IMG/VR virus record: IMGVR_UViG_2534681701_000012 | Length of the DNA stretch: 17,104 nt | Source: a virus | Taxonomy: Duplodnaviria > Heunggongvirae > Uroviricota > Caudoviricetes | Reading direction: 5' to 3' (one strand) | In this document: positions 1 through 17,104 of the stretch, piece after piece | How positions within the stretch are numbered: the first letter of the stretch is position 1 | How the letters are laid out: the number at the start of each line of letters is the position of its first letter | Position numbers and translations under genes: made by a program | Notes under the pieces: model-generated | What the model saw: only the letters and a program-made list of their open reading frames with translations | Database searches by the model: none | What the model was told of the DNA's origin: nothing

Positions 1-1131
1 TCAAATGACCAGTTTTTTCCATTCCTTACCGCGTGCGTCGTTGTAAATATCGGTCATTTTTTGATTCGAATGGCCCAGCAAAATTTTGGTATCAACCCCC
101 TGCTCTCTGAACAATCGCTCTGATAAAGATCTCTGCTCATGGAAAGAGGGTGGGGTGCCATTAGCACGCCAGTTGTAATCCACAGAATCCCGGGCTTTTT
201 TAAATGCAACGGTTAATGTTGCTGGCTTAACCATCCCGCCGCGCTTAGCTGTCCCTTTCGCGTGATGGTGGTGCAATAGCCACGGACTAAGAACGCAATC
301 GCGGCAGGATGACACTACATCATCCAGGGTGAGATTTAATTTATCGCAACGCAGAGCCAGAGGGATGGCAATCCGGGTTCCTGTTTTTTGCTGTTCGACA
401 TGAAGATAACCATCCCGGATATCCGAAAATTGCATTTTGCAAATATCTGAAAGGCGCTGGCCTGTCATCAGTGCCAGCAGCATACCGCGCTGTAAAAAGT
501 AACCATCCTTTTCCGCTGCGTTATAAATCATCATCCACTCATCAAAAGTCAGTCGCTGTCTTGATATCCGCACCTGCGGTTTTTTTGCCGATTCTGCAGG
601 GTTAAAGCCTGGCGGGACATCGCCCGTTTGCTGAGCTTCCCGGAAAACATCGATCAGTACTTTCCTGAAAATTTGTCCCATTCTGTTATGTCCTCTGGCC
701 TTGTACTCTTCCAGTACTGATACCACATCTTTTACGGTTATGGCATCTAACGGTCTGGTGCCAAAACGTTCATCAAATACCCTGAGAGGGGCCGCTTTCT
801 GTTTCAGCGTGTTGAGTTTGATCTCGCCGTTTTCATATCTTTCCTGTTGAATTTTTCTGTAATTATTCAGAAAAATGGTAACGGTTGATGAACCGCCGGT
901 ATCACTAATAATTTTCTCCTGCAGACTGAGCATTTGTTCCATTTGCTGCCGGGCAAGACGGCTGTTCGCTTCTGCTGCAATAGTTTCTGCCAGTTTCTGG
1001 TCAATACTGCCGAGACCGTGATTTTTGCCTGTTATGGGATGCCTGTAACGCCAGTAAACTTTGTTATTTCTTTTGTCAAAATACGGAGATAATCCCGGAA
1101 CATCGGTTTTATATTTTCGCGGGCGCGCCAT
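1..1131 (-). CDS. int: Phage tyrosine integrase (lambda Int family)
   Basis: 376-aa ORF; stop codon lies at window positions 1-3. Contains LLALMTGQRLSDI (box I Arg region, compare lambda Int VVTGQRVGDL) and C-terminal LLGHSNQKMTDIY with the catalytic Tyr. Sits at the prophage end with xis overlapping its start. Confidence 0.9.
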   Translation of the reverse strand: MARPRKYKTDVPGLSPYFDKRNNKVYWRYRHPITGKNHGLGSIDQKLAETIAAEANSRLARQQMEQMLSLQEKIISDTGGSSTVTIFLNNYRKIQQERYENGEIKLNTLKQKAAPLRVFDERFGTRPLDAITVKDVVSVLEEYKARGHNRMGQIFRKVLIDVFREAQQTGDVPPGFNPAESAKKPQVRISRQRLTFDEWMMIYNAAEKDGYFLQRGMLLALMTGQRLSDICKMQFSDIRDGYLHVEQQKTGTRIAIPLALRCDKLNLTLDDVVSSCRDCVLSPWLLHHHHAKGTAKRGGMVKPATLTVAFKKARDSVDYNWRANGTPPSFHEQRSLSERLFREQGVDTKILLGHSNQKMTDIYNDARGKEWKKLVI

Positions 1132-1357
1132 CTTCCAGTATCCTCTTCAAAGCAGGGTGATCTGTGGCGATCACCTCTGGCTTGTTTACCATTCCGACAA
1201 AGCGAGCTTGCGGATCCACTCGCCAGCGTCTTCCAACTTTTTTGGGGAGAGGAAATATCATTCCGGCTTTAGCGTATTTACTTAACGTACTCGGAGTTGG
1301 GACCGGTTCACTGAATTCCTCTTTTGCCCACTCAGTGAGCAGAATAAGTCTTGCCAT
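1109..1357 (-). CDS. xis: Excisionase-like small DNA-binding protein
   Basis: 82-aa basic ORF immediately upstream of int, overlapping its start by 23 nt (classic xis-int arrangement). N-terminal MARLILLTEWAKEEF resembles enterobacterial prophage excisionases. Confidence 0.7.
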   Translation of the reverse strand: MARLILLTEWAKEEFSEPVPTPSTLSKYAKAGMIFPLPKKVGRRWRVDPQARFVGMVNKPEVIATDHPALKRILEDGAPAKI

Positions 1358-1421
1358 GGGCGTCGTTCGCTAATCATGGTCGCCGCCACTATAGCTGGTG
1401 GGCAACGACCGGGGTTGAACA

Positions 1422-3365
1422 TTAAAAATCAGCCTGACTCGGGATCAGTTTTTGCCAGATAACTGAAACGTATTTTGCCTGGTAACGGGCGTCATCAAGT
1501 GCATTATGGCGCTCACCTTCGAATGGAATAGCCGTTCTGGCATCGAAGTCTATGGCTTTCCCCAGCTCAACGATTGTGCGTACATCGCGATCGTTGTAGT
1601 AACGCCACGGGCAGGGGATCCCCTGCCGTTCGTATGAACGGCGCAAAATCGTGTTGTCGAAGTTGGCTCCATTTCCCCAAACCTGAACAAAAAATTCACC
1701 GGAGTTTTCGTCGATAAATTCCCGCAATTGTAACAGTGCATCATCTAACGGGATTTCATCGGTCATAATGGCAGATTGCGCTTCGCGTGATTGCTTAAGC
1801 CACCATTTAATGGTGTCCCGATCAATGACTCCGCCAGCAGTTTCCAGATCGATAGTCTTACTAAATTCCGGTCCCATATCTCCGGTTTGCGGATCGAAAA
1901 ATATTGCACCTATTGAGATGATCGGGGCATCAGGATTTTTTCCCATGGTTTCAAGGTCGATCATTAGATGGTCACACGTCCTGCTGGTGGATGTGATTTC
2001 TTGATGACCGTTCACCTTAATTGAGTGATCTGCCGTCTCGCCAGTTTCATTATCGCTATCGTGATGCTGATTGCCGTCAGTGTTCTCCTTGTGTGGATGT
2101 TCAGCGCCTTCCATTTCCTCCGGATCATCTTCCTGAACTTCAACCTGATACTCTTCATCGAATGTTTCCTGGTATGTTGCGTCGCCCATCACCGCGCCAC
2201 AATCAGGGCAGTTGCCGCCGCCGGTCTGACCGCAGGCGGTGCAGACTTTTTCCACTTCCTGTTGCGCCACTGGTTCAGGCTGTTTCGTTTCTGGCTCGTT
2301 TTGTAACGCATTTGGGCTGTTTTGTTCCGCTTTCTGGCCGTTCTGTTCCGTTTCTTGCTGGTTCTGATTCACTGAATCGCGGGTTTCAATCCCCTTCACC
2401 CATTTCGGATCATTCGGGTCGCTAATCCCTGCAACAAATTCACCACGTGATACAGCAAGCAACTTATTGGCGTCAGGCTGGCTGATATTGGCTGCCTGCA
2501 TAATTTTGTTTACTTCGTCAGCGGTAACTTTTACCGGCTCTGGTTGTGCGATCGTGTCAGATGCACCAGTATTTTGTTGTGAACCTGAGTACGTGCCGTT
2601 TTTACGTGCGAAGTATTCCTCTTTTGTGATTTCCGTAGCTCCCAGGGCCAGTGCTTTTTCCAGACCAGAAAGTTTGTTTGCGCGACCGTATTTTTCGCCG
2701 TCCTTATCGGTGAAAAGGAAGTAGAACGGTCCCTCACGCTCTACAGATGGTTCGTCTTCCACTTCGCATTCGGTTTTTTCGTTGTCCGGCATTGCCGTTT
2801 CCACTGCATCAGTTTCTGGTACTGGTGACGGGAGAGTACCAGCTGTGCCCTGATTTGTTCCTTCGTCATCTTCAAACACGCCCTTGGTAGTCAGGTATTC
2901 AGTGATGTATTTGTTCAGTGCTACGGGATCTTTGTGAATGTCGATCGGACGCTCACGGACAAGGCCAAAAATAGTCTGACGGTCGTAGCGAACGGCATCG
3001 GGTTGTTTGCGCATTGATGCGGAAATGCGCTTCCAGTCTTCGCGATCTTTGTCGATAACTTCATTTTTTGCCCAGCGATGGATGCTGCCGTCAATGTTTC
3101 CGGTATCAATATCGCCAGGCCAGAGAGCGTAGGCCAGTTCTTCATCCAGCGTTTTCCATGTCTGCTTGTATTCGCGACAAATGGCGGCAGTGACTGGGTT
3201 GATTTTTCCTGCTGAGTTTTCAGTGTTCTGTTGATTGACTCTGGCGCTGGCGAGATCAACAACAGACGTGTATTTTCCAGTCTCTTTGCGCTCTGCGTCC
3301 TGCCGTTTTTTCCAGTTACTTTTTCCAGTTACGTAATTCAGCCTGAATTTCGGGCCATTTGGCAC
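1422..3365 (-). CDS. Putative 3'-5' exonuclease (DnaQ/DEDDh domain at C-terminus) with zinc-ribbon and acidic linker
   Basis: 647-aa ORF. C-terminal ~190 aa carry Exo I/II/III motifs (MIDLETMG, WGNGANFD, HNALDDARY). Central CTACGQTGGGNCPDCG is a CxxC...CxxC motif. Long D/E/Q-rich low-complexity middle region. The 5' end overlaps the upstream ORF by 50 nt. Confidence 0.8.
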   Translation of the reverse strand: MPNGPKFRLNYVTGKSNWKKRQDAERKETGKYTSVVDLASARVNQQNTENSAGKINPVTAAICREYKQTWKTLDEELAYALWPGDIDTGNIDGSIHRWAKNEVIDKDREDWKRISASMRKQPDAVRYDRQTIFGLVRERPIDIHKDPVALNKYITEYLTTKGVFEDDEGTNQGTAGTLPSPVPETDAVETAMPDNEKTECEVEDEPSVEREGPFYFLFTDKDGEKYGRANKLSGLEKALALGATEITKEEYFARKNGTYSGSQQNTGASDTIAQPEPVKVTADEVNKIMQAANISQPDANKLLAVSRGEFVAGISDPNDPKWVKGIETRDSVNQNQQETEQNGQKAEQNSPNALQNEPETKQPEPVAQQEVEKVCTACGQTGGGNCPDCGAVMGDATYQETFDEEYQVEVQEDDPEEMEGAEHPHKENTDGNQHHDSDNETGETADHSIKVNGHQEITSTSRTCDHLMIDLETMGKNPDAPIISIGAIFFDPQTGDMGPEFSKTIDLETAGGVIDRDTIKWWLKQSREAQSAIMTDEIPLDDALLQLREFIDENSGEFFVQVWGNGANFDNTILRRSYERQGIPCPWRYYNDRDVRTIVELGKAIDFDARTAIPFEGERHNALDDARYQAKYVSVIWQKLIPSQADF

Positions 3366-3909
3366 CCGGATTACATTTGTGTTTAACCCATCCGATAGCG
3401 AACAGTTTGCGTTCCGGATACATAGCGTTAATTTCAGGCGTTTTCATCAGTGCTTCAACGATATGCCCGTCAAAGGTAGCAACGTCTTCCTGCAGTAATT
3501 CCTGCGCGTCAATCGCCATATCAACGGTGATGTTTTCACATGTACCGAACTTAACCAGGACCGCGTTCTGTACTTCAAGGGACAGCTTGTCAAAATTGAC
3601 GTTCATCGGATCGGATTCTGGTTCGACCGGAATAAAGGAAGCGGATTCCTCATCCCAGCGGTTTTCCTGCATATATTCAGCATCCCAGGAATCGAGGGCA
3701 GGGCGGGGTATACCGGGTTTATCCTCGCAAACAAGAAATTTATAAGCGCAGTCCTGAGCAGCCGGATAATGTTCCAGGAATTGCCAGTGAAATTTTGCGC
3801 GGGCGCGACGTTCATCACCGGCTTCAATGGCAGTGGCTACAGCGACGGCACCTTCTTCCTTTATTGCCTGTTCGTCCGGAATGGCGGCGCAAATAAAGAC
3901 TTTACTCAT
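3316..3909 (-). CDS. Hypothetical prophage early-left protein
   Basis: 197-aa ORF in the leftward operon between ydfD-like and the exonuclease, co-directional, with normal codon composition. No family recognised from sequence. Confidence 0.6.
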   Translation of the reverse strand: MSKVFICAAIPDEQAIKEEGAVAVATAIEAGDERRARAKFHWQFLEHYPAAQDCAYKFLVCEDKPGIPRPALDSWDAEYMQENRWDEESASFIPVEPESDPMNVNFDKLSLEVQNAVLVKFGTCENITVDMAIDAQELLQEDVATFDGHIVEALMKTPEINAMYPERKLFAIGWVKHKCNPGAKWPEIQAELRNWKK

Positions 3910-4004
3910 TTTGTTTTAACCTCATTACAGATTTCAGGGTGAACGAATCCCTGCCATTGCTGGCATTTTTAATCCGTTGGTATGGTGTTAATATGGCTGG
4001 AGGG

Positions 4005-4193
4005 TTATCCAGCCGGTGTTTCGTTATTCAGGTACAGCGATACTTTTTTTAGCGGGAGGCATTCACCAGAAATTTTTTGCTCGTCTCTTGCCTGGAGGCA
4101 GGATTCTTTACTTGCATAAATTCCGGTAATCACATTCTGTGATTCACCCGTTATAAGAAAAACCGTCATCATCAGTGCAAATGCTGAAGTCAT
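4005..4193 (-). CDS. ydfD: YdfD-like small protein with hydrophobic N-terminus
   Basis: 62-aa ORF whose ATG overlaps the dicB stop (ATGA). N-terminal MTSAFALMMTVFLITGE is signal/TM-like. Position directly after dicB matches ydfD of the Qin prophage. Confidence 0.6.
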   Translation of the reverse strand: MTSAFALMMTVFLITGESQNVITGIYASKESCLQARDEQKISGECLPLKKVSLYLNNETPAG

Positions 4194-4378
4194 TGACGTT
4201 CTCCGAAAATACCAAGTTCAAGAAGAGCAATTCGGGAAAGTATGGAATTATCATTGAGCAGATAAGGCTCATATTTCCTCATATTAATGGCATCTTCAGT
4301 AAACTCCCGGTTACTGAGCAGAACACCAATATCAAAACAACCTTCAGACGTATTAACGTTTGGTAATAACGTTTCCAT
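4190..4378 (-). CDS. dicB: DicB-like cell-division inhibitor
   Basis: 62-aa ORF; N-terminus METLLPNVNTSEGCFDIGV...FTEDAIN closely matches my recollection of E. coli DicB (MKTLLPNVNTSEGCFEIGV...FTEDAIN). Lies downstream of the DicF-like element, as in the Qin dicB operon. Confidence 0.8.
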   Translation of the reverse strand: METLLPNVNTSEGCFDIGVLLSNREFTEDAINMRKYEPYLLNDNSILSRIALLELGIFGERQ

Positions 4379-4556
4379 TATCGCGTCCTCAACAATGAAT
4401 TTTGTGATGCAGTGCCTGGTGCCTCCAGGTGACGTTAACCAGTTAACAATTAACGCCGGATTAGTTGATGCTCGTTACGCCCGTAAAATACCGCCTTACT
4501 GCTTTAACTGTTCCGCGTGCGCATAGCCGCATTCACCGCATCACAAAATTCACTTT

Positions 4557-4596
4557 AAAAAGGGCGGATATCCGTTTCCGCCGAATCACCAGAAAA
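4557..4596 (-). ncRNA. dicF: DicF-like small RNA (short variant) ending in an intrinsic terminator
   Basis: Minus strand reads UUUCUGGUGAUUCGGCGGAAACGGAUAUCCGCCCUUUUU. The 5' UUUCUGGUGA and 3' CCGCCCUUUUU match the ends of K-12 DicF as I recall it. 6-bp stem GGCGGA/UCCGCC with an 8-nt loop plus U-run. The following sequence toward dicB also looks like the K-12 dicF-dicB spacer. Ends approximate. Confidence 0.6.
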
Positions 4597-4897
4597 GTGA
4601 TAACAGAGGGCGTTGCTGCGGGGTTGTCACTTAAGCGTATGGTCAACCTGACAACCCGGTGTCCTCAGCGGGGAAGGAATAACCCCGCCATACTTACCGC
4701 CGCGCCATTTCGCGGATTGCCACAACCGGAAGCGCACGGTCGAATTAAATTTAACGACTACCTACAGAGAGACGAACTTCGCCGTGCGCTTTCGCGTTAT
4801 GCCCTGACTTTTCAGGGATATATCCTTTTCAGTAAACTGTCAGTGCCGGATTCTTATCCGTGTCCGGCGCACGCACTCTACCTCACCTGTGAATAAA

Positions 4898-5272
4898 TTA
4901 ATGATTAATTGATATTTTGTTGTTTGATTCAACTTTCCCATCGGATGTGTGATGCTTTAAATCACAGGAATTAATACTGCTTGCTGTAAAATGATTTTCA
5001 AGGGGAGCTATTCGAATCCCTTTCTTTTTCATTAACAAGCCAAATCCTTTATTAAGGATGTCCATTAATTCCAGGAAGTATTTTTCATGTAAATCCTGGT
5101 TATCAGAGAGCTGATTCTCTTCGCACAGACCGATAAAGGCACGACGCACGTTACCGGATATAGTATCGATGGTTTCTTTTTCTACGGTACTCAGGTCAAG
5201 AGTCGCCGGTTGGGAACGAACTATATTCGCTGCCATTTCCTGGAATTGCATTGGTAAATCTTTAAATTCCAT
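4898..5272 (-). CDS. Hypothetical protein inserted between ydfC-like and dicF-like
   Basis: 124-aa ORF with GAGG Shine-Dalgarno 7 nt upstream of the ATG, starting 22 nt after the ydfC-like stop. The 3' third is AT-rich (about 4900-5060). No recognisable motif. Confidence 0.6.
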   Translation of the reverse strand: MEFKDLPMQFQEMAANIVRSQPATLDLSTVEKETIDTISGNVRRAFIGLCEENQLSDNQDLHEKYFLELMDILNKGFGLLMKKKGIRIAPLENHFTASSINSCDLKHHTSDGKVESNNKISINH

Positions 5273-5294
5273 TATTAGCCTCGTTGGTTAGCTA

Positions 5295-5513
5295 TTAACG
5301 CGGGTATGTAATCATTCTGGCAATGCTTAATGCCGCTGCTTTTTCCAGATTAGTGATATCCTGCTCCAGAGCGGACAGATTTTCAGCCTGCTTAGCCCTG
5401 GCTTCATTGGCCCATTTCAGATCCTGCGCTGCATTAATTTTCTGGTGCATCCACTCATAAAGTTCATCATCGGTATAGTCTGGCGCGATGATGACGGGTT
5501 CTCGTTTCTGCAT
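5295..5513 (-). CDS. ydfC: YdfC-like small protein
   Basis: 72-aa ORF third in the leftward operon; size and position match ydfC of the Qin dicB operon. Predicted coiled-coil-like sequence. Confidence 0.65.
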   Translation of the reverse strand: MQKREPVIIAPDYTDDELYEWMHQKINAAQDLKWANEARAKQAENLSALEQDITNLEKAAALSIARMITYPR

Positions 5514-5542
5514 ACTGATTCCTCGCGGTGCTGTTTCGCTTA

Positions 5543-5671
5543 TCAGCCGTTAGATTTTGCCGAACTGGAAAGCGCCTGTTTAAATTCGTTGAAGCTGAGA
5601 GCTTCTTCGCCTTCGGCAAGACCTTCGAAGTATTCTTCGTAAGCCTTTTCCATGATTGTGTCGAAATCCAT
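5543..5671 (-). CDS. ydfB: YdfB-like 42-aa protein
   Basis: Hand translation gives MDFDTIMEKAYEEYFEGLAEGEEALSFNEFKQALSSSAKSNG; it is below the ORF-track size cut-off. ATG lies 1 nt after the ydfA-like stop. Length and sequence match my recollection of YdfB. Confidence 0.6.
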   Translation of the reverse strand: MDFDTIMEKAYEEYFEGLAEGEEALSFNEFKQALSSSAKSNG

Positions 5672-5672
5672 A

Positions 5673-5828
5673 TCACTCACCTGAGTTTCTTTCCAGCCAG
5701 CGACGGGCACCATTTTCGGTTTTAAACGTTTTGCTTTTGGTATACGTCATCGCGGTGAATGTGCCCTCCTGGTTGGGAAACACGCCGTACACCAGAGATT
5801 CGTTGTTGCCAAGCTCGATAGTATCCAT
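5673..5828 (-). CDS. ydfA: YdfA-like 51-aa protein
   Basis: Hand translation gives MDTIELGNNESLVYGVFPNQEGTFTAMTYTKSKTFKTENGARRWLERNSGE; below the ORF-track cut-off. First gene of the leftward operon after the repressor, as in Qin. Confidence 0.65.
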   Translation of the reverse strand: MDTIELGNNESLVYGVFPNQEGTFTAMTYTKSKTFKTENGARRWLERNSGE

Positions 5829-6024
5829 GCTGACCTCATTTCCCCTTAACGCCGGGTGGCGGAACTAAAACCTACAGCGCCGTGCTGTTCTTGATAGAGA
5901 TATTAGTAACGCGGATATTTTAAGTCAACAGTATGGCGTATGATATTTTTGATTTGGTAACTATGTAAATGTTTTTTCAAGGGAAAAATATTAGTTATAC
6001 AGCTGATTTGCAGAAGTTATGGCA

Positions 6025-6057
6025 CAAAAAAACCGACTAAGACGTCGGTTTTTTTGT
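6025..6057. terminator. Bidirectional intrinsic terminator downstream of the repressor gene
   Basis: AAAAAAACCGAC-taagac-GTCGGTTTTTTT: 7-bp GC-containing stem flanked by an A-run and a T-run, 25 nt beyond the repressor stop. Confidence 0.55.
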
Positions 6058-6081
6058 TGTGGATGGGGTAGTGAGCGGTGG

Positions 6082-6543
6082 CTACTGGTTACGTTTCTTT
6101 AGTGCCAGCATGTTCTCGAAGGCTTCCTCGTAGAGCTTGTTTAGTCCACGTAGCTGGTTAAGGAGTTTGGCTTTTTCTGACGCAGGTAGAATCTCGAAGA
6201 GGTTAAGTAACTCTGCCTGTTCTTCATTGACCAGCCTCCATCCTTTGCCTGAAAAGTTATCATCATAAGTATCTGATGATCTTACATAATTCATTAAGTC
6301 TTTAAGGTCTTCTCGAATGTCCTCTGGTTTTACCTTTAACAGAGCCGCAAATTTTAGCGCAGCGTCGGTATTTACCGGTATCTTGCCGTTCAGATACTGG
6401 CTAACGGTGCCTTGAGATTCGAATCCCAACAACTCAGCCGCCAGCTCTTGAGTCAGCTTCAGCTCTTTTTTTCTTGCATTCCATGCGGCTTTTAAATTCT
6501 TGCTCGCTTCTGGAGTTGCAATCACTTCGCGTGTTTTTTTCAT
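6082..6543 (-). CDS. CI/DicA/RacR-like HTH repressor (XRE family)
   Basis: 153-aa ORF with HTH LTQELAAELLGFESQGTVSQYLNG, transcribed divergently from a Cro-like gene across a 100-bp AT-rich intergenic region. Confidence 0.85.
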   Translation of the reverse strand: MKKTREVIATPEASKNLKAAWNARKKELKLTQELAAELLGFESQGTVSQYLNGKIPVNTDAALKFAALLKVKPEDIREDLKDLMNYVRSSDTYDDNFSGKGWRLVNEEQAELLNLFEILPASEKAKLLNQLRGLNKLYEEAFENMLALKKRNQ

Positions 6544-6644
6544 ACATAGAGTTTATTTGTTTTACCAATATTATCAAAGATAGTCTGGCTATTGATCTTT
6601 AAAATTAGCGGGGCTAATATTTGCTCGAGGCATAACGTAGAAGG
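6544..6644. promoter_or_regulatory. Divergent promoter/operator region of the immunity switch
   Basis: AT-rich 101-bp spacer between divergent repressor and Cro-like genes. Contains TATCAAAGATAG and CTATTGATCTTTAAAATTAG, related to TTGATAGAGATAT at 5891-5903. Operator assignment is inferential. Confidence 0.45.
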
Positions 6645-6926
6645 TTGGCTATGAACTTAAGAGACTATTTAAAAGAGAAACATATCACCCAGCTACAGTT
6701 TGGGAAGCTAACGGGTTTATCTCAGGTGCATGTAAGTCGAGTGCTGGGGGGCTATGAAAGATTCAGCCCTGAAAAAGCATTACGTGTTGCTGAAGTAACG
6801 AATTTCGAGGTTACACCTCATGAACTCCGGCCTGATATTTACCCGAATCCAACCGACGGCTTACCTGTTGGATTCAAGGCTAACACACCAAATGCATCGG
6901 AGTTGATTCATGAAAATCAGGCATGA
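6645..6926 (+). CDS. ydaS: Cro/YdaS-like HTH protein
   Basis: 93-aa ORF with HTH LQFGKLTGLSQVHVSRVLGG, first gene of the rightward operon, overlapping the next gene start. Resembles Rac YdaS. Confidence 0.75.
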   Translation: MAMNLRDYLKEKHITQLQFGKLTGLSQVHVSRVLGGYERFSPEKALRVAEVTNFEVTPHELRPDIYPNPTDGLPVGFKANTPNASELIHENQA

Positions 6927-7335
6927 GCACATCCGCATGGCGATGAATGCCTGGGCGCATCCGGACGGTGAAAAAGTTCCGGCAGCTGAAATAACCCGGG
7001 CTTATTTTGAGCTTGGTATGACGTTCCCGGAATTATATGACGACAGCCATCCGGAAGCCCTGGCTCGCAATACCCAGAAAATTTTCCGCTGGGTGGAGAA
7101 AGACACTCCTGATGCGGTTAAAAAAATTCAGGCGTTGTTACCAGCGATCGAAAAAGCAATGCCGCCTCTGCTGGTGGCCCGAATGCGCAGCCACAGTTCA
7201 GCTTATTTTCGGGAGCTGGTGGAGACGCGGGAACGACTGGTGAGAGACGCTGATGATTTTGTCGCAGTGGCGATCGCTGGTTTCAACCAGATGAATCGTG
7301 GTGGCCCGGCGGGAAATATTGTGGTTGTGCATTGA
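6910..7335 (+). CDS. ydaT: YdaT-like protein (CII-position regulator/toxin family of Rac-type prophages)
   Basis: 141-aa ORF; GGAG Shine-Dalgarno 7 nt upstream. Sequence MKIRHEHIRMAMNAWAHPDGEKVPAAEITRAYFELGMTFPELYDD matches my recollection of Rac YdaT. Confidence 0.75.
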   Translation: MKIRHEHIRMAMNAWAHPDGEKVPAAEITRAYFELGMTFPELYDDSHPEALARNTQKIFRWVEKDTPDAVKKIQALLPAIEKAMPPLLVARMRSHSSAYFRELVETRERLVRDADDFVAVAIAGFNQMNRGGPAGNIVVVH

Positions 7336-7406
7336 CTGACAATATTCATACCGGACCGCTTCCGGTAATTCGTGAGTAAAAAGATTCGGTATCAGAAGAG
7401 GTGAGT

Positions 7407-8447
7407 ATGGCTAATGCCTGGCTCAGGTTATGGCATGACATGCCAAATGATCCTAAGTGGCGAACAATTTCCAGGGTGTCAGGACAGCCAATTGCAACAG
7501 TGATGGCGGTGTATATCCACCTTCTGGTGAGCGCGTCACGAAATGTCACGACATGTCACGGCGTGTCACTACGTGGTCACATTGATGTCACGACGGAAGA
7601 TTTAGCAAGTGCGCTTGATGTGACGGAAGAAGTAATTGATTCAATTTTACAGGCAATGCAGGGGCGGGTACTTGATGGAGATTTAATCACCGGATGGGAA
7701 AAACGCCAGGTACTGAAAGAGGACAATGGCAACGTTTCACAAACCGCGAAATCCCCGGCAGAGCGCAAGAGAGCGCAGCGCGAGAGGGAAAAATTACGAA
7801 AACAGAATGAGGGGTGTCACGACGAGTCACGCATATGTCACGACATGTCACGACGAGTCACGACAGATAAAGATACAGATAAAGAATTAAACCCCACACA
7901 TAACGCGCACGTGCGCGAGAGTGCTCCGACCAGTGAGTCGAGTGGTACGCCGTTGCAGGCAGCAGAACCTGCATCCCTGGATGGACTGAGCGAACCCATC
8001 GGGAAATTTCCGATGGTCGATGACTGGCATCCGTCGCCGGATTTTCGACGACGGGCTGCGTTGTGGGGGATGGCTTTGCCGGAGCCGGAATTTACACCTG
8101 CTGAACTTGCCGCTTTCTGGGACTACTGGGCAGCGGAGGGGAAAGTTTTCACGCAGGTTCAGTGGGAGCAGAAATTCGCCCGTCACGTAAATCACGTCAG
8201 GGCGCAGGTTAAGCCAGTCAGCAAGGGGGTAAACCATGCAGCAGCACCAGGTGGCACCGCATCACGGGCAGTTCAGGAAATTCGGGCAGCACGTGAGCAG
8301 TGGGAACGTGAAAACGGATTTATCAGCGACGGAAACGGTCTGGAAGCTGTGGGAACTCATGGGGGAGGTTTATTCGAACCGCTGGACCCAGAAGAACGGG
8401 GCCGCACCTTCGAAGCTCTGGATTGCACAGATTGGCGCGATGACTGA
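7407..8447 (+). CDS. Replication initiator / replisome organiser (functional analogue of lambda O)
   Basis: N-terminal MANAWLRLWHDMPNDPKW fits the phage replisome-organiser N-terminal motif. Iteron clusters lie inside the ORF and a P-like gene follows. Start taken at ATG 7407 (GAGGTG Shine-Dalgarno) rather than GTG 7401. The 3' end is uncertain because of the long overlap with the next gene. Confidence 0.75.
   Translation: MANAWLRLWHDMPNDPKWRTISRVSGQPIATVMAVYIHLLVSASRNVTTCHGVSLRGHIDVTTEDLASALDVTEEVIDSILQAMQGRVLDGDLITGWEKRQVLKEDNGNVSQTAKSPAERKRAQREREKLRKQNEGCHDESRICHDMSRRVTTDKDTDKELNPTHNAHVRESAPTSESSGTPLQAAEPASLDGLSEPIGKFPMVDDWHPSPDFRRRAALWGMALPEPEFTPAELAAFWDYWAAEGKVFTQVQWEQKFARHVNHVRAQVKPVSKGVNHAAAPGGTASRAVQEIRAAREQWERENGFISDGNGLEAVGTHGGGLFEPLDPEERGRTFEALDCTDWRDD
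7535..7893. repeat. Putative replication origin: two iteron clusters plus AT-rich tract inside the O-like gene
   Basis: GTCAC(G/T) repeated 6 times at 7535-7591 and 5 times at 7815-7861, spaced 10-11 bp (one helical turn). Second cluster is followed by AGATAAAGATACAGATAAAGAATTAAA. Confidence 0.6.
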
Positions 8448-8901
8448 GCAGCAAATCCGACAGGTCTGCCGCCAGTGCATGGACCGCTGCCGGGCGGGTG
8501 AAACATGGCCTCCGGACCTGGCTGAGTTTGTGGCGCTGATTTCGGAGAGCGGAGCCAATCCATTCGGTCTGACGGTGGATGCTGTGATGGAGGAGTACCG
8601 CCGCTGGCGCAATGAGTCCTGGCGATATGACGGAAGTGATAAGTACCCGTGGCCTCAGCCTGTGCTGTATCACATTTGCCTTGAGATGCGTTCAAAGGGG
8701 ATTGAGCGCCAGATGACCGAAGGGGAATTAAAACGGCTTGCAGAACGGCAGCTGACGAAATGGGCAAAGCATGTTAGTAACGGCCTGAGCGTTCCGCCAG
8801 TCCGGCGACAACTGGCGGCACCCAAACGCCCGTCGGGGCCAACGCCAATTGAGTTGCTGAAACAGGAATATGAACGCCGGAAAGCGGCTGGGTTTGTTTG
8901 A
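8236..8901 (+). CDS. Lambda P-like replicative helicase loader
   Basis: 221-aa ORF; C-terminal half (YPWPQPVLYHICLEM...GELKRLAERQLTKWAKHV) aligns by eye with lambda P (YPWKSNAHYWLVTNL...AELRRKAADELVHM). AAGGGGG Shine-Dalgarno 7 nt upstream of ATG 8236. Overlaps the O-like ORF by 212 nt; alternative starts at 8359 or 8440. Confidence 0.8.
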   Translation: MQQHQVAPHHGQFRKFGQHVSSGNVKTDLSATETVWKLWELMGEVYSNRWTQKNGAAPSKLWIAQIGAMTEQQIRQVCRQCMDRCRAGETWPPDLAEFVALISESGANPFGLTVDAVMEEYRRWRNESWRYDGSDKYPWPQPVLYHICLEMRSKGIERQMTEGELKRLAERQLTKWAKHVSNGLSVPPVRRQLAAPKRPSGPTPIELLKQEYERRKAAGFV

Positions 8902-8933
8902 GTTGAGAAGTAATTTTTACCGGGAGGAAATTT

Positions 8934-9687
8934 ATGGAGACTGTTTTTGACGCACTGAAAGCGATGGGAAAAGCCACGTCGGTAGAGCTGGCTGCGCGAC
9001 TTGATATCAGTCGTGAAGAAGTGCTGAACGAACTATGGGAACTGAAAAAGGCTGGTTTCGTTGATAAAAGCGCGTACACCTGGCGTGTGGCTGATAACAA
9101 CGTTCAGCAGGAACAGCCAGCGCAGGCAGAACTGCCGGAAGAAACCACCACAGCAACAGTAGCGAAAATCTCAGAGTGCGATTTAACCGCAACGATTGAA
9201 CAACGCGGACCACAAACGGCGGATGAACTGGCTACGTTTTTTCGGCATCACATCACGCAAAGTGGCTTCAACGCTGGCAATGGCAATCAGTAAAGGTCGT
9301 CTGATTCGCGTTAATCAGAACGGTAAATTTCGTTACTGCATGCCGGGCGATAATTTACCAGCAGAGCCGAAAGCTGCATCGGTAGCGGAAACTGATGGTA
9401 AAGCCTTTCCTCAGCCAGCCGGTGTTGCGTTACCAGTACTGGAAGCTGCAACACAGGAAGATATTAAAACCGAAACTGTGGCGGACATTGTGCAGTCGTT
9501 GCCATCGTTTACTGAAACGCAAGCGGATAACCTGATTTTACCATCGCTGCATATAGCAAATCGTGAACTGCGTCGGGCGAAAAGTCATGTCCAGAAGTGG
9601 GAACGAGTCTGCACCGCGCTGCGGGAGCTGAACAAGCACCGGGATATTCTTCGGGATATTACCGCGACCGGAGAGCTGCAGCGGTGA
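8934..9687 (+). pseudogene. Tandem winged-helix protein gene split by a 1-nt frameshift in a T6 run (possibly DUF1627-type)
   Basis: ORF 8934-9293 (GGGAGG Shine-Dalgarno) and ORF 9196-9687 overlap in different frames. Reading through T6 at 9237-9242 as T5 joins ...TADELATFF to [23 protein letters not shown], a second copy of the N-terminal wHTH-like segment [30 protein letters not shown]. Fused product would be about 251 aa. Confidence 0.55.
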
Positions 9688-10001
9688 GTGGCTGGAAGAA
9701 GTGGTACGAGGCTGAAATCATGATACTCCGGCAGTGTGCGGGAACGATGACGGTCGAAAGCATTGGGAGGCTGACCGGTCGTACAGGTGATGCTGTCAGA
9801 ACGAAAGCGCGGGAACTGGGTGTCAGCCTGATGTTACGGGGTGATTATCACCAGTCAACAAAATATCCGCAGAGTGATATTGAACTGGCGCGACAGCTGC
9901 ATCAGCGTGGCGTACCCAGGAGAGAAATCGCCAGAAAATTTGGAATGCCGTTGCGCACAGTGAATAACTACGTTTATTTCGACAGGAGAGTTCAGGAGTG
10001 A
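9684..10001 (+). CDS. Small HTH-containing protein
   Basis: Likely starts at GTG 9684 overlapping the upstream stop (GTGA), with GGAG upstream; the track ATG at 9597 lies inside the previous gene. C-terminal [32 protein letters not shown] is HTH-like. Confidence 0.5.
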
Positions 10002-10294
10002 GGGTGAGAGTTTATATTGCCGGTCCAATGACCGGGTATAAAAATTTCAACCGTGAGGCGTTCCACAAGGCGGAAGAGGAACTGAAACGGGAAGGGCATA
10101 CAGTCTTGAACCCGGCAGTACTTCCGGATGGGCTGACACAGCCGCACTACATGGATATTTGCATGGCAATGATTCGTTGTGTGGATGCGATTTACATGCT
10201 GAAAGGCTGGCAGCGGTCAGCAGGTGCTAAGGCAGAACTGGCGCTGGCGGAGAAACTGGGGCATGCAGTTATTTTCCAGGAGGAGGTACAGTGA
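9998..10294 (+). CDS. DUF4406-like protein (nucleoside 2-deoxyribosyltransferase-like fold, by recollection)
   Basis: 98-aa ORF, GTG start overlapping the upstream stop; N-terminal VYIAGPMTG is a Rossmann-like glycine-rich motif. Family name from memory only. Confidence 0.6.
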   Translation: MRVRVYIAGPMTGYKNFNREAFHKAEEELKREGHTVLNPAVLPDGLTQPHYMDICMAMIRCVDAIYMLKGWQRSAGAKAELALAEKLGHAVIFQEEVQ

Positions 10295-10566
10295 ATATCG
10301 ACGCAACAATGACGATTGGTACGGCCCTCAATACGGGGTTGGCGCTTCCTGGTTGGTGCTACATCATGTTCTGCTCATGGCGGTGGCTGTCACTGATGTT
10401 ACTGAAAGAATGGAATAAACGCTGTAAACAGACGCAGCGGCAGAAGGCAATGAATGCGTTTTTTGAGACCTTCGATATTGACAGTATAGAACCAGGAGAG
10501 CCAGCTCGCGTGATTAGCAGAGGTGACGTTGTAATTCTTGTATACCGGAGTGAAGAGAAAGCATAA
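10291..10566 (+). CDS. Small predicted membrane protein
   Basis: 91-aa ORF with GTG start overlapping the upstream stop (GTGA); hydrophobic segment IGTALNTGLALPGWCYIMFCSWRWLSLMLL. Confidence 0.45.
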   Translation: MNIDATMTIGTALNTGLALPGWCYIMFCSWRWLSLMLLKEWNKRCKQTQRQKAMNAFFETFDIDSIEPGEPARVISRGDVVILVYRSEEKA

Positions 10567-10671
10567 TCCAAATCTGAATAATTAAATCCAGCACTGTAAA
10601 TAAAATTTAATCCTTAACCGGAGGGATTTCTGCACCCTCAGAACATCAGGAGGCCGCCTGAAAGGGCGGTA

Positions 10672-11094
10672 ATGAAAATGACTGAATTAACAAAAGAACA
10701 ATTAATCGAAGAAGCCAAATTAAAAATAGCGATTACGAAATGCCACCCCAATTCAGGGATGGCGCGAGTAGAGGGCGAGTTATTCAAAATTGCACTGGCA
10801 TCGCTGGAAGCAGAGCCGATAGCGTGGCGATATCGCTACGTGAAAAAAGGTGTTATGGACTCTCAGGGGGAGTTGTGGGTTGGTGACTGGAAATATGTAC
10901 CGAAAAAAGAGGATTGTAACGACAGGCCGAACTATGAAATTCAGGCCTTATTCACTGCCCCACCAGTCCCGGTTACATCAGAAGAACTGGTTAAAGCTGT
11001 GCACTTTTATGAACAACTAAAACGCGAAAATCCACCAGCATCCGGCAACCAGATTAATGGGTTAACTATGCCGGTTAAACGACCAGCCGACTGA
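10672..11094 (+). CDS. Hypothetical nin-region protein
   Basis: 140-aa ORF with AGGAGG upstream (separated from the ATG by a hairpin) and normal composition. No motif recognised. Confidence 0.65.
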   Translation: MKMTELTKEQLIEEAKLKIAITKCHPNSGMARVEGELFKIALASLEAEPIAWRYRYVKKGVMDSQGELWVGDWKYVPKKEDCNDRPNYEIQALFTAPPVPVTSEELVKAVHFYEQLKRENPPASGNQINGLTMPVKRPAD

Positions 11095-11305
11095 AAAACG
11101 GAAACCTGATTACAGATTCCCAGATAAGGCAATGAGCTACCTGGCGTAGAGTGGGCTGATAAGTATGGGGAATGTTTTACGATGAATATTTAGACTAAAG
11201 AGTTTGTAACGCTATGTAAGTGATTTTTTCTGGTTTAGATATTTATATGTCCGGCCAAATTGAGGTGTGTTTAAATGTAATTGCACATTGATTGTAGGGG
11301 GAATA

Positions 11306-11485
11306 ATGAAAAACGCATTGCAGTTTTTGTTTGTTGCGTTCTGGTTGTTCGCATCATGTATGCCCATCATCTTCACAGCAAGGTATATGGAAAAAATTGA
11401 TGTTTTGATATTAATGTTTGGACATATAAATGCCCTTTTTTTAGGGGTGTTCATGGCGGTCACGTGCATTGAATACTGGCGGTAA
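11306..11485 (+). CDS. Small two-helix hydrophobic protein in AT-rich island
   Basis: 59-aa ORF from ATG 11306 with AGGGGGA Shine-Dalgarno; two predicted TM segments (LQFLFVAFWLFASCMPIIF and INALFLGVFMAVTCI). The ORF-track version (11267) starts upstream at a poorer site. Confidence 0.45.
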   Translation: MKNALQFLFVAFWLFASCMPIIFTARYMEKIDVLILMFGHINALFLGVFMAVTCIEYWR

Positions 11486-11744
11486 ATACAGCGAACGCTA
11501 TTGGTTTAGTTGGATATTTACTGTGCCGGACAAAAACGGTTTGCAGGGAAATCTTAGTTAAGTAGAATGACTGTGGGTGCTTGAGGCTATCTGTCTCAGG
11601 CATGAACACCAAAAGGCAGATAGAGAAAAGCCCCAGTTAACATTACGCGTCCGGCAAGACGCTTAACATTAATCTGAGGCCATATCTATGCTCTACACAC
11701 GTAGGTTAGCCTCTTACGTGCCGAAAGGCAAGGAGAAGCAGGCT

Positions 11745-11900
11745 ATGAAGCAGCAAAAGGCGATGCTAATCGCCCTGATCGTCATCTGTTTAACCGTCAT
11801 AGTGACGGCACTGGTAACGAGGAAAGACCTCTGCGAGGTACGAATCCGAACCGGCCAGACGGAGGTCGCTGTCTTCACAGCTTACGAACCTGAGGAGTAA
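11745..11900 (+). CDS. hok: Hok/Gef-family membrane toxin (HokD/RelF-like)
   Basis: 51-aa product MKQQKAMLIALIVICLTVIVTALVTRKDLCEVRIRTGQTEVAVFTAYEPEE has the Hok signature (TM helix, RK..LCE.R, EV..F.AYE). AGGAG Shine-Dalgarno 9 nt upstream. Confidence 0.85.
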   Translation: MKQQKAMLIALIVICLTVIVTALVTRKDLCEVRIRTGQTEVAVFTAYEPEE

Positions 11901-11970
11901 GAGACCGGGCGGGGGAGAAATCCCTCGCCACCTCTGATGTGTCAGGCATCCTCAACGCACCCGCACTTAA

Positions 11971-11996
11971 CCCGCTTCGGCGGGTTTTTGTTTTTA
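11971..11996 (+). terminator. Intrinsic terminator downstream of hok
   Basis: CCCGC-ttcg-GCGGG followed by TTTTTGTTTTT. Confidence 0.6.
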
Positions 11997-12119
11997 TTTT
12001 CAACGCGTTTGAAGTTTTAGATGGTGCCGGAATAGAATCAAAAATACTTAAGTAGCGCGCAGGGAGAAGAGGGATGGACCCCGAAGGGGAAGAGCTATTT
12101 ATCTGGAAGGATTCTGAAG

Positions 12120-12293
12120 ATGAAAATCGAAGAATTACGTGAAATTTTTAGTGAAGATGGCCTCTATGCTGTGCGCGTTGAGAATGGGGGTATTACCTAC
12201 ACAGCGTTAATTCCTGATGATCATGTAGTGTTATCTGTTGAGGCATTCATTGAATACTTGGAAAGACTCGGTTTCAAGGTAGTTCGGGAATAA
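12120..12293 (+). CDS. Hypothetical 57-aa protein
   Basis: Hand-translated ORF MKIEELREIFSEDGLYAVRVENGGITYTALIPDDHVVLSVEAFIEYLERLGFKVVRE with GGAAGG 9 nt upstream; below the track cut-off. Coding status uncertain. Confidence 0.35.
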   Translation: MKIEELREIFSEDGLYAVRVENGGITYTALIPDDHVVLSVEAFIEYLERLGFKVVRE

Positions 12294-12352
12294 GTTATAA
12301 TACGTGAGCCAGCCTGAACAACTGGCAACCTGCAGCGCCATTGGAGATGACA

Positions 12353-12625
12353 ATGGCGCATAATTTCAAATTTCGCAATTCTGATTCTGCCTTTGCCAGC
12401 AGGCACGGGTGGCGTTCTTACGCATTCAAATATGACTGGTATCAGCACGATCCCTGTACTGAAGAACAGGCCGAATGGCTGATTCATAACTACCGCAGAC
12501 GTGGATATGAGTTTAGGAAAGCCCTCACCCTCGATTATCGTCACTGGATAATCTACGTCAGACTCCCTTATTCCGAACGCCCACCGCGTCCGTCCCGCAC
12601 ATTCCAGCAACGCATCTGGAGGTAA
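12353..12625 (+). CDS. Hypothetical protein upstream of DUF968 gene (position analogous to rem in Qin)
   Basis: ORF likely starting at ATG 12353 (MAHNFKFRNSD...) with GGAG upstream. Its stop is 1 nt before the GTG start of the next gene. Confidence 0.55.
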   Translation: MAHNFKFRNSDSAFASRHGWRSYAFKYDWYQHDPCTEEQAEWLIHNYRRRGYEFRKALTLDYRHWIIYVRLPYSERPPRPSRTFQQRIWR

Positions 12626-12626
12626 C

Positions 12627-13673
12627 GTGCGGGTATTACTTCGACCTGTTCTGGTACCGGAACTCGGGCTGGTGATCGTTAAGCCGGGCCGTGAATCCAT
12701 GCCGGTATTCCACAATACCCGGGTACTGGTGGAGCCGGAACCGAAAAGCATGCGTAATCTGCCGTCCGGGGTCGTTCCTGCCGTTCGCCAGCCGCTGGCG
12801 GAGGATAAATCATTACTGCCATTTTTCAGCGACGAACGAGTGATTCGTGCTGCTGGTGGCGCTGGCGCATTGTCTGACTGGTTACTGCGCCATGTTAAAT
12901 CCTGCCAGTGGCCACACGGCGATTATCACCACAGTGAAACCGTCATTCACCGTTATGGTACCGGCGCAATGGTGTTGTGCTGGCACTGCGACAACCAGCT
13001 GCGCGACCAGACCTCCGAATCACTCGGGCAACTTGCTCACCAAAACCTGTCTGCATGGATGATTGACGTCATACGCCATGCAATGAATGGCTCGCAGGAA
13101 CGGGAATTATCGCTGGCTGAATTATCCTGGTGGGCGGTCCGCAATCAGGTGGCGGACGCGCTACCGGAAGCGGTATTACGTCGTTCGCTGGGGTTGCGTG
13201 CGGAAAAAATCCGCTCAATGTACCGTGAAAGCGACATCGTACCGGGAGAGCAGACCGCCACCAGCATACTGAAGCAGCGCACAAAAAATCTTGCGCCGCT
13301 GCCTCACGCCCACCAGCAAAACCCGCCACAGGAAGAGACGGTGGTCAGCATTGCCGTTGATCCTGAGTTTCCGGAATCTTTCATGAAACGACCTAAACGT
13401 CGCCGCTGGGTTAACGAGAAATACACACGCTGGGTGAAGACACAGCCGTGTGCGTGTTGTGGTAAGCCAGCCGACGATCCCCATCACCTGATTGGTCATG
13501 GTCAGGGCGGAATGGGGACAAAATCTCACGATATTTTCACGCTACCGCTGTGTCGGGAGCATCACAACGAGCTTCATGCGGATCCTCTGGCGTTCGAAGA
13601 AAAGCATGGTTCTCAGGTTGATTTAATTTTTCGTTTTCTTGATCACGCCTTTGCAACTGGCGTGCTTGGGTAA
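12627..13673 (+). CDS. DUF968-like protein with C-terminal HNH-like zinc-binding motif
   Basis: 348-aa ORF, GTG start with GGAGG Shine-Dalgarno 5 nt upstream. C-terminal CACCGKPADDPHHLIGHGQGG...LCREHHNELHADP resembles HNH/zinc-finger motifs of YdfU-like prophage proteins. Confidence 0.75.
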   Translation: MRVLLRPVLVPELGLVIVKPGRESMPVFHNTRVLVEPEPKSMRNLPSGVVPAVRQPLAEDKSLLPFFSDERVIRAAGGAGALSDWLLRHVKSCQWPHGDYHHSETVIHRYGTGAMVLCWHCDNQLRDQTSESLGQLAHQNLSAWMIDVIRHAMNGSQERELSLAELSWWAVRNQVADALPEAVLRRSLGLRAEKIRSMYRESDIVPGEQTATSILKQRTKNLAPLPHAHQQNPPQEETVVSIAVDPEFPESFMKRPKRRRWVNEKYTRWVKTQPCACCGKPADDPHHLIGHGQGGMGTKSHDIFTLPLCREHHNELHADPLAFEEKHGSQVDLIFRFLDHAFATGVLG

Positions 13674-13685
13674 AAGAGGTGACTG

Positions 13686-14060
13686 ATGCTCATAGATTTG
13701 GTTTTACCTTACCCGCCGACGGTGAACACTTACTGGCGACGCCGTGGCAGCACATATTTTATCTCGGAGGAGGGAAAGCGTTATCGCCGGGCTGTGGCGC
13801 TTATTGTTCGCCAGCAGCGGCTGAAATTAAGCCTGTCCGGAAGGCTGGCGATAAAGGTGATTGCAGAGCCACCGGATAAGCGTCGTCGCGACCTGGACAA
13901 TATCCTGAAAGCACCGCTGGATGCGCTGACGCATGCGGGAGTGTTAATGGACGATGAGCAGTTTGATGAAATCAATATCGTTCGTGGTCAGCCAGTATCT
14001 GGTGGACGTATGGGGGTGAAGATTTACCCCATAATGCATGAAGAGCAGGTCAAAAAATGA
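13686..14060 (+). CDS. rusA: RusA Holliday-junction resolvase
   Basis: 124-aa ORF; LPYPPTVNTYWRR and RRRDLDNILKAPLDALTHAGVLMDDEQ correspond to RusA motifs (K-12 RusA: [39 protein letters not shown]). Confidence 0.85.
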   Translation: MLIDLVLPYPPTVNTYWRRRGSTYFISEEGKRYRRAVALIVRQQRLKLSLSGRLAIKVIAEPPDKRRRDLDNILKAPLDALTHAGVLMDDEQFDEINIVRGQPVSGGRMGVKIYPIMHEEQVKK

Positions 14061-14878
14061 AACTGGAAGATTTACCGAAATACTACTCCCCAAAATCCCC
14101 TGGCCTGACCGATGCATCGGCCTCAACGTCAAAAGATGCGCTGAGTATCACTGATGTGATGGCCGCGCAGGGCATGACACAGAATCGGGCTGAGATGGGG
14201 TTTTCTGCGTTCCTGGGGAAAATGGGCATCAGTATGAATGACAGGGCGCGGGCAACAGAATTACTGGCAGATTATGCACTCAGTCGGTGCGATCGTATGG
14301 CGGCGTTGAGAAAACTTCCGGCAGAAATAAAACCGGTAGTGATGCGCATTATGGCTTCGTATGCGTTTGAAGATTATGCCCGTAGCGCGGCGAGCAAAAA
14401 ACAGTGCCCCTGCTGTCACGGAAAAAAATTTATTGAAAGCGAGGTTTTTACAAACAAGATCCAGTATCCGGATGGTAAGCCACCAGTGTGGGCAAAGTGC
14501 ACAAAAGGCGTGTATCCGTCTTACTGGGAAGAATGGAAAAAAGTCAGGGAGGTGGTAAAAGTTGCCTGTCCGGAGTGTGGCGGAAAGGGTGAGGTTTCCA
14601 CCGCCTGTAAGGATTGCCGTGGGCGTGGTGTCGCCATTCATCGTGAAGAGTCGGTAAAACGTGGTATGCCTGTTATCAGAGATTGCCAGCGTTGTGGTGG
14701 TCGTGGCTATGAAAGACTACCATCAACGGAGGCATTTAATGCCATACGCAAAGTGACGAGTGCTATCACGCTTGATACGTGGAAAAAATCAGTGAAACGC
14801 TTTTACGATACGTTGGTGGTTCGGTTTGACATTGAAGAGGCATGGGCGGAGCGGCAGTTAAAGAGGGTAACGCGATAG
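14057..14878 (+). CDS. Late-gene antiterminator Q-like protein with CxxCxGxG zinc-finger repeats
   Basis: 273-aa ORF whose ATG overlaps the rusA stop (ATGA). Repeated CPCCHGKK, CPECGGKG, CKDCRGRG, CQRCGGRG motifs. Followed by a promoter/terminator pair at the expected PR-prime/tR-prime position. Confidence 0.7.
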   Translation: MKLEDLPKYYSPKSPGLTDASASTSKDALSITDVMAAQGMTQNRAEMGFSAFLGKMGISMNDRARATELLADYALSRCDRMAALRKLPAEIKPVVMRIMASYAFEDYARSAASKKQCPCCHGKKFIESEVFTNKIQYPDGKPPVWAKCTKGVYPSYWEEWKKVREVVKVACPECGGKGEVSTACKDCRGRGVAIHREESVKRGMPVIRDCQRCGGRGYERLPSTEAFNAIRKVTSAITLDTWKKSVKRFYDTLVVRFDIEEAWAERQLKRVTR

Positions 14879-14884
14879 TGTTGT

Positions 14885-14912
14885 TGATTTTTCCCGAATC
14901 TGTGGTAGATTC
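14885..14912 (+). promoter_or_regulatory. Candidate late promoter (PR-prime-like) with Q-utilisation region
   Basis: TTGATT (14885-14890), 16-bp spacer, TAGATT (14907-14912), 7 nt after the Q stop. Confidence 0.45.
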
Positions 14913-14960
14913 GCTCTAACGATGGGCGTTTTATGCCTGACGTTAGAAGGATTTTTACAG

Positions 14961-14984
14961 CCCGCCATCGAGCGGGTTTTTTAT
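14961..14984 (+). terminator. Intrinsic terminator (tR-prime-like) about 50 nt downstream of the candidate late promoter
   Basis: CCCGC-catcga-GCGGG followed by TTTTTT. Confidence 0.6.
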
Positions 14985-15117
14985 ATCTGGAAAGCGGTGC
15001 ATAACGTTAAACGTGATGGCGATTGCGCAATGAGTTTCTCCTTCTCTGAAGTCTCTTGACTGCATGGAATCTCCTTTGTTATGTAAGGTGAGTTGATGTT
15101 TTAAAATTGTTAGAGAG

Positions 15118-15329
15118 ATGGGTATGGATGACAGCACTCTGCTGAGGAACTCTTCACTTTTTATTGCTTATATGGGCTGTCTTGGATGGGGAAGCGCTTA
15201 TTTCTATGGATGGGGGACTTCCTTTTATTATGGCTTTCCATGGTGGATCGTCGGGGCTGGCGTTGATGATGTGGCCCGAAGTTTGTTTTATGCTGTGAGC
15301 GTTATCGTTATATTCCTTACTGGATGGGG
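15118..15329 (+). pseudogene. 5' fragment of an aromatic/glycine-rich membrane protein gene, truncated by IS1
   Basis: ORF 15118-15351 runs into the IS1 left inverted repeat, so its last codons (GGMLPTY) and stop are IS1-derived. Hydrophobic W/G/Y/F-rich sequence. Start codon weakly supported. Confidence 0.35.
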
Positions 15330-15384
15330 GGGGATGCTGCCAACTTACTGATTTAGTGTATGATGGTGTTTTTGAGGTGCTCCA

Positions 15385-15660
15385 GTGGCTTCTGTTTCTA
15401 TCAGCTGTCCCTCCTGTTCAGCTACTGACGGGGTGGTGCGTAACGGCAAAAGCACTGCCGGACATCAGCGCTATCTCTGCTCTCACTGCCGTAAAACATG
15501 GCAACTGCAGTTCACTTACACTGCTTCTCAACCCGGTACGCACCAGAAAATCATTGATATGGCCATGAATGGCGTTGGATGCCGGGCAACAGCCCGCATT
15601 ATGGGCGTTGGCCTCAACACGATTTTACGTCACTTAAAAAACTCAGGCCGCAGTCGGTAA
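15385..15660 (+). CDS. insA: IS1 InsA
   Basis: 91-aa product [42 protein letters not shown]... matches IS1 InsA (zinc finger plus HTH). Confidence 0.9.
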
Positions 15661-16082
15661 CCTCGCGCATACAGCCGGGCAGTGACGTCATCGTCTGCGC
15701 GGAAATGGACGAACAGTGGGGCTATGTCGGGGCTAAATCGCGCCAGCGCTGGCTGTTTTACGCGTATGACAGGCTCCGGAAGACGGTTGTTGCGCACGTA
15801 TTCGGTGAACGCACTATGGCGACGCTGGGGCGTCTTATGAGCCTGCTGTCACCCTTTGACGTGGTGATATGGATGACGGATGGCTGGCCGCTGTATGAAT
15901 CCCGCCTGAAGGGAAAGCTGCACGTAATCAGCAAGCGATATACGCAGCGAATTGAGCGGCATAACCTGAATCTGAGGCAGCACCTGGCACGGCTGGGACG
16001 GAAGTCGCTGTCGTTCTCAAAATCGGTGGAGCTGCATGACAAAGTCATCGGGCATTATCTGAACATAAAACACTATCAATAA
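15579..16082 (+). CDS. insB: IS1 InsB reading frame (expressed as InsAB' transposase by -1 frameshift)
   Basis: Open -1 frame overlapping the insA 3' end; contains the [22 protein letters not shown]...[10 protein letters not shown] region of IS1 transposase. Slippery A6C site at 15634-15642. Confidence 0.85.
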
Positions 16083-16098
16083 GTTAGAGTCATTACCG

Positions 16099-16800
16099 GC
16101 TACATCGACAGTAATTCCAGGAGATATCACCACGCTAAAGGGAGATGTCAGTAAAACTAAGGAAGATATTTCCTCAATTAACGGAAAAGTATCAACGCTT
16201 CAGACTGATATGACCAGTACAAAGCAGGATATCAGTACCAGATACACAAAAACTGAAGTTGATAATAAGCTGAAAAACAAACTGGAAGTGAATGCTTTGG
16301 AAAGCGGTAATTATGGTGGAGATTTTTACCCGCTGACTGGTCGTGAAGCATTTTATTTATGGAATTTGGGCACGACTACAGCGGCGGCAAACCTTTATCT
16401 TAATCCTGACCCTGCAATTTCGTCTGTACTGCGGTCAACATCGTCTATTCGCTATAAACATTCAGTAGAGACGATAGATTCAGAGCACGCCGATCTCATT
16501 TTCAAGATGCGCCCTGTGTGGTACAGGTCGCAATGCGAAAATGACAGGCGCGATTGGGGATTCTATGGATTGATTGCCGAGGAAGTAGGAGAAATTGCCC
16601 CTCAGTTTGTTCACTGGCGACCAGCCAACGAAGATGATGCACCGGAAACCATTTCCAGCAATGGCCTTGTTGCCGAAGGTGTAATGTACGAACGTCTGGT
16701 TGTTCCACTGATTCACCATATCCAGAAACTGACTGAAAGAGTTGATGAACTTGAGTCAGAATTGAAGTTGTTATCAACTTCCCAAAGCGATATCGGATAA
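16099..16800 (+). pseudogene. 3' fragment of a tail-fibre gene (C-terminal intramolecular-chaperone / S74-like domain)
   Basis: The frame is open from the IS1 right end with no start context. Product has tail-fibre-like heptad repeats (TLKGDVSKTKEDISSINGKVSTLQTDMTSTKQDIS) followed by a C-terminal domain (ESGNYGGDFYPLTGREAFYLWNLG...GLIAEEVGEIAPQFVHWR...ERVDELESELK) resembling auto-cleaving tail-fibre chaperone domains. Confidence 0.65.
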
Positions 16801-16810
16801 AGGAGGAGTA

Positions 16811-17104
16811 ATGGATATAACACCTTTTCTTCATGCGCTTTGTGCTGTGGCTGCGCAGGTACTGGTTGGTCTTTTTACCGGAAACTGGGCTTACGGGACG
16901 ATAGCCGGTTGTACGTTCTTCATTGCGCGTGAACACACCCAGGCAGAATATCGCTGGATTGAAATGTTCGGGCATGGCAAGCGGATTAACATGCCGTGGT
17001 GGGGCGGTTTTGATCCGCGTGCGTGGGATGTAGCAAGCCTGATGGATTTTGCTGTGCCGGTGGTGGCGTGTCTGCTGGTCTGGCTGTTGGTTAATCGTGG
17101 GTGA
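16811..17104 (+). CDS. Hypothetical membrane protein downstream of tail-fibre remnant
   Basis: 97-aa ORF with AAGGAGG Shine-Dalgarno 5 nt upstream and two hydrophobic segments. Stop codon is the last 3 nt of the window. Confidence 0.5.
   Translation: MDITPFLHALCAVAAQVLVGLFTGNWAYGTIAGCTFFIAREHTQAEYRWIEMFGHGKRINMPWWGGFDPRAWDVASLMDFAVPVVACLLVWLLVNRG

Follow-up and report, generated by a model that had tools for sequence, protein, structure and literature searches.

A natural short dicF allele without the ftsZ-pairing hairpin in an ompW-integrated lambdoid prophage

Introduction

DicF is a textbook prophage small RNA (sRNA), and its defining activity is the repression of the cell-division gene ftsZ. 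It depends on Hfq and blocks ftsZ translation as an antisense at the ribosome-binding site. The question raised by the locus described here is what such an RNA may be, and what it may still do, when the part that pairs with ftsZ is missing from a place that otherwise resembles dicF. The locus lies in a 17,104-nt sequence of a Caudoviricetes virus (IMG/VR record IMGVR_UViG_2534681701_000012), and we refer to this whole stretch as the window. An earlier note, made from the sequence without database searches, had described a DicF-like element with conserved ends, a different interior and a reduced length at positions 4557-4596, and these coordinates proved correct.

The biology of DicF in Escherichia coli K-12 provides the frame for the comparison. 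DicF derives from a polycistronic dicBp transcript (PMC10448788 and a review). The 5′ end of its 190-nt precursor is made by RNase III and that of the 53-nt form by RNase E (PMC10448788), and its 3′ end is made by intrinsic termination or, for a 72-nt form, by RNase III (review). Mutational work maps the pairing with ftsZ to the 3′ region of DicF and the pairing with xylR to its 5′ end, and mutants of either region no longer repress pykA (PMC5069750); the pairing with manX also maps to the 3′ end (PMC5861419).

Identity and Structure of the Element

The element is on the minus strand and reads T-TTTCTGGTGATTCGGCGGAAACGGATATCCGCCC-TTTTT from 4596 to 4557. We aligned the region around it (window 4380-4720, minus strand) with the dicF region of the K-12 Qin prophage, with that of phage Tritos, in which DicF is annotated, and with one copy from O157:H7. 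The flanks, over about 125 nt on the upstream side and about 65 nt on the downstream side, are so similar to those of K-12 Qin and Tritos, being almost identical, that the presence of the element at the dicF place represents positional homology and not chance. Nucleotide 1 of the core was set at 4595 by homology with the 5′ end of K-12 DicF, and the core is then 34 nt long compared to 53 nt for DicF (NC_000913.3 annotation, b1574), which agrees with the K-12 length and the shortening given in the earlier note. The parts of the element are as follows.

4562-4595, minus strand: short dicF allele core, 34 nt, UUUCUGGUGAUUCGGCGGAAACGGAUAUCCGCCC (sequence, alignment to K-12 and Tritos dicF, K-12 dicF coordinates)
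4583-4595, minus strand: predicted single-stranded 5′ tail, nt 1-13, in which nt 1-10 are those of DicF and nt 11-13 differ (MFE and centroid folds, alignment)
4563-4582, minus strand: terminator hairpin GGCGGA/UCCGCC, 6 bp, five of them G-C, with the 8-nt loop AACGGAUA (terminator scan, fold)
4557-4561, minus strand: U5 run of the intrinsic terminator, as in K-12 DicF (alignment, terminator scan)

What the short allele keeps of DicF itself is nt 1-10 (UUUCUGGUGA), the GC-rich terminator stem with its GGCGG/CCGCC base, and the U5 run, and it shares with the Qin locus as a whole the slot, the leader, the downstream element and the hairpin over the RNase E site. It differs from K-12 DicF in being 19 nt shorter, and the difference lies between GGUGA and CCGCCC, where the 37 nt of K-12 (nt 11-47) are replaced by 18 largely different and unrelated-looking nt, the K-12 interior CGTTTGGCGGTATCAGTTTTACTCCGTGACTGCTCTG becoming TTCGGCGGAAACGGATAT. 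The alignment with Qin and Tritos is therefore exactly what had been described, namely a shortened DicF with conserved ends and a different interior. Within the DicF 5′ region that is used for pairing with xylR and pykA, UUUCUGGUGAC(G/A)UUU, nt 1-10 of the short allele are identical and nt 11-15 differ. The allele-specific junction is GGUGAUUCGGCGGAAAUGGAUAUCC, and the stretch across which it can be read is GGUGAUUCGGCGGAAA.

The Rfam covariance model for DicF (RF00039, gathering score 48 bits) finds no match in the window at its gathering threshold, nor at E ≤ 10 on the 501-nt slice 4350-4850, and it likewise misses the O157 short copy; the positive controls from K-12 and Tritos score 76.7 and 72.5 bits, respectively. 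The consensus structure of RF00039 is one interrupted hairpin with helices of 7 and 4 bp and an 11-nt loop, and K-12 DicF also folds into one interrupted hairpin with a 7-bp basal and a 4-5-bp apical helix. The earlier description of the short form as having one stem-loop instead of two is thus mistaken in its view of canonical DicF, which has a single hairpin. In the short allele the 6-bp hairpin stands where DicF has a 37-nt interrupted hairpin bearing the ftsZ-pairing sequence, and both the apical helix and the CUCC-containing loop of DicF are missing. Judged by position, 5′ end and terminator the element is a dicF allele; judged by the Rfam model and by the hairpin that pairs with ftsZ, it falls outside the canonical form.

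The predicted mature short RNA consists of 13 unpaired nt, the 6-bp hairpin and the U5 tail, with a fold energy of −10.7 kcal/mol versus −15.9 kcal/mol for K-12 DicF, and it folds no better than shuffled sequences (z about −1). In the predicted fold it has the layout of the Hfq-type class of terminator-derived sRNAs, with an accessible seed, a Rho-independent hairpin and a U-tail. The plus strand lacks a T-run after the hairpin, and therefore the terminator is unidirectional.

Operon and Prophage Context

The short element sits in the dicF slot between ydfC and dicB, in the ydfABC-dicF-dicB layout of K-12, and the prophage is lambdoid. From upstream to downstream, its surroundings are as follows.

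6082-6543, minus strand: HTH repressor gene (HTH_3; Pfam)
5900-5969, minus strand: two sigma-70-like promoter matches between the HTH repressor gene and ydfA (consensus matches only)
5295-5828, minus strand: upstream ydfA (DUF1391), ydfB-like and ydfC-like ORFs (ORF list, Pfam, RefSeq annotation of relatives)
4898-5272, minus strand: extra ORF of 124 aa between ydfC and the element, with no Pfam match (ORF list, Pfam)
4596-4732, minus strand: structured upstream leader, nearly identical to that of K-12 (alignment, fold)
4585-4601, minus strand: precursor hairpin AUCACU/GGUGAU, 6 bp, spanning the expected RNase E 5′-processing site (folds)
4396-4552, minus strand: conserved structured element between terminator and dicB (fold, Rfam, conservation also in kil-linked loci)
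4190-4378, minus strand: dicB, 62 aa, directly downstream of the element (Pfam DicB, 125.5 bits, full length)

The two sigma-70-like sites are candidates, as sequence matches, for the promoter equivalent to pL/dicBp. DicB of the window is 63% identical to K-12 DicB, dicB is annotated in the near-identical records, and the genes that follow it in the order of transcription are those for a DUF1482 protein and a RecE-like exonuclease, then xis and int. Near-identical prophages with the same gene annotation adjoin ompW in strains 510016 and 025542-1, and the element is a natural short dicF allele that belongs to the early-left operon (dicBp/pL-type) of a lambdoid prophage integrated at ompW. Nothing is annotated at the element in these two relatives, and this carries no weight because canonical dicF is also unannotated in most RefSeq records. 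A plus-strand ORF that overlaps the element (4465-4896) has no Pfam match and is unannotated in the same relatives.

Several other features of the prophage were apparent. The 124-aa ORF is absent from K-12 Qin and is annotated as hypothetical in 510016, and strain 025542-1 likewise has a hypothetical CDS at this position. The gene for the RecE-like exonuclease (window 1422-3909, minus strand) has a 13-nt insertion near 3332 relative to the intact 824-aa CDS of 025542-1, which leaves two separate ORFs, of 197 and 647 aa, and is probably the mark of a pseudogene or a sequence error. On the plus strand (11575-11750) there is a full-length match to the sok antitoxin RNA (Rfam RF01794, 117.1 bits), and a close relative has an annotated hokD at the corresponding position; the prophage therefore contains a hok/sok type I toxin-antitoxin locus.

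Processing Features

The leader at 4596-4732, whose upper boundary (4732) is set from K-12 lengths, is the counterpart of the 5′ part of the 190-nt RNase III-generated precursor of K-12 (PMC10448788). The hairpin over the RNase E site folds with 8 bp in K-12 and lies at the same place as the 6-bp hairpin of the short locus, in which a C at −2 (4597) makes a C-G pair in all 43 short copies; the same position is an A in 118 of 120 canonical copies. Downstream, the structured element lies shortly before the dicB ribosome-binding site, and the 19-bp long-range duplex that closes it (4552-4534 with 4414-4396) is predicted by folding and is likely an RNase III substrate. The sequence features that match those of DicF processing are all present at the short allele, by analogy with an enzymology that is known from K-12 only. 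At the expected RNase E site the purine at −2 is replaced by the C, and the site lies at a stem-loop junction, so the 5′ end may differ or processing may be poor.

The leader itself varies. In most of the IMG/VR short copies (loci L130-L162) the first leader hairpin (window 4640-4700, minus strand) is replaced, with GCGGGG...CCCCGC giving way to CUGGGGC...GCUCCAG. The sequence is a different one and a hairpin is still possible, which suggests that the structure of the leader is maintained.

Target Pairing

The 3′ region of DicF that has been mapped to ftsZ and manX is absent from the short allele, and the segment predicted to pair with the Shine-Dalgarno region of pykA is also missing. Pairing energies were obtained from a loop-limited duplex calculation. 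Unrestricted RNAduplex-type folding was dropped, as it gave long, large-looped duplexes for every pair, and an accessibility-weighted interaction search was set aside, as it did not recover the validated K-12 sites. With the ftsZ ribosome-binding site (−28 to +12), K-12 DicF forms a duplex of −21.1 kcal/mol with 31 bp and the short allele one of −6.7 kcal/mol with 13 scattered pairs. The corresponding values for pykA are −27.4 and −9.6 kcal/mol, and at the validated xylR site (+10 to +20) they are −14.9 kcal/mol with 11 contiguous bp and −7.7 kcal/mol with 7 bp. By hybrid energy, the validated pairing of K-12 DicF with ftsZ cannot be told from that of shuffled RNAs (z = −0.4), and because of this the argument for the loss of ftsZ regulation rests on the missing mapped nucleotides. 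The suggestion in the earlier note that altered pairing regions might change the target spectrum is supported by these missing ftsZ and manX nucleotides and by the weaker predicted duplexes, and the short allele is no known form of DicF in which the ftsZ-pairing region is intact, as the Rfam model misses it while detecting the K-12 and Tritos controls.

An RNA that has its 5′ end and terminator in common with DicF might still be its full equivalent and repress ftsZ by an alternative pairing, for which the terminator CCGCC and the GGCGG repeats inside the ftsZ ORF would be suitable partners. This CCGCC is, however, buried in the terminator stem, the CUCC loop that serves as an anti-Shine-Dalgarno sequence is missing, and the best duplex at the ftsZ translation-initiation region, with its 13 scattered pairs, is weaker than those of all 60 shuffles of the short RNA, as is also the case with manX. 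We therefore consider full equivalence to be very improbable.

The pairing of the short RNA with xylR might take place elsewhere. An alternative site over the Shine-Dalgarno region (−30 to −8) gives −20.7 kcal/mol, mostly through nucleotides of the terminator stem, and the free 5′ tail (nt 1-13) alone gives −10.4 kcal/mol, a value matched by 1 of 100 shuffles. This predicted site is a weak pairing lead for the short RNA.

Distribution and Variation

The short form was searched for with a 63-nt query specific to it in 5426 complete E. coli genomes, and every match had a coverage of at least 80%. It is present in 442 of them at 528 places, and canonical dicF is found at 6702 places in 3975 of the complete genomes. 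Those listed with the short form are mostly O157:H7. In addition, 40 IMG/VR contigs contain it, and the E. albertii type strain has a copy identical to that of the window. A set of 43 short copies falls into three main sub-alleles, which differ at a C/U in the loop and a C/A at the base after the stem, and two singletons; the copies of O157:H7 strains have a single loop substitution, C to U. At least three flank haplotypes carry the allele; they are considerably different from one another in the upstream hairpin and the spacer before dicB, and across them the 34-nt core is almost invariant. That the window is identical to no record in the collection, with a best match of 98.9% over 88%, could point to a sequencing or assembly artefact or to a deletion private to one genome, a reading already refuted by the occurrence of the same sequence in complete genomes, viral contigs and E. 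albertii and in three sub-alleles, and to which we give practically no credence. The short allele is circulating and recombining, and is neither an artefact nor a private deletion. The low diversity of the core is not proof of selection, because the oversampling of O157:H7 inflates the genome count; recent spread and heavy sampling of O157:H7 could explain it instead.

The numbers of copies per genome bear on what has been counted before. EHEC O157:H7 has four DicF orthologues (Melson and Kendall, 2019, as cited in PMC6832061 and PMC10448788), which reside in the same genomes and in the same kind of prophage dicBF-type loci as the short allele. There are four canonical places and one short place in O157:H7 strain Gim1-1 and five places in O157:H7 strain ECP17-46 (with a flank-containing query), and strain 510016 has no dicF-type locus other than the short allele. 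Judging from these copy counts, the short locus of O157:H7 is probably a fifth one and not among the four that were counted. In the literature searched, the short-allele sequence is printed in no paper and we found no description of it; the analysis of DicF conservation in PMC5069750 considered only copies that were >99% identical. The short form at the dicF place is common, including in O157:H7.

The spread of the short allele is established within Escherichia and Shigella only, as the pattern used to scan genome contigs was too loose; most of its 120 matches were chance matches in unrelated phyla, and seven real dicF loci were recovered. A canonical-type dicF with E. coli-like flanks was seen in a contig (JAGZPX010000007.1) of a MAG assigned by GTDB to ‘Veillonella parvula’, and this contig is most likely a binning contaminant.

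Other Occupants of the Slot

A close parallel to the short allele outside dicF itself is KilS (b4833), a 98-nt RNA in the kilR 5′ UTR of the K-12 Rac prophage that is present in Hfq RIL-seq data, that has been confirmed by northern blotting, and for which a promoter of its own was reported as possible (KilS paper). Like the short allele, KilS has a hairpin and U-run with a GGCGG...CCGCC stem base, and it adjoins the same conserved structured element that precedes a small FtsZ-inhibitor gene. Unlike the short allele, it has another 5′ lead that lacks UUUCUGGUGA, a long hairpin, and a position upstream of kilR and not of dicB. An alignment of the two shows nothing in common beyond the stem base, the U-run and the downstream element, and the gene that follows the short allele is dicB. 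KilS (Rac, 1406-1503, minus strand, of locus L321) is a positional homologue of DicF, and the paper that describes it never mentions DicF.

The Rfam model for STnc100 (RF02076) aligns through its positions 21-154 to the structured element that separates the short dicF terminator from dicB, with a sub-threshold 31 bits versus a gathering score of 47, and this likeness belongs to the neighbouring element and not to the short dicF. The same structured element is also present ahead of the kil gene of Stx phage 75/02 and the kilR genes of Rac-SA53 and K-12 Rac (loci L284, L285 and, for K-12 Rac, 1240-1405 on the minus strand of L321). It has the look of a leader common to small FtsZ-inhibitor genes.

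A survey of the slot in IMG/VR that was anchored on this downstream element instead of on DicF (loci L287-L320) revealed no fewer than eight distinct hairpin cassettes, along with several 5′ leads. They include a 51-nt ‘third’ DicF allele, GGCGGCAUCUGUUUGCCCAUGAACUGAUGUCCGCC, and a reciprocal form in which the DicF loop stands on a compensated stem, GGUGG/CCACC, behind a 5′ lead that is not that of DicF. From these sequences the seed and the hairpin at the dicF/kilS slot appear to recombine independently. The short allele has the only minimal hairpin among the cassettes seen, all others being at least 35 nt. By eye, it could have originated from an apical deletion of a hairpin of the 75/02 type (GGCGGA...TCCGCC) or from a deletion and inversion of the canonical hairpin. 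The long hairpins upstream of kil in 75/02 (L284, about 1460-1520) and in Rac (L285, about 1455-1510) give −23.7 and −20.3 kcal/mol with the same ftsZ window on which K-12 DicF gives −21.1 kcal/mol, and these values lie within the shuffle background, so they are a lead only.

Discussion

We propose that the locus yields a seed-plus-terminator RNA from which the ftsZ antisense activity has been lost, a reading that we consider probable on the basis of the sequence features described above. Upon derepression of the prophage, the operon transcript would end at the short hairpin or read through into dicB. RNase E would cut the transcript at the conserved UUUCUGG or close to it and so generate an RNA of approximately 34-39 nt, made up of the 13-nt single-stranded seed and an Hfq-type terminator, or a species about 19 nt longer if RNase III makes the 3′ end. 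Such an RNA would be unable to act as an ftsZ antisense and hence division inhibition by the prophage would be left to DicB alone. Any regulation in trans would have to use the 10-13 nt of the shared 5′ seed, and would thus be confined to part of the DicF regulon, in a narrowed or shifted form. KilS, which is Hfq-associated and has the same position in Rac with another 5′ lead, serves by analogy as a prior for an sRNA at this slot. At 34-39 nt, with a 6-bp stem (predicted −10.7 kcal/mol) and five U's, the RNA would be unusually small and may be unstable.

Alternatively, the short allele might be a decayed dicF that acts only in cis, as a terminator or attenuator and processing site that sets transcription into dicB, with no functional trans-acting RNA produced. 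The terminator hairpin is the sole intact structural module of the element, and since every other cassette at the slot is long, the short one resembles an apical deletion. The parts that pair with ftsZ and manX are gone together with the predicted pykA segment, the xylR duplex is reduced to 7 bp, and the fold energy is indistinguishable from that of shuffles. A bare terminator, however, would have no need of the 10-nt seed, the leader and the RNase E-site hairpin with its pair-creating substitution in all 43 copies, all of which are kept, and the core, near-invariant on three recombinant flank backgrounds and in E. albertii, speaks against decay. That an Hfq-associated sRNA comes from the same slot in the case of KilS, even with a different 5′ lead, also argues against it. 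A purely cis-acting element is the main alternative and in our view the less probable one.

The seed-plus-terminator RNA that we favor would have wider meaning if it were functional. More speculatively, it may represent a ‘seed-only’ DicF that regulates mRNAs and does not block division, that is carried by approximately 8% of complete E. coli genomes, that forms a fifth locus in O157:H7 (as seen in one genome), and that occupies a modular slot; we put this fuller picture forward tentatively. Should the RNA not be made, or be inert, the short form is a common degenerate allele and nothing more. The allele has lost precisely the ftsZ module and has kept the seed and the processing context, which shows that the two pairing regions of DicF are separable in nature and makes it a ready-made natural control for dissecting DicF regulons. 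Annotation by homology (the Rfam model) and the copy numbers in the literature probably miss part of the dicF-type loci of pathogens such as O157:H7. If the fuller picture is true, the short allele is a natural separation-of-function variant of DicF. The allele could then also contribute to phenotypes that are attributed to the four canonical EHEC copies or that persist after their deletion. The slot before dicB and kil would, in the same case, be a modular site for sRNA cassettes at which leads and hairpins are swapped independently, with DicF, KilS and the short allele as its members.

Follow-up and report, generated by a model that had tools for sequence, protein, structure and literature searches.

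The 124-aa open reading frame lying between the ydfC-like and DicF-like elements of a lambdoid prophage (ORF124) was identified in this work as one allele of a narrow family of Enterobacteriaceae prophage genes whose members, as alignment of their sequences shows, share an N-terminal module (N-module) and carry exchangeable, unrelated C-terminal modules (C-modules). It is an accessory and not a core gene of the dicF operon and, judged by the substitutions that separate its alleles, it is a real protein-coding gene under purifying selection. The stretch of DNA analysed (the window; 17,104 nucleotides) is a lambdoid prophage of the Qin/Rac type integrated at ompW. Its closest public relative, the ompW-integrated prophage of E. 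coli 510016 (L001), is 98.7% identical and has the same gene annotation. The elements of the window on which the analysis bears, given in the order of transcription, are:

6082-6543, minus strand: cI/DicA-like HTH repressor gene of the immunity region (HTH_3), with a LexA-family protein at the same place in L001
5900-5969, minus strand: two sigma-70-like promoter matches upstream of ydfA (consensus scan), at the position of dicBp by analogy with K-12 (PMC10448788)
5673-5828, minus strand: ydfA, DUF1391 (Pfam, E 1e-26), first gene of the early-left operon and conserved left flank of the slot that ORF124 occupies
5543-5671, minus strand: ydfB homologue (PHROG match), with the K-12-type 42-aa start at 5671
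5295-5513, minus strand: ydfC homologue, 72 aa (PHROG match), upstream neighbour of ORF124 in the window
5273-5294, minus strand: 22-nt spacer from the ydfC stop to the ORF124 start, carrying the Shine-Dalgarno sequence (SD) GAGG
4898-5272, minus strand: ORF124, 14 kDa, pI 5.7, publicly annotated 'hypothetical protein' and a member of phrog_6937 over its full length
5114-5272, minus strand: N-module of ORF124, codons 1-53 (MEFKDLP..NVRRAFIGLxEE), with predicted amphipathic helices at residues 8-20 and 32-52
4898-5113, minus strand: C-module of ORF124, codons 54-124 and stop, AT-rich and allele-specific
4596-4891, minus strand: conserved non-coding pre-DicF leader, ~90-100% identical to that of K-12 Qin and starting a few bases past the ORF124 stop
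4557-4595, minus strand: DicF-like sRNA, a 39-nt short variant (UUUCUGGUGAUUCGGCGGAAACGGAUAUCCGCCCUUUUU), with its intrinsic terminator stem at 4582-4563
4190-4378, minus strand: dicB, cell-division inhibitor and downstream member of the operon (PF05358, E 6e-37)
4005-4193, minus strand: DUF1482/ydfD (Pfam)

Both the list of open reading frames and direct reading of the sequence gave ORF124 as 124 codons with an ATG start (5272-5270), preceded by the SD at 5282-5279, 6 nt ahead of the ATG, and by the TAA stop of the ydfC-like gene at 5297-5295. The GC content was 34-37% over positions 4860-5100, the C-terminal-coding part, against 40-48% for the 5' part of the gene, and 44-60% in the adjoining pre-DicF leader. 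The initial annotation had described a 124-aa ORF with a GAGG SD, 22 nt past a ydfC-like stop and with an AT-rich 3' part, between ydfC-like and DicF-like elements of a dicB operon; all of this could be read directly, with the minus strand as the coding strand, and the identity of the neighbours was borne out by Pfam and PHROG matches. The program-called ydfB ORF is longer than the one listed above (56 aa, 5543-5713, minus strand) and shares 41 nt with ydfA; an internal ATG is the start chosen in K-12 and RefSeq (42 aa), yet PHROG 2061 matches all 56 aa, so the start of ydfB is ambiguous. Elsewhere in the window, a 13-bp tandem duplication (TTTTTCCAGTTAC x2, at ~3307-3332) that is absent from L001 lies in the early-left exonuclease gene (1422-3909, minus strand; 'exonuclease' in the annotation of L001), where it shifts the frame and leaves two ORFs, 3316-3909 and 1422-3365; the split reflects either a pseudogene or a mistake in the assembly. 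Rfam RF01794 matched a sok antitoxin RNA over its full length at 11575-11750 on the plus strand (117 bits), placing a hok/sok type I toxin-antitoxin locus in the late-early region of the prophage, in agreement with the hokD annotated in L001.

Alleles of ORF124 were taken from 81 loci (80 IMG/VR contigs and L001) and amounted to 31 distinct nucleotide sequences, or 32 counting that of the window, every one of which was intact. Variable sites numbered 29, 18 and 49 at codon positions 1, 2 and 3, respectively, and dN/dS (Nei-Gojobori) was 0.19 overall and 0.18, 0.23 and 0.18 in the N-terminal, middle and C-terminal thirds, values comparable to those of ydfA (0.20) and dicB (0.11) at the same loci. 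The initial annotation had named a lack of coding conservation across homologous prophages as grounds for abandoning its proposal; with dN/dS at 0.19 and 32/32 alleles intact, coding conservation was what we found. Four other frames gave dN/dS of 0.9-2.5 and the wobble-sharing antisense frame 0.27, the latter being the expected artefact of sharing wobble positions. An alternative reading frame was therefore rejected, all other frames, bar this artefact, being at or above 0.9. An overlapping functional RNA was likewise rejected, since synonymous divergence was nowhere suppressed (pS 0.10-0.16 across the thirds), and an Rfam search of positions 4300-5350, at the gathering threshold and at E<=10, detected no RNA family inside or overlapping ORF124.

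ORF124 matched phrog_6937 from end to end (E 4.4e-75; residues 1-124 on profile positions 1-124 of 124) and its residues 1-63 also matched phrog_1363, phrog_2151 and phrog_9419, which are of other lengths. All four PHROGs are labelled 'unknown function', and no record was found, in the literature searched, of the link among them, namely a common N-module, swapped C-modules and a fixed slot in the operon. A word-indexed search returned 237 relatives, virtually all from Escherichia with a few from Salmonella, Enterobacter, E. albertii and E. marmotae, which fell into length classes of 124, 106/109, 122 and 133 aa and diverged past about residue 53. When 1.84 billion cluster representatives were searched exhaustively with an HMM, only 44 clusters matched. 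The C-terminal part of ORF124 matched close relatives only among these representatives; the N-terminal residues 1-60 were common to proteins of 60-208 aa with unrelated tails, and several family members were just 60-100 aa long. The consensus of the N-module is MEFKDLPxxIQxIAAxTLxxxL...KxxIDNxARNVRDAFxGLY, and ORF124 conforms to the family pattern M-E-F-K-D-L-P-x2-[IF]-Q-x-[IM]-A-A...N-V-R-x-A-F-x-G-L-[YC] (~53 aa). M1, L6, P7, A14, A15 and F46 were invariant in a 16-sequence alignment of the N-module (A5), and V42 and R43 were invariant or nearly so in two further alignments (A1 and A4). Alleles of the 124-aa class, down to 60-67% identity, retained both their length and a C-terminal motif, EKYFLxLMDII..GLLM..KGIR..P. 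The widespread 106/109-aa alleles are without the last ~18 residues, indicating that part of the C-terminus is dispensable. A full-text literature search for the family sequence motif found no paper, and the papers on dicBF make no mention of such a gene. In kind ORF124 is one of the accessory genes of lambdoid early-left operons, a familiar class, and its sequence is already held by PHROGs and NCBI; what is newly added here is the structure of the family, its slot and the exclusion of several identities.

The occupancy of this slot was surveyed in an unbiased sample of dicF loci, consisting of 80 viral contigs picked solely for carrying, letter for letter, a 25-nt stretch of the pre-DicF block. 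A family member stood just upstream of the block in 29 of the 80, with at least eight C-terminal types (101, 106, 112, 121, 124, 129/186, 133 and 212 aa) among those 29 loci. ORF124 is thus no unique insertion but one allele of a family that fills about one third of the sampled dicF operons. The family gene mostly starts 11 nt past the ydfA stop, and in a minority of loci 22 nt past that of ydfC or 11 nt past that of ydfB, the layouts being combinatorial (ydfA-[ydfB]-[ydfC]-[family gene]-preDicF-dicB-ydfD). ORF124 itself directly follows ydfA in 56 of 77 loci and ydfC, as in the window, in the other 21 (~27%). A linkage between ORF124 and ydfC was rejected, 73% of the ORF124 loci being without ydfB and ydfC.

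Pairwise DNA maps of loci with other C-terminal types against the window gave 85-95% identity in ydfA, 75-93% in the first 30-180 nt of the family gene and 85-96% in the pre-DicF block. The DNA between these conserved stretches is unrelated, so that the C-module behaves as a cassette swapped between two homology arms. The N-module DNA would be the left homology arm of the swap and the pre-DicF leader its right flank; on the evidence of these maps, the alleles differ as if recombination had swapped what lies between the N-module DNA and the pre-DicF leader, both of them conserved. Many of the loci with other C-terminal types, and some with the 124-aa type, have an extra AT-rich segment of ~240 nt between the gene stop and the pre-DicF block (L092, L095, L128, L144, L154 and L162 are among them), which holds only short ORFs of 36-41 aa, poorly conserved and in some cases hydrophobic. 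The window is without this segment and ORF124 abuts the pre-DicF leader.

Distant members of the family were found in other settings. One of 150 aa (P0157; locus L204) belongs to a Rac-like prophage, where it is flanked by a DUF1391 gene and kilR, with recE and int further on, and another (P0147) has a different context, after YfdP/DUF2303. The corresponding interval of K-12 Rac (L210; NC_000913.3 1417838-1419456) contains sieB, on the opposite strand, between ydaF (DUF1391) and the kilS sRNA and kilR. ORF124 has the same early-left position, downstream of ydfA/DUF1391 and upstream of the division-inhibitor module. The position of P0157 and the sieB interval of Rac together make the slot a conserved feature of Qin/Rac-type early-left operons, and the presence of sieB in Rac means that at least one other occupant of the slot is a superinfection-exclusion gene. 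The two layouts run parallel, each with DUF1391, a variable slot, an sRNA (kilS or dicF), a division inhibitor (kilR or dicB) and an exonuclease, which suggests a modular design common to both prophage types.

In the Qin prophage of E. coli K-12 (NC_000913.3), ydfC is followed by a 340-nt non-coding leader and then by dicF. Pairwise alignment with Qin revealed a clean indel: the entire ORF124 is missing, and the ydfC stop with a short leader is directly joined to the conserved ~300-nt pre-DicF block. The proposal that the ORF is extra relative to the Qin operon was thereby confirmed, and ORF124, absent from NC_000913.3, does not belong to the K-12 Qin set ydfABC-dicF-dicB-ydfD. It is like the canonical K-12 Qin dicBF genes in its operon, strand, tight spacing and presumed repressor-controlled promoter, but bears no sequence relation to YdfA, YdfB, YdfC, DicB or YdfD. 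Among 5426 complete E. coli genomes, the pre-DicF leader was present in 4315 (8977 places) and the K-12-type empty ydfC/pre-DicF junction in 2799 (>=80% coverage); sequence from any part of ORF124 was present in 932 (17%; 1036 places) and full-length ORF124 in 702, its annotation in these genomes being 'hypothetical protein' in every case. The exact protein is deposited in NCBI and UniRef under the name hypothetical protein; 640 sequences make up its 90% cluster, and a single allele was found on at least 1000 contigs. Comparison of dicB operons across prophages, which the initial annotation had suggested, therefore yielded presence/absence variation, and the finding that it had set against its own proposal, a conserved core gene of all dicB operons with a known function, is not what the genomes contain.

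The ORF124 protein has no hydrophobic or transmembrane segment (GRAVY -0.45). Three strongly amphipathic helices are predicted, at residues 8-20, 32-52 and 59-83 (the third being YFLELMDILNKGFGLLMKKKG), and the tail (~90-124) is predicted to be disordered. Two AlphaFold2 runs, from alignments of 18 and 36 sequences, agreed with each other at low confidence (pLDDT ~57, pTM 0.28-0.38), and a Foldseek search with this low-confidence model gave no match in BFVD or the PDB at E<=0.001. No match rising above noise was obtained in Pfam, NCBIfam or PADLOC, either with ORF124 or with other family alleles, of which up to nine were run per library. Among the defence components of PADLOC-DB v2, ORF124 was unmatched and two other alleles gave sub-threshold noise only, and a sequence search of the PDB with the family profile and three longer alleles returned nothing. 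The first description of ORF124 as a protein with no recognisable motif agrees with the lack of a curated Pfam, NCBIfam or PADLOC match, and the profile-HMM and Foldseek searches recommended along with it led only to PHROGs of 'unknown function' and to no significant fold match.

Downstream of ORF124, the element initially called DicF-like is indeed present, although in a rare short form of 39 nt that escapes the Rfam DicF model. This variant occurred in 8 of 80 loci selected by ORF124, in L001 and, with one base altered, in 1 of the 80 loci of the unbiased dicF sample. A linkage of ORF124 with short DicF was rejected, most ORF124 loci having canonical DicF. Short DicF retains the terminator and the 5' seed for pairing with xylR, and is without the central/3' part through which K-12 DicF pairs with ftsZ and pykA (PMC5069750); going by this sequence, it may no longer repress ftsZ. 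The ~300-nt pre-DicF leader is 85-100% conserved over several thousand E. coli genomes, above some of the flanking coding genes, and an RNase III/E processing structure could conceivably be the reason. A 143-aa ORF antisense to the leader (4465-4896, plus strand), with a TTG start and in GC-rich DNA, is probably spurious. A sub-threshold Rfam match to STnc100 (4346-4564, minus strand; 31 bits where the gathering threshold is 47, E 1e-4) spans the region from the DicF terminator to the dicB leader, including a strongly conserved CACCUGGAGGCACCAGGCAC hairpin, and the Salmonella sRNA STnc100 may be the counterpart of the DicF-dicB leader.

By analogy with K-12, the sites at 5900-5969 are presumed to be the promoter of the operon that includes ORF124, and the repressor encoded at 6082-6543 is presumed to control this early-left promoter. 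In K-12, a polycistronic ydfABC-dicF(-dicB-ydfD) RNA is transcribed from the DicA-repressed dicBp (PMC10448788; PMC5069750). A consensus scan found promoters only upstream of ydfA and its sole terminator at DicF (stem 4582-4563), with no terminator around ORF124 and no credible promoter in the ydfC-ORF124 spacer; the nearest promoter-like match (9/12) overlaps the SD and start codon of ORF124 itself. Since the scan revealed no promoter or terminator of its own, ORF124 is a member of the early-left operon and not a classical moron. Operon membership, together with the DicA-repressed transcript of K-12, makes it most likely, by analogy, that ORF124 would be made only on derepression.

The initial annotation had proposed ORF124 as a candidate moron acting on host physiology or on phage defence or anti-defence. 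With respect to lambdoid morons in the sense of Hendrix and Juhala, it is alike in its AT-richness and in its presence or absence between otherwise near-identical operons, as seen in the indel against Qin and the GC content of 34-37% in its 3' part, both hallmarks of such genes. It differs in being embedded in an early operon without autonomous signals: neither a promoter nor a terminator of its own was found by the consensus scan, the one nearby promoter match coincides with its SD and start, and its start 22 nt (11 nt elsewhere) past the preceding stop, within a repressor-controlled transcript, fits co-translation with the operon. The term therefore fails in its strict sense, and we regard as highly improbable that ORF124 is a classical lysogenic-conversion gene, with a promoter of its own that is active while the prophage is repressed, to the constitutive benefit of the lysogen. 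The other part of the proposal, a role in host physiology, defence or anti-defence, is plausible by position because K-12 Rac has sieB in the equivalent slot.

The reading that we favour as a whole, with moderate confidence, is that of an accessory modular gene encoding a binding protein made on derepression, built from anchor and specificity modules and acting in conflict. ORF124 would be produced with the polycistronic ydfA...dicF transcript once the repressor is lifted, whether by induction, infection or spontaneous derepression, and would be a small, soluble, acidic and helical cytoplasmic protein that acts by binding. The common N-module would anchor it to a conserved partner, or would oligomerise, and the variable C-module would set its target specificity. 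The most likely arena would be conflict of phage with host or of phage with phage, by way of exclusion, abortive infection or counter-defence, as for sieB and ral at the corresponding position of Rac, lambda and P22. This conflict role is the weakest link of the package and, taken by itself, we consider it tentative and somewhat improbable; its basis is positional analogy and C-terminal polymorphism, and ordinary lambdoid mosaicism might equally well have produced this polymorphism. The equivalence with SieB is one of place only. SieB, known from Rac, lambda and P22, is a membrane protein with its own promoter, and in K-12 Rac its gene holds a slot equivalent to that of P0157; ORF124 is predicted to be soluble, no promoter of its own was found by the consensus scan, and it lies on the operon strand, whereas Rac sieB is on the strand opposite to the early-left genes. 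Homology with SieB was looked for in Pfam and NCBIfam, where no match was obtained, and by membrane topology, where ORF124 displayed no hydrophobic segment.

Three other roles were weighed against this package. ORF124 could instead be an effector of host physiology that works alongside DicF, DicB and YdfD on cell division, the envelope or metabolism, for instance through the helix 59-83 (GFGLLMKKKG), and not on phages. Such a function would suit a location directly ahead of division inhibitors, whether dicF/dicB in Qin-type operons or kilR in Rac-type ones, and the strongly amphipathic character of all three predicted helices. In K-12 both DicF and DicB act on the host (PMC5069750), and the genome record labels ydfD 'lysis protein'. 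We nevertheless hold this role to be unlikely, given that no similarity to any division or envelope factor was found, that a conserved host target poorly explains at least eight unrelated C-termini, and that K-12 operons without ORF124 are fully active in filamentation (PMC10448788). An action inside the phage, as an analogue of lambda cIII or some other modulator of lysis-lysogeny or recombination, was suggested by a motif spotted by eye. Lambda cIII is an FtsH-inhibiting amphipathic-helix peptide, and its gene directly adjoins kil in the early-left operon according to the annotations of phage records. Both proteins are thus small early-left products encoded beside a division inhibitor, similar in size and in amphipathic-helix character, and they share a 16-residue helix resemblance (R-x-[LV]-R-D-[GA]-[WF]-x-x-L): helix 2 of the family (xxIDNMARNVRDAFTGL) aligned with the cIII core LLERITRKLRDGWKRL in hhalign, for which the cIII sequence was checked in phage records and an alignment of the cIII family was built. 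This similarity was not significant, with no BLASTP alignment, hhalign probabilities of 2.5% against lambda cIII and 1.4% against the family profile, and no match of ORF124 to Pfam Lambda_CIII, and homology with cIII was rejected. ORF124 is moreover twice as long and polymorphic, and a housekeeping regulator would not be missing from most dicF operons or bear unrelated C-termini, so that we judge a phage-internal regulator to be very unlikely.

The third alternative is that ORF124 might be a largely neutral by-product of mosaicism, in which the N-module alone, or nothing, is functional and the C-terminal part is AT-rich foreign DNA that is read through past a recombination junction and survives on account of the youth of the prophage lineage. 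The low GC of the C-terminal-coding part (34-37%), the predicted disorder of the tail, the common alleles of only 106/109 aa and the members of 60-100 aa would all be compatible with it. The middle and C-terminal thirds are, however, under constraint as strong as that on the N-module (dN/dS 0.23 and 0.18), the divergent 124-aa alleles have kept their length and C-terminal motif, and pS of 0.10-0.14 implies time enough for stops to accumulate, yet all 32 alleles are intact. This makes neutrality very unlikely, and we retain the modular binding protein made on derepression as the preferred reading.

About 80% of complete E. coli genomes retain the dicBF operon, despite its toxicity on overexpression (PMC5069750); the operon is a model for cryptic prophage genes that serve the host, studied so far in the K-12 operon, which is without ORF124. 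Because about one third of the sampled dicF operons carry a family member, an unstudied component may contribute to phenotypes that, in pathogens and commensals, are ascribed to the 'dicBF operon'. A fixed anchor, a swappable tail and a slot shared with sieB offer a cheap and concrete hypothesis of exclusion or counter-defence. It is a speculative and rather doubtful extension of this hypothesis that the MEFKDLP family constitutes an unrecognised modular conflict system of Qin/Rac-type prophages, with an N-terminal adaptor and rapidly exchanged specificity modules. If it were true, MEFKDLP proteins would exclude or abort rival phages or neutralise host defences, being expressed together with division inhibitors on derepression, and the slot from ydfA to DicF/KilR would be a dedicated hotspot for such genes. 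Should ORF124 prove inert or merely regulatory, the family would still provide a map of a recombination hotspot in lambdoid early-left operons.

Follow-up and report, generated by a model that had tools for sequence, protein, structure and literature searches.

Genes, proteins and terminator of the immunity region

The immunity region described here lies in a window of 17,104 nucleotides (the whole stretch of DNA that was analysed) and belongs to a lambdoid prophage. Of 5426 complete E. coli genomes, 180 have it as one block, and so does phage Rac-SA53. In those 180 genomes bases 5860-6660 travel together as a single inherited unit, while the flanking DNA occurs in 4255. The share of complete E. 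coli genomes with this immunity type is about 3%, the well-studied strains ABU 83972, 042 and VR50 among them. The genes and associated features are as follows.

6082-6543, minus strand: immunity repressor gene, 153 aa, with a lambda-CI-like HTH N-terminal domain and a short helical C-terminal domain
6651-6926, plus strand: cro-like gene of the YdaS family, 91 aa
6910-7335, plus strand: cII-like gene of the YdaT family, 141 aa
6903-6920: probable YdaT (CII-like) operator TTGATTCATGAAAATCAG at the ydaS/ydaT junction, one mismatch to TTGATTN6AATCAA
4005-5828, minus strand: leftward operon, from Pfam DUF1391, DicB and DUF1482 matches and the PGAP annotation of the 99%-identical ABU 83972 prophage
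5673-5828, minus strand: ydfA, followed in the operon by ydfB
5295-5513, minus strand: ydfC
4898-5272, minus strand: 124-aa ORF
4190-4378, minus strand: dicB
4005-4193, minus strand: ydfD
6024-6057: intrinsic terminator that follows the repressor gene, formed by a perfect 14-bp inverted repeat (6024-6037/6044-6057) with A7 upstream and T7 downstream

The repressor and cro genes are divergent and separated by 107 bp, to which back-to-back PR and PRM were assigned, and a gap of 253 bp containing the terminator separates the repressor gene from ydfA. An earlier sequence-only reading had the layout right for the repressor, cro and ydfA through dicB, and its view of the region as a lambdoid immunity switch, with repressor and cro diverging, was supported.

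The repressor matched Pfam HTH_3 at 1e-9, and its residues 12-78 aligned to the N-terminal domain of lambda CI with E values of 3e-4 to 1e-3. An AlphaFold model was confident only for residues ~11-90, that is the HTH domain, and predicted the C-terminal part to be helical. The C-terminal 42 aa were 38% identical to DicA (E 8e-6), with the alignment confined to those 42 aa, and the repressor was 99.3% identical to the protein named 'dicA' of phage Rac-SA53. BLASTP revealed no similarity to K-12 RacR (E 26), and a PDB search with the repressor returned no PaaR2 chain among its matches. Because Peptidase_S24 had no Pfam match in the repressor at E up to 0.01, we infer that the protein does not cleave itself and that an antirepressor probably inactivates it. 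The cro-like protein matched Pfam YdaS_toxin at 30.9 bits, barely over the cutoff of 30, as well as HTH_3 and PHROG 35 (2e-25), and PGAP names it 'YdaS family'. The cII-like protein matched Pfam YdaT_toxin at 1e-9, PHROG 163 'CII-like transcriptional activator' at 3e-45, and in the PDB 3c4r (1e-90) and 8bt1, which is CP-933P YdaT (1e-79). CP-933P YdaT was footprinted at TTGATTN6AATCAA, in a position at the ydaS/ydaT junction equivalent to that of the probable YdaT operator listed above (PMC9986795).

The hairpin that had been placed at 6025-6057 is present as the perfect inverted repeat. A terminator scan did not find it, and folding as RNA confirmed it, at -19.7 kcal/mol on the minus strand (z -7.3) and -19.5 kcal/mol on the plus strand; we believe that the scan missed the hairpin for the reason that its stem runs on into the A/T tracts, so that no T-run remains free. 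It lies 25 bp past the repressor stop codon, and no ORF was found between the repressor gene and the leftward promoter pL; an Rfam search did not detect DicF RNA. Every homologous locus carries a different GC hairpin with a T-run past the repressor stop codon, and the claim that intrinsic termination insulates the repressor transcript from the ydfA-dicB promoter was borne out, in a layout published for Qin, Rac and CP-933P. The terminator had also been called bidirectional. This is true of the window sequence, but the two-way form is not conserved: of the relatives examined, the more distant ones (from locus L018 outward) have no upstream A-tract, which leaves support only for a terminator acting on the repressor transcript.

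Promoters on both sides of the repressor gene

Promoters were assigned by comparing ten homologous loci whose repressors are 58-99% identical. A scan of genome contigs yielded only three loci, and the other relatives were collected singly. The assignments are as follows.

6592-6597 (-35 TTGATC) and 6615-6620 (-10 TAATAT), plus strand: PR, the cro promoter, 17-nt spacer, predicted start ~6627
6577..6572 (-35 TTGATA) and 6555..6550 (-10 TAAACT), minus strand: PRM, the repressor promoter, 16-nt spacer, a promoter scan match
5928..5923 (-35 TTGACT) and 5905..5900 (-10 TAATAT), minus strand: pL, the ydfA-dicB operon promoter, 17-nt spacer, a scan match, predicted start ~5893
5829-5893, minus strand: pL leader, ~65 nt, with a small hairpin (ACAGC-ACGGC-GCTGT, 5888..5874) and the ydfA ribosome-binding site

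PR has 8 of 12 consensus matches and was not flagged by the consensus promoter scan. Its hexamers lie at a constant distance from the repressor ATG across the homologous loci: TTGATC was counted as the -35 in nine of the ten, the variants named being TTGATT in L018 and CTTTTC in L010, and TAATAT as the -10 in nine of the ten, with TAATTG in L010. The -10 of Rac PR is identical to the one here. For PRM, a -10-like hexamer (TAAACT, TAAAAT or TAGAAT) is equally placed in all homologs, 6-7 nt from the ATG. Since the ATG starts 7 nt past the -10, we infer that the PRM mRNA is leaderless and starts at 6543; a leaderless PRM transcript was demonstrated by experiment for CP-933P paaR2 (PMC8630535).

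The pL promoter is conserved across homologs, and its hexamers align with those of dicBp, which precedes ydfA in K-12 Qin, and with those preceding ydaG in Rac. Its leader is likewise conserved with the Qin and Rac leaders and with most homologs, despite differing downstream genes, and the small leader hairpin is not more stable than shuffled sequence. A second pL-like promoter returned by the scan (TTTACA-18-TATCAT, 5969..5940) was rejected, both of its hexamers being altered in Rac-SA53.

Candidate repressor operators

Comparison with relatives brought out a family of 15-mers, ATTnGY-N3-RCnAAT, which are spaced 24-25 bp apart, covary between PR and pL across relatives, and are our best candidates for the repressor sites. 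A generic repeat finder run on 5829-6660 reported the terminator and a weak 13-nt inverted repeat (6569-6581/6595-6607) and missed the 15-mers, which emerged only from the comparison. The candidate sites are as follows.

6604-6618: OR1 candidate ATTAGCGGGGCTAAT, in the PR spacer with a 4-nt overlap with the -10; 6 of 7 pairs symmetric, exact consensus match
6579-6593: OR2 candidate GATAGTCTGGCTATT, a weaker palindrome with core TAGT-N5-GCTA; arms conserved, PR/pL covariation
6555-6569: OR3 candidate ATTTGTTTTACCAAT, filling the PRM spacer; exact consensus match
5902-5916: OL1 candidate, ATTAGTAACGCGGAT on the plus strand and ATCCGCGTTACTAAT on the pL strand, in the pL spacer with a 4-nt overlap with the -10; one mismatch
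5927-5941: OL2 candidate, AACAGTATGGCGTAT on the plus strand and ATACGCCATACTGTT on the pL strand, 2-nt overlap with the pL -35

The consensus, which was derived post hoc and partly from the same sequences used for judging conservation, has two exact matches in 17 kb against 0.12 expected, both inside the 107-bp intergenic region. With one mismatch allowed, a match appears in the pL spacer (OL1), at a position equivalent to that of OR1, and such matches are not enriched window-wide (5 found, 3.0 expected). Covariation points to the same sites. Among nine non-redundant relatives, the PR spacer resembles the pL spacer of its own genome, with summed identities of 71 against a permutation mean of 51.8 (P ~1e-4), and the 13 nt upstream of the -35 also covary between PR and pL across the family (61 vs 37.9, P<5e-5). 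Covariation of OR3 with OL1 was significant (P 0.0017), and that of OR3 with OR1 was not (P 0.06). PR and pL share 13-17 nt that differ from genome to genome in Hafnia, a Serratia relative and metagenomic relatives, and homologs have their own operator type at the OR3 position, as in Hafnia, where ATGAATAAAACTAAT compares with ATGAATATAAGTAAT at PR and ATGAATATAAATAAT at pL.

Natural variation fits this consensus. In nine close natural variants, all substitutions in OR1 and OL1 hit degenerate or central positions: OR1 is altered at positions 4 and 6-9 only, and OL1 at positions 4, 9, 10 and 12 only. OR3 is invariant among the E. coli variants, and OL2 changes at positions 3, 6, 7 and 10. In both OR1 and OL1 the right half runs into the conserved -10, and promoter function therefore confounds its conservation. 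OR1 and OL1 of the window share 6 of 11 non-promoter positions, the lowest value in the family, and OL1 has one poor half-site (ATCCGC).

The centre of OR2 lies 24 bp from OR3 and 25 bp from OR1, and sits at about -43 relative to the start of PRM and about -41 relative to that of PR. Its arms are retained by nine variants from E. coli or E. albertii, and also by the Enterobacter relative, whose version of the site is GATAGTTTGACTATT. Because it scores poorly (1.6 bits) against the O1/O3 matrix, the OR2 assignment is tentative. So is that of OL2, 25 bp from OL1, which also scores poorly and matches OR2 at 9 of 15 positions only with one of the two reversed; its half-site on the pL strand is the genome's own half-site type in every relative. 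Two further candidates were not assigned: a fourth site at 5990-6004 (ATTAGTTATACAGCT, 10.1 bits) fell within the shuffled range (mean maximum 11.7) and keeps only one of its half-sites in the Enterobacter relative, and a possible OL3 near 5951-5966 reads TTAGT-N-ACTAA in several variants, which is the wrong spacing.

A lambda-style switch and its proposed control of the dicB operon

In this E. coli prophage the region is an on/off switch of the ordinary lambda kind. As a whole it is probably best explained as a Rac/Qin/CP-933P-like lambdoid switch whose repressor acts at the 15-bp ATTnGY-N3-RCnAAT sites and does not use as its recognition sequence the hexamers that had been flagged; promoters with candidate operators on both sides of the repressor gene, as the sequence-only reading had proposed, are supported by good sequence evidence. 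Homology shows that the repressor gene is transcribed leftward and the YdaS-type cro and YdaT-type cII genes rightward, and that the terminator just after the repressor gene halts the repressor transcript ahead of pL, the promoter of ydfA-ydfB-ydfC-dicB-ydfD. PRM would give a leaderless repressor mRNA. Repressor bound to OR1, in the PR spacer and -10, would turn cro and cII off, and repressor bound to OL1, in the pL spacer and -10, would turn the dicB operon off, while OR3 in the PRM spacer would provide negative autoregulation when repressor is high. The weaker OR2 and OL2, which lie 24-25 bp off along the upstream edge of each -35 box, would probably be filled cooperatively. Given its centre at about -43 relative to the PRM start, OR2 could play a second part as an activator of PRM, in the manner of lambda OR2. 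Cro is a probable competitor of the repressor at its sites.

A switch of this type would control an operon containing the cell-division inhibitor dicB, and the map of promoters and likely operators provides targets for work on superinfection immunity, prophage induction and dicB control.

Other readings of the flagged motifs and the terminator

A different role for the left-hand motif would be that of a promoter element, with TTGATA at 5891-5896 serving as the -35 of a plus-strand promoter, TTGATA-17-GATATT, that makes a small RNA of ~130 nt. With its end at the plus-strand face of the terminator, such an RNA would account for the two-way form seen here. The promoter is a scan match with 9 of 12 positions, and a 1-nt deletion in one strain leaves a legal 16-nt spacer, but promoter-like matches occur near the chance level (4 found, 1.9 +/- 1.6 expected). 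The plus-strand hairpin with its T7 folds at -19.5 kcal/mol, and 5966-6057 is invariant in nine variants whereas 5930-5965 is a substitution hotspot. The Enterobacter relative is without both TTGATA and the A-tract, a joint absence that rests on one lineage, and sub-threshold matches to small RNA models at 5984-6060 on the plus strand are spread across many unrelated Rfam families and are driven by the terminator. We consider such a promoter and transcript unlikely, and it is slightly more doubtful still that the two-way terminator and TTGATA-17-GATATT together mark an undescribed plus-strand small RNA, from ~5925 to 6057, made inside the OL region. If it were true, transcription of the RNA would pass over OL2 and the pL -35 in the direction of the repressor gene, and the RNA could add a layer of RNA or transcription interference to the control of the toxic dicB operon in this immunity type.

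The sequence-only reading had proposed that the repressor recognises TTGATA/TATCAA-type half-sites in three motifs, TTGATAGAGATAT at 5891-5903, TATCAAAGATAG at 6572-6583 and CTATTGATCTTT at 6589-6600. All three are present at these positions and overlap promoters, so that a protein bound there would repress. However, the hexamers are common, with TTGATA occurring nine times and TATCAA eight times (17 in total) in the 17.1-kb window, which is no more repetition than chance provides, and motif 3 contains TTGATC, not TTGATA. A search with the 13-mer of motif 1 at up to three mismatches found 5 sites against 3.6 expected, neither OR motif among them; the three motifs therefore share only a hexamer one base off the sigma-70 -35 consensus. 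TATCAA at 6572-6577 coincides with the PRM -35, TTGATC at 6592-6597 with the PR -35, and TTGATAG at 5891-5897 with the pL start; motif 1 as a whole covers this start together with the pL -10. For motifs 2 and 3 the proposal is right in part: their inner GATAG and CTATT are arms of the conserved central palindrome OR2, but their outer hexamers are the -35 boxes. Among relatives, TTGATC is found in nine of ten whatever the operator type, which is how a -35 box, but not a sequence that sets specificity, would be expected to behave, and TATCAA of motif 2 becomes AATCGA in a relative with a 92%-identical repressor. Lack of conservation in related immunity regions had been named as the result that would speak against these half-sites, and this is what was found for TTGATAG of motif 1, which carries substitutions and a 1-nt deletion in close variants and is absent from the relative with the 92%-identical repressor. 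Recognition of these half-sites by the repressor is thus very unlikely, and the flagged TTGATA/TATCAA/TTGATC hexamers appear instead to be the PRM and PR -35 boxes and the initial transcribed region of pL.

It is extremely improbable that the TTGAT/ATCAA motifs are half-sites of the CII-like YdaT acting directly at OR and pL: YdaT of the window is very close to the CP-933P protein and the hexamers resemble its half-site (PMC9986795), but the sole match in the region to TTGATTN6AATCAA with up to two mismatches is 6903-6920 at the ydaS/ydaT junction, no flagged motif has a partner at N6, and the OR pair is everted (ATCAA-N14-TTGAT).

Comparison with known switches

The architecture of the preferred reading, a lambdoid switch with repressor sites of the ATTnGY-N3-RCnAAT type, is already known from Qin, Rac and CP-933P. 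The immunity type adds a fourth specificity to the Rac/Qin/CP-933P group of short non-cleavable repressors, and no new kind of mechanism. The designation 'Rac-type' in the sequence-only reading fits the YdaS/YdaT genes and the operator geometry, but not the repressor, which is unlike RacR, or the left operon, which is Qin-like. As in the Rac switch (RacR/YdaS/YdaT), a divergent repressor/cro pair is combined with YdaS- and YdaT-family genes, and the candidate operators are 15 bp long in a 6-N3-6 form, with O1 in the PR spacer overlapping the -10, a position at which RacR O1 was footprinted (PMC9638921). OL1 and OL2 are also 25 bp apart in both, OL2 touching the -35, and the pL leader is conserved. 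In contrast, the repressor here is unrelated to RacR in sequence, the footprinted RacR operator (T/A)TAGGC-n3-GCCTA(T/A) (PMC9638921) has no match in the window with up to two mismatches, and the left operon is ydfABC-dicB-ydfD instead of ydaG-ydaF-kilR.

The Qin switch, consisting of DicA, dicCp and dicBp, has the same repressor/terminator/operon layout (PMC10448788; DicA/DicC/dicBp also in PMC3441716). It shares the leftward operon genes ydfA, ydfB, ydfC, dicB and ydfD, the promoter position and leader, a short non-cleavable repressor, and operators on both sides of the repressor gene, which are candidates here. It differs in the repressor N-terminal domain and in its operator, TTAGY-N4-RCTAA as read from sequence. 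Qin has DicC where the window has a YdaS-type cro together with a YdaT gene, and its repressor-to-ydfA gap is 166 bp, compared with 253 bp including the terminator here, where DicF was not detected.

The PaaR2/YdaS/YdaT switch of CP-933P from E. coli O157:H7 follows the same PR/PRM/PL logic (PMC8630535). Both have a short intergenic region (97 bp there, 107 bp here), a leaderless repressor mRNA (experimental there, predicted here), -10 elements shared between PR and PL, operators overlapping PR, PRM and PL (candidates here), a repressor without an S24 domain, and a very similar YdaT with its operator at the ydaS/ydaT junction (probable here). The published half-site GTTTAGTAA is resembled by ATTAGTAA in OL1. 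In CP-933P, however, the repressor gene is followed by the paaA2-parE2 toxin-antitoxin genes and here by the terminator, and four 18-bp palindromes are described there compared with three 15-bp candidate sites here.

Compared with lambda, the S24 self-cleavage domain was not detected, as judged from the absent Pfam match, and the rexAB and N genes are lacking. The candidate operators are 15 bp long and lie inside promoter spacers, whereas those of lambda are 17 bp. Shared with lambda are a repressor N-terminal domain homologous to the CI one, a leaderless repressor mRNA (predicted here), pL and PR on either side of the repressor gene, and a tripartite OR, with candidate sites 24-25 bp apart centre to centre and OR2 centred near -42 of PRM.

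Gene content and inheritance of the immunity region

E. coli strains ABU 83972, 042, VR50 and others carry prophages 99% identical to the window, itself a lambdoid prophage with the following genes around its switch.

6082-6543, minus strand: repressor gene, 153 aa, HTH_3 protein
6651-6926, plus strand: cro gene, YdaS-family
6910-7335, plus strand: cII-like gene, YdaT-family
Leftward genes: ydfA, ydfB, ydfC, a 124-aa ORF, dicB and ydfD

Residues 12-78 of the repressor can be aligned to the N-terminal domain of lambda CI, and its last 42 residues share 38% identity with DicA. A Pfam search of the 153-aa protein gave no S24 peptidase match, and sequence comparison found no similarity to RacR. 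The window repressor probably has its own specificity, combining a CI-like N-terminal domain with a DicA-like C-terminus. The YdaT protein is nearly identical to PDB 3c4r (E 1e-90) and close to CP-933P YdaT (8bt1, E 1e-79). Among 5426 complete E. coli genomes, 180 carry positions 5860-6660, inherited as a single block; the flanks are present in 4255 genomes. An immunity cassette with both operator sets would be expected to behave in this way.

Phage Rac-SA53 has a gene annotated 'dicA' whose product is 99.3% identical to the window repressor. Its cassette is the same as that of the window from the pL leader to the N-terminal part of cro but is joined to different flanks: kilR, racC and recET lie to the left and another ydaT to the right. 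The left junction falls at the ribosome-binding site of the gene that comes first after pL.

Promoters of the switch

Ten homologous loci with repressors 58-99% identical to that of the window, from Rac-SA53, E. albertii, Enterobacter, Salmonella, Hafnia, Serratia and metagenomes, were compared, and three promoters were assigned.

-35 at 6592-6597, -10 at 6615-6620, plus strand: PR, the cro promoter, from conservation in homologous loci
TTGATA (6577..6572)-16-TAAACT (6555..6550), minus strand: PRM, the repressor promoter, from a promoter scan
TTGACT (5928..5923)-17-TAATAT (5905..5900), minus strand: pL, the ydfA-dicB operon promoter, downstream of the repressor, from a promoter scan

The repressor-cro spacer is 106-107 bp in all ten loci, and both PR hexamers lie at a fixed position, 17 nt apart (16 nt in one locus). 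The -35 is TTGATC in 9/10 loci (TTGATT in L018, CTTTTC in L010, two of the comparison loci), and the -10 is TAATAT in 9/10 (TAATTG in L010). The -10-like hexamer of PRM (TAAACT, TAAAAT or TAGAAT) is invariably 6-7 nt from the repressor ATG, and the repressor mRNA made from PRM would therefore be leaderless. The lambda cI mRNA is proven to be leaderless. The same has been proven for CP-933P paaR2 (PMC8630535). The pL promoter is kept in the homologous relatives; in alignments it corresponds to dicBp, which precedes ydfA in K-12 Qin, and to the Rac promoter in front of ydaG.

The pL leader (about 65 nt, 5829-5893, minus strand) is conserved among the window prophage, K-12 Qin and K-12 Rac, and also in most of the distant relatives, even with a different first downstream gene. 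It contains GTTCCGCCACCCGGCGTTAAGGGG and a small hairpin, ACAGC-ACGGC-GCTGT, whose stability on folding was not above that of shuffled sequence.

The proposed half-sites are mostly promoter elements

The sequence-only reading had proposed TTGATA/TATCAA-type operator half-sites on both sides of the repressor gene. All three motifs (5891-5903, 6572-6583 and 6589-6600) and the hairpin (6025-6057) lie exactly where it placed them. However, the 17.1 kb contain nine copies of TTGATA and eight of TATCAA, so that the repetition is not statistically meaningful, and a search with the motif 1 13-mer, allowing up to 3 mismatches, gave 5 sites against 3.6 expected, neither OR motif among them. Common to the three motifs is one hexamer, one base off the sigma-70 -35 consensus TTGACA; in motif 3 it is TTGATC, not TTGATA. 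Motif 2 consists of the PRM -35 box and five additional bases, motif 3 of the PR -35 box with three bases on each side, and motif 1 shares four bases with the pL -10 and covers the inferred pL start near 5893.

In E. coli variants motif 1 reads TTGATAGAAATAT, TTGATATAAATAT or, with a 1-nt deletion, TTGATAG-AATAT. The Enterobacter relative, whose repressor is 92% identical, has TTGCT-GAAATAT in its place and AATCGA for the TATCAA of motif 2. That TTGATC is kept in nine of the ten relatives, whatever their operator type, points to promoter behaviour rather than a specificity determinant. On the criterion set by the sequence-only reading itself, conservation in related immunity regions, TTGATA-type half-sites are thus refuted as repressor sites, although the inner parts of motifs 2 and 3, GATAG and CTATT, do belong to a real symmetric element as the arms of OR2 (below). 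The general reading of the region as an immunity switch was right, while the specific half-sites were not.

Candidate operators

Footprints define the Rac operators as (T/A)TAGGC-n3-GCCTA(T/A) (PMC9638921). The K-12 operators can be discerned by eye: O1 within the PR spacer and reaching into the -10, OL1 in the pL spacer, and OL2 25 bp upstream of OL1, touching the -35. Genome-specific repeats occupy equivalent places in the homologous loci of the window repressor.

Repeats in three relatives
Hafnia relative: PRM site ATGAATAAAACTAAT; PR site ATGAATATAAGTAAT; pL site ATGAATATAAATAAT
Comparison locus L016: PRM site none given; PR site ATACGCGGAGCTAAT; pL site ATACGCAGAGCTAAT
Serratia relative: PRM site none given; PR site ATTAGCAATGATAAT; pL site ATTAGCATTGCTATT

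Two permutation tests on nine non-redundant genomes support the genome-specific pattern: the 11 bases of the PR spacer outside the -10 matched the pL spacer of their own genome far better than those of other genomes (summed identities 71 vs a permutation mean of 51.8, P about 1e-4), as did the 13 bases upstream of the PR and pL -35 boxes (61 vs 37.9, P<5e-5). The candidates in the window are as follows.

6604-6618: OR1 candidate, ATTAGCGGGGCTAAT, exact match to ATTnGY-N3-RCnAAT
6555-6569: OR3 candidate, ATTTGTTTTACCAAT, exact match
5902-5916: OL1 candidate, ATTAGTAACGCGGAT, 1 mismatch
6579-6593: OR2, weaker candidate, GATAGTCTGGCTATT, centre about -43 from the PRM start, arms GATAG and CTATT
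5927-5941: OL2, weaker candidate, AACAGTATGGCGTAT

Exact matches in the 17 kb number two, OR1 and OR3, where 0.12 would be expected; the consensus was built after the fact, and all sites are candidates from sequence comparison. With 1 mismatch there was no window-wide enrichment (5 found, 3.0 expected). Substitutions in OR1 and OL1 among nine close natural variants all fall at n, Y, R or central positions; the right halves of both sites overlap the -10. The OR1/OL1 similarity in the window, 6/11, is the lowest in the family of homologous loci. With OR2 and OL2 included, the sites are spaced 24-25 bp apart, much as in lambda; both score poorly on the O1/O3 matrix. A further 1-mismatch site in the exonuclease gene, ATTCGGGTCGCTAAT (2412-2426, 13.1 bits), was within the range of shuffled sequence and is probably a chance match.

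At the ydaS end and ydaT start, TTGATTCATGAAAATCAG (6903-6920) matches TTGATTN6AATCAA with 1 mismatch, the operator footprinted for CP-933P YdaT at the equivalent place (PMC9986795).

Comparison with Rac, Qin and CP-933P

In Qin, DicA represses dicCp and dicBp via operators on both sides (PMC10448788), and the Rac architecture is published (PMC9638921). CP-933P has a 97-bp spacer, a leaderless PRM, operators at PR, PRM and PL, a repressor without an S24 domain, and YdaT as CII equivalent (PMC8630535, PMC9986795). The window locus is mosaic, with a right arm of the Rac/CP-933P type and a Qin-type left arm. Its repressor showed no homology to RacR, the RacR operator was not found in the window with up to 2 mismatches, and the toxin-antitoxin genes of CP-933P are missing. 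The window switch probably works like all three systems. Its architecture is already known from them, and the surprise is low.

Terminator between repressor and pL

The two 14-bp arms of the hairpin (6024-6037/6044-6057) form a perfect inverted repeat between an A7 and a T7 tract. Folded as RNA, the minus strand gives -19.7 kcal/mol (z -7.3) and the plus strand -19.5 kcal/mol. The sequence-only reading took it for a bidirectional terminator insulating the repressor transcript from pL. Every relative has its own, different GC-rich hairpin and T-run directly after the repressor stop codon, which supports the idea that the repressor transcript is insulated from the toxic dicB operon and its promoter pL. 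The upstream A-tract, the source of the two-way form in the window, is missing from the more distant relatives (L018 outward), and rightward termination is therefore not conserved.

Within 5891-6057, a promoter-like plus-strand site, TTGATA-17-GATATT, faces the plus-strand side of the terminator and could yield an RNA of about 130 nt. Positions 5966-6057 are invariant in nine variants, and 5930-5965 is a substitution hotspot. Rfam matches in 5891-6057 (STnc370, IS128) were below threshold and terminator-driven.

Other RNA matches

An Rfam search of 4346-4897 detected no DicF RNA between ydfC and dicB, though dicB is present; K-12 Qin, unlike the window, gave a clear DicF match. An STnc100 match at 4346-4564 on the minus strand was sub-threshold (31 bits, cutoff 47, E 2e-4). 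A sok antisense RNA (117 bits, 11575-11750, plus strand) adjoins a hokD-type toxin gene, so named in the annotation of the ABU 83972 prophage.

Follow-up and report, generated by a model that had tools for sequence, protein, structure and literature searches.

The replication initiator gene of an Escherichia coli prophage was found to carry, within its own coding sequence, two arrays of short direct repeats, the second of which is followed by an AT-rich tract. We propose that the arrays are probably the binding sites of the initiator encoded by this same gene and that the theta-type (circle-to-circle) origin of the prophage consists of them and the AT-rich tract. The comparison of related loci described below indicates that the layout with two arrays is conserved in a large and widespread initiator family and is not an accident of the window, a term used here for the whole stretch of 17,104 nucleotides that was analysed. 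The window corresponds to a lambdoid (Rac/Qin-like) prophage of E. coli inserted beside rspB. Its gene order starts with the integrase, excisionase, exonuclease, dicB, repressor, YdaS (cro-like) and YdaT (cII-like) genes, continues with the initiator gene and a P-family gene, and farther on includes RusA and an antiterminator. The features localised in this region were the following (positions are those of the window):

7407..8447, + strand: replication initiator gene (346 aa), comprising an N-terminal winged-helix domain (predicted), a disordered linker and a C-terminal DnaT-like domain.
7407..7706, + strand: part of the gene that codes for the N-terminal winged-helix domain (aa 1-100), which presumably reads the iterons.
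7535..7592, + strand: iteron array 1, six direct GTCAC units, coding for a loop of the winged-helix domain (approximately aa 43-62).
7617..7626, - strand: lone inverted unit (GTGAC at 7620-7624 on the + strand), 33 bp past array 1.
7816..7862, + strand: iteron array 2, five direct GTCACG units, coding for part of the disordered linker (aa 137-152).
7863..7893, + strand: AT-rich, purine-rich tract of 31 bp, consisting of ACAGATAAAGAT twice and then AATTAAA; it encodes DKDTDKELN.
7865..7885, no strand assigned: mosaic joint, where two sets of megablast matches overlap (query positions 566-586).
7904..7917, no strand assigned: perfect 14-bp GC-rich palindrome CGCGCACGTGCGCG, directly past the AT-rich tract.
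8007..8207, + strand: part of the gene that codes for the DnaT-like C-terminal domain (aa 201-267; Pfam PF17948, E 5.8e-17).
8440..8901, + strand: lambda-P-family gene (153 aa; Pfam PF06992, E 1.2e-15), the presumed recruiter of DnaB.

Eleven GTCAC units were present in the initiator gene, all on the + strand, 10-11 bp apart and grouped as two arrays. They start at positions 7535, 7545, 7555, 7565, 7576 and 7587 in array 1 (spacings of 10, 10, 10, 11 and 11 bp) and at positions 7816, 7826, 7837, 7847 and 7857 in array 2 (spacings of 10, 11, 10 and 10 bp), and Tandem Repeats Finder gave a period of 10 for both. The extended consensus of the unit in the window was (A)TGTCACGAC; nine of the eleven units read GTCACG, one GTCACT (7565) and one GTCACA (7576). 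A first-pass annotation of this DNA had described eleven GTCAC(G/T) units at 10-11 bp, in two clusters about 220 bp apart, the second followed by an AT-rich tract and all of them inside the coding sequence. The count and the spacing were confirmed, the gap separating the two arrays was measured as 223 bp, and both arrays and the tract at 7863-7893 do lie within the open reading frame 7407-8447; the sixth base is G or T in ten of the eleven units only, the exception being the GTCACA unit. The inverted unit GTGAC at 7620 was not included in that annotation.

In the rest of the window GTCAC occurred at 5.4e-4 per bp per strand, and against this background the Poisson probability was approximately 1e-12 for array 1 (58 bp with six units) and 8e-11 for array 2 (47 bp with five units). 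When the window was shuffled 300 times, the maximum obtained was 4 units per 60 bp versus the 6 observed. No further motif clusters were detected elsewhere in the 17-kb window, and an Rfam scan of it gave no match in the array region and only sok elsewhere. A promoter and terminator scan of positions 6400-9000 gave counts at the chance level, both terminator-like matches being the palindrome at 7904-7917. Compared with close relatives, array 1 of the window carries a 21-bp insert (two units, seven codons); the relatives lacking this insert have four units in array 1 and five in array 2. With 11 units in all, the window is one of the loci with the highest counts; most loci had 5-11 (median 8), and, judging from these loci, the copy number of the units drifts in in-frame steps.

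The initiator is named 'DnaT-like ssDNA-binding domain-containing protein' in RefSeq and matched PHROGs 1408 and 3729, 'replication initiation protein'. Its sole Pfam match with E up to 0.1 was the DnaT C-terminal domain (aa 201-267), and it matched the DnaT chains 9zbt and 4ou6 of the PDB with E of about 2e-20. A full-length DnaT was rejected, because NCBIfam NF002770 gave 97.8 bits versus a cut-off of 201 and covered profile positions 80-166 only; according to these matches, the initiator shares a domain with DnaT and is not DnaT. A homologue of lambda O was rejected as well, since the Pfam scan of the window protein (E up to 0.1) gave no match to Phage_rep_O (PF04492). When 58 family members were searched with E up to 1, Phage_rep_O was absent among the 25 of 39 families listed, and Phage_rep_org_N (PF09681) was matched weakly by 2 of the 58 members (best E 0.067). 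The P-family gene, named 'replication protein P' in RefSeq, overlaps the stop codon of the initiator gene.

The N-terminal domain of the initiator matched no Pfam family, and a profile built from its alignment gave no meaningful match against the PDB sequences; structure prediction indicates that it folds as a winged helix. The peptide encoded by array 1, SRNVTTCHGVSLRGHIDVTT, forms a loop within this folded domain, which in the model joins the first long helix and the helix-turn-helix and has a pLDDT below 50 at aa 49-53. The peptide encoded by array 2, GCHDESRICHDMSRRVTT, belongs to the linker, which is predicted to be disordered over the part encoded by array 2 and the AT-rich tract together (aa 137-171). 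Thus, both arrays are localised in parts of the protein that would tolerate a sequence dictated by the DNA. The iterons had been said to encode the linker of the protein, which applies to array 2 and fails for array 1, the latter coding for a loop in the folded N-terminal domain.

In order to place the window among its relatives, sequences related to the N-terminal domain (34-97% identity) were gathered from phage genomes and from one genome per bacterial species. Their hosts included E. coli, Shigella, Pseudomonas, Aeromonas, Serratia, Bordetella, Chromobacterium, Ralstonia, Burkholderia, sphingomonads and others, with a GC content over the related loci of 34-69%, and cyanophages also carry relatives of this domain. 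Approximately 660 of 5,426 complete E. coli genomes had a near-full-length copy of the initiator. The isolated phages Evi, Tritos and 640R1 carry the module of N-terminal domain and iterons, and the two arrays were the only motif clusters in the 40-kb genome of Evi. Matches in the plasmid database corresponded to prophages in large records or to circular temperate-phage genomes filed as plasmids. One of them, a 50.9-kb circular 'plasmid' of P. aeruginosa, is a temperate phage whose only evident replication genes are the module and a DnaB-like helicase; this gene set is suggestive of an origin in the module. The literature gave no account of the origin of this family or of its two-array layout, subscription journals being thinly covered and an older account being possible, and the phage initiator family is apparently undescribed so far.

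For each locus, the hexamer with the most 9-12-bp spacings was searched without a predefined motif. Both arrays were found at matching offsets in the gene (approximately 128-160 and 350-450) in 49 of 73 related loci, which belong to a wide variety of Proteobacteria. Array 2 was called in 59 of the 73 and stood without array 1 in ten; the strict rule gave no call in the remaining 14, several of which carry the two arrays with units 21 bp apart. The bipartite layout, which had been considered unusual, is therefore so in relation to lambda but not within its own family. The hexamer picked from the array-2 zone alone recurred in the array-1 zone, and it occurred about once per 4.7 kb in the flanks. 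The core of the unit across lineages was NNN-ACG(C), the first three bases being GTC in 31 loci, CGA in 14, GTA in 5, GGA in 3, GCA in 3 and GTG in 2 (unit types included GTCACG, GTAACG, CGAACGC, GCAACG and GTGACG), and within any locus array 1 and array 2 always shared one unit type. The spacer between the arrays ranged from 117 to 340 bp across the family. A Rayleigh test of the helical phase between the arrays gave a mean vector length of 0.20-0.40 with p of 0.003-0.24, a p value that depends on the assumed 10.3-10.6 bp per turn in a test that shared ancestry confounds.

An inverted unit was also present at the equivalent offset (approximately 191) in many GTCACG loci, and in Ralstonia phage Hennie it reads GTTGC, the reverse complement of the GCAAC unit of Hennie itself. 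The evidence at the DNA level is weaker for this inverted unit, because the peptide that it encodes, ALDVT, is conserved too.

A periodicity of this kind could also arise without any role for the DNA as such, either from a repetitive peptide or from neutral slippage. The peptides SRNVT, CH and RGH do recur in the encoded protein, and the 21-bp indel shows that slippage takes place. However, with a period of 10-11 bp consecutive units fall in different reading frames, so that the units are translated in all three frames and one DNA word gives different peptides. In 20 non-redundant loci of the GTCACG type, the third codon positions of the array-1 cores were conserved in 8 of 8 cases (100%) versus 57% elsewhere in the domain, the GC range of 34-69% being that of the hosts of all related loci. 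Moreover, the unit type switches jointly in both arrays, array 2 codes for a disordered segment in which there should be little protein constraint, and the loci, with 34-87% protein identity to the window, are not recent copies of one sequence. The three-frame reading, the invariant third positions and the joint change of unit type ruled out this explanation, to which we give practically no credence.

Directly past array 2, nearly all loci had their lowest-GC stretch, with GATAAA or GATACA repeats. In the window, the tract at 7863-7893 has 23% GC, the lowest value for any 30 bp within the first 640 bp of the gene. Codon usage in the tract was compared with that in the rest of the N-terminal domain for the 31 loci whose genomes had a GC content of 55% or more. 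GC3 was 0.19 in the tract versus 0.70 in the rest of the domain, the GAT:GAC ratio was 80:1 versus 89:103, the AAA:AAG ratio was 56:20 versus 29:76, and ACA accounted for 41 of 48 Thr codons versus 14 of 96. The invariant third positions in the units and the low GC3 of the tract even in high-GC hosts show that the DNA itself is under selection, and the codon bias of the tract means that the Asp/Lys/Thr-rich linker follows from the AT-rich DNA element and not the reverse. We presume that this tract is the DNA-unwinding element; its 31 bp are short for this role, a point that counts against the origin reading.

The tract also coincides with the mosaic joint. On the 5' side of the joint the initiator gene shares approximately 87% identity with phages 640R1, Evi and Tritos, and on its 3' side approximately 93% with the Rac-type ydaU. 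The ydaU gene of Rac-SA53 has an unrelated N-terminal domain and different repeats, together with the same AT-rich tract and downstream sequence as the window, including a near-identical copy of the palindrome at the equivalent place. Since the tract and the palindrome are shared and the N-terminal domain and the repeats are not, the joint of the swap lies between the iterons and the presumed unwinding element.

With regard to the protein that would recognise the units, the N-terminal module of the GTCACG type had at least nine mutually unrelated C-terminal clusters as fusion partners, and the genes located 3' of it were P-like, DnaC-like or primase-helicase genes. As both the C-terminal clusters and the neighbouring genes vary, the N-terminal domain is the only constant partner of the units. 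This swapping of partners is the main argument from which we infer that the N-terminal domain reads the units, and it is the only one that names this domain, because the linkage between unit type and domain is automatic when the iterons lie within the coding sequence of the domain. In the first 110 residues, the columns that tracked the unit type were those encoded by array 1 and aa 107-110 only, in a comparison that is confounded by phylogeny and by the coding overlap. The residues of the canonical recognition helix did not track the unit type, and this helix, predicted at aa 74-84, is acidic and differs even among loci with one and the same unit type.

Another reading is that the repeats are sites for a protein other than the initiator, such as a host factor or another phage regulator, or that they are a recombination or packaging signal and not an origin. 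The canonical recognition helix, without residues that follow the unit type, speaks for this reading, as does the mosaic recombination joint directly past array 2. Against a conserved host factor, the unit type varies between lineages in similar hosts. The flanking genes vary widely while the N-terminal domain is constant, an AT-rich tract under selection at the DNA level beside phased direct repeats is what classically marks an origin, and the terminase genes of Evi are more than 10 kb away from the repeats. On balance, we consider a non-initiator role of this kind quite improbable.

The fact that array 1 encodes the hairpin loop of the winged helix raises another point, namely that the loop might itself contribute to reading the units. 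In such a case, the beta-hairpin loop encoded by array 1 (aa 42-63) would help in recognition, both arrays would be needed, and initiators bound to both would loop out the approximately 220 bp that code for the rest of the domain, the looping being what melts the GATAAA tract. If so, one mutation could alter the DNA site and, at the same time, the peptide by which it is read. We regard this as unlikely. The tracking of unit type by the columns encoded by array 1 has a trivial explanation, as it is equally predicted by a DNA word that dictates the peptide together with shared ancestry.

The reading that we favour is that of an origin recognised by the N-terminal domain of its own initiator, and the steps of initiator binding, melting and helicase loading, as well as the role of array 1, would be as follows. 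The N-terminal winged-helix domain would bind the TGTCACG units, one per helical turn, so that the initiator proteins would be aligned on one face of the DNA. The assembly formed on array 2 would strain and destabilise the adjoining (GATAAA/GATACA)n tract at 7863-7893 until it opens. The DnaT-like C-terminal domain could then hold the exposed single strand, dock the P-family protein, or both, and the P-family protein would deliver the DnaB of the host. Array 1, localised 223 bp upstream, would act as an accessory that most likely adds initiator to the same assembly via looping or wrapping of the DNA. Array 2 and the AT-rich tract are the near-universal core and probably the site of unwinding. 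To judge from its distribution, array 1 is a frequent but dispensable accessory; its absence from at least ten loci implies that the core mechanism can do without it. In four of the ten loci without array 1, array 2 held 6-8 units, versus a median of 4 in the loci with two arrays, which hints that array 1 normally joins the same assembly.

The main rival, about which we are doubtful, is a different division of labour: array 2 and the AT-rich tract would be the entire origin, and array 1 a control element. The initiator bound to array 1 could block the transcription or the translation of its own gene (autoregulation), or array 1 could limit re-initiation by pairing, either with array 2 or with a sister copy, in the way that the incA iterons of plasmid P1 do. 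A control role would agree with the absence of array 1 from at least ten members that keep array 2 and the tract, with its position near the 5' end of the coding sequence, so that a protein bound to it would hinder expression, and with its copy number of 4 or 6 in close relatives that retain the gene. However, the enlarged array 2 in four of the ten loci without array 1 is a hint of compensation within one assembly, the orientation and spacing of the units are the same in both arrays, and no promoter-like site was found near array 1 in the scan of positions 6400-9000.

The results provide a candidate map of the origin, with array 2 and the AT-rich tract as the core and array 1 as the accessory. 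They also represent a clean case of overlapping constraints, in which a coding sequence doubles as a phased array of DNA sites. The family offers natural variants of specificity (NNN-ACGC), which could account for replication compatibility or interference among co-resident prophages and could yield orthogonal origin/initiator pairs for engineering. As an origin inside the initiator gene is an old idea, the present case extends the model of lambda and SPP1 and does not overturn it.

An origin within the initiator gene has been described in lambda and in the Stx phages 933W and P27 (PMC7466680), and the origins of the lambda type have four to six iterons of approximately 19-20 bp in one cluster (PMC7466680, PMC8022706). 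The window resembles the ori/O/P region of lambda in having iterons and then an AT-rich tract within the initiator gene and a P-family gene next to it, in the presumed division of the protein into an N-terminal part that reads the iterons and a C-terminal part that faces the helicase recruiter, and in the same gene order past the cro-like and cII-like genes. In contrast, there is no detectable sequence homology with lambda O, the C-terminal domain being DnaT-like, the units are direct repeats with a core of 7-8 bp, one per helical turn, and they form two arrays 223 bp apart versus a single one in lambda. The first-pass annotation had called the gene O-like and the arrangement a lambda-like ori; the term O-like is adequate for position and layout and not for homology (Phage_rep_O was not matched and the C-terminal domain is DnaT-like), and the comparison of the origins is adequate for iterons and AT-rich tract inside the initiator gene and not for the size of the unit.

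In SPP1, oriL is located within gene 38 and is bound by the replisome organizer G38P (PMC5737612), an arrangement with a logic like that proposed for the window. SPP1 differs in having a second, distant binding region, oriR, whereas no other cluster is present in Evi. Gene 18 of phage L contains six imprecise repeats of the 11-bp word TGTCCAACGGA, proposed as an origin (PMC8022706). This gene 18 of phages L and P22 is similar to the window gene in its short, helically phased iterons within a lambdoid initiator gene, but only a single array was described, the proposal for phage L was based on sequence only, and no relative of the N-terminal domain of the window was found in phage L.

The origins of SaPIs contain iterons of 5-6 nt, read by a winged helix and present as 6-12 copies in two sets, with an AT-rich region between the oppositely oriented sets; the origin lies downstream of rep and the initiator is itself a helicase (PMC9371898). 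The very short iterons, their two sets and a winged-helix reader, presumed in the window, are features in common. An origin of the SaPI type was rejected, since all 11 units of the window are on the + strand, the AT-rich tract lies past array 2 and the DNA between the arrays is protein-coding.

Split origins, in which two separated clusters of the site of one initiator cooperate by looping or serve for control, include ori and crr of the satellite phage P4, incC and incA of plasmid P1, and the two-part oriC of Bacillus subtilis and Helicobacter pylori, where the clusters flank the initiator gene. Their initiators are P4 alpha, RepA and DnaA, respectively, and their clusters are intergenic; the window differs in that its initiator belongs to another family and both arrays lie within the coding sequence. 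In common with iteron-containing theta origins in general, the window has at least three phased direct repeats and an AT-rich element, both conserved at the DNA level. As in the lambda type in particular, its origin-like elements are located inside the initiator gene, with the AT-rich tract beside the iterons and a P-family gene downstream.

The initiator gene of the window is a recombinant of two sources. Its N-terminal part, both iteron arrays included, was about 87% identical to that of phages 640R1, Evi and Tritos, and its C-terminal part was about 93% identical to the Rac-type ydaU gene. The joint falls in the AT tract, where it separates the iterons from the presumed unwinding element, and comparison with related loci revealed a second change, in array 1:

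7865-7885, recombination joint
7565-7586, 21-bp in-frame insert in array 1

Through this insert, array 1 of the window gained two units, and one loop in the winged-helix domain was lengthened by seven residues (TCHGVSL). In the close relatives that lacked it (loci L002 and L129-L133), array 1 consisted of four units and array 2 of five.

Further variations were also observed among the related loci. In Erwinia phyllosphaerae (L030) the units overlapped, with a 5-bp spacing (GTCACGTCACGTCACG, gene offsets 159-169 and 411-421), an unusual packing that was common to both arrays. The purine-rich hexamer tract past array 2 was much enlarged in some other loci (L079 and L050, gene offsets approximately 370-570), the expanded hexamers in these relatives being CAGAAG (18 copies) and AGATAA (10 copies). 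In Escherichia phage 204576 (L003, locus 1501-2000), deposited as a 'complete genome', a 1-bp deletion between the arrays frameshifted the initiator gene, both arrays nevertheless remaining intact; this frameshift could be a sequencing error or could reflect a gene in decay.

The E. coli copies of the initiator protein found in the databases (protein matches P0001-P0040) were mostly annotated as 'partial', and up to six copies were present in one genome. The initiator module may be a frequent breakpoint in draft assemblies, perhaps because co-resident prophages have it in common. A window-type module was also found in a circular 50.9 kb record of P. aeruginosa (CP137943.1, L162). Although filed as a plasmid, this record is the complete genome of a temperate phage and includes integrase, terminase and tail genes; its initiator gene was missing from the PLSDB gene table.

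Outside the initiator gene, the following features were identified in the window:

2280-2355, 21-bp unit repeated in tandem 3.7 times (70% match) inside a large exonuclease ORF (1422-3365, minus strand)
11575-11750, plus strand, sok antitoxin RNA, matched over its full length in Rfam (117 bits)
~11744-11899, annotated hokD toxin gene

The sok match overlaps the start of hokD, so that a type I toxin-antitoxin locus of the hok/sok kind is present in the prophage.

Finally, one more element was localised just past the AT tract:

7904-7917, perfect 14-bp GC-rich palindrome, CGCGCACGTGCGCG

An almost identical copy occupied the equivalent position in Rac-SA53, a Rac-type ydaU locus whose N-terminal domain is unrelated to that of the window. 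The lambda ori also has a palindrome past its AT-rich region.

Follow-up and report, generated by a model that had tools for sequence, protein, structure and literature searches.

Arrangement of the initiator and loader genes

The window, by which we mean the whole 17,104-nt stretch of DNA that was analysed, carries both replication genes of a Rac-type (Rac-like) Escherichia coli prophage, organized as a lambda-type initiator/helicase-loader module. According to the ORF list, the O-like reading frame runs from ATG 7407 (or an in-frame GTG at 7401) to 8447 and ends with the stop codon TGA at 8445-8447. The P-like reading frame extends from ATG 8236 to 8901 in frame +1 relative to O, i.e., one base downstream. 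Both ORFs have the region 8236-8447 in common; these 212 nt correspond to about 70 codons of each gene, at the end of O and at the beginning of P. A TAA codon at 8230-8232 shuts the P frame immediately upstream of ATG 8236, and the Shine-Dalgarno (SD) sequence AAGGGGG (8223-8229) is separated from this ATG by a spacer of 6 bases (TAAACC). The P frame possesses further ATG codons at 8359 (Met42) and 8440 (Met69). An earlier note on this DNA had described the 212-nt out-of-frame overlap, the strong AAGGGGG in front of ATG 8236, an O-like frame that stays open up to 8447, and a ATGACTGA start/stop junction at 8440-8447; our analysis confirmed the presence of all these elements. The features to which we refer below are:

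7407..8447, + strand: O-like replication initiator gene ("phage replisome organizer"/DnaT-like ssDNA-binding domain protein), 346 aa (ORF list, Pfam, PGAP, AF2)
7533..7595, no strand assigned: first iteron cluster, GTCACGAC-type units with 10-bp spacing inside the O gene, presumed origin (repeat families D1-D3)
7812..7874, no strand assigned: second iteron cluster, inside the O gene (repeat families D1, D2, D4, D5)
8007..8207, + strand: DnaT DNA-binding domain of the O-like protein, aa 201-267, finishing upstream of the overlap (PF17948)
8223..8229, + strand: SD sequence of P, AAGGGGG, within O codons (anti-SD duplex energy)
8236..8901, + strand: predicted P-like helicase loader gene, long form, 221 aa (Pfam, PHROG, AF2, Foldseek, ATG conservation)
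8236..8447, + strand: very likely dual-coding overlap of 212 nt, O aa 277-346 in frame 0 and P aa 1-70 in frame +1
8259..8312, + strand: O-frame helix 285-302 (ASRAVQEIRAAREQWERE), the conserved part of the O tail, over disordered P residues 1-27 (AF2, tail alignment)
8320..8440, + strand: P-frame helices 29-46, 48-54, and 60-67, over the disordered Gly/acidic O tail 303-346 (AF2)
8359..8361, + strand: internal ATG, P Met42, a conserved residue in helix 29-46 and possible minor alternative start
8440..8447, + strand: ATGACTGA junction, formed by the P Met69 codon and the O stop TGA (8445-8447); P start of PGAP/RefSeq

The initiator protein and the presumed origin

Pfam analysis places a DnaT domain (PF17948) at residues 201-267 of the O-like protein, with a score of 61.6 bits against a cut-off of 25. 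The NCBIfam equivalog model for DnaT (NF002770) scored 97.8 bits, below its cut-off of 201, and matched the DnaT domain only; the protein is thus not a DnaT orthologue. No Phage_rep_O domain (PF04492) was found by Pfam in the initiator of the window, and a PHROG search assigned this protein to "replication initiation protein" families. In the AF2 model, a confidently predicted winged-helix-like N-terminal domain (residues 1-100) is followed by a disordered linker, the DnaT domain, a helix at 285-302, and a disordered tail (303-346; pLDDT <50). PGAP annotates the 1041-nt gene identically in an E. coli ST69 genome with 99.8% sequence identity.

As in lambda-type initiators, iterons lie within the gene itself and upstream of the loader gene. 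Their GTCACGAC-type units form two clusters, the second of which is followed by two copies of ACAGATAAAGA at 7863-7885.

The long form of the loader is colinear with lambda P

Judged by its sequence, the P-like protein is predicted to be a member of the lambda P-like helicase loader family; it scores 60.3 bits against PF06992, above the curated gathering score of 26, and is aligned from residue 55 onward. The PHROG 109 profile ("P-like helicase loader") matches with an E value of 5.9e-64, residues 19-220 of the protein being aligned to profile positions 22-235 of 236, and the first 68 residues of P also match this profile when searched by themselves. The AF2 model of P has a mean pLDDT of 77; residues 1-27 are disordered (pLDDT <50), while helix 29-46 is confidently predicted, with block-mean pLDDT values of 86-89 for residues 31-60 and 79 for residues 61-70. 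The best Foldseek matches of this model are lambda P chains of 9oa1; the alignment covers 220 columns with 9oa1_Z, a chain that is fully resolved, and 192-200 with V and Y.

Lambda P consists of domain I (residues 1-29, a disordered lasso), domain II (about 30-119), and domains III and IV (PMC12661323). The 221-aa form of the P-like protein, and this form only, is colinear with the whole lambda P family over domains I-IV. The P helices 29-46, 48-54, and 60-67 represent the beginning of the domain II equivalent. The earlier claim that homology to lambda P reaches upstream of the later methionines is hence borne out by Pfam (from residue 55), by PHROG 109 (from residue 19), and by Foldseek (192-220 columns). 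Stand-alone P homologues that are not preceded by an initiator gene (L026, L030) likewise begin upstream of the W.LW helix, and the structural model suggests that translation starts at either 8359 or 8440 would cut into the P fold.

The overlap and its start signals are conserved in Enterobacterales

Matches to the replication module were found in 1256 of 5426 complete genomes. Its carriers include E. coli ST69 (CP102488) and E. coli O157:H7, the latter with 3-4 copies. For comparative analysis, we used 34 loci with an intact gene pair. Among them are seven additional genomes or phages of E. coli as well as about 25 species of the Enterobacterales other than E. coli, and their P proteins range in identity from 94% down to 44%. 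In each of the 34 loci, which share descent so that per-locus counts exaggerate the number of independent observations, the genes overlap by 149-224 nt, the frame relation is +1, and the upstream ATG is present inside the initiator gene. Conserved long overlaps in relatives, which the earlier note had named as an outcome speaking against a frameshift, are therefore found throughout this set. Measured from P, the O stop codon falls at one and the same position in 23 of the 34 loci, and in most loci a stop codon in the P frame lies 0-48 nt upstream of the upstream ATG. The O residues that span the P ATG vary (H/N/Y/D followed by A/V/E/G), yet their codons always spell xAT Gxx. The calculated anti-SD duplex for ATG 8236 has an energy of -11.8 kcal/mol in the window and a mean of -10.0 kcal/mol over the 34 loci, compared with a background mean of -2.4 kcal/mol inside O genes; in 31 of the 34 loci this pairing ranks within the top 0-5% of all O-gene positions.

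The length of the overlap exceeds what is expected by chance. In the non-overlapping parts of both genes, the alternative frames contain 0.043-0.055 stop codons per codon, from which a probability of roughly 0.02-0.05 per locus can be calculated for an open stretch of 70 codons. For a fixed P protein, an open O frame has a mean probability of 0.04 per locus over the whole overlap and a probability of about 0.25 over its second half. The reciprocal calculation for the P frame over 8236-8334, given the O protein, yielded a mean probability of 0.74 and is uninformative because the O sequence there contains few Leu, Val, Met, or Ile residues; the amino-acid makeup of O is thus one reason why the P extension persists as an ORF. 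A T that is silent in P but would create a stop codon in the O frame was found at 0 of 370 such sites in the overlap versus 283 of 917 outside of it; the Fisher test on these counts serves as a baseline rate only, since it is partly circular, the overlap itself being defined by the lack of stop codons.

Selection is divided between the two frames

Selection within the overlap is partitioned near 8315-8335, with the O frame dominant upstream and the P frame dominant downstream of this boundary. In the O-only region, diversity peaks at the third position of O codons (0.50) and the O-frame pN/pS is 0.22; in the P-only region, it peaks at the third position of P codons (0.53-0.58) with a P-frame pN/pS of 0.15. 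Between 8236 and 8334, the third O position is the most variable (0.42-0.49), and pN/pS amounts to 0.27 in the O frame and 0.69 in the P frame. Between 8335 and 8447, the third P position is the most variable (0.38-0.44) and the third O position the least (0.14-0.20); pN/pS is 1.73 in the O frame and 0.11 in the P frame. Consistent with these values, the first 27-33 residues of P are near-neutral (pN/pS 0.69-0.96), so the sequence of this extension matters little.

In either half of the overlap, traces of the subordinate frame are visible as well, though weaker or confined to particular sites. By statistics that are pairwise and not phylogeny-aware, synonymous codon diversity in the O frame over 8335-8444 is 0.075 against an expected value of 0.52 (p = 7e-5); the effect is modest for the P frame over the same region (0.448 against 0.544; p = 0.04) and for the O frame over 8236-8334 (0.40 against 0.54; p = 0.057). 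In the close set, pS is about 40% lower in both frames of the overlap. Each frame hence exhibits less synonymous change owing to the other. At individual sites, the P residue of column 8389 is variable (Q/A/T/V/R/I), but 32 of 34 loci have G as the third base and thereby keep a Glu residue in O; P Ser47 is encoded by TCG in 24 of its 26 Ser codons, by which Glu324 of O is retained. The predicted structures of the two proteins are complementary in order and disorder, since the O helix 285-302 is encoded over the disordered residues 1-27 of P and the disordered O residues 303-346 over the P helices.

Alternative start codons and database annotation

Besides dual coding, the earlier note had considered that P might initiate internally, at 8359 or 8440, and the data do not support either codon as the main start. 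Initiation exclusively at ATG 8359 would yield a 180-aa loader, leave the 41 codons upstream of it untranslated, and reduce the true overlap to 89 nt. This codon is an ATG in 33 of the 34 loci, its mean anti-SD pairing (-5.1 kcal/mol) is somewhat above background (-2.4 kcal/mol), and many database entries, including the RefSeq "replication protein P" of Citrobacter, Klebsiella, and Brenneria, start from it with lengths of 179-181 aa; the near-neutrality of the first 27-33 residues of the long form would also fit. Met42, however, lies inside the conserved helix 29-46 (pLDDT blocks of 86-89) and inside the motif W.LWE.M.EIY, whose W and LW precede it, and the alignments to the family profile and to lambda P both start at residue 19 or before it. 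Furthermore, the stand-alone homologues begin upstream of W.LW, and a strong SD sequence with an ATG 123-126 nt upstream in 34 of 34 loci would be left unexplained, while an out-of-frame overlap of 89 nt would persist anyway. We consider it unlikely that 8359 is the only start of P; an additional minor P isoform from this codon is possible.

We regard it as very unlikely that P starts at ATG 8440, as annotated by RefSeq/PGAP, in a manner coupled to O termination at ATGACTGA and with an upstream open frame that is incidental. PGAP reports the corresponding 153-aa protein in seven of seven E. coli genomes inspected and also in phage Rac-SA53, and the 8-nt start/stop junction resembles a termination-reinitiation site. 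Against this start stand an anti-SD pairing at background level (-2.1 kcal/mol) and a codon that is ATG in 30 loci, TTG in one, and CTG, which is no start codon, in three, so that the ATG is missing in 4 of 34. Moreover, the O stop does not adjoin the 8440 codon in 11 of the 34 loci (lying, e.g., 23, 44, 47, 92, or 95 nt before WPPD versus 59), and the 105 nt upstream of 8440 display clear P-frame coding periodicity with a pN/pS of 0.11. Domain I would be absent from a 153-aa P, as would about 40 residues of the domain II equivalent. The RefSeq/PGAP start is probably wrong and hides the overlap by removing 68 loader residues. Other records put the P start at the equivalents of 8359 or 8479.

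This has practical consequences, since the loader is listed as a 153-aa protein without an equivalent of the N-terminal lasso in all seven RefSeq E. coli genomes inspected. The roughly 40 domain II residues absent from this short form belong to the domain that holds the loader ring together in lambda P, and structural or functional studies relying on such entries would handle a truncated loader.

Frameshift and fusion readings

The earlier note had further proposed that a frameshift gave rise to the O tail as read-through. In this case, the tail would be an artefact or a pseudogene feature, a frameshift or lost stop having extended O into P beyond a true end near 8230. At least one homopolymer indel does occur elsewhere in the window (T6 at 9237-9242 versus T5 in ST69, splitting a DUF1627 gene), the last 44 or so residues of O are predicted to be disordered, and the O-frame pN/pS exceeds 1 over 8335-8444. 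Nevertheless, in each of the 34 loci the O frame continues as far as the same region, with its stop at an identical position in 23 of them, the helix and the EP.D.EE motif of the tail are conserved as protein even where the domains of the initiators are unrelated, and the low per-locus probabilities of O-frame openness given P that are stated above apply here as well. Orthologous O proteins ending near 8230, which the earlier note had specified as the sign of a frameshift, were not found among the orthologues. The ST69 genome (99.8% identical) aligns base for base over 7900-8920, and the equal lengths mean that there is no net indel. These findings refute read-through, and an artefactual tail can practically be discounted.

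Hardly more credible is the view that the overlap serves a regulated O-P fusion, made beside the separate proteins through a +1 shift of the ribosome or through slippage on the G5 run (8361-8365). Since P is in frame +1 relative to O, skipping of a single base anywhere in the overlap would fuse the two proteins. In-frame O-P fusion ORFs exist in public assemblies, namely P0197 (G5 shortened to G4 at 8361-8365) and P0176 (a 49-nt deletion between GTGGGAAC repeats), and PHROG 15931 is built on O-P fusions. Such fusions are rare, though (2 among the best 120 of 1594 matches), and stem from two different DNA-level lesions, which is consistent with mutations or assembly errors. The features noted were the G5 run and the rare DNA-level fusions; a known +1 frameshift signal was not identified, and the conserved strong SD sequence and ATG 8236 suffice for P expression. 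The natural fusions P0108, P0176, and P0197 were rejected as cases of programmed fusion, as they represent DNA-level lesions or error-laden assemblies.

A model for dual coding

We hold with good confidence that the 212-nt region is a real, conserved dual-coding overlap within a lambda-type initiator/helicase-loader module. The first of the readings offered by the earlier note, namely that one stretch of DNA encodes both proteins, each in its own frame, is supported by the conservation of the overlap, of the ATG, and of the SD sequence in Enterobacterales, by the colinearity of P with its family, and by the suppression of synonymous change in both frames. Ribosomes translating O would proceed to the TGA at 8445-8447 and produce the 346-aa initiator, and separate ribosomes would initiate at ATG 8236 via the AAGGGGG embedded in O codons and produce the full-length 221-aa P from the +1 frame. 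From the conservation of these start signals, we infer that ATG 8236 is used in cells; the predicted P product would then begin with MQQHQVAPHH. The segment from 8236 to about 8315 would be shaped chiefly by O, where it specifies a conserved helix (ASRAVQEIRAAREQWE), and would give P a poorly conserved, disordered N-terminus resembling the domain I "lasso" of lambda P. From about 8320 to 8447, the DNA would be shaped chiefly by P, in which it specifies the first helices of domain II, and the corresponding part of O would be a disordered Gly/acidic tail, where selection maintains no more than a few acidic residues (EP.D.EE). RNA structure masking the P ribosome-binding site and thereby coupling P to O translation was also considered and rejected, as the fold of 8186-8285 showed no excess structure over this site (z = +0.87).

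The O tail may travel with the loader

At the protein level, the O tail retains its helix motif and its EP.D.EE motif even where the other domains of the initiator are unrelated. In the tail alignment, the same tail closes initiators that carry DnaT, DUF1376 plus DnaT, DUF1376 alone, Phage_rep_O, HTH_36/DnaD_N, or no recognised domain; PF04492 is found, for instance, in the same-tail relatives L018 and P0150. Since the same tail is attached to unrelated N-terminal and central domains, the tail and P appear, on sequence grounds, to travel together as one module. An exhaustive search of representative sequences with the O tail matched only 28 clusters, and the tail therefore constitutes a narrow family; a word-indexed protein search with the tail alone returned short partial E. 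coli entries only.

In phage lambda, the C-terminal part of O binds P. By analogy, we infer that the O tail may be the element that recruits P, whichever initiator carries it. A more tentative idea, and one that may well prove wrong, is that the first 70 codons of the loader gene hold, in their second frame, a docking tail without which no initiator could recruit this loader, so that the overlap would keep the two partners genetically inseparable and serve more than genome compaction. If this is true, recombination among mosaic prophages could swap the origin-binding part of the initiator and would never part the loader from its matching adaptor. Swaps of this kind are observed among DnaT-type, DUF1376, Phage_rep_O, HTH_36/DnaD-type, and other initiators. 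A loader-docking function of the tail would explain how origins and initiators are exchanged in mosaic prophages while the compatibility between initiator and loader is kept.

Comparison with known systems

In the literature on ydaU/ydaV, on lambdoid O/P overlaps, and on overprinting in replication modules, we found no description of this overlap. It is a clear case, from a bacterial virus, of two old and well-characterised gene families that share a long overlap on the same strand, with the dominant frame switching midway. The module shares with lambda O-P the gene order and logic, the iterons inside the initiator gene, and the loader family (PF06992/PHROG 109). In lambda, however, O and P overlap by 4 nt (39582-39585), compared with 212 nt here; the C-terminal half of the initiator consists of a DnaT-type domain, a short helix, and an acidic tail instead of lambda O's C-terminal domain; and the initiator has no match to Pfam Phage_rep_O. 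With E. coli DnaT, the initiator has the ssDNA-binding domain PF17948 in common, but it differs by its N-terminal origin-binding-like domain, its internal iterons, and its P-overlapping tail.

The Rz/Rz1 spanin genes of the lambda family occur in embedded, overlapped, and separated architectures (PMC6139136). They resemble the present genes as an out-of-frame pair on the same strand, and the family studied here also covers a range, from the long overlap through the 4 nt of lambda to stand-alone P genes (L026, L030). Lambda Rz1 is wholly embedded in Rz, whereas the gene ends alone overlap here; the Rz/Rz1 partners act together in lysis, whereas the genes studied here act together in replication, and a physical interaction between the segments encoded by their overlap would be putative. 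Overlapping genes of viruses are enriched in intrinsic disorder (bioRxiv 10.1101/229690; reviewed in PMC8227390), and the overlap described here is like them in placing an ordered segment over a disordered one and in its suppressed synonymous variation. It differs from them in that neither partner is an orphan that arose de novo, both reading frames being extensions of old, widespread families, and in that the dominant frame changes halfway through the overlap.

Prophage setting and layout of the overlapping genes

The window belongs to a Rac-type lambdoid prophage of E. coli. It shares 99.8% identity with E. coli O15:H18 ST69 (CP102488) over positions 7900-8920, and 94.5% identity with phage Rac-SA53 as well as with the PPompW/Stx2a phages. 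Its genes follow the order dicA-like repressor, ydaS/dicC-like, ydaT-like, O-like initiator, P-like loader, and DUF1627 gene. The long out-of-frame overlap reported in the earlier note was found with all of its elements in place:

7401 (GTG) or 7407 (ATG) to 8447, O-like ORF
8236 (ATG) to 8901, P-like ORF, sharing 212 nt with the O-like ORF in the +1 frame relative to O
8223-8229, Shine-Dalgarno (SD) sequence AAGGGGG, 6 bases 5' of ATG 8236
8230-8232, P-frame stop TAA
8359, internal P-frame ATG (Met42)
8440, internal P-frame ATG (Met69), inside ATGACTGA

Directly 5' of the replication module, the ydaS-like HTH gene (6645-6926) and the ydaT-like gene (6910-7335; Pfam YdaT_toxin) overlap by 17 nt, and in some relatives the latter also overlaps the initiator by about 29 nt (e.g., 498-1049 and 1021-2061 in locus L002). 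Homopolymer indels do occur in the window, as witnessed by a T6 run at 9237-9242 where ST69, 99.8% identical, has T5. Through the extra T, the DUF1627-domain gene is read as two overlapping ORFs (8934-9293 and 9196-9687), so that the gene either contains a sequencing error or has recently become a pseudogene. This gene is whole in the RefSeq E. coli locus L034 (4035-4787; 753 nt). Two database relatives of window positions 8479-9687 (P0030 and P0107) are chimeric ORFs that combine DUF1627-protein sequence and the C-terminal part of P in either order, which suggests that the P/DUF1627 boundary has been rearranged or misassembled in some E. coli assemblies.

Conservation of the overlap among relatives

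A one-genome-per-species scan yielded 31 loci with relatives of P; after addition of loci from phage and E. coli genomes, the set comprised 34 with an intact initiator-loader pair. They stem from Escherichia, Salmonella, Citrobacter, Enterobacter, Klebsiella, Kluyvera, Pluralibacter, Pectobacterium, Erwinia, Rahnella, Yersinia, Samsonia, and others, and their P proteins are between 94% and 44% identical to that of the window. All 34 pairs, a count that overstates independence as the loci share descent, have the same geometry with P in the +1 frame relative to O. An ATG is positioned 243-273 nt 5' of an invariant WPPD motif, the initiator stop 23-95 nt 5' of it (exactly 59 nt in 23/34), and the overlap measures 149-224 nt. 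Stops occur at a density of 0.043-0.055 per codon in the alternative frames of the non-overlapping parts of both genes; given the P protein and the local codon usage, the O frame would be open by chance with a probability per locus of about 0.25 in the second half and about 0.04 over the whole overlap. The shared geometry and this low probability refute the proposal that the C-terminal tail of O is a frameshift or read-through product, and rule out an accident of this particular sequence; the conserved long overlaps in relatives, raised in the earlier note as the opposite outcome, are present.

Probable start site and full length of the P protein

Three lines of evidence, namely start signals, family colinearity, and stand-alone homologues, point to translation of P from ATG 8236. 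The equivalent codon is ATG in 34/34 loci, with a mean anti-SD duplex of -10.0 kcal/mol (-11.8 in the window) against a mean background of -2.4 kcal/mol inside O genes; in 31/34 loci this signal ranks in the top 0-5% of O-gene positions. At the internal sites considered in the earlier note, ATG is found in 33/34 (8359) and 30/34 loci (8440), with mean duplexes of -5.1 and -2.1 kcal/mol, respectively, and an additional short isoform may be made from Met42. The SD motif at the 8236 equivalent differs among loci (GGAGG, GGGAGG, AAGGGG, GAGGTG, AGGAG), and a stop closes the P frame 0-48 nt 5' of the ATG in most of them. The O residues read over this ATG vary (H/N/Y/D, then A/V/E/G) and the spelling xAT Gxx is invariant across the 34 loci, a pattern expected from selection on the P start and not on the O residues. 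RNA around the start has no excess structure (folding z +0.87), in keeping with a ribosome-binding site that is open and independent.

Two Erwinia genomes (L026 and L030) possess a stand-alone P gene beside what look like housekeeping genes, with no initiator 5' of it, whose start lies 10-27 residues ahead of the W.LW helix; these genes may be orphaned or domesticated loaders. By eye, the ORF preceding the L026 gene (2992-3618) resembles the tRNA 2-thiocytidine synthase TtcA (1857-2750), and the large membrane-protein ORF preceding that of L030 (2974-3543) a PTS transporter component (1022-2620).

The 221-aa P protein scores 60.3 bits against Pfam Phage_lambda_P (threshold 26) and matches PHROG 109 ('P-like helicase loader'), positions 22-235 of 236 aligning with residues 19-220; its first 68 residues match this profile on their own. 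In an AlphaFold2 model (29-sequence alignment, mean pLDDT 77), residues 1-27 have pLDDT below 50, helices are predicted at 29-46, 48-54, 60-67, and 71-86, and 10-residue block averages reach 79-89 over residues 31-100. The best Foldseek matches are lambda P chains of 9oa1: 220 columns align with the fully resolved chain Z and 192-200 with chains V and Y (residues about 40-233). In lambda P, domain I (1-29) is a disordered 'lasso' at the N-terminus; domain II (about 30-119) and domain III follow, and the C-terminus is again a lasso (PMC12661323). The modeled 221-aa form reproduces this architecture. A 180-aa form would start within the first helix of domain II, and a 153-aa form would lack about 40 residues of this domain.

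The RefSeq/PGAP 'replication protein P' has 153 aa and starts at the ATGACTGA junction (the 8440 equivalent) in 7/7 E. coli genomes inspected (e.g., L034, 3541-4002). The phage Rac-SA53 record likewise uses this start, that of Stx2_14040 one still further downstream, and RefSeq entries of 179-181 aa from other genera begin at the Met42 equivalent. These 153-aa and 179-181-aa RefSeq entries are probably N-terminally truncated. Older GenBank entries contain the 221-aa form (P0001); the overlap implicit in them is gone from current RefSeq. Since the module is matched in 1256/5426 complete E. coli genomes, the long form would correct a widespread annotation.

Partition of the overlap between the two frames

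We determined nucleotide diversity by codon phase from codon-guided alignments and Nei-Gojobori pN/pS from 11 closely related sequences.

Diversity by codon phase and pN/pS along the O and P genes
7995-8235 (O only): most variable phase O position 3 (0.50); pN/pS O-frame 0.22
8236-8334: most variable phase O position 3 (0.42-0.49); pN/pS O-frame 0.27, P-frame 0.69
8335-8447: most variable phase P position 3 (0.38-0.44), O position 3 lowest (0.14-0.20); pN/pS O-frame 1.73, P-frame 0.11
8448-8898 (P only): most variable phase P position 3 (0.53-0.58); pN/pS P-frame 0.15

By both measures, the dominant frame changes from O to P near 8315-8335. The structure predictions agree with this switch: in O, residues 285-302 (nt 8259-8312, ASRAVQEIRAAREQWERE) form a helix, after which pLDDT stays below 50 (residues 303-346); in P, disorder extends over residues 1-27 (nt 8236-8316) and helices begin at residue 29 (nt 8320). 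Predicted order in one frame thus sits over predicted disorder in the other, as generally described for overlapping genes of viruses (bioRxiv 10.1101/229690; PMC8227390).

Within 8335-8444, O-frame synonymous diversity is 0.075 versus 0.52 expected for the same amino acids (p 7e-5), a trivial consequence of P coding. Two constraint effects on the dominant frames are modest, with synonymous diversity of 0.448 versus 0.544 for P over 8335-8444 (p 0.04) and 0.40 versus 0.54 for O over 8236-8334 (p 0.057). In the closely related set, pS of each dominant frame is about 40% lower within the overlap. The subordinate frame is not wholly free, and single positions show this more sharply. At P column 8389 the residue varies (Q/A/T/V/R/I), and the third base is G in 32/34, so that 32/34 retain GAA (Glu) as the O codon; P Ser47 is encoded by TCG in 24/26 Ser codons, which keeps O Glu324. 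This retention of third bases argues for separate selection on the O tail, at least on its acidic EP.D.EE(R/W) motif. Some lineages, in which the initiator stops 92-95 nt before WPPD, can dispense with the very end of the tail.

The initiator and its tail

In the 346-aa O-like protein, named 'phage replisome organizer' in public sources, residues 201-267 (nt 8007-8207) form a DnaT ssDNA-binding domain; the protein is not an orthologue of DnaT, as its equivalog score of 97.8 bits is below the cut-off of 201. Iterons of the GTCACGAC type with 10-bp spacing occur within the initiator gene in two clusters (7533-7595 and 7812-7874), about 270 bp apart; two copies of ACAGATAAAGA (7863-7885) accompany the second. 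Translated, this DNA gives a repetitive 'VTTCH/CHDESR/MSRRVTT' peptide in a linker with predicted disorder. The lambda origin likewise lies inside the O gene, and the clusters presumably constitute the prophage origin in a lambda-like layout with two separated arrays.

Initiators that carry this tail are alike from approximately the P ribosome-binding site onward and differ in architecture 5' of it: DnaT domain (window, L007, L031), DUF1376 plus DnaT (P0134), DUF1376 without DnaT (L021, L022), Phage_rep_O (L018, P0150), HTH_36/DnaD_N (L019), or no recognised domain (L020, L025, L027, L032). When 1.8 billion representatives were searched exhaustively for the 77-aa tail, only 28 clusters matched, and the tail is C-terminal in the seven matches that are 317-360 aa long. 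A tail common to such different initiators places the mosaic junction at or slightly 5' of the P start and suggests that tail and P act as a single module. P-DnaB is recruited in lambda by the C-terminal part of O. By analogy, we infer that the O tail, most likely helix 285-302, is a putative P-docking element; the overlap would then be a possible device for holding the loader and its putative adaptor together.

Public assemblies also contain in-frame O-P fusion ORFs (P0176 and P0197), one with a 49-nt deletion between direct repeats GTGGGAAC (8300-8307 and 8349-8356), the other with one G lost from the G5 run at 8361-8365. PHROG 15931 (482 positions) appears to be founded on fusions of this sort.

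Comparison with known systems

No published description of this O/P overlap was found in the literature searched; it represents a clean case in which partitioned dual coding can be tested. In its workings the module resembles lambda O-P, whose genes, in contrast, overlap by 4 nt. Conceptually, it comes closest to the spanin genes Rz/Rz1, a family with embedded, overlapped, and separated architectures (PMC6139136).

What the first reader, a model, noticed from the sequence alone, without database searches (positions are those of the whole stretch)
9684..10566. Translationally coupled three-gene cassette (HTH protein, DUF4406-like protein, small membrane protein) in the nin region
Three consecutive ORFs each start with GTG embedded in the stop codon of the previous gene (GTGA at 9684-9687, 9998-10001, 10291-10294). 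This implies obligatory coupling and fixed stoichiometry. The combination of a DNA-binding protein, a nucleotide-binding Rossmann-like protein and a small membrane protein in the P-to-Q accessory hotspot is the kind of compact module often found to be a defence or toxin-like system, but nothing in the sequence identifies its function.
Basis: inference. Interest (0 to 1): 0.5.

Follow-up and report, generated by a model that had tools for sequence, protein, structure and literature searches.

The report
Three overlapping prophage accessory genes
Three small genes in an E. coli lambda-like prophage do overlap start-to-stop, but this tight packing is normal for that operon and the genes are swapped independently between phages, so they are ordinary accessory genes, not a dedicated three-part system.

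Summary
GTGA start/stop overlaps sit at 9684, 9998 and 10291, and comparative data support all three GTG starts. The genes encode a tandem-HTH protein, a DUF4406 protein and a DUF4752 protein. They lie between replication gene P/ydaW and hok-sok/DUF968/RusA/Q of a Rac/Qin-like prophage.

The reading as an obligatory three-part module is not supported.
- **Different spread:** DUF4406 occurs across phyla, the HTH only in Enterobacterales, and DUF4752 only in E. coli, Salmonella and Shigella.
- **No trio in diverse species:** none of 80 species-level DUF4406 loci has it.
- **Partial co-occurrence elsewhere:** in IMG/VR samples, 46 of 80 DUF4752 genes and 20 of 77 HTH genes stand without the other two. 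About 379 of 5426 E. coli genomes carry the trio, against 1301, 1275 and 610 carrying each gene.
- **Generic overlaps:** the same 4-nt overlaps join DUF4406 to non-homologous neighbours, and join RusA to Q in this window.
- **No defence signal:** PADLOC finds nothing, and no plus-strand promoter or terminator brackets the cassette.

DUF4406 folds confidently as a minimal nucleoside-deoxyribosyltransferase/DNPH1-like N-glycosidase with an invariant Tyr6/Asp53/Glu80. It is probably a nucleotide-pool enzyme used during lytic growth. This is an ordinary mosaic nin-region arrangement of low interest.

The parts
8934..9687 (+). DUF1627 (ydaW-like) gene. Its TGA (9685-9687) overlaps the GTG of the HTH gene. 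In this window it is split by a +1 T in a T-run (9236-9241) into ORFs 8934-9293 and 9196-9687.
   Evidence: Pfam DUF1627 2.2e-89. The gene is an intact 250-aa ORF in E. coli CEA106S. T6 versus T5 is shown in the alignment.
9670..9675 (+). Shine-Dalgarno-like GGAGAG, 8 nt before GTG 9684. Most relatives have a weaker AGAGAG here.
   Evidence: Sequence; junction comparison.
9684..10001 (+). Gene 1: a 105-aa protein with two tandem helix-turn-helix motifs. GTG start inside GTGA.
   Evidence: Weak Pfam HTH hits. PHROG 323 at 4.5e-28. N-terminal conservation in alignment A2. GTGA junction conserved. Profile match to the tandem-HTH structure 2lvs.
9984..9998 (+). Two Shine-Dalgarno-like sites: AGGAGAG 9984-9990, 7 nt before GTG 9998, and AGGAG 9994-9998, 5 nt before the alternative GTG 10004.
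   Evidence: Sequence; junction comparison.
9998..10294 (+). Gene 2: a 98-aa DUF4406 protein with a minimal NDT/DNPH1-like N-glycosidase fold and invariant Tyr6, Asp53, Ser74 and Glu80.
   Evidence: Pfam 5.8e-38. PHROG 355. Invariant residues in alignment A1. AlphaFold pLDDT 91.3. Foldseek top hits are NDTs, MilB/BcmB and DNPH1 at TM 0.70-0.77.
10278..10286 (+). Shine-Dalgarno AGGAGGAGG, lying inside the last codons of DUF4406 and 4-7 nt before GTG 10291.
   Evidence: Sequence. A CAGGAGG at this position is kept whichever gene follows DUF4406.
10291..10566 (+). Gene 3: a 91-aa DUF4752 protein. It has an N-terminal hydrophobic helix (about residues 9-38), a basic stretch, and a C-terminal beta-hairpin.
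   Evidence: Pfam 3.3e-42. Alignment A3. Hydropathy. AlphaFold pLDDT 68.

Best explanation
The three ORFs are consecutive accessory genes of the rightward early operon of a Rac/Qin-like lambdoid prophage, and each can be exchanged independently. They sit in the nin-equivalent region between the replication genes (DnaT-like, P, ydaW/DUF1627) and hok-sok, DUF968, RusA and Q.

They are transcribed as part of one long polycistronic message. The 4-nt GTGA start/stop overlaps are the normal compact packing of this operon. A terminating ribosome could re-initiate on the next gene, but each gene also has its own Shine-Dalgarno sequence. The overlaps do not mark a protein complex.

- **Gene 1** is a small DNA-binding protein with two HTH motifs. 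Its target is unknown.
- **Gene 2 (DUF4406)** is a minimal member of the nucleoside 2-deoxyribosyltransferase/DNPH1 superfamily that keeps the Tyr-Asp-Glu catalytic triad. It most likely cleaves or transfers the base of a (deoxy)nucleoside or (deoxy)nucleotide. That would adjust the nucleotide pool while the phage replicates.
- **Gene 3 (DUF4752)** is a small, probably membrane-anchored protein found only in E. coli, Salmonella and Shigella phages.

Shown here: the anatomy, the starts, the fold, and the mosaic distribution. Inferred: the timing of expression, the enzyme activity and its substrate, and the membrane location.
For: Context and operon structure:
- Integrase, exonuclease, repressor, YdaS/YdaT, DnaT-like, P, DUF1627, then the three genes, then sok, DUF968, RusA and Q.
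- No plus-strand promoter-like or terminator-like site lies in 8800-11300.

Different phyletic spread:
- DUF4406: 585 clusters across Proteobacteria, Planctomycetota and others.
- HTH: 157 clusters, Enterobacterales only.
- DUF4752: 35 clusters.

Co-occurrence:
- No adjacent trio in 80 species-level DUF4406 loci.
- Among the 80 nearest IMG/VR DUF4406 loci, 63 have neither partner, 9 have only the HTH gene and 8 have only DUF4752.
- DUF4752-centred loci: 46 alone, 18 with DUF4406 only, 16 trio. HTH-centred loci: 20 alone, 42 with DUF4406 only, 15 trio.
- E. coli genomes: 1301, 1275 and 610 carry each gene, against 379 with the contiguous trio.

Non-homologous replacement and other contexts:
- DUF977 replaces the HTH gene upstream of DUF4406 with the same GTGA junction, and shows no similarity to it.
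- At least four different genes follow DUF4406, each overlapping its stop.
- HTH homologs lie in the early-left operon in Salmonella and Pantoea.
- The order is DUF4406...HTH in Enterobacter.
- DUF4752 lies between Ant and Ead/Ea22 in phage POCJ13.
- Neighbours of DUF4406 in 73 species are heterogeneous replication, recombination and nin genes.

DUF4406 fold and triad:
-.
- The NDT-superfamily triad Tyr/Asp(Asn)/Glu is documented, and a phage NDT-family dAMP hydrolase/transferase (DmtZ) is characterised, in PMC12884076.
Against: - The trio is not rare. It recurs in about 7% of complete E. coli genomes, including O157:H7 at only about 84% DNA identity.
- 74% of the sampled HTH genes are followed by DUF4406.
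- The DUF4406-DUF4752 pair also occurs in Salmonella. Some pairwise functional link therefore cannot be excluded.
- These samples are the closest relatives, so the adjacency may simply reflect shared descent.
- No expression data or biochemical data were available.
- The promoter scan is a crude consensus search.
- PADLOC (2023) only covers described systems.
Confidence: 0.75

Rival explanations
1. The three genes form one functional module, such as a prophage-encoded defence, exclusion or toxin-like system. An NDT-like enzyme would be the effector, a DNA-binding protein the sensor or regulator, and a membrane protein the partner. They would be made in fixed proportions through translational coupling.
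For: - The trio recurs in 379 E. coli genomes and at two sequence-divergent levels (99% and about 84%).
- NDT-like domains joined to DNA-binding domains are known defence effectors in type II retrons. The Ec86 effector depletes NAD+ (PMC7736814; PMC13276650).
- Where the HTH gene is absent, another gene (DUF977) occupies the same slot.
Against: - PADLOC finds no hit for any of the three at E<=1, apart from a trivial HTH match.
- There is no reverse transcriptase or ncRNA nearby.
- None of 80 diverse DUF4406 loci has the trio, and most DUF4406, DUF4752 and distant HTH genes lack the partners.
- Gene order is permuted in other genera.
- No own promoter or terminator was found, so expression in the lysogen is not expected.
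- The overlap length is not conserved.
Confidence: 0.07
2. Only a pair works together, and the third gene is a bystander. The pair would be either HTH (or DUF977) with DUF4406, or DUF4406 with DUF4752.
For: - 57 of 77 sampled HTH genes are directly followed by DUF4406, and 34 of 80 DUF4752 genes are directly preceded by it.
- DUF977-DUF4406-DUF4752 occurs in Salmonella.
- DUF4752-like ORFs lie 0.7-1.2 kb downstream of DUF4406 in Edwardsiella and Rouxiella.
Against: - The samples are close relatives, so adjacency may be inherited.
- In 73 species DUF4406 has no recurrent neighbour family.
- 63 of the 80 nearest DUF4406 loci have neither partner.
- Distant HTH homologs lie in another operon.
- DUF977 and the HTH protein are not homologous.
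Confidence: 0.13
3. The overlapping GTGs are not the real starts. Translation would begin at ATG 9720, GTG 10004 and an internal ATG of gene 3, so there would be no coupling.
For: - PGAP annotates the HTH gene from the ATG equivalent to 9720 in the nearest genome.
- GTG 10004 aligns with the usual Met of the DUF4406 family and has AGGAG 5 nt upstream.
Against: - The residues before ATG 9720 are conserved in distant homologs.
- GTG 10004 is lost in 23 related loci, while GTG 9998 is always kept.
- The DUF4752 N-terminus is conserved from the GTG.
- Even GTG 10004 lies only 2 nt past the upstream stop.
Confidence: 0.05

Closest known systems
nin-region / early-operon mosaic accessory genes of lambdoid phages (lambda and P22 nin genes; Rac, Qin and O157 prophage equivalents)
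   Same: - Position between replication genes and RusA/Q.
- Small ORFs packed with 1-, 4- or 8-nt overlaps.
- Independent exchange at gene boundaries between phages.
- No own promoter or terminator detected.
   Different: None of the three is homologous to a named lambda nin gene. Their individual functions have not been studied: no paper was found on DUF4752, and the three papers that mention DUF4406 did not, by title and abstract, look like functional studies and were not opened.
Nucleoside 2-deoxyribosyltransferase superfamily: NDT/PDT, DNPH1 (Rcl), MilB/BcmB CMP N-glycosidases, phage DmtZ
   Same: - DUF4406 has the same alpha/beta fold (Foldseek TM 0.70-0.77).
- It has an invariant Tyr6...Asp53...Glu80 in the order and spacing of the superfamily triad (PMC12884076).
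- The Y-x-A-G-P motif matches the Y7/A9 positions named in the C. thermalis NDT entries.
   Different: - It is much shorter, at 98 aa versus 120-160 aa, and lacks the C-terminal segment.
- There is no sequence-level match to any PDB chain.
- The Pfam Nuc_deoxyrib_tr score is far below its cutoff, at 13.9 versus 28.8 bits.
- Substrate and activity are untested.
Retron type II-A effectors (NDT-like domain plus DNA-binding domain, e.g. Ec86/Eco1, Sen2)
   Same: An NDT-fold protein is combined with a DNA-binding protein in a mobile-element context (PMC7736814; PMC13276650).
   Different: - There is no reverse transcriptase or msr/msd RNA here.
- There are no PADLOC hits.
- The HTH is a separate gene that is usually absent next to DUF4406.
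- The genes sit in a lytic early operon, not a stand-alone island.

Membership tests
Pfam DUF4406 (PF14359) | Score above the gathering cutoff over the full-length model. | tested here: met
   129.6 bits against a cutoff of 22, covering profile positions 2-91 of 91.
Pfam DUF4752 (PF15944) | Score above the gathering cutoff over the full-length model. | tested here: met
   142.9 bits against a cutoff of 27, covering profile positions 1-84 of 84.
Helix-turn-helix DNA-binding proteins (Pfam HTH_23 and relatives) | Score above the gathering cutoff for an HTH family. | tested here: inconclusive
   The best hit, HTH_23, scores 23.0 bits against a cutoff of 24.6, and eight other HTH families score below cutoff. 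PHROG 323 'transcriptional regulator' hits at 4.5e-28. The profile matches the tandem-HTH structure 2lvs at E 2e-4.
Nucleoside 2-deoxyribosyltransferase / DNPH1 superfamily | The alpha/beta NDT fold. | tested here: met
   The model has pLDDT 91.3. Thirty-three of the 34 best-ranked PDB hits (rank 35 is an unrelated dehydrogenase) are NDT, MilB/BcmB or DNPH1 chains, at probability 1.00 and TM 0.64-0.77.
Nucleoside 2-deoxyribosyltransferase / DNPH1 superfamily | A catalytic triad: an N-terminal Tyr, a central Asp (or Asn), and a Glu nucleophile. | tested here: met
   Tyr6, Asp53 and Glu80 are invariant in 22 diverse sequences. The order and spacing agree with Y7/D62/E88 of C. thermalis NDT (entry titles) and with the triad described in PMC12884076. 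The equivalence is judged by spacing and conservation. No residue-by-residue superposition was inspected.
Nucleoside 2-deoxyribosyltransferase / DNPH1 superfamily | N-glycosidase or transferase activity on nucleosides or nucleotides. | not testable with these tools
   This needs a biochemical assay.
Known anti-phage defence systems (PADLOC-DB 2.0) | At least one component matches a defence-system model. | tested here: not met
   DUF4406 and DUF4752 give no hit at E<=1. The HTH protein gives only a 13.6-bit match to an 18-residue HTH stretch of mad1.
Retron type II (NDT effector) | An adjacent reverse transcriptase and msr/msd ncRNA. | tested here: not met
   No RT appears among the annotated genes of the collinear locus. 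Rfam finds only sok in the window.
Dedicated multi-gene system (conserved gene cluster) | Components co-occur and keep their order across divergent genomes. | tested here: not met
   None of 80 species-level loci has the trio. Partners are absent in most IMG/VR loci. The genes occur in other operons or other orders in Salmonella, Pantoea, Enterobacter and phage POCJ13.
Integral membrane protein (gene 3) | A hydrophobic segment of about 19 or more residues above the usual Kyte-Doolittle threshold of about 1.6. | tested here: inconclusive
   The value is 1.12 in the window copy, which carries an L20P change, and 1.2-1.9 in 17 relatives. The segment is followed by a basic stretch. AlphaFold gives a long helix at low confidence.

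The most novel reading that the evidence does not exclude
DUF4406 could be a phage N-glycosidase that destroys a specific nucleotide. One candidate is the modified dNMPs (hm-dCMP, hm-dUMP) that competing virulent phages need, as DNPH1 and MilB do with hmdUMP and hmCMP. Another is NAD+ or a signalling nucleotide, as the retron Ec86 effector does. The flanking DNA-binding gene (HTH or DUF977) and the small membrane protein could then modulate it. That would make this slot of the lambdoid nin region an unrecognised inter-phage competition or anti-defence locus.
Probability: 0.07. Interest if true: 0.6.

Novelty: already known. Interest (0 to 1): 0.15.

Why it matters
For the cassette as proposed, it matters little. 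It is a common mosaic arrangement of annotated DUF genes in E. coli prophages, and start/stop overlaps in such operons should not be taken as evidence of a functional module.

The one point worth keeping is DUF4406. It is a very widespread and uncharacterised 98-residue phage protein. It keeps the NDT/DNPH1 catalytic triad and sits next to replication and recombination genes in many phyla. Finding its substrate would add a nucleotide-pool enzyme to the biology of temperate phages.

Tried and rejected
- **PADLOC:** scan of the three proteins and their neighbours found nothing relevant.
- **NCBIfam:** no family matched.
- **PDB by sequence, DUF4406:** nothing meaningful with either the single sequence or the profile.
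- **PDB by profile, DUF4752:** only designed repeat proteins, which I rejected as compositional matches.
- **Literature:** the three papers that mention DUF4406 look, by title and abstract, like annotation mentions and were not opened; none mentions DUF4752; 'lygF' hits are unrelated lysozyme papers.
- **Rfam:** only sok in the window.
- **Intergenic fold, 10560-10690:** not different from shuffled sequence, z = -0.9.
- **Promoter/terminator scan:** no plus-strand sites around the cassette.
- **AlphaFold of DUF4752:** too uncertain (pLDDT 68) to justify a fold search.
- **Longer HTH ORF from GTG 9597:** rejected. It would overlap DUF1627 by 91 nt, and homologs do not extend that far.
- **HTH and DUF977 as homologous alternatives:** rejected, BLASTP E = 1.3.
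Full report
**1. What is in the sequence**

Reading 9000-11200 and the ORF list confirm the finding's coordinates. GTGA lies at 9684-9687, 9998-10001 and 10291-10294. In each case the TGA ends the upstream ORF and the GTG is in frame with the next one.

The three products are:
- A 105-aa protein with several sub-threshold HTH matches. The best is HTH_23 at 23.0 bits against a cutoff of 24.6.
- A 98-aa DUF4406 protein (E 5.8e-38).
- A 91-aa DUF4752 protein (E 3.3e-42).

PHROGs places them in families 323 (transcriptional regulator), 355 (annotated nucleoside 2-deoxyribosyltransferase) and 667 (unknown).

**2. Context**

The nearest record is E. coli CEA106S, at 99.9% identity over the cassette. 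Pfam scans of the other large ORFs and Rfam give this map:
- integrase (1-1131, minus strand)
- exonuclease (1422-3909, minus strand)
- repressor (6082-6543, minus strand)
- YdaS and YdaT
- DnaT-like protein (about 7407-8447)
- P (about 8440-8901)
- DUF1627/ydaW (8934-9687)
- the three genes
- a 140-aa ORF (10672-11094)
- sok/hok (11575-11750)
- DUF968
- RusA (13686-14060)
- Q (14057-14878)

A simple consensus scan found no plus-strand promoter-like or terminator-like site between 8800 and 11300. That fits one long early-right transcript.

**3. Are the overlapping GTGs the real starts?**

*HTH gene.* PGAP starts it at the ATG equivalent to window 9720 in CEA106S (93 aa), but uses the overlapping start in O157:H7 (105 aa). 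In an alignment of 24 homologs down to 60% identity, the residues upstream of that ATG (consensus M-x-K-W-x-R-A-E-I-M-I) are conserved. The GTGA junction with DUF1627 is kept in nearly all related loci, and a GTGA junction also appears with other upstream genes. GTG 9684 is the best start.

*DUF4406.* The family's usual Met aligns with a second GTG at 10004. That codon is GTC or GTA in 23 related loci. The first GTG, inside GTGA, is present in every E. coli-type locus. GTG 9998 is the conserved start.

*DUF4752.* The N-terminus is conserved from the GTG.

Each start has a Shine-Dalgarno-like sequence at a workable distance:
- GGAGAG at 9670-9675
- AGGAGAG at 9984-9990
- AGGAGGAGG at 10278-10286

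Re-initiation coupling is plausible, but independent initiation is equally possible.

**4. Do the overlaps mean anything special?**

No. Several observations point the same way.
- In this window RusA and Q, which have unrelated functions, are joined by the same kind of 4-nt overlap (ATGA at 14057-14060).
- In an Enterobacter prophage carrying homologs of two of these genes, 8 of about 14 consecutive junctions are 4-nt overlaps.
- Around DUF4406 in 73 different species, at least 21 upstream and 23 downstream junctions are 4-nt overlaps with whatever gene is there.
- In E. coli-type loci, the DUF4406 start keeps the GTGA overlap when the upstream gene is the non-homologous DUF977.
- The DUF4406 stop overlaps the start of at least four different downstream genes: ATGA in 39 loci, GTGA with DUF4752, GTGA with another gene, and an 11-nt overlap with an Ead-like gene.
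- Within the trio itself the geometry is not fixed. In O157:H7 a 1-nt indel makes the DUF4406/DUF4752 overlap 11 nt.

**5. Is the trio conserved?**

The three families have very different ranges.
- DUF4406 has 585 clusters and occurs in Enterobacterales, Vibrio, Shewanella, Aeromonas, Burkholderiales, Planctomycetota and others.
- The HTH protein has 157 clusters, all from Enterobacterales.
- DUF4752 has 35 clusters, from E. coli, Shigella and Salmonella.

I built HMMs from alignments A1-A3 and scanned all fetched loci.

| Sample | Result |
|---|---|
| 80 species-level DUF4406 loci | None has the window's arrangement. Only four have an HTH-like or DUF4752-like ORF within 4 kb, in another order or not adjacent. 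|
| 80 closest IMG/VR DUF4406 loci | 63 have neither partner, 9 have only the HTH gene, 8 have only DUF4752. |
| 80 DUF4752-centred loci | 46 alone, 18 with DUF4406 only, 16 trio. |
| 77 HTH-centred loci | 20 alone, 42 with DUF4406 only, 15 trio. |

In 5426 complete E. coli genomes, 1301 carry the HTH gene, 1275 carry DUF4406 and 610 carry DUF4752. Only 379 carry a contiguous stretch covering at least 80% of the cassette. The cassette count comes from megablast, which could miss diverged copies.

More distant homologs sit in other contexts.
- In Salmonella and Pantoea the HTH homolog lies in the early-left operon, near exonuclease, excisionase and integrase, with no DUF4406 nearby.
- In Enterobacter the order is O - DnaB - DUF4406 - two ORFs - HTH.
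- In Stx-type phage POCJ13, DUF4752 lies between Ant and Ead/Ea22.
- In Salmonella the arrangement P - DUF977 - DUF4406 - DUF4752 occurs.

The immediate neighbours of DUF4406 across 73 species are a mixed set of phage replication, recombination and nin genes. They include RusA, DNA methylases, DnaB, P, DUF968, metallophosphoesterases and exonucleases, with no recurrent partner.

The trio is thus one recurrent combination among several in a mosaic region. It is not a conserved unit. The caveat is that the IMG/VR samples are the top 80 hits. They over-represent close relatives, so the pairwise adjacencies (HTH followed by DUF4406 in 74%; DUF4406 before DUF4752 in 43%) may reflect shared descent and not selection.

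**6. What the proteins probably do**

*DUF4406.* With alignment A1, AlphaFold gives a confident model (pLDDT 91.3, pTM 0.85). Thirty-three of its 34 best-ranked PDB matches (rank 35 is an unrelated dehydrogenase) are nucleoside 2-deoxyribosyltransferases, the CMP N-glycosidases MilB and BcmB, and human or rat DNPH1 (TM 0.64-0.77).

Tyr6, Asp53, Ser74 and Glu80 are invariant across 22 diverse sequences. The NDT-superfamily triad is an N-terminal Tyr, a central Asp or Asn, and a Glu nucleophile (PMC12884076). The mutants named in the C. thermalis NDT entries (Y7F/A9S, D62N, E88Q) have the same order and spacing. I infer this equivalence from spacing and conservation. I did not inspect a superposition.

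The protein is much shorter than characterised members, and it has no sequence-level PDB match. A phage-encoded NDT-family enzyme that remodels the dNMP pool has been characterised. That enzyme, DmtZ, is a dAMP hydrolase and phosphodeoxyribosyl transferase (PMC12884076). It shows the kind of role such an enzyme can play.

My best guess is a (deoxy)nucleoside or (deoxy)nucleotide N-glycosidase or transferase used during phage DNA replication. This fits its usual neighbours.

*HTH protein.* It has two HTH motifs and resembles the 105-residue tandem-HTH structure 2lvs. Nothing identifies its target.

*DUF4752.* It has a 30-residue hydrophobic segment followed by a basic stretch and a short beta-hairpin. 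Hydropathy is borderline and the model is weak. Membrane anchoring is likely but not shown.

**7. Defence or toxin?**

PADLOC gives nothing for DUF4406 or DUF4752, and only a trivial HTH match for gene 1. NCBIfam has no model. I found no study of these DUF families as such: none mentions DUF4752, and I did not open the three papers that mention DUF4406 because their titles and abstracts did not point to functional work.

There is one real analogy. Type II retron effectors combine an NDT-like domain with a DNA-binding domain, and the Ec86 effector depletes NAD+. However, there is no reverse transcriptase or retron RNA here. The HTH is a separate gene that is usually absent next to DUF4406. The genes also sit in a lytic early operon with no detected promoter of their own, so expression in the lysogen is not expected. 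I rate the three-gene-system reading at about 7% and a two-gene link at about 13%.

**8. Verdict**

The functional inference of an obligatory, stoichiometric three-part module is not supported.

This is an ordinary mosaic stretch of a lambdoid prophage early operon, made of already catalogued DUF families. Interest is low. The only lead worth biochemical follow-up is the very widespread, minimal NDT/DNPH1-like DUF4406 enzyme.

Noticed in passing
window 9236-9241 (ORFs 8934-9293 and 9196-9687): The DUF1627/ydaW gene is split by one extra T in a T-run: T6 here against T5 in E. coli CEA106S, where the gene is an intact 250-aa ORF. This is either a real inactivating frameshift or a homopolymer sequencing error. 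If it is real, ribosomes would rarely reach the GTGA at 9684, so the HTH gene would depend on its own Shine-Dalgarno sequence in this strain.
   Followed up: yes
window 1422-3909, minus strand (ORFs 3316-3909 and 1422-3365): The exonuclease gene is also split into two overlapping ORFs. They match residues 1-197 and 195-823 of the single 823-aa protein of CEA106S, and the break is at a WKK(R) A-rich stretch. A second frameshift in the same prophage suggests decay of the prophage, or systematic homopolymer errors.
   Followed up: partly
window 14057-14060: RusA (13686-14060) and the Q antiterminator (14057-14878) are joined by an ATGA 4-nt overlap. This is an in-window example of the same junction between functionally unrelated genes.
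   Followed up: yes
window 11575-11750: A full-length sok antitoxin RNA (Rfam RF01794, 117 bits) lies with a hok-type ORF downstream. It is the hokD/sok type I toxin-antitoxin locus typical of Qin/Rac-like prophages.
   Followed up: no
window 10553-10620: An AT-rich intergenic stretch just after DUF4752 is 91-96% identical to unannotated intergenic DNA in several otherwise different E. coli phages (vB_EcoS-666R9 and others). It may be a mosaic joint or an unannotated regulatory element. Its RNA fold is not better than shuffled sequence.
   Followed up: partly
L002 10124-10405 (equivalent to window 9720-10001): The RefSeq/PGAP annotation of the nearest genome starts the HTH gene at an internal ATG, giving 93 aa. 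Conservation of the 12 upstream codons in distant homologs indicates this call is truncated.
   Followed up: yes
L004, L016, L021 (genome contigs): Contigs labelled as Collinsella, Actinomycetes and Chryseobacterium assemblies carry enterobacterial-type prophage genes. Their DUF4406 copies are 97%, 61% and 61% identical to the window's, and L016 also has an HTH gene at E 2e-56. This is probably bin or assembly contamination.
   Followed up: no
window 6645-7335: A YdaS (HTH) and YdaT (toxin YdaT family) pair sits next to the repressor with a 17-nt overlap. This is the Rac-type cII-position module sometimes described as a toxin-antitoxin pair.
   Followed up: no

Follow-up and report, generated by a model that had tools for sequence, protein, structure and literature searches.

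The window analysed here is a stretch of DNA of 17,104 nucleotides that belongs to a lambdoid prophage integrated beside ompW and is 100% identical, over all 17,104 bases, to contig AQET01000028.1 of assembly GCA_000356165.2 (L008). On its plus strand, two open reading frames (ORFs) overlap in adjacent frames. The upstream ORF (8934-9293) starts with ATG, ends with a TAA stop codon at 9291-9293 and encodes 119 aa, and the downstream ORF (9196-9687), which is read in the +1 frame relative to the first, encodes 163 aa when it is opened mechanically at a TTG codon. A TTTTTT run sits exactly at 9237-9242. The original prediction had placed a single-base frameshift in this run and proposed that it splits a tandem winged-helix gene; its coordinates for the ORFs and the run were exact, and the proposal proved correct on every point tested. 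The length of the run alone is unremarkable, since the window holds 37 homopolymer runs of six or more. When one T is removed, as the prediction had suggested, the segment ...TADELATFF is joined to the downstream frame in a continuous ORF of 250 aa (8934-9687, plus strand), and the product is 100% identical to WP_032218143.1, which is encoded with T5 in two complete genomes. The intact allele reads ACG TTT TTC GGC (T-F-F-G), and the T6 run at 9237-9242 is this T5 run plus one T, a frameshifting insertion. The 5' fragment therefore consists of 103 native residues followed by a 16-aa out-of-frame tail, and the 3' remainder (9244-9687, plus strand) specifies native G104-R250 and the stop codon in the +1 frame.

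The repaired protein matched Pfam DUF1627 (PF07789) over profile positions 1-155 of 155 (E = 1.3e-96, 321.1 bits, against a gathering score of 28.1 bits); the match covers aa 88-242, so that the junction falls inside it. The 3' fragment alone still scored 297.6 bits (E = 2.2e-89, profile positions 15-155), and the 5' fragment alone scored 13.8 bits, below the gathering score. The repaired protein also gave an end-to-end match to phrog_630 (E = 2.9e-129). The two adjacent-frame ORFs are thus halves of one member of a well-populated family, beyond what chance would produce. The position of the gene, downstream of DnaT-like and P genes, agrees with the synteny of the DUF1627/YdaW family, and the single protein of ~240-270 aa that characterizes the family is interrupted here by the T6 frameshift; hence the window copy is a disrupted DUF1627/YdaW member, a pseudogene. 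The exact 119-aa product of the 5' fragment is on deposit, for example as EMW34140.1 ('putative DNA-binding protein'). The 163-aa TTG-started ORF had no exact match in the protein collection, because gene callers begin the 3' piece at ATG 9280 and report 135 aa. A scan for promoters and terminators between 8700 and 10100 gave counts equal to the shuffle expectation and nothing relevant to the gene.

The family is very common in Escherichia coli. The 801-bp region around the gene matched 2,691 of 5,426 complete E. coli genomes, approximately half, and all matching copies are annotated as 'DUF1627 domain-containing protein' and adjoin a replication P or YdaV gene. Each of the five closest copies, which were fetched, is one intact CDS of 248-250 aa with T5 at the site, and two of the five encode WP_032218143.1. 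A collection of 5.8 billion proteins yielded 2,539 homologs, of which the best 120 are each a single protein 243-296 aa long, and in a library of representatives at 50% identity (182 representatives) full-length members extend to ~26% identity; the short representatives in this library are contig-end partials, chimeras, or products of other frameshifts. A comparison of T5 with T6 among orthologs had been proposed as a check, and every close relative examined was intact with T5. The converse possibility raised with it, that orthologs are naturally two separate genes, found no counterpart, as no natural split-gene arrangement occurs among the 2,539 homologs or the 182 representatives. The gene is intact also in sequenced phages, namely vB_EcoS-type phages, Rac-SA53, 'PPompW', and Stx2a phages. 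The ydaW gene of the K-12 Rac prophage was considered as a comparison pseudogene and dropped, the DH5alpha-labelled record holding an intact copy of 253 aa. A family alignment showed three conserved blocks separated by variable linkers. A literature search on DUF1627 returned no functional study; one paper uses DUF1627 only as a synteny marker.

Many other DUF1627 copies on record are independently broken, among them P0153, P0159, P0164, P0173, P0177, and P0205, and the out-of-frame tails of such copies begin at about aa 52, 68, 73, 92, 97, and 157. In P0159, the frameshift lies a few codons from the site described here on a different (ATLFG) allele and enters the same alternative frame (...FNAGNGNQ). 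P0154 and P0156 are also among the disrupted or chimeric DUF1627 genes on record, and in two disrupted or chimeric DUF1627 proteins unrelated N-termini are fused at aa ~94 and ~109.

The original prediction had described the region at the frameshift as a second copy of the N-terminal winged helix-turn-helix-like domain, and this part of the claim held at the level of profiles and folds and failed at that of pairwise sequence. When the N-terminal and second domains were compared by BLASTP, no alignment appeared even at E <= 100, which indicates that the duplication is ancient and meant that the claim needed profile and fold evidence. By profile-profile comparison (hhalign), the N-terminal block (aa 2-54) and the middle block (aa 82-138) aligned over their full lengths (E = 7e-8, probability 94.6%), and control comparisons of both blocks with the C-terminal block were null. 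A phmmer search of the repaired protein against PDB sequences found nothing significant (best E = 0.16), and all matches to Pfam HTH families fell under their gathering scores, including those of HTH_20, TrmB, and MarR_2 at aa 4-46. For an AlphaFold model, P0017 served as the target, together with 43 aligned sequences; this protein shares 98% identity with the repaired one, and its numbering agrees through the junction. The model contains two domains of high confidence (pLDDT 94-98 at aa 4-52 and aa 81-135), and both follow the winged-helix topology H1-S1-H2-H3-S2-S3, so that two copies are present in the model of P0017. Winged helix 1 (aa 4-52; 8943-9089, plus strand) is modelled as H4-11, H16-23, H27-39, E43-46, and E49-52 and survives whole in the 5' fragment. 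Winged helix 2 (aa 81-135; 9174-9339, plus strand) is modelled as H81-91, H96-103, H107-119, E124-128, and E131-135. It is followed by a disordered linker and then by a long helix at aa 205-248. This C-terminal helix (aa ~205-248; 9547-9684, plus strand; H205-234 and H236-248, pLDDT 93-95) coincides with the conserved C-terminal block of the family alignment (...EIRRTK..L..LE.LR...), lies out of frame with the 5' fragment, and is a possible oligomerization element according to the model.

A Foldseek search of the model against PDB returned tandem winged-helix proteins as top matches, namely ScpB (3w6j_E, 2z99, and 4i98_C), ESCRT-II, SelB, and UFL1, and among the tight single-domain matches were FeoC (4awx_B, 58 residues superposed at rmsd 1.1 A) as well as MarR and Z-alpha domains (1.2-2 A). 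ScpB shares two consecutive winged-helix domains with the DUF1627 family (~150 columns, E = 3e-4 to 3e-3), but the TM-scores are low (0.2-0.3), the identity is 12-17%, and the linker and C-terminus are different; the likeness is one of architecture only and not evidence for a condensin-related function. Together with the profile comparison, the model and its fold matches support the description of the DUF1627 family as a protein with two tandem winged-helix domains, a DNA-binding type of fold, and a C-terminal helix. Winged helix 2 also showed a weak likeness to Ren of phage lambda. The profile phrog_142 ('Ren-like exclusion protein') matched winged helix 2 weakly (E = 5.4e-5), with no stretch passing alone, and in hhalign lambda Ren (NP_040633.1, aa 4-60) aligned with aa 81-136 of the family, again weakly (E = 3e-5, probability 73%, 14% identity). 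The ren gene (L028 1681-1971) occupies the same slot directly after the P replication gene. Ren is, however, a single-domain protein of 96 aa, whereas the DUF1627 family adds the N-terminal winged helix, a long linker, and the C-terminal helix. Judged from these weak sequence matches, the similarity is a lead rather than a claim of membership, and a Ren-like second domain in the ren slot may serve as a starting hypothesis for the function of the DUF1627 family.

F103 is the last native residue before the frameshift, and the break interrupts winged helix 2 in the turn that connects its helix 2 (aa 96-103) to the recognition helix (aa 107-119). What the 119-aa stub retains is thus winged helix 1, the linker, and half of winged helix 2, to which 16 nonsense residues are appended; in the T6 allele, the correct frame is lost for the second recognition helix, for the wing, and for the C-terminal helix. 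Four codons are candidate restarts for the 3' part (TTG 9196, ATG 9223, GTG 9262, and ATG 9280), none of which is preceded by a convincing Shine-Dalgarno sequence; ATG 9280 lies 11 nt ahead of the stop codon of the stub.

The T6 allele recurs. The exact 119-aa product appears in 39 index blocks, and it was read on 24 or more contigs, some of them from several NCBI assemblies and others from the raw runs ERR4899612 and SRR446791 as re-assembled in Logan. At the DNA level, all 10 loci fetched through the 119-aa product have T6. When 6.8 kb was aligned with the T5 relatives L001 and L002, no gap other than the added T was present, so that indel noise is not a feature of the assembly. Across 6.5 kb aligned for 11 T6 and 11 T5 loci, three private SNPs (7356C, 8118T, and 12419T) accompany T6 without exception, and the 22 loci separate into a single T6 clade that is free of T5 copies and a remainder that is free of T6. 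L019 and L026, the T5 prophages closest to this clade, share the ompW integration site and differ by 5-6 SNPs. A search with a 71-nt probe that had the run at its centre gave no exact T6 copy in the 5,426 complete E. coli genomes; no record reached 99%, and the best matches, at 98.6%, differ by the single gap. The sister assemblies L009-L013 are near-identical to the window, and the few SNPs that separate them from it (for example at 2254, 4682, 12527, 8499, and 11985) are almost all A>C or T>G; real divergence is a less likely source of this bias than an artefact of sequencing or assembly, and the conclusion on T6 is unaffected.

The prophage carries further lesions. In the sublineage of the window, a perfect 13-nt tandem duplication (TTTTTCCAGTTAC x2) at 3306-3331 frameshifts a minus-strand exonuclease gene (YdfE_N/YdfE_C/Rv2179c-like), whose 824-aa product, intact in L006, L007, and L014, is broken into 647 + 197 aa. 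This sublineage also gained an IS1 element (InsA/InsB; window ~15330-16100), which is inserted in a TfpB-like gene and cuts it from 237 to 75 aa; a G8 run at 15326-15333 arises where the target ...GGATGGGG meets the IS1 end. Downstream of IS1 lies a Peptidase_S74-like tail-fibre fragment, and its sequence had no counterpart in 20 kb from L007, a relative without the IS. The arrangement suggests that an IS1-associated deletion or rearrangement may have taken out lysis and late genes. An independent 10-nt deletion in L006 (GCA_049980085.1), equivalent to 7835-7844 of the window, splits the DnaT-like replication gene, reducing 346 aa to 157 + 200 aa. L006, L007, and L014 have T6 and lack both the 13-nt duplication and IS1, and L007 and L014 have none of the three lesions and keep T6. 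Because T6 is kept across sublineages with and without the other lesions, it is the oldest of them and has been stably inherited. The same replication/nin module, with an identical intact DUF1627 allele, was also seen at two or more integration sites (L018-L024 versus L019, L026, and L027), beside ompW/yciC and beside an ABC-transporter permease gene (BPD_transp_1). The two prophage versions differ in their integrases and late regions, with a Q-type antiterminator and methyltransferase in one and Antiterm/TfpB in the other; such sharing of a module is typical lambdoid mosaicism.

These observations bear on two other explanations that the original prediction had offered beside an inactivating mutation, namely a sequencing error and a slippage-dependent expression switch. 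Homopolymer indels are a classic type of sequencing error, and T6 was found in 0 of the 5,426 complete E. coli genomes, as would be expected if the true sequence were T5 and the gene intact. T6 was nevertheless read at each of the 10 loci fetched, whose sequences derive from different NCBI assemblies and from raw reads re-assembled independently in Logan; with at least 11 independently assembled T6 loci, the sublineages that differ by IS1, the 13-nt duplication, and the 10-nt deletion all carry it, and against the nearest complete genomes it is the sole indel in 6.8 kb. A site-specific miscall would not be linked to SNPs, and T6 is linked to three of them across loci; sequencing or assembly error is therefore rejected and has almost no probability. 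T5 in this lineage would have meant simply an intact gene, and no copy sampled from the T6 lineage shows it. A reversible, phase-variable switch, in which the T tract often gains or loses a base and the gene is turned on and off in populations, is suggested by the position of the lesion in a mononucleotide tract, where a change of one base restores the frame exactly. Contingency loci, however, are generally known to use tracts longer than 5-6 T. In addition, tract length is not interspersed among near-identical strains, the 11 T6 and 11 T5 loci separating cleanly with the three linked SNPs and without revertants, although the intact allele was sampled in 10 of its 263 index blocks, which leaves room for rare revertants inside the T6 clade. 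T6 also stayed fixed while the clade gained SNPs, IS1, and two other indels. Nor is the tract conserved, as the Rac-type allele reads ACG TTG TTC GGT (T-L-F-G) at the same codons and has no T run, and another allele reads ATLFG. With T6 monophyletic and absent from the 5,426 complete genomes, a switch is as extremely improbable as a reading error. The remaining reading, an inactivating mutation, agrees with the single origin of T6 and with T5 in all intact relatives.

Two remaining alternatives accept the insertion and concern what is still made from the gene. The mutant mRNA reads ACG_UUU_UUU_CGG at the site and contains UUU_C followed by an Arg CGN codon. Passages of Atkins et al. (PMC5009743) describe UUU_Ynn as especially prone to +1 frameshifting in bacteria, give UCC_UUU_CGU as the +1 cassette of influenza, and provide a precedent for a 'savior indel' with low-level compensatory frameshifting. 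If tRNA-Phe moved by +1 from the second UUU to UUC while CGG occupied the A site, the product would read ...TFFGITS..., the same as wild type, and RNA polymerase dropping a U would likewise restore the frame, so that inactivation may be incomplete, and a low level of the native 250-aa protein could still be biologically relevant to the lysogen ('pseudo-pseudogene'). The shift-prone UUU_Y tetranucleotide, however, was made by the mutation and is private to one clade, so that nothing has been selected for, and neither a shift site nor a two-frame arrangement is conserved in the orthologs, all of which are single-frame. The motif is also commonplace, with 12 other in-frame TTT_Y sites in ten neighbouring genes. 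CGG accounts for 30 of 146 Arg codons locally, and this usage lends no support to a role for it as a 'hungry codon' that stimulates +1 shifting. Moreover, no stimulatory element was seen at the shift site, either an upstream Shine-Dalgarno-like sequence at the right spacing or an A-site stop codon, and the prophage is visibly decaying; leaky recoding of biological consequence is thus improbable. The other alternative is a functional split, in which the 119-aa stub and a re-initiated C-terminal piece of 135 aa are both made and are active together or separately. Winged helix 1 is complete in the stub, both pieces are called by gene callers, and ATG 9280 overlaps the end of the first ORF in a geometry that permits termination-reinitiation, so that coupled re-initiation at this codon is conceivable from the sequence. 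Against this, the break between helix 2 and the recognition helix destroys winged helix 2 in both pieces, no restart codon has a Shine-Dalgarno sequence ahead of it, and the family contains no two-gene arrangement; we regard a functional split as very improbable.

Taking these results together, we conclude that the locus is very probably a lineage-specific pseudogene, produced by the insertion of one T in the T5 run of a DUF1627/YdaW-family gene in the ompW lambdoid prophage. The T5 run comprises two Phe codons and the first base of the Gly codon after them, and replication slippage is the most likely cause of the added T. The shift in the turn of the second helix-turn-helix would leave the 119-aa stub as the main product, and a stub without the second recognition helix, the wing, and the conserved C-terminal helix would be expected to have lost its function; the gene would then be dispensable for the lysogen. 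The mutation arose once and has been passed on vertically as the earliest of several inactivating lesions in a decaying prophage. The significance of the finding beyond annotation is small. The locus should be annotated as one frameshifted DUF1627/YdaW-family pseudogene instead of two genes, and the T insertion together with the three linked SNPs is a clean clonal marker of the ompW-prophage lineage. As a by-product, the analysis gives a structural description of a very common, uncharacterized prophage family.

Compared with its intact relative WP_032218143.1 (PF07789; 'YdaW family' in phage records; phrog_630), the window copy is the same in 250 of 250 residues after removal of one T and lies in the same slot, immediately after the replication P or YdaV gene, but it has T6 rather than T5 and is split into ORFs of 119 aa and 135 or 163 aa. 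The mutant mRNA (UUU_UUU_CGG) resembles the UUU_Ynn sites of Yersinia YopN-TyeA and influenza PA-X (UCC_UUU_CGU), yet those sites are conserved and give rise to an alternative product with a function, whereas the site in the window is a clade-private accident at which shifting is hypothetical. A close parallel is with homopolymer-indel pseudogenes in cryptic prophages: there too, an indel of one base in a short mononucleotide run has become fixed in one clone, and neighbouring genes show IS insertions and small duplications or deletions. Nothing material differs between those pseudogenes and the present gene, and the lesion belongs to the most familiar class of bacterial pseudogenization, one that is ordinary and already known.

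Follow-up and report, generated by a model that had tools for sequence, protein, structure and literature searches.

The hok/sok system of plasmid R1, the founding member of its family, is plasmid-borne and acts by post-segregational killing. Systems of this type in lambdoid prophages are likewise already documented and experimentally studied, and a further one adds little that is new. In Sakai prophage 5, the Stx2 phage of E. coli O157:H7, hokW-sokW was shown to act as a type I toxin-antitoxin pair and to aid the release of the phage after induction (Takada et al. 2021, PMC8621323). Rem of the K-12 prophage Qin is an antirepressor of DicA that derepresses a DicA-controlled promoter 165-fold (Ragunathan et al., bioRxiv 10.1101/2023.04.14.536235 / PMC10448788).

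The DNA analysed here, referred to as the window, is a stretch of 17,104 nt with a mean GC content of 48.6%. The region around 11100-12340 is best explained, with a probability of about 0.88, as a mosaic early-right ("nin") stretch of a Qin/Rac-like lambdoid E. coli prophage, in which a core of hok/mok/sok is followed downstream by a Rem-type gene and preceded by a decayed gene tail and an AT-rich block with a 59-aa ORF. Positions 10600-12700 are 99.9% identical to an annotated prophage adjoining potC in strain CEA106S, where the gene order is DUF4406, DUF4752, hypothetical, hokD, Rem fragment, hypothetical, DUF968, RusA. As a whole, the region is already known and ordinary, and the 59-aa protein is a modest lead. 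What the comparison demonstrates is homology, anatomy, RNA folds and co-occurrence. The features discussed are the following, each with its basis in parentheses.

6082-6543, minus strand: DicA-like prophage repressor of 153 aa (reading frame; C-terminal similarity to DicA)
10672-11094, plus strand: nin-region gene of 140 aa, PHROG 660, function unknown (phrog_660, E=2.4e-47)
11095-11185, plus strand: decayed, out-of-frame 3′ tail of the PHROG 660 gene (alignment to a 171-aa copy)
11186-11555, no strand assigned: module A, the AT-rich block bearing the 59-aa ORF (GC 36.6% over 11186-11540)
11306-11485, plus strand: candidate two-helix small membrane protein of 59 aa (hydropathy, Shine-Dalgarno sequence, homologue)
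11540-11568, plus strand: hok/mok promoter, -35 TTTGCA (11540-11545), 17-nt spacer, -10 TAGAAT (11563-11568) (promoter scan)
11575-11996, plus strand: predicted full-length hok mRNA (Rfam, fold, terminator)
11622-11731, minus strand: predicted sok antisense RNA gene, -35 TTGCCT (11731-11726), 17-nt spacer, -10 TAACCT (11708-11703) (sequence, fold)
11688-11900, plus strand: mok reading frame of 70 aa, an in-frame upstream extension of hok (ORF list)
11745-11900, plus strand: hok toxin gene, 51 aa, one transmembrane helix (Pfam, PHROG)
11969-11986, plus strand: hok intrinsic terminator, followed by a T run (terminator scan)
12009-12038, plus strand: promoter-like site before the rem-type gene, TTGAAG, 18-nt spacer, TAGAAT (promoter scan)
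12120-12293, plus strand: short Rem-family gene, 57 aa (phrog_340)

The original prediction saw in 11100-12340 a single AT-rich island, a horizontally acquired moron cluster of three membrane-active small proteins that could serve in superinfection exclusion or be type I toxins. When GC content was computed, the AT-rich character held for one piece of the span, 11186-11540, which at 36.6% is among the lowest 0.4% of 355-nt segments and has the lowest GC in the window (on a 300-nt scale, similarly AT-rich stretches lie at about 4100-5100, 5900, 6400-6550 and 16000-16200). It did not hold for the span as a whole, whose 44.5% is matched or undercut by 15% of equal-sized segments (15th percentile), nor for the hok locus (51.4%) and the hok coding sequence (52.6%), both of which lie above the window mean. 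Matches to phages and to E. coli break at about 11528-11555, 11990-11995 and 12187-12194. The region consists of four unrelated pieces that differ in history and GC content, rather than a single AT-rich island acquired horizontally. The sequence comparisons nevertheless support an accessory and mosaic character for part of the stretch, and in its favor the cluster has a membrane toxin (Hok), a hok/sok unit that is present or absent among related phages, and a 59-aa ORF with two hydrophobic helices and a strong Shine-Dalgarno sequence. Set against the range of GC between pieces (36.6% to 52.6%), their separate breakpoints and histories, the gene remnant at the left end and a third protein that is acidic and soluble and falls in the Rem family (see below), these points leave the moron cluster a very improbable explanation.

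The supposed island also begins too early, as its first 85 nt are the frameshifted tail of the gene upstream. This PHROG 660 gene is a truncated version of a 171-aa gene; alignment with the intact copy in strain AR_0013 showed 4 nt deleted from the window copy, which also has a TAG in frame, and the frame +1 translation of 11095-11185, "...KAMSYLA*SGLISMGNVLR*", matches the C-terminus of the 171-aa protein, "KAMDYLKRNGLISVEDVLR*". Judged by this alignment, the tail belongs to the upstream gene and lies outside any island. The two motifs thought to recur in the region are present at 11248-11259 and 11522-11536, but their resemblance (a direct match at 18/25 positions) does not exceed chance, since 45% of dinucleotide-preserving shuffles contained a 25-mer match just as good, and a recurring functional element was rejected on this ground. 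Six proteins compared with the PADLOC models of defence-system proteins gave no match at E<=0.1, a further point against the moron cluster, and a search for a LexA box yielded just the core CTG-N10-CAG at 11476, at a frequency equal to chance.

The hok toxin was found as predicted. Its product matches Pfam HOK_GEF (PF01848, E=1.2e-23, 82.9 bits against a cut-off of 22) and phrog_251 (E=2.8e-33), has a single hydrophobic segment at residues 3-27, and is 100% identical to HokD (RelF) of K-12; PGAP names the toxin of the 99.9% identical CEA106S prophage hokD. Sequence anatomy makes 11540-11996 a complete type I toxin-antitoxin locus, hok/mok/sok, of the hokD/hokW type. The Rfam model RF01794 matches the plus strand at full length over 11575-11750 with 117 bits (gathering score 59), and its first position, 11575, falls 7 nt past the -10 hexamer of the hok/mok promoter. 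The 5′ element "tac" of the mRNA, GGGUGCUUGAGG (11575-11586), pairs with the 3′ element "fbi", CCUCAACGCACCC (11950-11962), in both the minimum-free-energy and the centroid fold (z = -6.7, with 0/100 shuffles as good), and phage Rac-SA53 bears a matching mok/hok annotation. On the opposite strand, the predicted Sok RNA would extend from about 11697 down to about 11622, with a long hairpin between a single-stranded 5′ tail and a U-rich tail; it folds with -29.7 kcal/mol (z = -4.1) and complements the mok start region. Because the Rfam "sok" model matches the strand of the hok mRNA, the ends given for Sok rely on its fold together with the hokW-sokW paper. Several of the hokW/sokW probes and primers in that paper (PMC8621323) match the window exactly or nearly, and the -10 region of sok here is the one that was mutated to silence sokW (PMC8621323).

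Hok itself is supported as a type I toxin by these sequence likenesses, and we infer its toxicity and its antisense control, which would follow this scheme. The hok mRNA would start near 11575 and end at the terminator (11969-11996), and the pairing of its 5′ and 3′ elements would hold the full-length molecule in an untranslatable state. A short, unstable Sok, made from the other strand (about 11697 to 11622), would cover the start of mok and block its translation, and hence the coupled translation of hok. Once Sok synthesis stops, the 51-aa Hok would enter the inner membrane and collapse it. In the prophage, hok/sok would most likely aid host lysis upon induction, as with hokW-sokW, and it may also penalise loss of the element. 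With a promoter and a terminator of its own, presence in some related phages and absence from others, and sharp breakpoints, hok/sok has the features of a moron, its GC content of 51% being the one that is not atypical; sequence comparison thus supports its likeness to a self-contained inserted unit, and this much of the moron proposal stands. Over the 3′ end of hok, isrK matches with 24.9 bits, below its gathering score of 50, and as the IsrK locus of Gifsy-1 is laid out differently, no relation is claimed; a preprint on the Pas sRNA held nothing relevant to this locus.

The 57-aa ORF downstream of hok lies where the original prediction had placed it, but its product, acidic (pI 4.6, net charge -6) and devoid of hydrophobic segments, is not membrane-active. 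This leaves two of the three ORFs as small hydrophobic proteins and already contradicts a cluster of three. A match to phrog_340 (E=1.4e-17) covers residues 1-56, and by its sequence the protein is a soluble, short member of the Rem antirepressor family, which in alignment equals the long Rem minus two internal segments. An AlphaFold model has a pLDDT of 80, and a fold search with it returned no PDB match with E below 0.1. The promoter-like site at 12009-12038 falls in a segment with 93-95% identity to the sequence that precedes full-length rem.

In NCBI annotation this gene is a dead remnant of rem, its frame beyond codon 25 being accidental: PGAP marks only the first 25 codons as a Rem-fragment pseudogene ("incomplete, missing C-terminus"), and DNA homology to full-length rem indeed ends at about 12187. 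This is an improbable account of a frame that the PHROG profile follows almost to its last residue, that has 75 homologues, among them dozens of 54-58-aa forms down to 57% identity, including in Salmonella, and that ends at the same codon in an O157 variant even though TAA has become TGA there (dN/dS 0.42). The depositors of Rac-SA53 also annotated a Rem of 58 aa, and the short form is strictly associated with one class of repressor. That partner is the 153-aa protein encoded at 6082-6543, which resembles DicA of K-12 in its C-terminal part only; the same repressor and short Rem occur together in strain 118UI and in phage Rac-SA53 as well. Among viral contigs, short Rem accompanies a 153/154-aa repressor in 41 loci (26 distinct sequence pairs) and long Rem the 135-aa DicA class in 54 loci (21 distinct pairs), with no mixed pairing (Fisher p = 8e-14, the counts not being phylogenetically independent). 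In the phage collection, Rac-SA53 is the sole phage with a near-full-length match to short Rem, and also the sole one with a repressor of the 153-aa type. The short Rem is, to judge from these sequences, probably an antirepressor matched to the 153-aa DicA-like repressor. Its gene would be independent, with a promoter-like site of its own, and its product, presumed to have antirepressor activity, would inactivate that repressor.

Module A, the AT-rich block between the decayed tail and hok, was found in 1608 of 5426 complete E. coli genomes, nearly always with hok downstream and the PHROG 660 gene upstream. About 30% of complete E. coli genomes thus have its 59-aa ORF, and about 19% (1045 genomes) a second allele, 44% identical. 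The ORF is confined to E. coli/Shigella, is unannotated in RefSeq, where PGAP never calls it, has no match in PADLOC, PHROG, Pfam or NCBIfam, and a search for its sequence in the literature found nothing. Both properties first ascribed to it were borne out. The Shine-Dalgarno sequence is indeed strong, AGGGGGA at 11296-11302, 4 nt before the ATG, with an anti-Shine-Dalgarno duplex of -9.3 kcal/mol, the strongest among the starts compared. Two hydrophobic segments are present, at residues 4-25 and 31-58 (GRAVY 1.15), and an exhaustive HMMER search found a homologue (P0093), also of 59 aa and 44% identical, that AlphaFold models as a helical hairpin (H2-27, H30-58; pLDDT 77). The product is on this modelling a plausible two-helix membrane protein.

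It may be asked whether the ORF is a gene at all, or a chance frame in an AT-rich spacer (11186-11540) that hitchhikes with hok and the upstream gene. Its length alone is non-significant, as 10% of shuffles yield an ORF at least as long; annotation and family libraries pass it by, it is restricted to E. coli/Shigella and shows no promoter of its own, and its within-allele polymorphisms are all nonsynonymous (8/8 in allele 1 and 3/3 in allele 2, 11/11 together), with no sign of constraint. The comparison of the two alleles, however, points the other way. At 59% nucleotide and 44% amino-acid identity, they have retained a common start, stop and length, free of indels, while their flanks align only with gaps; in the true frame dN is 0.45 and dS 2.4 (saturated), a dN/dS of about 0.2, against ratios of 0.5 and 1.05 in the shifted frames, which contain stop codons. 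The motifs SCxPII, MFGHxNAL and IExWR are kept in both, a Shine-Dalgarno sequence precedes both, with GGAGG in many haplotypes, and the second allele is intact in 15/15 loci of a prophage remnant whose neighbouring genes are broken. An exact 39-mer spanning the T7 run of the ORF is found in 1551/1565 complete-genome records (99.1%), so that the frame is intact across the run; frameshifted entries in protein databases had raised phase variation at this site, which was rejected for the same reason. A spurious frame is therefore the less favored account, doubtful while still carrying some weight, and the sequence evidence indicates that the 59-aa ORF is probably a real gene.

Other candidates in module A were set aside. 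The folds of both strands are unremarkable (z = -1.7 and -0.4) and Rfam gave no match, on which a structured RNA was rejected. An 85-aa ORF on the minus strand (11212-11469), labelled "hornerin" by two phage records, matches no family, and the second allele does not preserve it, which likewise favors the plus-strand frame. A divergent copy (L089) was regarded as an error-ridden assembly, with indels throughout, the neighbouring genes included. Among plasmids the 59-aa ORF occurs in 6 records only, all non-mobilizable, which are probably chromosomal fragments.

For the 59-aa gene, a crude and weak scan found no promoter or terminator of its own flanking 11306-11485, so that of the features of a moron only the composition is atypical. 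Nor did it display those of a type I toxin: there is no promoter or terminator on the minus strand and no antisense partner, the folds are ordinary and Rfam has no match. Since it has no promoter or terminator of its own and matches no family, nothing points to a moron, to a protein of superinfection exclusion or to another type I toxin beside Hok; of these proposed roles, that of type I toxin stands for hok. Its expression is presumed, and transcription would probably come solely from read-through from the early-right promoter.

The position of the gene beside hok allows a more specific suggestion, namely that its product acts with hok, for instance by modulating Hok or protecting against it at the membrane, and that module A and hok form one unit. 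The second allele sits at the Rac attachment site, shortly before a hok remnant, so that both known alleles directly precede hok or what is left of it; homology between the alleles extends about 40 nt beyond the stop codon toward hok, and module A supplies the -35 hexamer of the hok promoter (in phage mEp460, homology to hok starts between the -35 and -10 hexamers). On the other hand, many phages have hok/sok without module A, the block is linked just as tightly to the upstream gene, and linkage in a mosaic region may mean shared ancestry only, which together make a joint unit unlikely. Much the same small chance attaches to the fuller version, in which the ORF is genuine and its product is a small inner-membrane protein that evolves fast, has been linked to hok from before the divergence of the alleles, and modulates Hok or prophage lysis or exclusion at the membrane.

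Within the mosaic nin stretch favored here, two genes merit attention. An unannotated, widespread gene for a small membrane protein beside hok is a candidate for small-protein screens. Short Rem genes are systematically marked as pseudogenes by annotation pipelines, yet form a conserved class; because this class pairs strictly with one class of DicA-like repressor, the specificity of antirepressor for repressor in Qin/Rac-like prophages is directly testable.

Compared with the described systems, the window shares with plasmid R1 hok/sok the whole architecture, i.e., a toxin ORF, an overlapping mok, an antisense Sok over the mok start, a 5′-3′ fold-back and an intrinsic terminator, although HokW, a close relative of the toxin in the window, is just 44% identical to Hok of R1. 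The hokW-sokW pair likewise has a 51-aa Hok-family toxin in a lambdoid prophage, and its 3′ fold-back region, sok promoter and mRNA leader are near-identical; the two toxins diverge at the C-terminus (...YEPEE in the window versus ...DYESEK in HokW, as implied by a primer), the flanking genes differ too, and matches of the Sp5 type begin at about 11532, without module A. Phage Rac-SA53 (KU052037.1) has a 99.3% identical repressor, mok/hok and a short Rem labelled "Rem" by its depositors; this Rem (58 aa) is 68.5% identical to that of the window, module A with the 59-aa ORF is missing, and the gene after rem is not DUF968. In Qin of K-12, hok, rem, DUF968 (ydfU) and a Q-like gene follow one another downstream as in the window. 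The Qin Rem also comes after hok and shares the upstream segment, and its N-terminal 25 residues are 76-80% identical with an alignable C-terminal helix, but it is long (83 aa versus 57 aa); two internal segments of it are missing from the short form, whose partner, the 153-aa repressor, is DicA-like at the C-terminus only. The Hok proteins of the window and of K-12 hokD (relF) are identical, while homology between the two loci starts at 11731, just 14 nt ahead of the hok ATG. The K-12 gene follows relBE without a mok/sok control region, and therefore the window keeps a region missing from K-12: the same toxin, here in a complete locus with its control region intact.

The three small ORFs and the two motifs that had drawn attention to 11100-12340 lie where the original prediction placed them. 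The single island that it proposed resolved into four pieces with separate breakpoints, since alignments to a phage collection and to E. coli genomes break off at ~11528-11555, ~11990-11995 and ~12187-12194.

Pieces and features of the region
11095-11185: piece 1, a remnant, the tail of the gene upstream, now out of frame
11186-11555: piece 2 (module A), the AT-rich block with the 59-aa ORF
11306-11485 (+): 59-aa ORF
11540-11568: hok promoter (TTTGCA, 17 nt, TAGAAT), ending 7 nt before 11575
~11556-11996: piece 3, the hok/mok/sok unit
11688-11900: mok, the frame extending hok upstream
11731-11726 and 11708-11703 (-): predicted sok promoter (-35 TTGCCT, 17-nt spacer, -10 TAACCT)
11745-11900 (+): hok
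11969-11986: intrinsic terminator of hok
11996-12300: piece 4, the rem-type gene and the segment upstream of it
12009-12038: promoter-like site ahead of the rem-type gene (TTGAAG, 18 nt, TAGAAT), after the hok terminator
12120-12293 (+): 57-aa ORF

The AT-richness stood for one part only: 11186-11540 has 36.6% GC, within the lowest 0.4% of 355-nt windows and the sole extreme stretch of the region, whereas the whole span has 44.5% against 48.6% for the window (15th percentile among equal-sized windows) and the hok locus, at 51.4%, exceeds the window mean; several further 300-nt stretches elsewhere in the window fall below 42%. The repeated motif, an 18/25 direct match, is at chance level and carries no information, because an equally good match arose in 45% of the shuffles that kept the dinucleotides of the region. 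The description of small hydrophobic proteins fits the 59-aa ORF (two segments, GRAVY 1.15) and Hok (one segment), but not the 57-aa product, which has a pI of 4.6 and a net charge of -6, lacks any hydrophobic segment and belongs to a known antirepressor family. The proposal of three membrane-active proteins does not hold. Overall the result is ordinary, apart from two minor leads, namely that each Rem class goes strictly with one repressor class and that the unannotated 59-aa ORF is probably a gene.

The window represents an E. coli lambdoid prophage of the Qin/Rac-like type. Of 5426 complete E. coli genomes, 4986 matched at least some part of the query 10600-12700, and the prophage adjoining potC in strain CEA106S is 99.9% identical to it. 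The RefSeq gene order of that prophage (integrase, exonuclease, dicB, ydfABC, helix-turn-helix repressor, YdaS/YdaT, replication genes, DUF1627, DUF4406, DUF4752, hypothetical protein, hokD, a "hypothetical protein, incomplete" fragment, hypothetical protein, DUF968, RusA, Q-like gene) places the region under study in the early-right ("nin") region. The two prophages are collinear only over 4956-14027 (99.5% identity), and both window ends, before 4956 and beyond 14027, belong to other mosaic variants. The upstream gene (10672-11185, PHROG 660) is intact in strain AR_0013 (171 aa) whereas the window copy lacks 4 nt and has a TAG in frame, giving a 140-aa product that ends at 11094; in RefSeq the truncated gene is an ordinary hypothetical protein for CEA106S, but CFT073 and CE10 have it as a pseudogene with a frameshift.

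Module A was found in 1608 of the 5426 E. coli genomes, almost always flanked upstream by the PHROG 660 gene and downstream by hok. Its 59-aa ORF, plausibly a two-helix membrane protein as originally described, had no family match in Pfam, PHROGs, NCBIfam or PADLOC, was never annotated in RefSeq, is called elsewhere only "hypothetical" or "membrane protein", and was confined to E. coli/Shigella in a search of one genome per species. The hypothesis that it is not a gene drew on the 10% of block shuffles that yield an ORF as long, on 22 haplotypes in which 8/8 polymorphic sites are nonsynonymous (neutral probability 0.18, or 0.05 for transitions only), and on a promoter/terminator scan that found neither element flanking it. 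It was weakened by an exhaustive HMMER search through 1.84 billion representative sequences, which recovered a second allele (P0093) of 59 aa with 44% identity, the start, stop and length unchanged and SCxPII, MFGHxNAL and IExWR in common. The DNA of the two alleles is 59% identical with zero indels, whereas the flanks align only with gaps; in the same comparison the adjacent hok and DUF1627 fragments show 81-84% identity. By the Nei-Gojobori method the ORF frame has dN=0.45 against a saturated dS=2.4 (ratio ~0.2), and the shifted frames, which contain stop codons, have ratios of 0.5 and 1.05. Allele 2 was intact in 15/15 loci examined and was modelled by AlphaFold as a two-helix hairpin (pLDDT 77), although its polymorphisms too are all nonsynonymous (3/3). 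An exact 39-mer across the T7 run occurs in 1551/1565 records, the frameshifted forms of the protein databases being rare in finished genomes. The antisense 85-aa ORF (11212-11469, -), annotated as "hornerin" in ON470612.1 and ON470619.1, matches no family and lacks conservation in allele 2, so that this annotation looks spurious. We put the probability that the 59-aa ORF is a real, fast-evolving small membrane protein at about 0.65-0.7; it is probably transcribed through read-through of the early-right operon, not as an independent unit. The sequence TACTGGCGGTAAATACAGCG (11474-11493), which overlaps the stop of the ORF and precedes the hok -35 by ~50 nt, was considered as a LexA box (CTG-N10-CAG core, 13/20 consensus matches) and rejected, such cores occurring here at about chance frequency.

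Allele 2, also from E. coli, was present in 1045/5426 genomes, within the decayed remains of a prophage that lie between ttcA and uspF, i.e., the Rac attachment region, where its neighbours are pieces of an integrase and of DUF1627 and, 55 nt downstream, the broken C-terminal part of a hok gene. The copies located (829-1008 in locus L093, 3001-3180 in L095, and L136 of strain SK1144, between ttcA and uspF) are unannotated there too. The linkage of the 59-aa ORF to hok is older than the split of the two alleles; a functional tie between them is improbable, because many phages have hok/sok without the ORF.

The NCBI pipeline marked only the first 25 codons of the 57-aa ORF, as an incomplete gene, and treated the short form as a pseudogene. 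This reading conflicts with a PHROG 340 match over residues 1-56 (E=1.4e-17) and with conserved short relatives, a protein search having returned 75 relatives that include 54-58-aa forms to 57% identity, some in Salmonella; aligned with the 83-87-aa forms, the short Rem forms lack just two internal segments. The O157:H7 variant likewise ends at the same codon, its stop having changed from TAA to TGA, with synonymous and conservative changes and a dN/dS of 0.42. In phage Rac-SA53 the 58-aa counterpart was named Rem by the depositors, and the evidence as a whole marks the 57-aa ORF as a real gene. AlphaFold modelled the protein as three strands and a helix (pLDDT 80), a model that matched none of the solved structures, and no LexA box was found.

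The Rem of Qin is an antirepressor whose expression raised the DicA-repressed dicB promoter 165-fold and led to filamentation dependent on DicB and DicF (Ragunathan et al., bioRxiv 10.1101/2023.04.14.536235 / PMC10448788). The repressor of the window (6082-6543, 153 aa) is similar to DicA in the C-terminal part alone, and whether Rem class follows repressor class was asked in annotated genomes, the phage collection and IMG/VR viral contigs. Three annotated cases combined short Rem with a 153/154-aa repressor (window/CEA106S, 118UI, O157 F6294) and two combined long Rem with a 135-aa one (K-12, AR_0013). Rac-SA53 held both the sole near-full-length short-Rem match and the sole full match to the window repressor in the phage collection. 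In IMG/VR (loci L142-L301), short (57-58-aa) Rem accompanied the 153/154-aa class at 41 loci (26 distinct sequence pairs) and long (83-aa) Rem the 135-aa DicA-type class at 54 (21 distinct pairs), with zero mixed cases; Fisher's p = 8e-14 on distinct pairs overstates independence because the loci are related to one another, yet the pattern is clean. We conclude that the 57-aa ORF encodes the putative Rem-type partner of this prophage's repressor, with a predicted antirepressor activity.

The hok gene had been correctly spotted, its 51-aa product matching Pfam Hok/Gef (E=1.2e-23) and PHROG 251. Rfam RF01794 matched at full length at 11575-11750 (117 bits versus a gathering score of 59) on the hok-mRNA strand, and the model therefore describes the mRNA leader, not the antisense RNA itself. 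When 11575-11968 was folded, the first 12 nt (GGGUGCUUGAGG) paired with CCUCAACGCACCC at 11950-11962 (z = -6.7); such a 5'-3' fold-back holds full-length hok mRNAs inert. The predicted Sok RNA would start near 11697 on the minus strand and span the mok start codon (11688); it folds into a long hairpin with a U-rich tail ending near 11622 (z = -4.1). The -35 hexamer of the hok promoter lies in module A, and in phage mEp460 the hok-unit homology begins between -35 and -10, with another -35 in use. A mosaic joint thus falls inside the promoter (window 11540-11568 versus 2480-2520 of the compared locus, L002), and the same hok unit is driven by different -35 hexamers across phages. At the hok 3' end a sub-threshold Rfam match to isrK (11909-11990, 24.9 bits versus a gathering score of 50) spans the 3' hairpins and terminator; it is probably a generic resemblance, because the Gifsy-1 isrK locus differs in layout.

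The core of the region is a known, experimentally studied locus type in a well-known position. Primers and probes of the hokW-sokW study match window sequences, several exactly, including the -10 region that its authors mutated to silence sokW (Takada et al. 2021, PMC8621323). In that study, HokW arrested growth and sokW RNA counteracted it, mitomycin C removed sokW RNA and gave HokW RecA-dependent access to the inner membrane, and deletion of the locus from Sakai prophage 5 halved phage release (PMC8621323). K-12 has dicF between ydfC and dicB, whereas 4300-5350 of the window, between the ydfC-like gene (5295-5513, -) and dicB (4190-4378, -), gave no DicF match even at E<=1; the only sRNA match there was a sub-threshold STnc100 (31 bits versus a gathering score of 47; 4346-4564, -). 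The 51-aa Hok is identical to K-12 HokD, but K-12 hokD stands behind relBE and its homology starts only at 11731, without the control region, which the window keeps.

Follow-up and report, generated by a model that had tools for sequence, protein, structure and literature searches.

An IS1 element without target-site duplication at the joint of a probable late-region deletion in an ompW-site lambdoid prophage of Escherichia coli

IS1 adjacent deletions were reportedly described by Reif and Saedler in 1975 in the gal region of E. coli. The flhDC deletion next to IS1 in strain MG1655 is a documented IS1 adjacent deletion (PMC12844343), and loss of the DNA beside a resident IS copy is treated as a standard class of mutation (PMC4300727). 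The locus described here lies in a window of 17,104 nucleotides (the whole stretch of DNA that was analysed, virus record IMGVR_UViG_2534681701_000012), and it is like those E. coli deletions in that the IS is kept, the DNA on one side is lost from the exact IS terminus, and no duplication surrounds the surviving copy. It is unlike them in that a prophage late operon was lost and in that the end product is what is at hand, from a natural isolate, for which we infer a single-IS route.

DLP12, Rac and Qin are cryptic or defective lambdoid prophages of E. coli K-12. A pool of defective prophages is also found in O157 Sakai, in which lambdoid elements have decayed by IS insertions, deletions and frameshifts (PMC2669165). 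The element in the window resembles these prophages in what is kept (int, repressor, replication genes, Q, dicB and hok/sok) and in what is lost (lysis and morphogenesis genes), and also in the means of loss, i.e., deletions, IS elements and frameshifts. It differs from them in its location at the ompW site of E. coli P0298942.1 and in that one clean IS1 joint corresponds to the whole late-region loss. The IS1-linked loss of the late region at this locus is an undescribed but ordinary instance of a well-known route of prophage decay.

The IS1 element and its unmatched flanks

Contig AQET01000028.1 of E. coli P0298942.1 matches the window at 100% identity. A complete IS1 of 768 bp occupies positions 15330-16097 on the plus strand, with exact boundaries given by end-to-end alignment with four annotated IS1 copies (IS1A/IS1B) of other E. 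coli. The element has the length (~768 bp) and the ~23-bp imperfect terminal inverted repeats of IS1: the left repeat (IRL, 15330-15352) begins GGGGATGC and carries one substitution, T to G at base 3, and the right repeat (IRR, 16075-16097) is the same as in a mobile IS1A allele. The insA (15385-15660) and insB' (15579-16082) frames, both on the plus strand and taken from the ORF list, are joined by the A6C (AAAAAAC) -1 frameshift site at 15636-15642, and the precomputed Pfam matches of the identical contig include Zn_ribbon_InsA, HTH_Tnp_IS1 and DDE_Tnp_IS1. When the element was compared with the IS1A copy of E. coli 510016 (comparator locus L002), which is annotated as a transposase with programmed frameshift, the sole mismatch was at IRL base 3 (GGT to GGG). 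The 510016 copy transposed normally, since it is bounded by a 9-bp duplication in yciE (AGGCTCTAT on both sides), and it shares the IRR variant GTTAGAGTC with the window IS1; this right-end variant is therefore a natural allele. At the left terminus, positions 15330-15333 read GGGG versus GGTG, as seen in all assemblies of the strain group that reach there, and the run of eight G residues at 15326-15333 arises from this GGG. The GGT to GGG change might impair transposition if it is older than the deletion event.

A simple IS1 insertion is accompanied by a duplication of the target, usually of 9 bp. Here the element is preceded by TGGATGGGG (15321-15329) and followed by GGCTACATC (16098-16106), 9 bp in each case, and a repeat search across the element found no direct repeat of any length spanning IS1. 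By comparison, 9-bp duplications were clear in all three control IS1 insertions, namely the yciE copy of 510016, a copy 185 bp upstream of the same tail-fibre-domain gene as the one that borders IS1 here (ACGTGATAG on both sides, locus L003), and a copy within a homologous post-Q gene (GGCTGGGTT on both sides, locus L023). A preliminary description made from the window alone had reported near-canonical IS1 ends at 15330-16097 and the lack of a target-site duplication, and both observations stand, the former with exact coordinates and a right end now found in a mobile allele. The absent duplication is no argument against the identity of the element as IS1; it shows that a rearrangement came after insertion.

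The flanking genes and the interval absent between them

The last intact gene before the left breakpoint is the Q antiterminator gene (14057-14878, plus strand, 273 aa; Pfam Antiterm PF03589, E=4e-50). The contigs found to carry its exact allele all belong to the same strain group, and on them IS1 comes next or the contig ends within ~30 bp of the junction. The intergenic region between Q and the late operon (14879-15117, plus strand) is collinear with comparator loci L001 and L005 at 99.5-99.8% identity, and a terminator scan located two terminator-like hairpins, each followed by a T run, at 14912-14928 and 14959-14978. In the Rfam search of the window only sok was matched, with nothing between Q and IS1.

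Next to IS1 lies the 5' remnant of a post-Q membrane-protein gene (15124-15329, plus strand), which comprises 68 codons plus 2 nt of 237 (70 codons if counted from an upstream ATG at 15118) and whose ORF reads seven codons into IS1 to a stop at 15351. The remnant is 100% identical to L005 32421-32632 and L001 20239-20450. The full-length homologue is WP_001585556.1, a hypothetical membrane protein of 237 codons, and the family (PF27470/phrog_1521) is frequent in enterobacterial prophages as a putative membrane protein; in the literature the Pfam name "TfpB" was found in type IV pilus papers only, with no visible link to the post-Q prophage gene. The ORF past Q had been described as truncated, and the comparison agrees: the match to the intact 237-codon gene halts exactly at 15329, past which the intact relatives read AGTAGGTATTG and the window reads IS1. 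A related prophage with the same post-Q gene is present in E. coli E300010 (L001 4318-37979), where it lies between potC and potB in the potABCD operon and has undergone a tail-gene loss of its own, a truncated tail tube gene being followed directly by fibre remnants.

On the right, a tail-fibre-domain gene without start codon extends from 16098 to 16800 (plus strand) and consists of the G of an ATG, 233 codons and a stop. The frame is open from 16069, and similarity to relatives begins exactly at 16098. E. coli 510016 reads gagggagacaaATGGCTACATCGACAG at position 19999 of L002, and the window picks up at GGCTACATC, on the final G of the start codon; the gene has thus lost its native Shine-Dalgarno sequence together with the first two bases (AT) of the ATG, 233 of the 234 codons are kept, and the first canonical in-frame start that is left is the ATG at 16210. 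The encoded protein has a predicted Peptidase_S74 domain at residues 115-171 (27.5 bits versus the Pfam gathering cut-off of 22), which would place it among the tail-fibre C-terminal chaperone modules, and tail-fibre PHROGs are also matched. It reads like a fibre C-terminus because its match to phrog_3299 (E=1e-138) covers positions 1148-1384 of 1385, that is, the last 237 positions of a tail-fibre family. The preliminary description took the right-hand frame to be open from its first base and to encode only the C-terminal part of a tail fibre. The open frame, the onset of similarity at 16098 and the homology to the C-terminus of long fibres were borne out, but the gene is not a C-terminal fragment of a larger one: the relatives have a separate 234-codon ORF, annotated in 510016 as "tail fiber domain-containing protein", with its own Shine-Dalgarno sequence and ATG and located after a separate 92-codon ORF. 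Judged by these alignments, this prophage lineage has a small, separate tail-fibre-domain gene at the right-hand position, and in the window it is essentially whole except for its start codon and ribosome binding site. Its usual downstream partner, a 97-aa ORF (16811-17104, plus strand; phrog_1443, E=2e-58) with a strong Shine-Dalgarno sequence (AAGGAGG), is intact, and this gene order is kept in L002, L003, L004 and L017. The exact 97-aa product is on record as ENA20756.1 (E. coli P0298942.1).

Over window positions 1-15329 the closest relative is an intact prophage of ~45 kb adjacent to ompW in E. coli 025542-1 (99% coverage, 98.9% identity). In that prophage the post-Q gene is followed by tRNA-Ile, tRNA-Arg, TerB, two holins, an M15 endolysin, terminase and portal genes, and further on by a protease-capsid fusion, tail genes, J, lom and a 1132-codon side tail fibre with its assembly protein; the right arm ends with a methyltransferase, Rha, ash and an ompW fragment. 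The source contig of the window runs 251 bp beyond the window end (L008 13049-13299), and this extension matches the junction of the tfa C-terminus and the methyltransferase at 97% identity to 025542-1 and 99.6% to 510016. Since the extension rejoins the right arm of 025542-1, the interval that is missing or replaced measures 27,339 bp (025542-1 coordinates 2916325-2943663). The tfa-remnant/methyltransferase junction is present twice in several comparators, which is probably why the source contig stops there. In the intact prophage of MINF_1A, the start of the tail-fibre-domain gene lies 24.5 kb downstream of Q, and both genes are on one strand. The size of the deletion is given as a range, ~24.5-27 kb, with the ancestral late region deduced from two different relatives, because the two genes, post-Q and S74, were found together in no comparator prophage (the former alone is present in 025542-1, E300010 and IHE3034, the latter alone in 510016 and MINF_1A).

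No late-gene remnants were detected in the window by tblastx against four late regions, which matched only the two flanks, and ARAGORN found no tRNA genes in it, in agreement with the earlier observation that lysis, terminase, head and tail genes are missing between Q and the tail fibre. The alignment to intact lambdoid prophages that had been suggested as a check places both flanks on the plus strand in collinear arrangement, with similarity ending at the IS1 termini (15329 and 16098) as in an IS-associated deletion, and with the ~24.5-27 kb absent between them. The order of the flanks (Q, late genes, tail fibre) is that of intact lambdoid prophages. An inversion was considered in place of a deletion and rejected, as both flanks keep their natural order and strand. 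The ancestor would accordingly be pictured, from these relatives, as having had a full late region, and the lost content would probably have included the tRNAs, holins, endolysin, terminase, portal, capsid and tail genes, J, lom and most of the side-tail-fibre cluster.

Possible origins of the joint

The left junction, including the GGG end, is identical in at least six sister assemblies and two Logan read assemblies, the contigs of which stop inside IS1; the only contig that crosses the element is AQET01000028.1 of P0298942.1, a draft assembly. A 75-aa fusion product of the post-Q remnant and IS1 is on record on 13 contigs, and the exact 97-aa product to the right of IS1 on AQET01000028.1 only. 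Neither the 77-aa fusion ORF nor the 196-aa product from the internal ATG gave an exact match; the annotated products use other start codons. Neither IS1 junction was present in 5,426 complete E. coli genomes, and exact scans found the left junction in no metagenome contig and the right junction in no species-representative genome. A precursor with the same IS1 at either site plus a duplication was likewise found neither in the 5,426 complete E. coli genomes nor in the scanned contig collections. A reciprocal junction would read from the right terminus of IS1 into TGGATGGGGAGTAGG, or from GACAAATGGCTACATC into the left terminus (strings GTCATTACCTGGATGGGGAGTAGG and GACAAATGGCTACATCGGTGATGC). 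Among 114 clusters of post-Q homologues there was no reciprocal fragment, i.e., a C-terminus starting at the breakpoint. One candidate, P0037, starts three residues past the breakpoint, but it is an internal gene call at the edge of a 980-bp contig without IS1 from an unrelated strain, and the reading of it as a reciprocal junction was dropped.

The preliminary description attributed the joint to an IS1-mediated adjacent deletion or to recombination between two IS1 copies, and this pair of routes is supported by the exact breakpoints, the missing duplication and the collinearity with intact relatives. We lean, with about even confidence, to the view that an ompW-site lambdoid prophage lost its whole late region by a deletion that left one IS1 at the joint, with adjacent deletion by a single IS1 as the favoured route. 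On that route an IS1 would first have landed at one of two sites, the post-Q gene or the start of the tail-fibre-domain gene. From there it would have transposed replicatively within the molecule into the other site (an intramolecular "adjacent deletion"), so that the DNA between the sites would be removed and IS1 kept with unrelated 9-bp sequences on either side. A tentative second reading, which we consider possible with a clearly smaller probability, is that two IS1 elements of like orientation inserted independently, the first in the post-Q gene and the second at the tail-fibre-domain start codon, and that homologous recombination between them removed the late region together with one IS1; the surviving element would be a hybrid, bordered on the left by the flank of the first copy and on the right by that of the second. 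The product is the same, with no duplication and with collinear flanks that end at the IS1 termini, and since both routes leave TGGATGGGG on the left and GGCTACATC on the right, the sequence cannot choose between them. What keeps the two-copy route plausible is the recurrence of IS1 in both neighbourhoods in other strains (L003, L004 and L023), with two copies around the same small genes in L004. However, a single insertion at these exact sites was found in no strain searched, and the IS1, one base off a known allele, displays no mosaic, although identical parents would leave none anyway. The two-copy route also needs three events, whereas the single-IS1 route needs two, and for this reason we favour the latter.

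The remaining explanations call for much less credence. An assembly artefact, in which at least two IS1 copies in the genome led to the joining of the wrong flanks through the repeat while the late region lies elsewhere in the strain, would fit the fact that one contig alone crosses IS1 and alone carries the exact 97-aa product, all sister contigs stopping inside the element. We nevertheless regard it as unlikely in view of the recurrence of the left junction with its GGG end among the sister and Logan assemblies, the fusion product on 13 contigs, and the lack of a reciprocal C-terminal post-Q fragment, the one candidate being a contig edge in an unrelated strain; moreover, the flanks keep their natural order and orientation at the joint, an outcome that chance mis-joining would not favour. 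It is very improbable that the flanks derive from two prophages, the early half of the one at ompW having been fused by IS1-mediated recombination or transposition to the right end of the other, with deletion or rearrangement of the chromosome in between. In 025542-1, which is closest to the left part, the tail-fibre module is indeed a different one without the S74 gene, and the S74 module occurs in prophages at several chromosomal sites, but such a difference in the nearest relative is expected, since lambdoid phages are known to exchange their tail-fibre modules. The exact integrase allele adjoins ompW in every context read, and the 510016 prophage at the same ompW site has the same right-end module at 98.8% identity, then the same tfa remnant and methyltransferase arm, a right arm that 025542-1 shares as well. 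The integrase context, together with the shared site and module in 510016, makes one prophage with an internal deletion the economical reading.

We give hardly any weight to the idea that the joint is not neutral decay and that Q-dependent or IS1-derived transcription drives the small right-end genes as a retained, selected module. The idea starts from the exact end of the deletion at the tail-fibre-domain start codon and from the retention of Q, the putative late promoter region and the 97-aa membrane ORF with its strong ribosome binding site; on this view, GGT to GGG at the IS1 terminus would lock the arrangement.

The remaining prophage and related IS1 joints

What is left is a defective lambdoid prophage, with the early and regulatory module present and the lysis and morphogenesis modules absent from the window. 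The retained genes are int, xis, an HTH repressor gene, YdaS/YdaT, DnaT-like and lambda-P replication genes, RusA and Q, together with a cro-like gene, dicB, hok/sok, rem and DUF968. The hok/sok locus (11575-11900) lies in the early-right region, with a sok match of 117 bits in Rfam and the hok ORF at 11688-11900, and is followed by a Rem-family ORF at 12120-12293. The element is presumably incapable of cell lysis and of particle assembly.

The early and accessory genes had been thought intact, and this proved incorrect for two of them, which are frameshifted relative to 025542-1. In the exonuclease gene on the minus strand there is a 13-bp tandem duplication (TTTTTCCAGTTAC twice, 3307-3319 and 3320-3332) that is absent from 025542-1 and that splits the 824-codon gene into ORFs at 1422-3365 (647 codons) and 3316-3909 (197 codons). 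The 250-codon DUF1627 gene has T6 at 9237-9242 versus T5 in 025542-1 and is thereby frameshifted into ORFs at 8934-9293 and about 9280-9687, with the same split calls in all sister assemblies. Between dicB and the next minus-strand ORFs, 223 bp of the window (4892-5114) do not align with the corresponding 518 bp of 025542-1, and several small indels are present just upstream, at 4568-4826.

A similar joint was found in the prophage of E. coli JCC-EE 7 (NZ_CP101922.1, L004), where an IS1 without duplication joins a truncated late gene to the vicinity of the tail-fibre-domain and 97-aa genes. The breakpoints differ, a head-decoration gene being on the left and a position 85 bp upstream of the tail-fibre-domain gene on the right; the element is an IS1B-like allele with nine mismatches, and the deletion is smaller. 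The IS1-bounded deletion of JCC-EE 7 is an independent event. IS1 copies cluster near the tail-fibre-domain/97-aa gene pair in unrelated E. coli (L003 12001-12769; L004 11998-12765 and 13977-14740), as one simple insertion, one independent deletion joint and one copy just downstream, and the region may be an AT-rich hot spot for IS1.

For annotation, the element is best recorded as a defective ompW-site lambdoid prophage with an IS1-bounded late-region deletion, both flanking genes being pseudogenes, and it should not be counted as an inducible phage. The locus offers a worked example of how an absent target duplication, combined with comparison to intact relatives, reveals an IS-associated deletion, and it shows recurrent IS1 insertion in the vicinity of this tail-fibre module among E. 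coli prophages.
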